Origin: an uncultured virus (IMG/VR IMGVR_UViG_3300035208_000846)
Taxonomy: Duplodnaviria; Heunggongvirae; Uroviricota; Caudoviricetes
Length of the DNA: 20,000 nt
Reading direction: 5' to 3' (one strand)
IMG/VR virus record: IMGVR_UViG_3300035208_000846
The notes under the pieces: generated by a model
What the model saw: only the letters and a program-made list of their open reading frames with translations
Told to the model about the DNA's origin: nothing
Database searches by the model: none
Shown here: positions 1 through 20,000 of the stretch, one piece after another
Numbering within the stretch: position 1 is the first letter of the stretch
How the letters are laid out: each line of letters opens with the position of its first letter
Program-made: the position numbers and the translations under genes

Positions 1-713
1 TTTCCGAACCGATCCTCGCGGTACTTATCCTTCCTACGGGGTTCCTCAAGCTCCCCGCTAGGCGTAGTCTCTTCGGCGTCTTCGTCTACCTCGTCAGGTG
101 GGTTTTCTGGCGTTTTTGGATCGTGGCACACGGCGCATTCGCCGTCATCGTCCTCCAACTCGCTGCCACAATGTGGGCAAGGTACGTGGGTTGGGGTATC
201 GTTTTCACCCTCCGTCTGGGTTATATCACTGTCAACGTTGACAGTGACCTCCCCCGTTGGTTGGGTTTTTGTTTTGGATTCAGCCTTGATGTTGGAAATG
301 AATGTGTTGCTGACTCCCAAATGCTCGGCCAGTTTCCGATCTGTGAGGTTTTTCGACATCGGGTGAGCAATCGCGTCGCGCGTACACTTCCGCTTGTCGG
401 CGATGGTGCGTCTCAGGCCGTGGGCCTTATTCGCGCCGTAACTAGCCCACTGTGCCTTCTCCAATGTGCTCCTAGTTACGTCGCATGGCACACGTTCATG
501 TCCTAGTCGTTTGTACGCCTCAAGGCGATGAAACCCATCGACGAGCCAATAAACTTTGCCGTCGTAATGAACTTCGAGCGGAGGAAGGATTTCTCCGTCC
601 TGAATGTCCGTCATGTACTCCTTGACGACGGACTCAGTGATTGCGACTCTGCTCTGCGTTCCGCCGCTGGTGCTGATCTGGTCCACTCGAATCATTGCTG
701 CTGTTGCGATCAT
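1..713 (-). CDS. ParB N-terminal-domain protein with HTH and CxxC..CxxC zinc ribbon (3' end runs off the window; absent from the ORF track)
   Basis: Manual translation from ATG 713 (SD CAGGAG): MIATAAMIRVDQISTSGGTQSRVAITESVVKEYMTDIQDGEILPPLEVHYDGKVYWLVDGFHRLEAYKRLG...ANKAHGLRRTIADKRK...LTDRKLAEHLGVSNTFISNIK...CPHCG...CAVCHD. It has the ParB-type LVDGFHRLEA motif and an HTH, and stays open to base 1. Confidence 0.88.
   Translation of the reverse strand, partial: MIATAAMIRVDQISTSGGTQSRVAITESVVKEYMTDIQDGEILPPLEVHYDGKVYWLVDGFHRLEAYKRLGHERVPCDVTRSTLEKAQWASYGANKAHGLRRTIADKRKCTRDAIAHPMSKNLTDRKLAEHLGVSNTFISNIKAESKTKTQPTGEVTVNVDSDITQTEGENDTPTHVPCPHCGSELEDDDGECAVCHDPKTPENPPDEVDEDAEETTPSGELEEPRRKDKYREDRFG
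226..247. repeat. Perfect 22-bp palindrome inside the ParB-like gene
   Basis: TCACTGTCAACGTTGACAGTGA is its own reverse complement. Confidence 0.9.
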
Positions 714-858
714 CCATAAGCTCCTGTCTGACGATGCGGCATTCCGTGGGTGCGTCGATTCCGAGACGCACCGCATTGCCTTTGATTCCGACAACAGTAA
801 TCGTGATGTTGTCGCCGATGATGATGCTTTCGTACCTTCTTCTGCTGATTACCAGCAT
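634..858 (-). CDS. csrA: Carbon storage regulator CsrA/RsmA-family RNA-binding protein
   Basis: MLVISRRRYESIIIGDNITITVVGIKGNAVRLGIDAPTECRIVRQEL matches the CsrA consensus (ML.LSR..GE.I.IGD.I.V.V....G..VRLGI.AP....I.R.E); SD AAGGAG. Confidence 0.95.
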   Translation of the reverse strand: MLVISRRRYESIIIGDNITITVVGIKGNAVRLGIDAPTECRIVRQELMDDRNSSNDSSGPDQHQRRNAEQSRNH

Positions 859-883
859 GGGTCACTCCTTGGTTGGTTGCGGG

Positions 884-1075
884 TTAATCCTCTAGAAACT
901 TGTGGTCAAGTCCGACCTGTTCGATGTCAGCGAGTATCGCGACGGCTTCTTGCAACTCGGCTTGCAGCCGCTCGATCTCAGCCTCCAGCCGCTCGATCTC
1001 AGCCTCCAGCCGCTCGATCTCGGCCGCCTGTACCACCAGCCTCCGTTTCGCGTCGCACAAGGCGTCGTGGATCAC
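884..1075 (-). CDS. Small coiled-coil phage protein with (AEIERLE)n repeats; start uncertain
   Basis: GTG at 1075 overlaps the upstream TGA (GTGA). Heptad repeat AEIERLEAEIERLEAEIERLQ. Confidence 0.65.
   Translation of the reverse strand: MIHDALCDAKRRLVVQAAEIERLEAEIERLEAEIERLQAELQEAVAILADIEQVGLDHKFLED
965..1027. repeat. 3 x 21-bp tandem repeat (coding heptad)
   Basis: CAGCCGCTCGATCTCAGCCTC twice, plus a slightly diverged third copy. Confidence 0.95.
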
Positions 1076-1185
1076 GCACACCACTCGCAAGTGAAATTCA
1101 CGTCGGGCTCGCACTGGCACCCATTGACTAGGTGTGTTGTGTCTGCCAGCTCGATCACCGCATCAAGTTCGCTGTATTCGCTCAT
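1072..1185 (-). CDS. 37-aa Cys-rich peptide (or the 5' half of a frameshifted gene continuing into 884-1075)
   Basis: MSEYSELDAVIELADTTHLVNGCQCEPDVNFTCEWCA; SD AAAGGTG; ATGA overlap with the upstream gene. Confidence 0.6.
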   Translation of the reverse strand: MSEYSELDAVIELADTTHLVNGCQCEPDVNFTCEWCA

Positions 1186-1361
1186 CGTTTCACCTTTCGT
1201 TTGGTTGTGTCGCCGCACTCAAGCATCAATTCCAAATTCGCAATCCATGCACGCATGGTGCTGGCCTCCGTTTCCAGCCGCTTGATCTCCTCTGCCTGTA
1301 CCCTGATGGTTGCGTGCAGTTCAGCCACCCGGAGAACAGTCTCAGGTGTTATGTCAGTCAT
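1182..1361 (-). CDS. 59-aa hypothetical protein, N-terminal paralog of 1868-2119
   Basis: MTDITPETVLRVAELHATIRVQAEEIKRLE... versus MADITPDTVHRVAELQEAVRAQVAEIERLQ; SD GGAGGTG. Confidence 0.75.
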   Translation of the reverse strand: MTDITPETVLRVAELHATIRVQAEEIKRLETEASTMRAWIANLELMLECGDTTKRKVKR

Positions 1362-1629
1362 CGTTCACCACCTCCACAAACTGCCGGCAGCGGACACGGC
1401 CAGGAAGTTTGAGCAGGTCGGCGCTGTGCTTGCTGTCGTGGTAGCTCACATGGCCGTCCTCGTACTCGTTCCGCCAGAGTTCGGTGGGTGCCACGCGGTA
1501 ATCGCACCCTGCGAAATTCCAGACCGGCTCGTCGTCGTCATACCACTCCTTGCCGCCATGCGGTCGGCACTGAATCTGCTTGCCGCGTTTGGCGGCTTGC
1601 AGAACGTCGATCCTCTCGTCAAGGGTCAT
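1354..1629 (-). CDS. Hypothetical phage protein (91 aa)
   Basis: MTLDERIDVLQAAKRGKQIQCRP...WYDDDEPVWNFAGCDYRV; SD GGAGG; ATGA overlap. Confidence 0.8.
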   Translation of the reverse strand: MTLDERIDVLQAAKRGKQIQCRPHGGKEWYDDDEPVWNFAGCDYRVAPTELWRNEYEDGHVSYHDSKHSADLLKLPGRVRCRQFVEVVNDD

Positions 1630-1871
1630 GCTTTCCTCCATCCTTCCTGTCGTTTCGTTTTCGCCCGCGCTGCACTGTACTCCGGCAGTGGGAGCCGACA
1701 ACCGTATGCAACACGGTACAGGCAGCACGCGCTGTAATCGCCAGTGTTGCGCGAGCCGGCCAGCGTCGCGTCTCGAATCCTGTATAACCCTGGCTCGAAA
1801 CACCGCCGGCCGATACACTCAGCATCGAGGAAGTTGTACTCGTGCTTGTCGCATTTTTTGCGGTAGATCAT
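1626..1871 (-). CDS. Cys-rich hypothetical protein (81 aa)
   Basis: Tiles with both neighbours through ATGA overlaps; SD AAGGTG. Confidence 0.65.
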   Translation of the reverse strand: MIYRKKCDKHEYNFLDAECIGRRCFEPGLYRIRDATLAGSRNTGDYSACCLYRVAYGCRLPLPEYSAARAKTKRQEGWRKA

Positions 1872-2119
1872 TTCACCTTCATCTTGTCGATCTCCTTGTC
1901 AACCGCGTCATCTACGGTGCGGCCGGTCGCGTACATCGCGCGGAAACGATAGCTATTTTCTCCGTCCATTTTCGGCGAGAGCGTCTGCGCAAGTTCGGAA
2001 CGCACGTAACGCCACCGTCGAGCGTCGGCTTGCAGCCGCTCGATCTCGGCTACCTGCGCCCTGACGGCTTCTTGCAGCTCGGCTACCCGGTGAACGGTGT
2101 CAGGCGTGATGTCAGCCAT
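1868..2119 (-). CDS. Hypothetical phage protein (83 aa) with DARRWRYVR...VDDAVD motif
   Basis: ATG 2119 follows GGGAGAGG; resembles the common phage DA.RY/WRW/YLR...LD.AID small-protein pattern. Confidence 0.8.
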   Translation of the reverse strand: MADITPDTVHRVAELQEAVRAQVAEIERLQADARRWRYVRSELAQTLSPKMDGENSYRFRAMYATGRTVDDAVDKEIDKMKVK

Positions 2120-2399
2120 CCCTCTCCCCCCTTTGCTCGAAATGCACGCAGCCGAACATCGGACCAGTCTGAAACATCGCATCATACCCTTCAGAGTCCG
2201 AGTAACTCAGTTCGTCGTTCTCAGGTGGCGGCAGGTCGTCATCGCCCCAACTGCGATCAACAAACTTCTCGCACAGACACGTTCCATGCCCTGGCTTCGG
2301 CCAATGCCCAAGATTCACATTCTCCCACGTGACCCAATAGGTTCCGCGTGGCGCCTTCTTGTGCGGCTTCCAAAACGCGCAGTCTTTGCATCTATTCAT
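2112..2399 (-). CDS. Cys/His metal-binding protein (CKDC..W...C.C.KFV...FGCVHF), paralog of 6289-6522
   Basis: SD GAGGTG; shares its motif pattern with 6289-6522. Confidence 0.8.
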   Translation of the reverse strand: MNRCKDCAFWKPHKKAPRGTYWVTWENVNLGHWPKPGHGTCLCEKFVDRSWGDDDLPPPENDELSYSDSEGYDAMFQTGPMFGCVHFEQRGERDG

Positions 2400-2408
2400 T
2401 GTTTCACC

Positions 2409-2819
2409 TCAGTTCTCCCTTAGGTACTTACTCCACCAGCCGCGTTCTCCCCGCATGATGGCGTCCCACTCCTTGTCCGCTTGCGCCATGCCCCACCCCA
2501 TACCAACATCGGGATTGGAATCGTGCCATGCAATCAGTAGGCACTTTATCACTTTCCGCAATCGCTGAATCTCGGCTTCCCTCTTCCTTAATAGGGCCGC
2601 CAGCACAACCACGGCGTCGATCGGACAGCCGCTTCCAGGATCGCCAGTGACTTTTGTGCGCCAATCCACAACGGCATCCGTGACTCGCTGCATCCAGTCC
2701 CGCAGCCGCTCGATCTCACCCTCCAGCCATTCGACGTATTCCGGCGAGTAGTATTCGACGGAGACTCCTCCGGCAAGAGTCTCGCGCCGGATGCGTGTGC
2801 CAGTGAAATTAGCCATCAC
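2409..2819 (-). CDS. Hypothetical protein with EIERLR coiled-coil segments
   Basis: SD GGAGGTG; tiles in the operon. Confidence 0.75.
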   Translation of the reverse strand: MMANFTGTRIRRETLAGGVSVEYYSPEYVEWLEGEIERLRDWMQRVTDAVVDWRTKVTGDPGSGCPIDAVVVLAALLRKREAEIQRLRKVIKCLLIAWHDSNPDVGMGWGMAQADKEWDAIMRGERGWWSKYLREN

Positions 2820-2957
2820 TCACCTCCAAATCAGTTGCATTAGTCCAGCCACCGCATACGCCATCCAGGCGCCGGCGACCATCACGATCCAGTCGAGCTG
2901 GTCGTCATGGTTGGCGGGGAGCCAGCGGTAGCGGCGTAGGAAGTCACGGTTGGTCAT
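2820..2957 (-). CDS. 45-aa membrane peptide
   Basis: MTNRDFLRRYRWLPANHDDQLDWIVMVAGAWMAYAVAGLMQLIWR; fills the gap between its neighbours; hydrophobic C-terminus. Confidence 0.6.
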   Translation of the reverse strand: MTNRDFLRRYRWLPANHDDQLDWIVMVAGAWMAYAVAGLMQLIWR

Positions 2958-3261
2958 CGGTAGGCTCCACGAGGCGGACGATCTCAAGTCCGCCGGCATA
3001 CGAGCTCGCCCTCAGCGCGGCATCCTCGCGTGTGGCGTGAAGCATGTACGGTTTGCCGTCACGTCGGAATGTCGCCCACACCTCGCGTAACTTGCAGACG
3101 ACGCGGTATTCACCAGCGAACACGAAGCGAAGCCACAGATATTCGTCGCTGGCTTTCTGCCGAAATTCGATCTCCGCCTCCCTACCGGCTTCAATCGCCG
3201 TGATCGTCTCGCAGAGAGCGTTGCGGAGTTGTTTCATGGCGGTCAGTTTGTCGTCGTTCAT
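2944..3261 (-). CDS. Hypothetical protein (105 aa)
   Basis: SD GAGGAGG; operon tiling. Confidence 0.75.
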   Translation of the reverse strand: MNDDKLTAMKQLRNALCETITAIEAGREAEIEFRQKASDEYLWLRFVFAGEYRVVCKLREVWATFRRDGKPYMLHATREDAALRASSYAGGLEIVRLVEPTDDQP

Positions 3262-3264
3262 CTG

Positions 3265-3438
3265 TCAGTCCTCCTCGTCGTAAACGGAATCCATGCCGCT
3301 GCCGAACGCCTCGTCGATGCAGGGTTTGCACTCGTCTACGTAGATCGTTGTCACACCTGTTACGCTGTCCGTGCTGACGCGCTTCTGCCGAAGTTCCGTG
3401 TCGCAGTAATGGCAGCGGATGATGATGTCGGGGTTCAT
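3265..3438 (-). CDS. Small CxxC...CxxC zinc-binding protein (57 aa)
   Basis: MNPDIIIRCHYCDTEL...DECKPCIDEAF; SD AAGGAG. Confidence 0.75.
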   Translation of the reverse strand: MNPDIIIRCHYCDTELRQKRVSTDSVTGVTTIYVDECKPCIDEAFGSGMDSVYDEED

Positions 3439-3460
3439 TTCAGACTCTCCTTCAGGCATG

Positions 3461-3514
3461 AAAAAACCCCCGCCGGCCTGCCGTGGAATTGAGACACGGC
3501 GAACCGACGGGGGG
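3461..3514 (-). terminator. Rho-independent terminator-like hairpin downstream of the integrase
   Basis: Minus strand CCCCCGTCGG-ttc-GCCGTG-loop-CACGGC-agg-CCGGCGGGGG followed by T6. Confidence 0.65.
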
Positions 3515-3553
3515 CGGTGCCGCGACGACGAGCCGCGGCGGCCGTACTGCTAT

Positions 3554-4423
3554 TCAGACAACTCGCGGCAGAACGCCGACGAGACTGTGACCGCAGAATC
3601 GCGGGTCGATGTATCGACGTGTCATCGACTCGCGCGTATGGCCGAGAGCCTGTCGTGCCAGGTCGAGCGAACCATTGGCAGCGGCTAGCGTGGCGGTTGT
3701 GCGTCTCAGAGCGTGGAATGCGTGGTAGCGGTCGGTCGGCAATCCGGCGCGTCCGACAATCCGCTTTAACGCCGCAAATAACTGCCGGTGCTGGTACGGC
3801 CAGGGAAATATTGGCTCGCCATTCCAGCCCATTGCGTGGATCGTCTCCAGCGCCTCTTGCGGCAATTGCACGAGTTGGCCGAAGGCGGTCTTGGCATCTG
3901 CACTCACAAGACGCATCCAGCCGGTCGTTCTGTCCAGGTCGGCTTGCTGAACGCTGATGAGTGCCGAGATACGAGCCCCCGACCAATACAGGCAGAGAAT
4001 CACGGCTCGCCACCAGGCGGCCTTGGGAATCGCCGTCCCGCGAATCATCGCACGCTCGAACCGGCAGGAGTCGAGAATCGCGGCCACCTGCTCCAGTGTT
4101 AGAGCGATTGGCGGGTCGTAGGGTATCGCCACTCGCGGCACTTCGGCGTCTCGCGGGTCTTCGCTGGTGAGTTTCCTCCGCCAGGCGAAATGCCAGAGAG
4201 TAAGAATGTCTCCCCGCTCGCGGCGAACCGTCCGCGGGGAGACCTGCCCCAGTCGAGAGGCGAGACAGTTTAGGAAGGTGGTTTCGCTGAAGTCCGCAAC
4301 AGTCGGAGTGCGGCCGAGATGCTTTGCGAAGGCTCGGACAGAGTACCGGAGTTGATCGGCCGAAGAGGCTTTCAGTTGCGGGCGGTAGAGCTTGTAGAGT
4401 GATATAAGCGCATACAAATCCAC
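3554..4423 (-). CDS. int: Tyrosine recombinase / phage integrase
   Basis: Catalytic motifs SGARISA (R), DAKT (K), FHALRRT (HxxR), LGH and TRRY (Y). Likely GTG start at 4423 after GGAGG; the reading frame is open further upstream. Confidence 0.93.
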   Translation of the reverse strand: MDLYALISLYKLYRPQLKASSADQLRYSVRAFAKHLGRTPTVADFSETTFLNCLASRLGQVSPRTVRRERGDILTLWHFAWRRKLTSEDPRDAEVPRVAIPYDPPIALTLEQVAAILDSCRFERAMIRGTAIPKAAWWRAVILCLYWSGARISALISVQQADLDRTTGWMRLVSADAKTAFGQLVQLPQEALETIHAMGWNGEPIFPWPYQHRQLFAALKRIVGRAGLPTDRYHAFHALRRTTATLAAANGSLDLARQALGHTRESMTRRYIDPRFCGHSLVGVLPRVV

Positions 4424-4623
4424 GATGTCCTCCGTGCTGCCGATCTGCCCGCAACGAAAGCCTAGCTTCCATTTTTGGCAGGTCAAATGCGCAGCCGAAC
4501 ATGCACATCGTGGGAATCCATTTCCCGGCACATCCATGCAGCGGCCATCAATGACCACTCCATAACACCGGGAATCTCGACCGGGTTGCACCCGCCGAGT
4601 GCGGCCAGCGAGCCGCGTCAGAA

Positions 4624-4648
4624 GGTGCTTATTTTTGGTATAAGCACC
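4624..4648. promoter_or_regulatory. 9-bp inverted repeat with 7-bp spacer (operator or recombinase core-type site)
   Basis: GGTGCTTAT-ttttggt-ATAAGCACC, directly downstream of the -10 box of the putative int promoter. Confidence 0.55.
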
Positions 4649-4678
4649 ATGTTAGCAAATATCTGCCGATCCTGTCAA
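4649..4678 (-). promoter_or_regulatory. Putative sigma70 promoter for int
   Basis: TTGACA-18 bp-TAACAT with an extended -10 TG. Confidence 0.6.
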
Positions 4679-4724
4679 GCAGATTTCAGGGAACCAGAGA
4701 AAGTTTCCCTAAGTGCAGACTGCA

Positions 4725-4934
4725 CTAAGACTTGCGTCCGATCCACTTTGGGTTTCCCATCGGTGGAGGCGTGAATTTGCGAACGTCCTCGTCGCGGATC
4801 AGCCAGGATTTGCCGATTCGGATAGCCGGCAGCATCCCCATTCTGATGTAGCGACAGACGTTTCCGTGGCTACGGCCGATGATTTCGGCTGCTTGCGTGA
4901 CGGTGTGGTATCCTTCGAGAGCCATGATGCACAT
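4725..4934 (-). CDS. Excisionase-like (HTH_17/MerR-like) DNA-binding protein
   Basis: YHTVTQAAEIIGRSHGNVCRYIRMGMLPAIRIGKSWLIRDEDV is a typical Xis-type winged HTH; it lies between the tRNA fragment and int. Start is 4934 or 4925. Confidence 0.88.
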   Translation of the reverse strand: MCIMALEGYHTVTQAAEIIGRSHGNVCRYIRMGMLPAIRIGKSWLIRDEDVRKFTPPPMGNPKWIGRKS

Positions 4935-4968
4935 GACTATATTGTAGCAGTCATTCGTCAAGATACAA
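4933..4968 (-). promoter_or_regulatory. Putative promoter for a leaderless HTH transcript, overlapped by an ATGACT-N10-AGTCAT inverted repeat
   Basis: TTGTAT-16 bp-TACAAT (extended TG) 6 nt before ATG 4934; no SD; inverted repeat at 4933-4954. Confidence 0.45.
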
Positions 4969-5038
4969 TAGTTTGTGGCTGGCTGTACCATGGGATAAGC
5001 GCCCATCCGGTCCTTACGGATGCCGGCAACCAGCCAAA

Positions 5039-5090
5039 TGCGGGAAGGGGGATTTGAACCCCCACCTTCGAGCGAAGACTAGGCCCTCAA
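5039..5090 (-). mobile_element. 3' half of tRNA-Leu(GAG), putative attP identity block
   Basis: TTGAGGG (anticodon loop) CCTAG, long variable arm CTTC-gctc-GAAG, T arm GGGGG-TTCAAAT-CCCCC, acceptor 3' strand TTCCCGC-A. No D arm or 5' strand upstream; next to xis/int. Confidence 0.85.
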
Positions 5091-5214
5091 CGAACCGTGC
5101 TTTTCGGCGTGTTTAGGAGCGAAACATAGCGCGGTTTTCGAGAAGAACGCCAGGACTTGAACGATCGGCCGATTTTCATAGACTGACGGGTGAGCCTGTT
5201 TCCCATCTTGGTCC

Positions 5215-5247
5215 CCGGGGGCGCGGTCGAACAGGCCGCGCCCCCGG
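5215..5247 (+). other. 14-bp GC-rich hairpin (terminator or mRNA-stabilising stem)
   Basis: CCGGGGGCGCGGTC-gaaca-GGCCGCGCCCCCGG then TCCTTTT. Confidence 0.55.
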
Positions 5248-5265
5248 TCCTTTTGGAGCCGAGTC

Positions 5266-5403
5266 ATGCCGAAAGAAATCAAAGGTCGAAAACTCACGGC
5301 CAAGGACCACCGCCAATGGCGCAAGGTGAACGAGTCCGCCGGGCCAGCCGCTGCGACCGCCGCCGTGAAGAAGTCCATCGCCAAACGATCGAGGAAAAAG
5401 TGA
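5266..5403 (+). CDS. 45-aa basic peptide
   Basis: MPKEIKGRKLTAKDHRQWRKVNESAGPAAATAAVKKSIAKRSRKK; SD GGAG. Confidence 0.65.
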   Translation: MPKEIKGRKLTAKDHRQWRKVNESAGPAAATAAVKKSIAKRSRKK

Positions 5404-5408
5404 TCCAT

Positions 5409-5669
5409 ATGCACTGCACACGATGCGACGGTACTGGATTCCTGAACGCCGATCAACTCCCGGAGGGATTGCTCGACGCAGTCGGCTACGACGGAGTCCT
5501 CGACTGGATTGACCGCCAACCTGCCGGCGAGACAGACGCGGCTGTCTGCGACTGCTGCGGAGACGGTGAGGGCTGGTATGGCACCCCAGGCGAGCACTAT
5601 GGGCCGGACGATCCACCTGGAGACCGTGGGCCTTATGCGAATAACGGCGGCTTGTGCAAGTGCCATTGA
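5409..5669 (+). CDS. Zinc-finger protein with DnaJ-like CxxCxGxG motifs
   Basis: MHCTRCDGTGF...VCDCCGDGEG...CKCH. Confidence 0.75.
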   Translation: MHCTRCDGTGFLNADQLPEGLLDAVGYDGVLDWIDRQPAGETDAAVCDCCGDGEGWYGTPGEHYGPDDPPGDRGPYANNGGLCKCH

Positions 5670-5689
5670 GACAAGAAGGAAGAAGTAAC

Positions 5690-5893
5690 ATGATCCCCGA
5701 CGACGTTCTCACCCTCCTCTCGACGACCAGCGACCCGAAGATCATCAAGATTTGGTTCCCGACGCTGATCCGCGAAATCCGGGAACTCCAAAAGCGCGTC
5801 AACCCGCCGGTCGTGTACGTTGACGCTTCCCTCCCATCGGAGTCAGAACCATGCAAGACGACCGACAAACCCCCGGCTGGATCGTCGTCCTGA
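5690..5893 (+). CDS. Hypothetical protein (67 aa)
   Basis: ATG 5690 after AAGGAAG. Confidence 0.6.
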   Translation: MIPDDVLTLLSTTSDPKIIKIWFPTLIREIRELQKRVNPPVVYVDASLPSESEPCKTTDKPPAGSSS

Positions 5894-6003
5894 TCTTCTT
5901 TGCCATCCTGATCGGGATCGCGAAGTTCGCCGACCTGACCGGATGCCACTCGGCCAACAACGGCCTCTGGGAAGAGGATGTCAGCTCCCAGTACGGGATA
6001 TGA
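5851..6003 (+). CDS. 50-aa membrane protein, possible lipoprotein
   Basis: MQDDRQTPGWIVVLIFFAILIGIAKFADLTGCHSANNG...; TM helix then LTGC; SD GGAG; ATGA overlap with the next gene. Confidence 0.6.
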   Translation: MQDDRQTPGWIVVLIFFAILIGIAKFADLTGCHSANNGLWEEDVSSQYGI

Positions 6004-6107
6004 CTCACACCATGTTTGACGGTAGCGGAATCATCGTCTGGACTATCATTCTGGGCTTTCTGATAATCCTGATCGACGACCTCACTGACAGGAAGCCGCC
6101 ATGCTGA
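6000..6107 (+). CDS. 35-aa single-TM peptide
   Basis: MTHTMFDGSGIIVWTIILGFLIILIDDLTDRKPPC. Confidence 0.55.
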   Translation: MTHTMFDGSGIIVWTIILGFLIILIDDLTDRKPPC

Positions 6108-6292
6108 CCCGCCGCTCGTTCATCGCCACAATCGCCGGCCTCCCAATCCTCGGCAGGATATTCCGCAAGGAACCCGAGAAGCTGCCCTGGAAGGCGTGGG
6201 TAGTCAAGACAAAGAGGATACGTCTGTCGGACCTGCCAAAACTCTACCATCTCGAAGGGCAATCAGGCTGGAAACGAACAGGTAGGCCGTGA
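6101..6292 (+). CDS. Small protein with a twin-arginine-like N-terminus
   Basis: MLTRRSFIATIAGLPILG matches the Tat consensus S/T-R-R-x-F-L/I. Confidence 0.7.
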   Translation: MLTRRSFIATIAGLPILGRIFRKEPEKLPWKAWVVKTKRIRLSDLPKLYHLEGQSGWKRTGRP

Positions 6293-6522
6293 TGGGACAC
6301 TGTAAAAACTGCCGCCACTGGACAGGCAACGAATGGCCTCGCTGCACATGCGACAAGTTCGTCTGGGATGACGGCGAAGTTGATGTCCCACAAGACGGCG
6401 TTTTGATCGCGCGGGCAGTCGCCGACCAGCCATACATCCTCACCGCCCCAGGGTTCGGTTGTTTCCACTTCTCATCCCGTCGGAAATACATCGAAGAACT
6501 CAACACCGGCACCGGCAACTAG
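6289..6522 (+). CDS. Cys/His metal-binding protein, paralog of 2112-2399
   Basis: CKNCRHW...CTCDKFV...TAPGFGCFHF. Confidence 0.8.
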   Translation: MMGHCKNCRHWTGNEWPRCTCDKFVWDDGEVDVPQDGVLIARAVADQPYILTAPGFGCFHFSSRRKYIEELNTGTGN

Positions 6523-7596
6523 CCGACTCTCTGCCGTGAATCCTATGCCCCCCATAAGTGCGGAAAATACGCAAGTCACAGATACACAACGACTTGCGTA
6601 AATCACGCCTTCTTCCCTACGGTGGGCACTTGGCATTTTCCAACGCCTTTATAAACAAAAGGGGGGTATAACTCGCCCCAGATACCGCCTCAAAGCCCCC
6701 GTTTTCCCTCTCGAAAAGCTACTCCCCCCAGTAACCAATAACCACCGAGAGTCAGAAAGAAAGAGAGTCGAGAAGGAAGAAACTCACCAGACACAACACA
6801 GTGACATAAAAGGTACATAAACCGAACGACAAATGACGGGATTTGTGTACCTTCATGCCAAACGACACCCACTCCAAACACCAAAAAACATGGGTAGGGA
6901 ACCTAGAAGAAGAAACCCATCGAACCCCTCGGGGGCGGGGCGTCAATGGTGGGTTCTGGCATGGTCGGGTTCCAGTCGCCGGGTTCTGGTAGTGTACCTA
7001 AGAACAATTCTCATAACGACTTACGTCGATTCCCCTGTTTGTGTTCACCCCGACCTTCATTCCCTTCCGCTCACCTGTTCCTCTCTGTTTTCCCCTGATT
7101 TCCCGCTGATTCTGCGGTTCTTCCTCCGTCTTTCCTTCCTGTTGATCCTCTCTTCTGTTCTCCCTCTGGTGGTTACAGGGGGTATCTGGTGGTCGGGAGC
7201 GATTGTTGAGCGGCGCCGGGCTGTTCCTGCGATCTTCCATGCTGCCGATCTCACTGGTGGGCGACCTGCCTGTCGAGCGCCGGCTTTCGTTGCAGTCGGC
7301 GGCGGGTGGCGACCCGGCTCTTGTTGGGCGTCGTCTCTTGTCTCTTCTTCTCTGACTGATTGACGGCAGGTGGGATGGCTTTTCGAGTAGACGAAGGGCA
7401 GGTCGAGATTGGCTTGCGGTTCCGACTCCGTTCTTTCTCCCGGCTCCCCCTCCGGCGGGATTGTCTCGGCAATCGCCGTAACTTGGTTAATGGTGCCGAG
7501 TTATGAATCGAGTCTCATTCGCCCAATTGTCCAGCCCGGATAATTCTCGGTTTCCCCCTGTTTTTTGCGGGATCTAGGCCCAATCGAGAACCGATG
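6523..7596. other. ~1.1 kb non-coding region with a strand-composition flip (candidate genome terminus, packaging region or origin)
   Basis: A/C-rich over 6640-6930, T/G- and pyrimidine-rich over 6930-7450; only low-complexity ORFs; three 29-bp related palindromes at 6570, 6997 and 7477. Confidence 0.55.
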
Positions 7597-7625
7597 TTGA
7601 CAAGTATCGGGCGAGATGCTAAAAT
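7597..7625 (+). promoter_or_regulatory. Strong sigma70 promoter heading the early-type gene array
   Basis: TTGACA-17 bp-TAAAAT with an extended -10 TG. Confidence 0.85.
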
Positions 7626-7671
7626 GCTAGTGTTCGAGGGGAAACCAGGCAACCAAGATCAGGAGTGAATC

Positions 7672-7857
7672 ATGCGACCAATCCAAGCGACCGTCCTTTC
7701 GACTGACAATGGAATCCTCGTTCGCGTGCGACGCGGGTATCGTGCCGAATCGCTGTACGGACGGACCATCCCGGAGGGGCTGAAGTATGGAGATCGGGTG
7801 CTTGTCCGTCGCGAACGGAACAATCCGTTCCTCGTTTACGTCGGAAGGCCGGAGTGA
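7672..7857 (+). CDS. Hypothetical protein (61 aa), first gene of the array
   Basis: SD AGGAG; directly after the promoter. Confidence 0.75.
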   Translation: MRPIQATVLSTDNGILVRVRRGYRAESLYGRTIPEGLKYGDRVLVRRERNNPFLVYVGRPE

Positions 7858-7863
7858 ATGCCA

Positions 7864-7911
7864 GGTCGGCCCGGCGGCCCACAACACGCCCCATCCCGGG
7901 AATGATGGGGC
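7864..7911 (+). ncRNA. Two-hairpin kissing-loop element, copy 1
   Basis: GGTCG-gcccgg-CGGCC cacaacac GCCCCATC-ccgggaat-GATGGGGC, then SD AAGGAG. Confidence 0.7.
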
Positions 7912-7931
7912 AACCACGAAGGAGTGGAACC

Positions 7932-8207
7932 GTGATAGCAGAAGACAAAGCCTGGGAGTCCGAAACGCTCGCCTTCGTTATCGACGGTCGGGCGTACACA
8001 ATCGCTGACTTCCGCCGGATAACCGATCGGCTGTTTAATCCGGAGGATTGGAAAGCGCCTTGGGCGGCGCTTGTTCCATACGATCTGGTGGCCGCAGCGA
8101 TTGCCGCAACAGAGTGGTTCCACGCCGATCGGCCGACAATCGTGGGAATCGAGCCGGCGCCGGGAACCGGCCGCGTGATACTTCGCGGCAATGGGTATCA
8201 AGCGTAG
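7932..8207 (+). CDS. Hypothetical phage protein (91 aa)
   Basis: GTG 7932 after AAGGAG; ...EDWKAPW...ATEWFH...GNGYQA. Confidence 0.75.
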
Positions 8208-8218
8208 TTCAACAAGTC

Positions 8219-8250
8219 GGCCCCGCGATTGCCTCAACAATCGCGGGGCC
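8219..8250 (+). other. Perfect 13-bp intergenic hairpin without a U tract
   Basis: GGCCCCGCGATTG-cctcaa-CAATCGCGGGGCC. Confidence 0.7.
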
Positions 8251-8280
8251 AGGTCAACCCTGAAACGGAGGGTAAAACCG

Positions 8281-8928
8281 ATGCAATTGTACGAACAATA
8301 CCGGCCGGCGTCATGGTCGGAAGTAGTCGGCCAGGACAAGACCTTGGCCAAACTCGACTTGCTCCGTCCCCGCGGCCTGGGCGGCCGCGCATATTGGCTT
8401 TCCGGCCAGTCGGGCACCGGAAAAACGACCATTGCCCGGCTCATTGCCGCTGAGCTTGCCGACCCAATCCACATTGAAGAGATCGACGCAACGGACCTGA
8501 CCCCCTCGCGATTGCGTGAACTGGAGCGTGGATTGCAATTGCGGGGGTTTGGCAAAGGTGGCAAGGCGGTCATCGTCAATGAGGCGCACGGGCTGCGCCG
8601 GGATTCAATCCGGCAATTGCTGGTCCTATTGGAGCGATTGCCCGGGCACGTCGCTTTTATTTTCACCACCACTTGCGACGGGCAGGATGATCTGTTCGAG
8701 GAAAAAATCGACGCCCATCCGCTCTTGTCGCGTTGCGTCGATCTTCCCCTATCACGGCGTGACCTGGCGAAAGCCTTTGCGGAACGTGCCCAGTCCATCG
8801 CTCGACAAGAGGGGATGGACGGCAGGCCGCTGGAAGCGTATGTCAAGCTCGCCGAAAAACACCGTAACAACCTCCGGGCAATGCTCCAAGACATTGAATC
8901 CGGCGCGATGAGGGGGACGGAATCATGA
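8281..8928 (+). CDS. Clamp-loader-clade (DnaX/RFC-like) AAA+ protein, short form (215 aa)
   Basis: [17 protein letters not shown]-terminal motif, Walker A GQSGTGKT, Walker B variant VIVNEAH, FIFTTT sensor 1, LLSRC arginine finger, NLR sensor 2. Confidence 0.9.
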
Positions 8929-9245
8929 TGAGCAAGCAAGAGGAAATCGACCTGATCCGCGCCTTTGTGGCGGATTCCGTCCCCCGCAATAGCTATCTTG
9001 CAACGCTGCTTGCGGAAATACCGGCAGAGTGCGAAAAGCTAATCCGCTCTGACCTGGCATGGCCGCTATCCGTTGCTGCGAATCATGAAGCACGGCTGGC
9101 GGCCGACGCTGAGCTTGAATCGGTACAGAAAAAGACTCGGGAAGCGAGCCGGGAGCTTGCCAAGCTGCAAGTCGCAATTGACCGAGCATCGTCAACCCTA
9201 AAGGAACTGCGGGATAGCGCCCGCAAGATCGCTGCAACCACCTGA
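8925..9245 (+). CDS. Coiled-coil hypothetical protein
   Basis: ATGA overlap; helical C-terminus. Confidence 0.75.
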
Positions 9246-9257
9246 AAGGAAAAAACC

Positions 9258-9443
9258 ATGATGATCGTTGAATGGTCACCCGAAATGGGCGTGTTCGTTG
9301 TCGATTACAAAGGCCGGCAAACGATCGTTTCGCCGGATGAGCTACACGGAAAATATGCCGGATGCCGCCAGATATTCGAGCAAGCCCGCCAAGCGGTCGA
9401 ATCCGGTAGGGCAGTATTGGGAGTTCACGCAGACCTAGAATAA
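9258..9443 (+). CDS. Hypothetical protein (61 aa)
   Basis: SD AAAGGA. Confidence 0.7.
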   Translation: MMIVEWSPEMGVFVVDYKGRQTIVSPDELHGKYAGCRQIFEQARQAVESGRAVLGVHADLE

Positions 9444-9455
9444 GGAGCAAACAGC

Positions 9456-9656
9456 ATGAAAACGGAATCAAAACAACCCCGATTGCCTCGCGCCATTCTG
9501 GAAGGCATTGAATACCTTACCGCACAGGCCTATGCGGAGGTGTTCAACCTGCTCGATTGGCAAGCCACGATCTCGGGCGACGAAGCAGGCCGAATCGCCA
9601 CGCTCTGCGAAGATGTCGTCCGCAAGGAGCTTACAAAACTTTGGGAGTGCGACTGA
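9456..9656 (+). CDS. Hypothetical protein (66 aa)
   Basis: SD AAGGAG. Confidence 0.7.
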   Translation: MKTESKQPRLPRAILEGIEYLTAQAYAEVFNLLDWQATISGDEAGRIATLCEDVVRKELTKLWECD

Positions 9657-9877
9657 TGAAAGTTACCGTCAATTTCCACGAGTGCTCGTTTCGATTCACT
9701 GAGAAACCGCCCGCCGAGGTATTGCAGGCCCTCAAGGCACACGGCTTCCGTTGGCAGCCGATCTCCCAATGCTGGATGCGGCCCAAAGGTTGGCGCGGTC
9801 TGCCGAACAACTTTGGGGATTGGCTCGTCGCGAAAGCCGAGGGTAAAGAAGTCCCGCTAATCAATCGCTGGCCGTGA
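9656..9877 (+). CDS. Small protein with F..KP....LK..GFRW.P....W motif
   Basis: MKVTVNFHECSFRFTEKPPAEVLQALKAHGFRWQPISQCWMRP; TGATG coupling; the motif recalls a small domain of plasmid/phage leading-region proteins. Confidence 0.75.
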   Translation: MKVTVNFHECSFRFTEKPPAEVLQALKAHGFRWQPISQCWMRPKGWRGLPNNFGDWLVAKAEGKEVPLINRWP

Positions 9878-10124
9878 CCGCTCCCCGAGAACTAACCCTG
9901 AACCGCAAAGGACAATGAATCATGTACATCTACCGCGCCATTCAACGCGATACCAGATGGATACCGCCTCGCGAAACGGAACACGAATTCCCGACTGAAG
10001 AGGAAACCGTCAAGTGGTTGCAGGAACACGGCGGGGGCATTTACCGAAACATCCTACACAGCTTTGACTGCGAGATAAAGCCGCAACCGTCATGACCGCT
10101 CCCCGAGGAACAGCCCCGAACCGC
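9875..10124 (+). repeat. 32-bp imperfect direct repeats (9875-9906, 10093-10124) flanking one small gene
   Basis: TGACCGCTCCCCGAGaactaaCCCtGAACCGC versus TGACCGCTCCCCGAGgaacagCCCcGAACCGC; 27/32 identical. Confidence 0.85.
9922..10095 (+). CDS. 57-aa hypothetical protein
   Basis: MYIYRAIQRDTRWIPPRETEHEFPTEEETVKWLQEHGGGIYRNILHSFDCEIKPQPS; SD AAAGGA. Confidence 0.7.
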   Translation: MYIYRAIQRDTRWIPPRETEHEFPTEEETVKWLQEHGGGIYRNILHSFDCEIKPQPS

Positions 10125-10207
10125 GCACCCGGGTTTCGCCACCGGGCGGGGCTCTTGCCGGACCTGCTGTAGGGCCGGCGTCAGCGACACCGGAAGGAGT
10201 GAAAACC

Positions 10208-10543
10208 ATGAAAGCCATCAAGACAACAATCCTCGCGCCCACCGATCGACTCGGAACCCGAATCAAGGCAACCGATGAGGACGGCAACGCCGTAATCCTG
10301 CCTTACCGCCACGAATTGCGCGACGACGAGAACCACGCCCGGGCGGCAACGGCACTCTGCGAAAAGATCGGGTGGGATGGGGAACTATGTGGCGGTTCGC
10401 TCAAGCATGGCATGGTCTGGGTGTTTATCAGCCCTAGCACGCCCTGCATTAGCGTTGAAGTTCAATCAGACCGAAAGGCAACCCATGAAACTCTACGAAA
10501 TCGCTCGACAAGCGTTGGCTACGGCCGACGCTCGGCTCGCTGA
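10208..10543 (+). CDS. Conserved-type phage early hypothetical protein
   Basis: MKAIKTTILAPTDRLGTRIKA...ENHARAATALCEKIGWDGELCGG...VWVF; SD AAGGAG. Confidence 0.8.
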   Translation: MKAIKTTILAPTDRLGTRIKATDEDGNAVILPYRHELRDDENHARAATALCEKIGWDGELCGGSLKHGMVWVFISPSTPCISVEVQSDRKATHETLRNRSTSVGYGRRSAR

Positions 10544-10661
10544 ATCGCTGCTCTGCTATCTGGAGCGCAAGCACGGCCTGAACTACGTGGGGGCGATGGA
10601 ATATTTCGCCGCCCACGACATCGACCCGCGGGAATATGAAGACCTAGTGGAGGAGGCTTGA
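10485..10661 (+). CDS. Hypothetical protein (58 aa)
   Basis: MKLYEIARQALA...; SD GAAAGG. Confidence 0.65.
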   Translation: MKLYEIARQALATADARLAESLLCYLERKHGLNYVGAMEYFAAHDIDPREYEDLVEEA

Positions 10662-10664
10662 ATC

Positions 10665-10913
10665 GTGAAACTACATCTCGCAGTGGGCGACTTCGCTCGA
10701 AACATCGAAACTGGCTGGCTCGGCAAGATCGTTGAAATTCTGCCGCCGCAAAAAGTCTGGATCAACAGGCACGAATATTTCATCGAAGTCATGGCCAACA
10801 TGCTCGGCGTTGACACGCTGGCTGTGGCCGCCTCTGGGCTATCGTGGGAAGAAGCGCTAAGCGATAACGATACCCAACAGCATTCCCTGACCGATCTGAT
10901 GCTCGCCCGCTGA
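10665..10913 (+). CDS. Hypothetical protein (82 aa)
   Basis: GTG after GGAGG. Confidence 0.7.
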   Translation: MKLHLAVGDFARNIETGWLGKIVEILPPQKVWINRHEYFIEVMANMLGVDTLAVAASGLSWEEALSDNDTQQHSLTDLMLAR

Positions 10914-11026
10914 CCTGGCGCGCGCCTGACCGCCGTGGCGACACGGCGGAATGGCCTGGGCCAGGTGGCACAGGTGGACCCGGACGCACCGGGAGCAACA
11001 AATGCCTATTGGCAGGAGTTGAGAGA

Positions 11027-11332
11027 ATGGCACGTTACGAAATGTCGGACGGTATGATCGTGGACACCGCGAACGCCTCGCAGACGTGGCTTGAGGAAAC
11101 CGATTGGGATGGAAACAACCATATCAGCCGCGCAACCGGTTCGCAGTGGGACCACCAGCGGCTCTACCGCAGCCGGCGTGGCCGGTATTACATTGTGTCG
11201 TTTTCCCAATGGCAGGGGTCGATGCCAAGCGCCGAGTGGATCAGCAACGAGGAGGCGGCGCGCTGGCTCCTCAAAATGGGGCACGACCTGCCCGACGACC
11301 TAAAAGAGGTTGCTGACGACCTGCTCGACTAG
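11027..11332 (+). CDS. Hypothetical phage protein (101 aa)
   Basis: MARYEMSDG...HQRLYRSRRGRYYI...ISNEEAARWL; SD AGGAG. Confidence 0.8.
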   Translation: MARYEMSDGMIVDTANASQTWLEETDWDGNNHISRATGSQWDHQRLYRSRRGRYYIVSFSQWQGSMPSAEWISNEEAARWLLKMGHDLPDDLKEVADDLLD

Positions 11333-11341
11333 ACCGCGCCA

Positions 11342-11389
11342 ATCCGACCCGGCGGATCACGCGATCCCGCCCCGGGAATCGGCGGGGTC
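11342..11389 (+). ncRNA. Two-hairpin kissing-loop element, copy 2
   Basis: ATCCG-acccgg-CGGAT cacgc GATCCCGCC-ccgggaatc-GGCGGGGTC, then AGAAGGAG. Confidence 0.7.
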
Positions 11390-11405
11390 AGAAGGAGTGA
11401 GAACG

Positions 11406-11639
11406 ATGAAAATGCGACGGGATACCTGGACCACATACCGGGTGAGCGGATACACGCATGCGCTGACGCAAGATCAGGCGAGCGCCGGCGGGGTAATCCT
11501 CCACCAAGTGCGTAGGACAAAGCGCGGCTGGCAGAAACGCGCCGTCCAATCTAATGGCAACCACAGCTCGGCCACCGATCCAAGCGACGTGGCGGACGCC
11601 GAGGGTGAGGCCGCATGGGAGGCGGCTAAGAAATACTAA
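11406..11639 (+). CDS. Hypothetical protein (77 aa)
   Basis: ATG 11406 after AAGGAG. Confidence 0.75.
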   Translation: MKMRRDTWTTYRVSGYTHALTQDQASAGGVILHQVRRTKRGWQKRAVQSNGNHSSATDPSDVADAEGEAAWEAAKKY

Positions 11640-11667
11640 CTGACACCAGATCACGGGAGACAATACG

Positions 11668-12033
11668 ATGACCACCGAAAAAGTGTACGCCAGCGTCGCT
11701 GAGGCGCGCAATGCTTTGTGCCTCGACACTGGGTTCGACCCGTTCCTCACCGGCCACGTCAAGGGACGATGCACGAAGAAGGCCCTGGCGGACCTGGGCT
11801 ATATCGTAGACGCCAAGATTGCGGCCGAACGTGCGAAGGAGCACCGCTGCGCAGTCTGCCAGGTGACACTCGATCTTGAGTACGACGGTGCGAGATGGGA
11901 GTATCCAAGGCACTGTAGAGATCACCGGAAGTACTGCTACCAATGCGACAACGGCCACAAGTGGTACGCGACCGAGGCCGAAGACAAAGCCGCCGGGCAT
12001 CGCTGCCCCGAGTGCGGCGAATATTGGCAGTGA
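11668..12033 (+). CDS. Multi-zinc-finger protein
   Basis: CAVC...HCRDH, CDNGH...CPECG motifs; SD GGGAG. Confidence 0.8.
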   Translation: MTTEKVYASVAEARNALCLDTGFDPFLTGHVKGRCTKKALADLGYIVDAKIAAERAKEHRCAVCQVTLDLEYDGARWEYPRHCRDHRKYCYQCDNGHKWYATEAEDKAAGHRCPECGEYWQ

Positions 12034-12045
12034 CCTACCACCCCC

Positions 12046-12089
12046 GCGGACCCGGCCGCACAATTGACCCCGCTCCGGGATTGGCGGGG
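12046..12089 (+). ncRNA. Two-hairpin kissing-loop element, copy 3
   Basis: GCGG-acccgg-CCGC acaattga CCCCGCT-ccgggatt-GGCGGGG, then ATGGAGG. Confidence 0.7.
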
Positions 12090-12101
12090 ATGGAGGACGA
12101 C

Positions 12102-12335
12102 ATGCTGACCCATCCTGAGCAGGCCGACAACGAGGTATTCGTCGGCAATCATCACGGCACTGAGATACCCCACGAGTTAGCGCACATCCCGTCAGTGCGA
12201 CTAGGCAGCGTCGCCTACGACATCGACGGCAAGCGGCTGCCAGAGGCGTATCGGCCGCTGCTGGTTGGCCGCGGTGCCGACCACGACAGGTACGACAGGA
12301 TTAGAGAGGCTGCGTTCCAGGCGATCCGGGGCTAA
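12102..12335 (+). CDS. Hypothetical protein (77 aa)
   Basis: MLTHPEQADNEVFVGN...RLGSVAYDIDG...YRPL; SD GGAGG. Confidence 0.78.
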   Translation: MLTHPEQADNEVFVGNHHGTEIPHELAHIPSVRLGSVAYDIDGKRLPEAYRPLLVGRGADHDRYDRIREAAFQAIRG

Positions 12336-12355
12336 GGCCTGGCTGACATCACCAT

Positions 12356-12400
12356 GCCGCCCCGGCGGCTCAGCACAACCCCGCTCCGGGATCGGCGGGG
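12356..12400 (+). ncRNA. Two-hairpin kissing-loop element, copy 4
   Basis: GCCG-ccccgg-CGGC tcagcacaa CCCCGCT-ccgggatc-GGCGGGG, then AGAAGGAG. Confidence 0.7.
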
Positions 12401-12415
12401 AGAAGGAGAGCGACA

Positions 12416-12550
12416 ATGAACGTATACGATGTCTTCCGGTGTGGGGTGTACGTGCGGCAAATCGTTGCATGGAACATCAAAGATGCTCAACAGTGGATTG
12501 CGGCCTATATGCCGAGTTGCACAGTGCGTTTCGCTTATACGTTGCGATAA
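12416..12550 (+). CDS. 44-aa hypothetical protein
   Basis: MNVYDVFRCGVYVRQIVAWNIKDAQQWIAAYMPSCTVRFAYTLR; SD AAGGAG. Confidence 0.65.
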   Translation: MNVYDVFRCGVYVRQIVAWNIKDAQQWIAAYMPSCTVRFAYTLR

Positions 12551-12575
12551 GCCATCATTAACGAAAGGAAACCGA

Positions 12576-12839
12576 ATGAGAGTTCCAACACTTGACGAAC
12601 TGCTCGCCTATCGCGGCGAGGAAGGGATACTCCGCATTCCATCGGCTGGAGCGGGTTCGCAAAAACAACCTCCACTCTACGCGCGAGTGCGGGTGGTTGA
12701 CGCCCGCTATGCCGCCCAGCGTATCCACCTGCTCGTCACACCGCTCGGCGGCAGCGGCGAACAGTGGGTTTGGCTTTCCCGAGTACAATTGGATAAGGAG
12801 AGACTGAATGAAGCGGCCCGCCAAGTACACAACAGATGA
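12576..12839 (+). CDS. Hypothetical phage protein (87 aa)
   Basis: VRVVDARY...LLVTPLGGSGEQWV; SD AAAGGA. Confidence 0.75.
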   Translation: MRVPTLDELLAYRGEEGILRIPSAGAGSQKQPPLYARVRVVDARYAAQRIHLLVTPLGGSGEQWVWLSRVQLDKERLNEAARQVHNR

Positions 12840-12900
12840 TTACGTGACGCTGGCGGTCACGCTGGCTGTAATCATGGCCCTGATCGCACTGGGAGGATGA
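12808..12900 (+). CDS. 30-aa single-TM peptide
   Basis: MKRPAKYTTDDYVTLAVTLAVIMALIALGG; SD AAGGAG. Confidence 0.55.
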   Translation: MKRPAKYTTDDYVTLAVTLAVIMALIALGG

Positions 12901-12901
12901 C

Positions 12902-13936
12902 ATGGCCGAACAGGCAACGACCTGGGGCTACGCTCGCCGGAGCACCAAGTATGAGACCCAGGAAGAGTGTTTACCGAAACAGGCCGAGCAAATCGGCGAG
13001 AAGTTCACCGATCTTGTCGCCAAGTATGGGGCTGCGAAAGGCGAGATCATCGGCGAGACGAAATCCGGATACAAAGTCCCATTCAACAAACGGCCGGGAT
13101 TTGTCAAATTGCTCAGCATGATGAAGAAAGGCGACTGGCTCGTCGTGACTGACGCCAACCGCCTTGACCGCGGTGCCTTCGCGCTCCATGCGTGCTGTCA
13201 AAAGCTCTACGATATGGGGATCAACCTCTGCATTCTCCGGGCCTCTGGGCTCGGCGACAATGTGGAGTTGAAGGGAACGCAATTCCTGATCTACCTAGCC
13301 GGCGTGTCAATCGCCAATGCTCTGCATAAGGATAGCGTCGTGTCTGGCGTCTTGGCCAAGCACGCCCACTTGCGGAAAAACCATCTGCCCTGGAAAGCGT
13401 ACCCTGACTGGGGACTCAAGTGGGCGACCGATCCGAAAACCAAGACGAAATCAGGCAGCCCAAAATTAATCTGGGTTCCTGACTTCGACGCCCGGGCAAC
13501 CATCGAGCAGATCGTTCGCTGGCACGCGATGGAAGGGAAAACGTTCTGGTGGATTGCCAACGAGATTCACCAGCGCAACTTGAGGGAGCCTGAGAATCCG
13601 CGCTGGTCACTGGCGGGGTATGCCAAATGGAGGCACGATAACAGCCGCCGCCGGAAATGGGCACCGCTCGAACTCAGTTCTAGTGTGTCCTCGCCAAAGG
13701 CACGATTGCGATGTAGGACGCGGAACGTTATCGACGCTTTCTGGTGGTTCGTCGAACAGGTGAACGCCGGCGTCTGGTGGGACCAGCGGATCGAGGACAT
13801 TCGCGACGACCAGATACTCAAGGTCGTCTCGTGGATCATCGAGAATGTCAGCTTGGAAGAGAAGGACCGGCGGCGACACAAATTCATCGCGAAGAAAAAC
13901 AAACAGCCGCCTATTTGGCCTGACCACGCTGCCTAG
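12902..13936 (+). CDS. Serine recombinase (resolvase catalytic domain plus extended C-terminus)
   Basis: WGYARRST (catalytic Ser), Q, ETKSG...KRPGF..LL, GDWLVVTDANRLDR; SD GGAGG. Confidence 0.9.
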   Translation: MAEQATTWGYARRSTKYETQEECLPKQAEQIGEKFTDLVAKYGAAKGEIIGETKSGYKVPFNKRPGFVKLLSMMKKGDWLVVTDANRLDRGAFALHACCQKLYDMGINLCILRASGLGDNVELKGTQFLIYLAGVSIANALHKDSVVSGVLAKHAHLRKNHLPWKAYPDWGLKWATDPKTKTKSGSPKLIWVPDFDARATIEQIVRWHAMEGKTFWWIANEIHQRNLREPENPRWSLAGYAKWRHDNSRRRKWAPLELSSSVSSPKARLRCRTRNVIDAFWWFVEQVNAGVWWDQRIEDIRDDQILKVVSWIIENVSLEEKDRRRHKFIAKKNKQPPIWPDHAA

Positions 13937-16900
13937 CCTGATAGAACGCCTTCTTCAACCGTTCGAGTTGTCGGAGGCGTTCTATTTCTTTTTCCGCCGT
14001 CTCTTTCCGGCGGCCTTCCAGTTCATCCGGTGCGTACAGGATATCCATCGAGCGGATGCCAGGGGTCGATTCGGCGATCCTCTTCTGGGCGTTAAGTAAG
14101 TCGAGCATCTTGGAACGCTCGACATCGTAAGTCTTGAATCGCATCCCGGTTGTCTGGCCAAGCGCCTTTTCGAGGAGAGTTTCCTTCTGGCTGCCAACCC
14201 GCCTGATCTCTTGGATGAGTCGGCTGGCCGGGGTCATGCCCGCAACGGTCTGCGCCCACGCCGAACCCAATAGCGGTTCGGCCTCCTTGACCTCGCGGCC
14301 GAAGTACGGATCACGCCCGGTGGCAACCTTGTACGGGGCTGTGATTAGCGGGTGCGCCATCGCCAGGTTCTTTTCCAGAACACGCTGCACTGTCTTGGGA
14401 CCGAAGGCCATCAGTCGGTTCAAGTCTTCGATCGGCAGCCCGGATTGGGTCAGAAACGTCTGGTCGCCAGGCTCCTTCTGCCGCTTGCCGACCACCGCCC
14501 AGTCCGGCATTTCCGGGGACGGCATACTGATCCGCTCCCGAAGGAAGGACGGCTTGTACGCTTCCTCGTCACCGCCTGCAAATAGCCGAAAGGTCTGGGC
14601 TGTTCGGCCACCGGGACGTTCCAAGAGCTTCGACAACTGGAACGGTACGTTGAGGCGTGTAAAGCTCCAGAAGGGGACAACCCGTTTCATCACGTTCTTG
14701 TCGAAAGAACTTATGCGCGAGTAGTCGAATTGAGCCCTTCGCACCATATTTACGATCTCGGCGGGGCGGTAGCCTTTATCCCACAACGCCTTCGCATACC
14801 CTGCACGGTTCACCGCCTCGACCCACTCGAATGTGTGGCGGCCTACTTCGCTCGCCATGCTGAGGGGGGCTTTGCCGCCGGTCACTTCAGAGACACCGGG
14901 CACCCGGAAGGGATGGAGACTTTCCGTTACCGTTCTGAGTTTCGACGGCTGGCCGGCGATCCCCTTGGCTTGCATGGCTTCGGTCGCCCGGCGCGTCCAT
15001 GCCGGTCCTGATAGCAAGTCCAGCACACCACCTAGCAAACCCTTCTCCGGCAACTGTTGGCCGAGACTTTGGCCGACCAATTCCAGAATCCGTGTGTTCT
15101 TCAAGAGTTGGCTGGTTTCGAGGAAGTTCAGGAAGTCGGCATCGAGCGGGGCGGCGGCCGGCTTGGCAATGTATCGGGCAAGCTCGCGGTAGCCTTTCAT
15201 CAGTTCTGGAGCGTTCACCCAACCATCGGACCACGACTGCCAGAATCCGGACATTAAGTTGCGTGCATGGAAAGCTGGGAATGGGGTGGTCAATGCCCAC
15301 TTGTAGTACGTGTTGATCTTATCCCAAGTCTTGAGCAGTTCGTTCTGCGTCTTGGTGCTCGTCATGTCCCGGTAGGCGCGGAGCACCCGGGATGCCTTGG
15401 CCGAAATGCCGAGTTGCTTCGCAGCATCGAGCGGATCGCCAGTCGCCACACCCAATCGCTCCATCAAGTCGGGGTTGTTGCTGACGAACGTTCGCAACCC
15501 TTGCTGGTTGAACTTGTGGCCATACCAGGCCTTCTCTAGGGGGATTTCGTCAGCACCGCCTTGGCCGAGTTGGCTCAGGACATCTTTCTGTCCAAGGAAG
15601 TGGTGAATCTCCCGCATCGTGGCCAGATTGCCGATCGCTGATTCCACATAGTCGGACATATCCATCACGAGATCGTGAGCGAACAGGCCGGTGTCCCGCA
15701 TCTCCTTGGGGGCGCTGTGGAAGTAGTCGCGCAACTGCTTGACCTTCGGATCGTAGGAATGGACGACGCCGTTCTTGTCCGTCTTCTGGTATGGGTTGAA
15801 GAGTTCGGTGCGTGCCTGTGCCGCCTTGGCCTGAAGGTCTTTGAGTTCATCAGCACTCCCTTGGAACGTTGCGGGATCAAGATACTTCTGATCCCATGCG
15901 TTCATCGCCTCTTCCAACTGGTATCCAAGTAACTGCTCCTGGAGATCGCCAAGGCCATTCTTCTGCGGTAGAGCCCAACCCTTGGCTCCTAATGCCGCTT
16001 TCAGGTCGATGGCAAGCTGCTGCTTCTCCTGAGCGTTCAGGTGCTTTGTGCCAGTGAACAGGGGATTGCGGGCGATTCGGTTGATAAGGTCCGTACCGCC
16101 CGGCAGGTTGACCAGCATCTCCTGCCGCTGCTCGGAGAGATCATAATAAGTGCGAGCCTTGCGGCGGGGAAAATGCTTGGCGAGCGCTTCCCGCTTGGCG
16201 AGATCGGGAATGTGCAAGCCGAGAGCGTTCGTCTCTTCCCAGACCTTGTTCTTGAAGTATTGCAGACCGTCAAGATACTCGAAGACCTGTCCGGCCAGTT
16301 CGTCCGACATTTGCGCCGTGCCGGGGAGGTTTCGTTGCTGCACAAACTCATGGAAAGCGCCCTTTAACTGTTGGCCTTGGGGAATTCCGGGCAACTCCTC
16401 CACCGCCTTGCGGAGGAAGTCAGAAGCCGCGTTGGCGTCGCCCGCTCGGCCGGCAACGTTCGCGGCATCGTTCAGTACCTTTTCAAGGTCGATCCGCCGT
16501 GCTTCCAGTACCGGCCACAGGTTCATGAATTCACCGCCCAGCCGTTCCGCCTCGGCAAAGGCCATATCGGCAACCAACGCCGTGTCGCCTGCAACGTTAC
16601 CGCCGGCCGACTTAGCAAACATCGCACGCAGTCCTCGGACAGGCATACTGGTCCACTTTGAGATCGGACCTGTCCCGTAGGCTGTCTTGCGTACCGCCTT
16701 CGCCATCAGTTCATCGAGCATCCGGCCGCCGGGGAGATCGGCCAGCGTCAGGAACGGGTCGTTGCCGCTGAACGGATTGCGAAACCCGAAGGTCGAGCGG
16801 AGCCCCTTTTCCAACTGGTCGGCGAGCACGGCGGGGGATGTTACGCCCTGAAGTCCACCTACTGTTTCTGATACTCCGGCTGACTTTGTCGCTTCCTCTA

Positions 16901-18199
16901 CGTATTGCCTGTAACTCTTGATGCCAATTGTACGTGCTTTGCCGTGAAGTCGATTTACTTCAGGCAGTAGACTTTGATCGAACCATCCTTTGTGTATGTC
17001 ATCACTTTCGACAAATCTAGCAAGCCATTCTTCCGCCTCTTCGGGTGCAGCATCTTTCATCGCCTCTTTGACGATGTCGTTGAATTCCATTTTGGACAAT
17101 TCACCCAACTCAAACATATCCCTGGCTTCTTCGAGATTGATGTCAACTTGCTTTTTGAGCAGGTTTTGAATGTCATCTTTCAAACCAGACGCCAGAGGCT
17201 CTTTTTTGGAAATTGCCCGATGGAGCATTTCGTGAATGTCAGATTGTTCTCCTGTCGAGTAAATAATGTCTTTCGCAGCATCGTACAACGACTCGTTACC
17301 GCGCACGATGTTGTTGAGTTTTAACCATTCATCCTCGCTCATTACGGCAGACTTCCCAACCGTTCCTAATGGCTCTACCGCTCTCTTGGCGCGTGCCAAT
17401 GCCTCTGTCAGGTCTTCCGACTTGGACAGCCGCCGCGTCCCTCTGGCGGCCTTCATGAGGTCGCTACCTTTCTTCGTCACCGATCCCAAAGGTCCAGTCA
17501 TCCAGAACAGCGGATCGCTCAAGACTTCCGTGCCGAACCCCGCCACGTCNNNNNNNNNNNNNNNNNNNNNNNNNNNNNNNNNNNNNNNNNNNNNNNNNNN
17601 NNNNNNNNNNNNNNNNNNNNNNNNNNNNNNNNNNNNNNNNNNNNNNNNNTGGACAGCCGCCGCGTCCCTCTGGCGGCCTTCATGAGGTCGCTACCTTTCT
17701 TCGTCACCGATCCCAAAGGTCCAGTCATCCAGAACAGCGGATCGCTCAAGACTTCCGTGCCGAACCCCGCCACGTCCCAGGCAGCATCTTCCACTGAATT
17801 GAACAAGCCAGGTTTGTTCTTCGGTGCTACCCCAAGGTTCTCGAACAGGTCTCGGCCGCTGATCTTCTCCTCGGGGACTGTCCACCCAGCCGTGTCGGAG
17901 AACGGCAGGAGGTTCAGCAACCCGCCACCCCACTCCGGGCGCTGGCCCTGGGCGATGTCCGTCAGACCATGAACCGTCCCACGCACGGCAGCACCCGGCT
18001 TATCGAACATCCCGCCTACGTATTCGACCGCCGACATGAACCCGCCCAGCAGGTTCCGCTCCTCTTCGGGATCGAGAGGTTCGGGGACCGGCGCTAGCGG
18101 TTGTGCTCGCCGGCGCTGGGTCGGGAAGGCCGAGAGGCTGAGTGCGCCTAACTGCGGGGGCCGCAACGCTGGCAACTGGAGTGTCGGAAATCTAGTCAT
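13911..18199 (-). CDS. Large virion/ejection-type polyvalent protein, ~1353 aa once the false gap is collapsed
   Basis: ORFs 17519-18199 and 13911-17546 share the same peptide on either side of the N run; removing 227 bp gives 4062 bp in frame. It contains HEMLH and a C-terminal region (PAFHARNLMS...QFDYS...VVPFWSF) of the kind seen in phage internal proteins. Confidence 0.8.
17423..17776. other. Assembly artefact: 127-bp exact duplication around 100 N
   Basis: 17423-17549 is identical to 17650-17776. Confidence 0.92.
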
Positions 18200-18208
18200 G
18201 GCGTCCCC

Positions 18209-19831
18209 TTAGAGAGGCGGGCCGAACGGATGAATGCGCGTCCCGGCTGGAGTGGGCGGCAAGGTTCCGACAACGCTGCCGACTGGATTGTCCGTGCTGT
18301 ACCGCTCATTCCCGGTGAGATACCGCATGTATTCAGCGACTTCGGCGGGGCTTAGGTACTTGGCCATGATATTCTGGACCGTGCCGATGTCCTCCGTGGC
18401 AATCGCGTTTCGCAATGTCTCTTGGAATTCGGCAGGAATCCTTGGGTCGGCTAGCAAACGGTCTCCAGCCGACGTTTTAACTTTCTGCCGTTCCGCTTCG
18501 GCGTAGTCACCGCTGGAAATGGCCGCCGCTTCTCCCGGACTCATCTGCGGTTGGGTCACGGTCTGCTGCTGGGTTGGCATCCCGGGGAAGAGATTGCCAA
18601 TCGCCGCAATCGCTTCTGGCGTCACGCCCTGCATTCCGCCCACGGCAGAAGCCATCGCCGCTCGCTGCTCGGACAAGTCACGCCGCGCCAGTTCGTCTTG
18701 GACCATCTGGTCAACGCTCTTGCCGGGTGGCAGGCCGGTACGACGAGTGTACAGGGCGGCGGCACCTTCCTCTTTTTGCCGCTGCTTTCTCTCTTTCGCC
18801 TTACCAAGTCGTTCCCGGAGGATCGCCTGATCTTGCGAACTTCTGCCACCGAGAGGCAATCCCGTCACCGCATCACGGGCTCGGCCTGTTGCGTCAGTTA
18901 CCATCCGCAAGGCTTTTCCTTCGGGCGTGGAGAACAAGGGCAGTCTGCCACCGCCTGCTTCTCTTGCCTCTCGGAGTTGCCTGGACCGCTCTCCGCCGTA
19001 GTAGTCCAATGCCTCTGGCGTCCTTGCCGCGATGTCCGCCGCTCGCTCTTGCGGTAGTTGCGGGATCGGCGTCGTGAATCCCATCGGCGTGCGGGCGGGT
19101 TCTTCGGGCAGAGGCGGCAACGTTTCCACACCCCCGCTCATGTTGAGAAACACCGGCTCGCCGCGTGCCTTTCTCGCTTGATAGATGGCCTGATTGGCAC
19201 CGGCGATAGCCGCTTGGTTTTCCGGGCTCAAGTCTTGTGATGCCCCGGGCGCGTATGGATTCTCGGCGGCGGCTTGGATCTGCGCCTGATCGGCAGCCAG
19301 CCTGGCGTCCTGATCGGCCGTCTGTTCCCGCCACTTGGCAATTTGTGCAGCCTGTTCGGGCGACGGGAGCCCTTGTCGCGGGACGGAATACCCAAAAGTA
19401 GCCGGAGCATAAAGCGATTCCCCTGATCCCGTAAACCAGTCTGTCGTTGCCAAGTTCTTGGGCGCTTCTGGTCCTGCCGGCGGCAGCATCGAAGTTGTCG
19501 CAGGTGCCGGTTGCCCCTTCTCGGCAAACTGTTGAGCACGAACCGAAGTCATGTAATTGACATTCGCGTCAAGTGGCTGTGGCTGTGCTTGTGCAGGTGC
19601 ATCTTGTACCTGTTGCATTTGCCGCGCCAGTTTCGCTGCCGGCGTGCTGCCCCACGTCTTGAATCCCTGAACGTGTCGGGGAGACGGCACGCTCTGCGGC
19701 ACGCCCATCATGGCGCTGCCGAGCATCGCGCCAATGCCGCCCGGCAATACACCACCGGCCGCCATCGGAGGAACCCTGTTCGTAACGGGCAGCAAACCGC
19801 CGAGTCGATTCTGTTGCTTGATTTTCGCCAT
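18209..19831 (-). CDS. Ala/Gln/Pro-rich 540-aa protein, probable internal virion/DNA-ejection protein
   Basis: Long ORF with SD GAGGG; low-complexity composition; directly upstream of the large protein. Confidence 0.7.
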   Translation of the reverse strand: MAKIKQQNRLGGLLPVTNRVPPMAAGGVLPGGIGAMLGSAMMGVPQSVPSPRHVQGFKTWGSTPAAKLARQMQQVQDAPAQAQPQPLDANVNYMTSVRAQQFAEKGQPAPATTSMLPPAGPEAPKNLATTDWFTGSGESLYAPATFGYSVPRQGLPSPEQAAQIAKWREQTADQDARLAADQAQIQAAAENPYAPGASQDLSPENQAAIAGANQAIYQARKARGEPVFLNMSGGVETLPPLPEEPARTPMGFTTPIPQLPQERAADIAARTPEALDYYGGERSRQLREAREAGGGRLPLFSTPEGKALRMVTDATGRARDAVTGLPLGGRSSQDQAILRERLGKAKERKQRQKEEGAAALYTRRTGLPPGKSVDQMVQDELARRDLSEQRAAMASAVGGMQGVTPEAIAAIGNLFPGMPTQQQTVTQPQMSPGEAAAISSGDYAEAERQKVKTSAGDRLLADPRIPAEFQETLRNAIATEDIGTVQNIMAKYLSPAEVAEYMRYLTGNERYSTDNPVGSVVGTLPPTPAGTRIHPFGPPL

Positions 19832-19832
19832 C

Positions 19833-20000
19833 TCATTTCCCTCGCTTACGGGACCGGCGGATCGCGTGTCGGACCAGCCTCTCCGCTACCCACTTATTAT
19901 ACACAATGCCCAAGTTCCGCTTGGCCGCCTGAATCTTCAGGTGCTCAAGGATTTTGTCCATGTGCTGCTCGCAGCCGTCCGGTCCCCAGCGGTCCATCTT
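19833..20000 (-). CDS. 3' end of a hypothetical phage protein (partial)
   Basis: KMDRWGPDGCEQHMDKILEHLKIQAAKRNLGIVYNKWVAERLVRHAIRRSRKRGK then TGA, 1 nt before the next ATG. Confidence 0.7.
   Translation of the reverse strand, partial: KMDRWGPDGCEQHMDKILEHLKIQAAKRNLGIVYNKWVAERLVRHAIRRSRKRGK

Follow-up and report, generated by a model that had tools for sequence, protein, structure and literature searches.

The window, a stretch of 20,000 nucleotides, derives from a temperate phage of Planctomycetota. Its rightward operon is headed by a sigma-70-type promoter-like site (7597..7625, + strand; TTGACA, 17 nt, TG-TAAAAT), which is a consensus match only (11/12 positions, the best within 4000-14000) and may be used as a promoter. 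The first gene of the operon encodes a small basic protein (61 aa, pI 10.8), whose predicted-structure model was uninformative (pLDDT 52). In tblastn searches of more than 100 related loci, 16 of the 19 operon proteins had no match and were regarded as ORFans, and an ATPase is the only window protein with relatives in 100+ related loci. No transposase family was found among the window ORFs scanned.

Direct reading and a script located four two-hairpin elements in this operon, all in the orientation of the genes (+ strand) and each arranged as stop codon, hairpin 1, linker, hairpin 2, Shine-Dalgarno (SD) sequence and start codon, at the coordinates and in the order given in the earlier note. 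Copy 1 (7864-7911), directly behind the first gene, comprises hairpin 1 (7864-7879; GGTCG/GCCCGG/CGGCC, that is, stem 1 with loop GCCCGG), a linker (7880-7887; CACAACAC) and hairpin 2 (7888-7911; GCCCCATC/CCGGGAAT/GATGGGGC, with loop CCGGGAAT), and precedes a GTG start at 7932. Copy 2 (11342-11389) is composed of hairpin 1 (11342-11357; ATCCG/ACCCGG/CGGAT), the linker CACGC (11358-11362) and hairpin 2 (11363-11389; GATCCCGCC/CCGGGAATC/GGCGGGGTC, with loop CCGGGAATC), followed by an ATG at 11406. In copy 3 (12046-12089), hairpin 1 (12046-12059; GCGG/ACCCGG/CCGC), the linker (12060-12067; ACAATTGA) and hairpin 2 (12068-12089; CCCCGCT/CCGGGATT/GGCGGGG) precede an ATG at 12102, and in copy 4 (12356-12400) the corresponding parts are hairpin 1 (12356-12369; GCCG/CCCCGG/CGGC), the linker (12370-12378; TCAGCACAA) and hairpin 2 (12379-12400; CCCCGCT/CCGGGATC/GGCGGGG), with an ATG at 12416. 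Elements begin 6-20 nt after the stop codon; in copies 1-4, respectively, the linkers measure 8, 5, 8, and 9 nt, hairpin 2 ends 8, 2, 2, and 2 nt before the SD sequence (AGGAG, AAGGAG, GGAGG, and AAGGAG), and the distance to the start is 30, 28, 21, and 24 nt. All four loops 2 contain CCGGGA, and that of copy 2 is 9 nt long rather than 8.

The stems differ among the copies and stay paired: the 49 stem-pair cells consist of 45 Watson-Crick and four G-U pairs without a single mismatch (script count), and of the 14 stem positions six vary on both sides, three on one side only, and five are invariant, as are the five loop 1:loop 2 pairs among these four copies. On the opposite strand the four G-U pairs become A-C mismatches; valid on the gene strand only, they identify the elements as structures of the sense mRNA of the rightward operon. 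The earlier proposal of selection on single-stranded structure is supported, in the form of a sense-strand RNA fold preceding ribosome-binding sites.

The same observations bear on a DNA-level explanation, in which the elements would be homology patches, mobile cassette borders or ssDNA recombination signals that shuffle small genes between phages. It would suit the ORFan character of the flanking genes, which are not paralogous to one another, and contigs from two other metagenome runs that match the copy 3/copy 4 region and then diverge on both sides, the unlike flanks including a different SD sequence and ATG; in addition, conserved stem-loop cassettes known as PeSLs flank ORFans (PMC2839356, PMC4122927). 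We nevertheless consider it improbable, because stems that differ yet remain paired run counter to what recombination between homology patches requires, G-U pairs indicate one folded strand, the elements have no promoter-like site, whereas a promoter is a defining part of PeSLs, and the contigs examined showed no element joined to another. The ssDNA cassette-junction signal suggested earlier draws weak, indirect support from the diverging contigs. A role at DNA junctions could coexist with an RNA function.

The pattern CCCGG-N12-30-CCGGGA occurs six times compared with 0.63 expected, a number reached in 0/200 shuffles; four matches are the elements, and the other two represent one palindrome in a coding region (15367-15392). 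A covariance model built from the four copies, a check proposed in the earlier note, returned exactly these four (64.6, 62.2, 65.1, and 66 bits for copies 1-4) and a fifth match at 8.7 bits; since the copies match their own model by construction, the informative part is the gap to the fifth match. When the 78 CCSGG sites of the + strand were ranked by the length of their flanking stems, the four hairpins 2 came first, with 7-9 bp. Minimum free energies were ordinary for GC-rich sequence in three of the four copies (z = -0.41, -0.32, -3.34, and -0.09 for copies 1-4), so the evidence lies in complementarity and covariation, not in stability. Nested alternative folds using CCCGG:CCGGG were predicted at -25.6 to -34.4 kcal/mol versus -23.9 to -28.8 kcal/mol for the two-hairpin fold, a long nested fold being the minimum free energy structure in copy 3 only.

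Searches of IMG/VR, as proposed earlier, and of related loci turned up no other example of the full split form. Its compact core motif is widespread. The pattern CCGACCCGGCGGA-N0-25-CCGGGA occurs at 71 IMG/VR loci, about 40 of them in a compact form of 19-23 nt on contigs with a GC content of 0.39-0.70. Judged by sequence, these define a family of predicted H-type pseudoknots of ~20 nt, xxx-A-CCNGG-x'x'x'-A-N-CCN'GG-A, present in many unrelated phages. Hairpin 1 of copy 2 includes CCGACCCGGCGGA, the consensus 13-mer of this family, and hairpin 1 of copy 3 (CGG-A-CCCGG-CCG) is a flipped stem-1 variant present in IMG/VR as well. Stem 1 was CCG/CGG in 21, GCG/CGC in seven and CGG/CCG in five of 70 matches, and the central pair of stem 2 was C-G in 21, G-C in 13 and A-T in eight of 51. 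The search patterns held 15-17 of the 20 motif positions constant, left only three pairs free to vary and themselves account for part of the sequence conservation seen in the family. Across 43 distinct leaders, 98.8% of 344 cells are paired and 24 cells change on both sides; this covariation score was reached by 0/500 shuffles, and in slid controls the proportion of paired cells was 4-51%. Conserved unpaired A residues follow stem 1, flank the stem 2 3' strand on both sides and occur as A-W-Y in loop 2. Most viral records (4/5) carry one copy, which would also fit a specific rather than a general regulatory role.

An SD-like sequence and a start codon lie downstream of 42/59 distinct matches, compared with 16/59 in the opposite direction under the same filter, and both helices are complementary in 38/42 of the former versus 6/17 of the remaining matches. 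The distance to the start codon is 14-45 nt (median 20.5), and most compact relatives, which have no linker, reside in 5' leaders behind promoter-like sequences and not between cistrons. The genes that follow are mutually unrelated (major head, scaffold, endolysin/transglycosylase, DNA methylase and unknowns) and some leaders have no SD sequence, which argues that the partner of the motif is not gene-specific. The restriction to early-gene expression envisaged in the earlier note is not supported, since in unrelated phages the core motif is also located ahead of capsid, scaffold, lysis and methylase genes. No Rfam 15 family matches the element or the motif, in line with the earlier note, which did not recognize a described family, and our literature search found no paper describing it. 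The novelty would thus lie in a widespread compact pre-gene pseudoknot, without description in the RNA catalogues searched, of which the window elements appear to be stretched versions.

One near-copy of the compact motif, in Elizabethkingia phage TCUEAP2, has a T-run behind it and resembles a terminator, which raises the possibility of a transcription signal: U-less terminators or attenuators in tandem, or an antitermination site of the put/nut type that RNA polymerase would read. The GC-rich hairpins after stop codons would fit, as would copy 1, whose place after the small basic first gene corresponds to that of nutR/tR1 in lambda. We regard this explanation as very improbable: all four copies lack a following T-run and are absent from the terminator scan, four to six sites in one operon, each 2-8 nt from an SD sequence, are unlike nut/put usage, Rfam gave no match, and a terminator would leave the conserved loops and the pseudoknot unexplained.

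Two compact-type sites also occur in the rightward operon itself. The variants at 10123..10146 (+ strand; GCG-CA-CCCGG-GTTT-CGC-CA-CCGGG), in the 112-nt spacer preceding the gene at 10208, and at 10974..10993 (+ strand; GTG-GA-CCCGG-A-CGC-A-CCGGG-A), 20 nt upstream of the AGGAG of the gene at 11027, are pattern matches only and less well supported than the four copies. In a contig from run X6 that is roughly 97% identical, the spacer holding the 10974..10993 variant has five differences, all outside the variant, which is not significant. In total, the window contains eight pseudoknot-type sites versus 2.1 +/- 1.5 in shuffles (eight reached in 2/300), six of them in spacers of the rightward operon. 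In relative L054, whose ATPase is 67% identical to that of the window, CCG-A/G-CCCGG-CGG-A(A)C-CCGGG-AG occurs twice directly before an SD sequence and ATG, and a third copy is degenerate.

We lean slightly toward the view that the four elements are expanded members of the compact H-type pseudoknot family and act in cis on the downstream cistron. Hairpin 1 would correspond to stem 1 of the pseudoknot and the loop 1:loop 2 helix (CCCGG:CCGGG) to stem 2, with the stem 2 3' strand displayed in the loop of an added hairpin 2 abutting the SD sequence, so that the pseudoknot would become an intramolecular kissing complex and the "kissing" helix would be stem 2. The loop-loop helix proposed in the earlier note is very likely real, since the same helix forms the predicted stem 2 of the compact relatives, where its central pair covaries; a split H-type pseudoknot describes the element better than a pair of independent, kissing hairpins does. 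The loop-loop covariation comes from the compact relatives, and the homology of the two forms is based on shared 12-13-mers, position and one bridging phage. By geometric estimate, a fully stacked kissing complex in copy 2, with its 5-nt linker, would need outer stem pairs to open or a bend.

Functionally, we infer that the elements are most likely cis-acting leader folds that insulate, stabilize or enhance the translation start. A compact, GC-rich, coaxially stacked fold located where mRNA exits the 30S platform could (i) keep the start region from pairing with upstream coding RNA, (ii) shield the message behind it from decay that depends on the 5' end, and (iii) possibly provide the small subunit with a docking or standby site. 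If so, each unrelated small gene would carry a self-contained start. The predicted opening energies of the SD sequence and start of the four genes (7.3, 3.9, 7.4, and 1.7 kcal/mol versus 2.6-9.4 kcal/mol for other genes) display no trend, so an insulating effect is not visible in silico.

Formation of stem 2 could instead depend on a factor acting in trans, be it an RNA-binding protein of the phage or host, a small ligand or an ion, so that the cistrons bearing the element would be switched together, by analogy with the ligand-joined hairpins of the guanidine-II riboswitch. Such a regulated switch, which we consider unlikely, would account for conserved unpaired A residues in excess of the needs of pairing alone, for the single copy in most viral records, and for nested alternatives within a few kcal/mol of the two-hairpin fold. 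However, the downstream genes have no common function, the SD sequence is not sequestered in the consensus fold, the 20-nt core is, to our knowledge, below the size of any known riboswitch aptamer, and no common candidate binding protein emerged, only the ATPase having relatives across the related loci.

The position of the elements between cistrons of a polycistronic phage operon would also fit RNA punctuation, in which an endonuclease would cleave the mRNA in the C/A-rich linker, so that the upstream message would carry hairpin 1 as its 3' cap and the downstream message hairpin 2 as its 5' cap. The single-stranded linker is flanked by two stable hairpins and varies in length and sequence while the hairpins are kept, indels in other contigs falling only in linkers (after 12066; at 12369, 12373, and 12375). 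Precedent exists in the T7 early precursor, which RNase III cuts at five signals (PMC3867540). We think punctuation has a small chance of being correct, given that most compact relatives lie in 5' leaders and have no linker, that there is no conserved long duplex of roughly 20 bp as typical of RNase III sites, and that hosts spanning a GC content of 0.39-0.70 speak against reliance on one host nuclease.

The cis-acting split pseudoknot that we favor resembles several known systems. The guanidine-II (mini-ykkC) riboswitch consists of two small GC-rich hairpins with conserved loops, a variable linker and an adjacent ribosome-binding site, its loops being proposed to kiss within one RNA (PMC5558903, PMC7544219); the elements share this plan, but their loops (NCCCGG and CCGGGAWY) are mutually complementary rather than two identical ACGR tetraloops, they have no Rfam match, they precede phage ORFans instead of guanidine carboxylase or SugE genes, and their compact relatives are predicted H-type pseudoknots without the second hairpin. 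PeSL cassettes of T4-like phages are likewise conserved stem-loops that recur in variable phage regions, where they border ORFans on the 5' side, and their stems contain many G and C runs; they also include a strong sigma-70 promoter together with a functional terminator and serve as patches of DNA homology (PMC2839356, PMC4122927), whereas the elements have neither promoter-like site nor T-run, and their stems covary instead of being kept identical. The RNase III signals of T7 early mRNA are several related structured signals at the cistron junctions of one polycistronic precursor (PMC3867540); the elements differ from them in having no conserved long irregular duplex, in the position of most motif relatives in 5' leaders, and in that cleavage is here only hypothetical. 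REP/BIME-type palindromic repeats are also short intergenic GC-rich hairpins with compensating stem changes, but all copies of the element share one orientation and a fixed spacing from starts, the window ORFs scanned contained no transposase family, and the hairpin-2 pattern, sought as a dispersed repeat, matched 2/401 Planctomycetota genomes, both matches being unlike the element, versus six control matches. Very short loops and conserved A residues characterize the T4 gene 32 leader, the E. coli rpsO operator and compact viral H-type pseudoknots, and in the two leaders the pseudoknot is located, as in the motif, a short distance upstream of the SD sequence. Those pseudoknots serve one gene as protein-specific operators or act within coding RNA as frameshift signals, whereas the motif described here is common to unrelated genes and phages.

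The four two-hairpin elements of the window (copies 1-4, at 7864-7911, 11342-11389, 12046-12089 and 12356-12400, plus strand) are real, well-formed RNA elements. An earlier note had described them as covarying hairpins in front of ribosome-binding sites, with loops NCCCGG and CCGGGA(A)T that could kiss; its coordinates, stems, loops and linkers were borne out by direct reading and by a script, save that loop 2 of copy 2 is, contrary to that description, 9 nt long. In the stems 49 of 49 cells pair (45 Watson-Crick and 4 G-U), and 6 of the 14 positions change on both sides. The covariance model built from the four copies (model R1), a check proposed in the same note, scores them at 62-66 bits and anything else at 8.7 bits or less. 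The two-loop pattern occurs six times versus 0.63 expected, four of the six occurrences being the elements, and the thermodynamic stability of the copies is by itself unremarkable. Each of the four copies is placed between a stop codon and a Shine-Dalgarno sequence (SD) on the coding strand; hairpin 2 leads into either AACCACGA or AG/AT plus the SD, and on the opposite strand the 4 G-U pairs become A-C mismatches. This location and the failure of the G-U pairs on the other strand argue for RNA structure, so that the single-stranded structure postulated earlier is now read as an RNA fold of the sense strand.

The window is that of a temperate phage. The elements are set in an operon (7672-13936) of some 19 genes, most of them tiny, including those for a clamp-loader-like ATPase (8281-8928) and a serine recombinase (12902-13936), downstream of the best sigma-70-like promoter within 4000-14000 (7597-7625, plus strand). 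Relatives of the ATPase are plentiful in metagenomes (321 found, 80 kept); one locus, L016, does not differ from the window (100% identity) and was not counted as independent. Genomic relatives occur in MAGs of Pirellulales, Planctomycetaceae, Gemmataceae and Phycisphaerae, and the host is accordingly a planctomycete. No relatives of the recombinase were found in IMG/VR, and the structure predicted for the 61-aa product of the first gene was unusable (pLDDT 52). Strong hairpins without a T-run also occupy other spacers of the operon, at 8221-8253 (13-bp stem, loop CCTCAA) and 10930-10949 (8-bp stem, loop GCGA), structure being generally present in its long spacers. A 32-nt direct repeat, 84% identical, at 9875-9906 and 10093-10124 (TGACCGCTCCCCGAG...) begins at the stops of two adjacent small genes.

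Outside the operon, the minus strand carries a ParB-like gene, a tyrosine integrase gene (3554-4591) and a gene for an excisionase-like HTH protein (4725-4925). Beside the latter two lies a region (4972-5108, minus strand) in which a weak c4-2 antisense-RNA-like match (4972-5038; 29.6 bits versus a gathering score of 41) directly adjoins a stretch resembling a tRNA 3' end with its T-arm (about 5039-5108; 17.7 bits, no tRNA according to ARAGORN). This region probably represents attP plus a tRNA 3' end and may also hold an immunity RNA. As a trans partner of the element the c4-2-like match was rejected, its loops, GUAA and CGCUUAUC, not being complementary to it; a second candidate partner, ATTCCCGG (4568-4575, minus strand), falls within the integrase reading frame and was counted as chance, since CCGGGAWY occurs 11 times versus 4.5 expected. 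No convincing gene occupies the roughly 2.5 kb that separate the att region from the operon promoter (5100-7600), where the plus strand is strongly pyrimidine-rich at about 7000-7360. A 1211-aa protein (13911-17546, minus strand) has no Pfam or PHROG match; it was considered as an RNA polymerase, a candidate rejected because its language-model features are instead similar to those of large polyvalent proteins of the LPD38 type (scores 0.92-0.94). Two identical 127-nt copies (17423-17549 and 17650-17776) enclose a run of 100 N (17550-17649), an arrangement that has the look of a circular assembly whose overlapping ends were joined by N, and not of a biological repeat. In the leftmost 3 kb, direct repeat families with a 21-nt period (CAGCCGCTCGATCTC...; 941-1038, 2009-2103 and 2679-2755) probably encode repeats within coiled-coil proteins, on one strand or the other.

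The gene content of the operon bears on an alternative reading, in which the elements would, by analogy with PeSL (promoter-early stem-loop) repeats, be junctions for recombination. Conservation is limited to the ATPase, 16 of the 19 operon proteins giving no tblastn match in more than 100 related loci, and no paralogy among the operon proteins was detected, so that the elements flank ORFans as this reading would have it; against it, none of the seven promoter-like sites in 4000-14000 falls in an element. Contigs of three other metagenome runs hold pieces of the same or related phages (partial DNA contigs, of which the covered parts were compared). Near copies 3 and 4 they match the element and diverge beyond it, where a different SD and ATG are found, and their indels fall in linkers. 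Partial matches with unlike flanks are thus present, and no element-to-element joint was seen among the contigs examined. The elements have alternatively been considered as transcription signals. Termination is opposed by the 16 terminator-like sites, none of which is an element, and by the lack of a T-run after hairpin 2; nut/put-type antitermination, by the lack of an Rfam match and by the presence of four to six sites in one operon, where one per early operon would be expected. Two other candidates were rejected: a bipartite promoter or dimeric operator, given a half-site spacing that varies from 5 to 21 nt and stems that covary, and a stop-codon read-through signal, given that, past the copy 1 stop, the frame stays open for just 15 codons.

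Elsewhere in spacers of the operon, the CCCGG...CCGGG pair is found at 10128-10146 and at 10979-10993, unaccompanied by flanking hairpins. A phage with an ATPase 67% identical to that of the window (L054) carries CCG-A/G-CCCGG-CGG-A(A)C-CCGGG-AG immediately before an SD and ATG, and has the 13-mer CCGACCCGGCGGA in common with copy 2. Scanning IMG/VR for this 13-mer followed by CCGGGA within 25 nt yielded 71 loci, in contigs with a GC content of 0.39 to 0.70; in about 40 of them the two parts are 0-4 nt apart. Forms with a gap of 1-4 nt stand mostly in spacers just before a start, the seven forms of 19 nt total length sit inside long reading frames, and matches with longer gaps look like chance occurrences in coding sequence. 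In two further IMG/VR scans some positions were freed, in stem 1 or at the central pair of stem 2. Among the 70 matches of the first, stem 1 reads CCG/CGG in 21, GCG/CGC in 7 and CGG/CCG in 5; CCG/CGC, which leaves one pair open, accounts for 29, mostly tandem copies in few contigs, and eight other combinations occur mostly in coding-like contexts. The central pair of stem 2 is C-G in 21 of 51 matches, G-C in 13, A-T in 8 and non-complementary in 9.

Since its two helices interleave, the compact motif is an H-type pseudoknot, the fold read from its sequence consisting of a 3-bp stem 1, a single A as loop 1, a 5-bp stem 2, a loop 3 of A plus one nucleotide, and a 3' A. In 42 of 59 distinct matches it is followed by an SD-like sequence and a start, versus 16 of 59 when the same filter is applied in the opposite direction, and both helices are complementary in 38 of these 42 versus 6 of the 17 others. 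In 43 distinct leaders picked solely by the SD/start filter, pairing is kept in 98.8% of 344 cells and both sides change in 24, a covariation score that none of 500 shuffles reaches and that is measurable at three pairs only, 15-17 of the 20 motif positions having been held fixed by the search patterns. With the partner strand slid as a control, pairing falls to 4-51%. The motif stands 14-45 nt (median 20.5) ahead of the start, and some compact leaders have no SD at all. A variable hairpin 0-4 nt upstream of the motif is modestly enriched (25/42 versus 16/42 in a control window). The genes that follow, encoding major head, scaffold, endolysin/transglycosylase and DNA methylase proteins and many unknowns, have nothing in common; in one contig (G411, 3364-7031) six tandem paralogues stand behind the motif, in cassettes of about 700-770 nt that each comprise a compact pseudoknot, an SD and a paralogous gene of 211-234 aa. 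Elizabethkingia phage TCUEAP2 (OK632025.1, 39010-39040; L333, 1501-1530) has, between two hypothetical genes, a near-copy of the motif followed by a T run, which looks like an intrinsic terminator.

The window copies can be laid over this fold. Stem 1 is present in all four, lengthened to 4-5 bp (TCG/CGG, CCG/CGG, CGG/CCG and CCG/CGG), copy 3 having the flipped variant; these three kinds of stem 1 are all found in IMG/VR as well. Stem 2, whose central pair covaries in the compact family, reads CCCGG...CCGGG-A in every copy, with its 5' strand in loop 1 and its 3' strand and the trailing A on the 5' side of loop 2. Hairpin 1 thus corresponds to stem 1, and the kissing helix proposed earlier gains a counterpart in stem 2, which covaries in the compact relatives. 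CCGGGA lies 30, 28, 21 and 24 nt from the start, in sense orientation and within the 14-45 nt of the family. Loop 3, formed by the linker and the 5' arm of hairpin 2, measures 13-17 nt, outside the 1-4 nt of the compact family, which makes the four copies a variant architecture; at the extra sites at 10123 and 10974 it measures 2 and 1 nt. A pseudoknot descriptor finds 8 sites on the plus strand versus 2.1 +/- 1.5 in shuffles (2 of 300 shuffles reach 8), and 6 of the 8 lie in spacers of the phage operon. The split form was not found elsewhere in IMG/VR or the related loci scanned: the full two-loop pattern matched 12 IMG/VR loci, all without the hairpins, and the hairpin-2 pattern 9, none of them the element, while model R1 gave nothing convincing in 81 metagenome and IMG/VR relatives (best 18.1 bits, E 0.27) or in 22 genome loci and five whole MAGs. 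That the split and compact forms are homologous we infer from the 12-13-mers they share, from their position and from one bridging phage, and on this reading the element is an unusual split variant of a widespread and apparently uncatalogued phage leader pseudoknot.

Other structures were observed in the loci scanned. L054 has a second spacer module (4412-4480 and 4680-4745), with a compensatory 6-bp hairpin (GCGCCG/CGGCGC versus GCCGCG/CGCGGC) whose loop, CCCCCGA, is able to base-pair with TCGGGGG, which is conserved 12 nt downstream; it looks like another H-type pseudoknot. In L001, a related locus, a different hairpin pair (CCCGC...GCGGG, then GCCGGC-GGCGT-GCCGGC) stands twice before SDs (9344-9396 and 9781-9834). 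L017, a 38-kb metagenome contig, has a CRISPR-like array at about 900-6300, 2-7 kb upstream of the ATPase homologue, with spacers and at least eight repeats of about 36 nt containing GTCGTTCGTTCGTTGATGCCGAAAGGCGTTGAGCAC. Three hairpin-2 pattern matches (L146, L150 and L152) represent an unrelated 13-bp hairpin with loop CCGGGAAG.

A sense-strand fold at a fixed distance from the start, unrelated genes, some leaders lacking an SD, and a wide range of host GC have to be explained together, and these facts favor a cis-acting, gene-independent role at translation start. The compact fold would most likely act in cis where the mRNA leaves the 30S platform, and could there insulate the start region, protect the message or help to recruit the small subunit. 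SD accessibility calculated in silico showed no trend, which leaves the insulation part of this proposal so far unsupported. Alternatively, the fold may be a switch controlled by a factor or ligand, as its conserved unpaired A residues and its usual occurrence as a single copy per genome would suggest. By analogy with the RNase III signals of T7, it might also provide endonucleolytic punctuation; however, signals of that type are irregular duplexes of about 20 bp with an internal loop, and a long nested fold is the MFE structure only in copy 3, copy 1 offering only the 5-bp helix.

A broader proposal, which we consider possible and rather doubtful, is that the 20-nt pseudoknot represents an undescribed class of phage leader RNA found across host phyla (the hosts of IMG/VR contigs being assigned from GC content and start-region style only) and working through a universal partner. 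This partner would be the 30S platform, in SD-independent initiation, or a small ligand or ion, and the planctomycete phage would then show that the fold can also be assembled from modules, as an intramolecular kissing complex, and used again at several cistron junctions. A motif so small, conserved and widely spread points to a partner that many bacteria share (the ribosome, a decay enzyme or a ligand, for example), which makes it a tractable handle on how phages secure gene expression. The operon also offers a natural experiment, in which one tertiary helix occurs both as a compact pseudoknot and as kissing hairpins. The core is short enough for direct reporter tests and could serve as a portable insulator of translation starts.

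Comparison with Rfam 15, also suggested in the earlier note, left the element without a family, in the window as in 20 compact leaders. The guanidine-II model gave no match in the whole window (E <= 1) or in 11300-12450 (E <= 10); there and in the 20 compact-motif loci the only matches were unrelated and sub-threshold, such as a 17-bit local match of L247 to Mu-gpT-DE (gathering score 49) that skips the motif itself. In INPHARED phages, 191-nt queries found no match and a 30-nt query 14 partial matches, one of them intergenic. Searching published text, whether by sequence or in words, brought up nothing on the motif. PMC10690425 catalogues some 10,000 candidate viral RNAs; the motif is absent from six of its supplement files, and a prior listing in files 1, 2 and 4, which lay outside the search, is possible.

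The element resembles guanidine-II (mini-ykkC) in its two kissing, SD-adjacent hairpins, but there each hairpin is capped by an ACGR tetraloop, whereas here the loops have 6 and 8-9 nt (NCCCGG and CCGGGAWY), and neither the genes nor the Rfam model of guanidine-II match the phage element. With PeSL it has in common the logic of repeats that flank ORFans in a variable region; PeSL, however, needs a sigma-70 promoter inside the element, and terminators need a T-run, both of which the phage element lacks. REP/BIME sequences with RAYT are characterized by many dispersed host copies and a Y1 transposase, which is not the case here within the genomes searched: the hairpin-2 pattern matched 2 of 401 Planctomycetota genomes versus 6 control matches, which is chance level, and the outcome in five MAGs was likewise at chance level. 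As a kind of element, cis-acting leader pseudoknots are known; the present motif matches no Rfam 15 family and nothing in the text searched, yet occurs in dozens of unrelated uncultured phages with a GC content of 39% to 70%.
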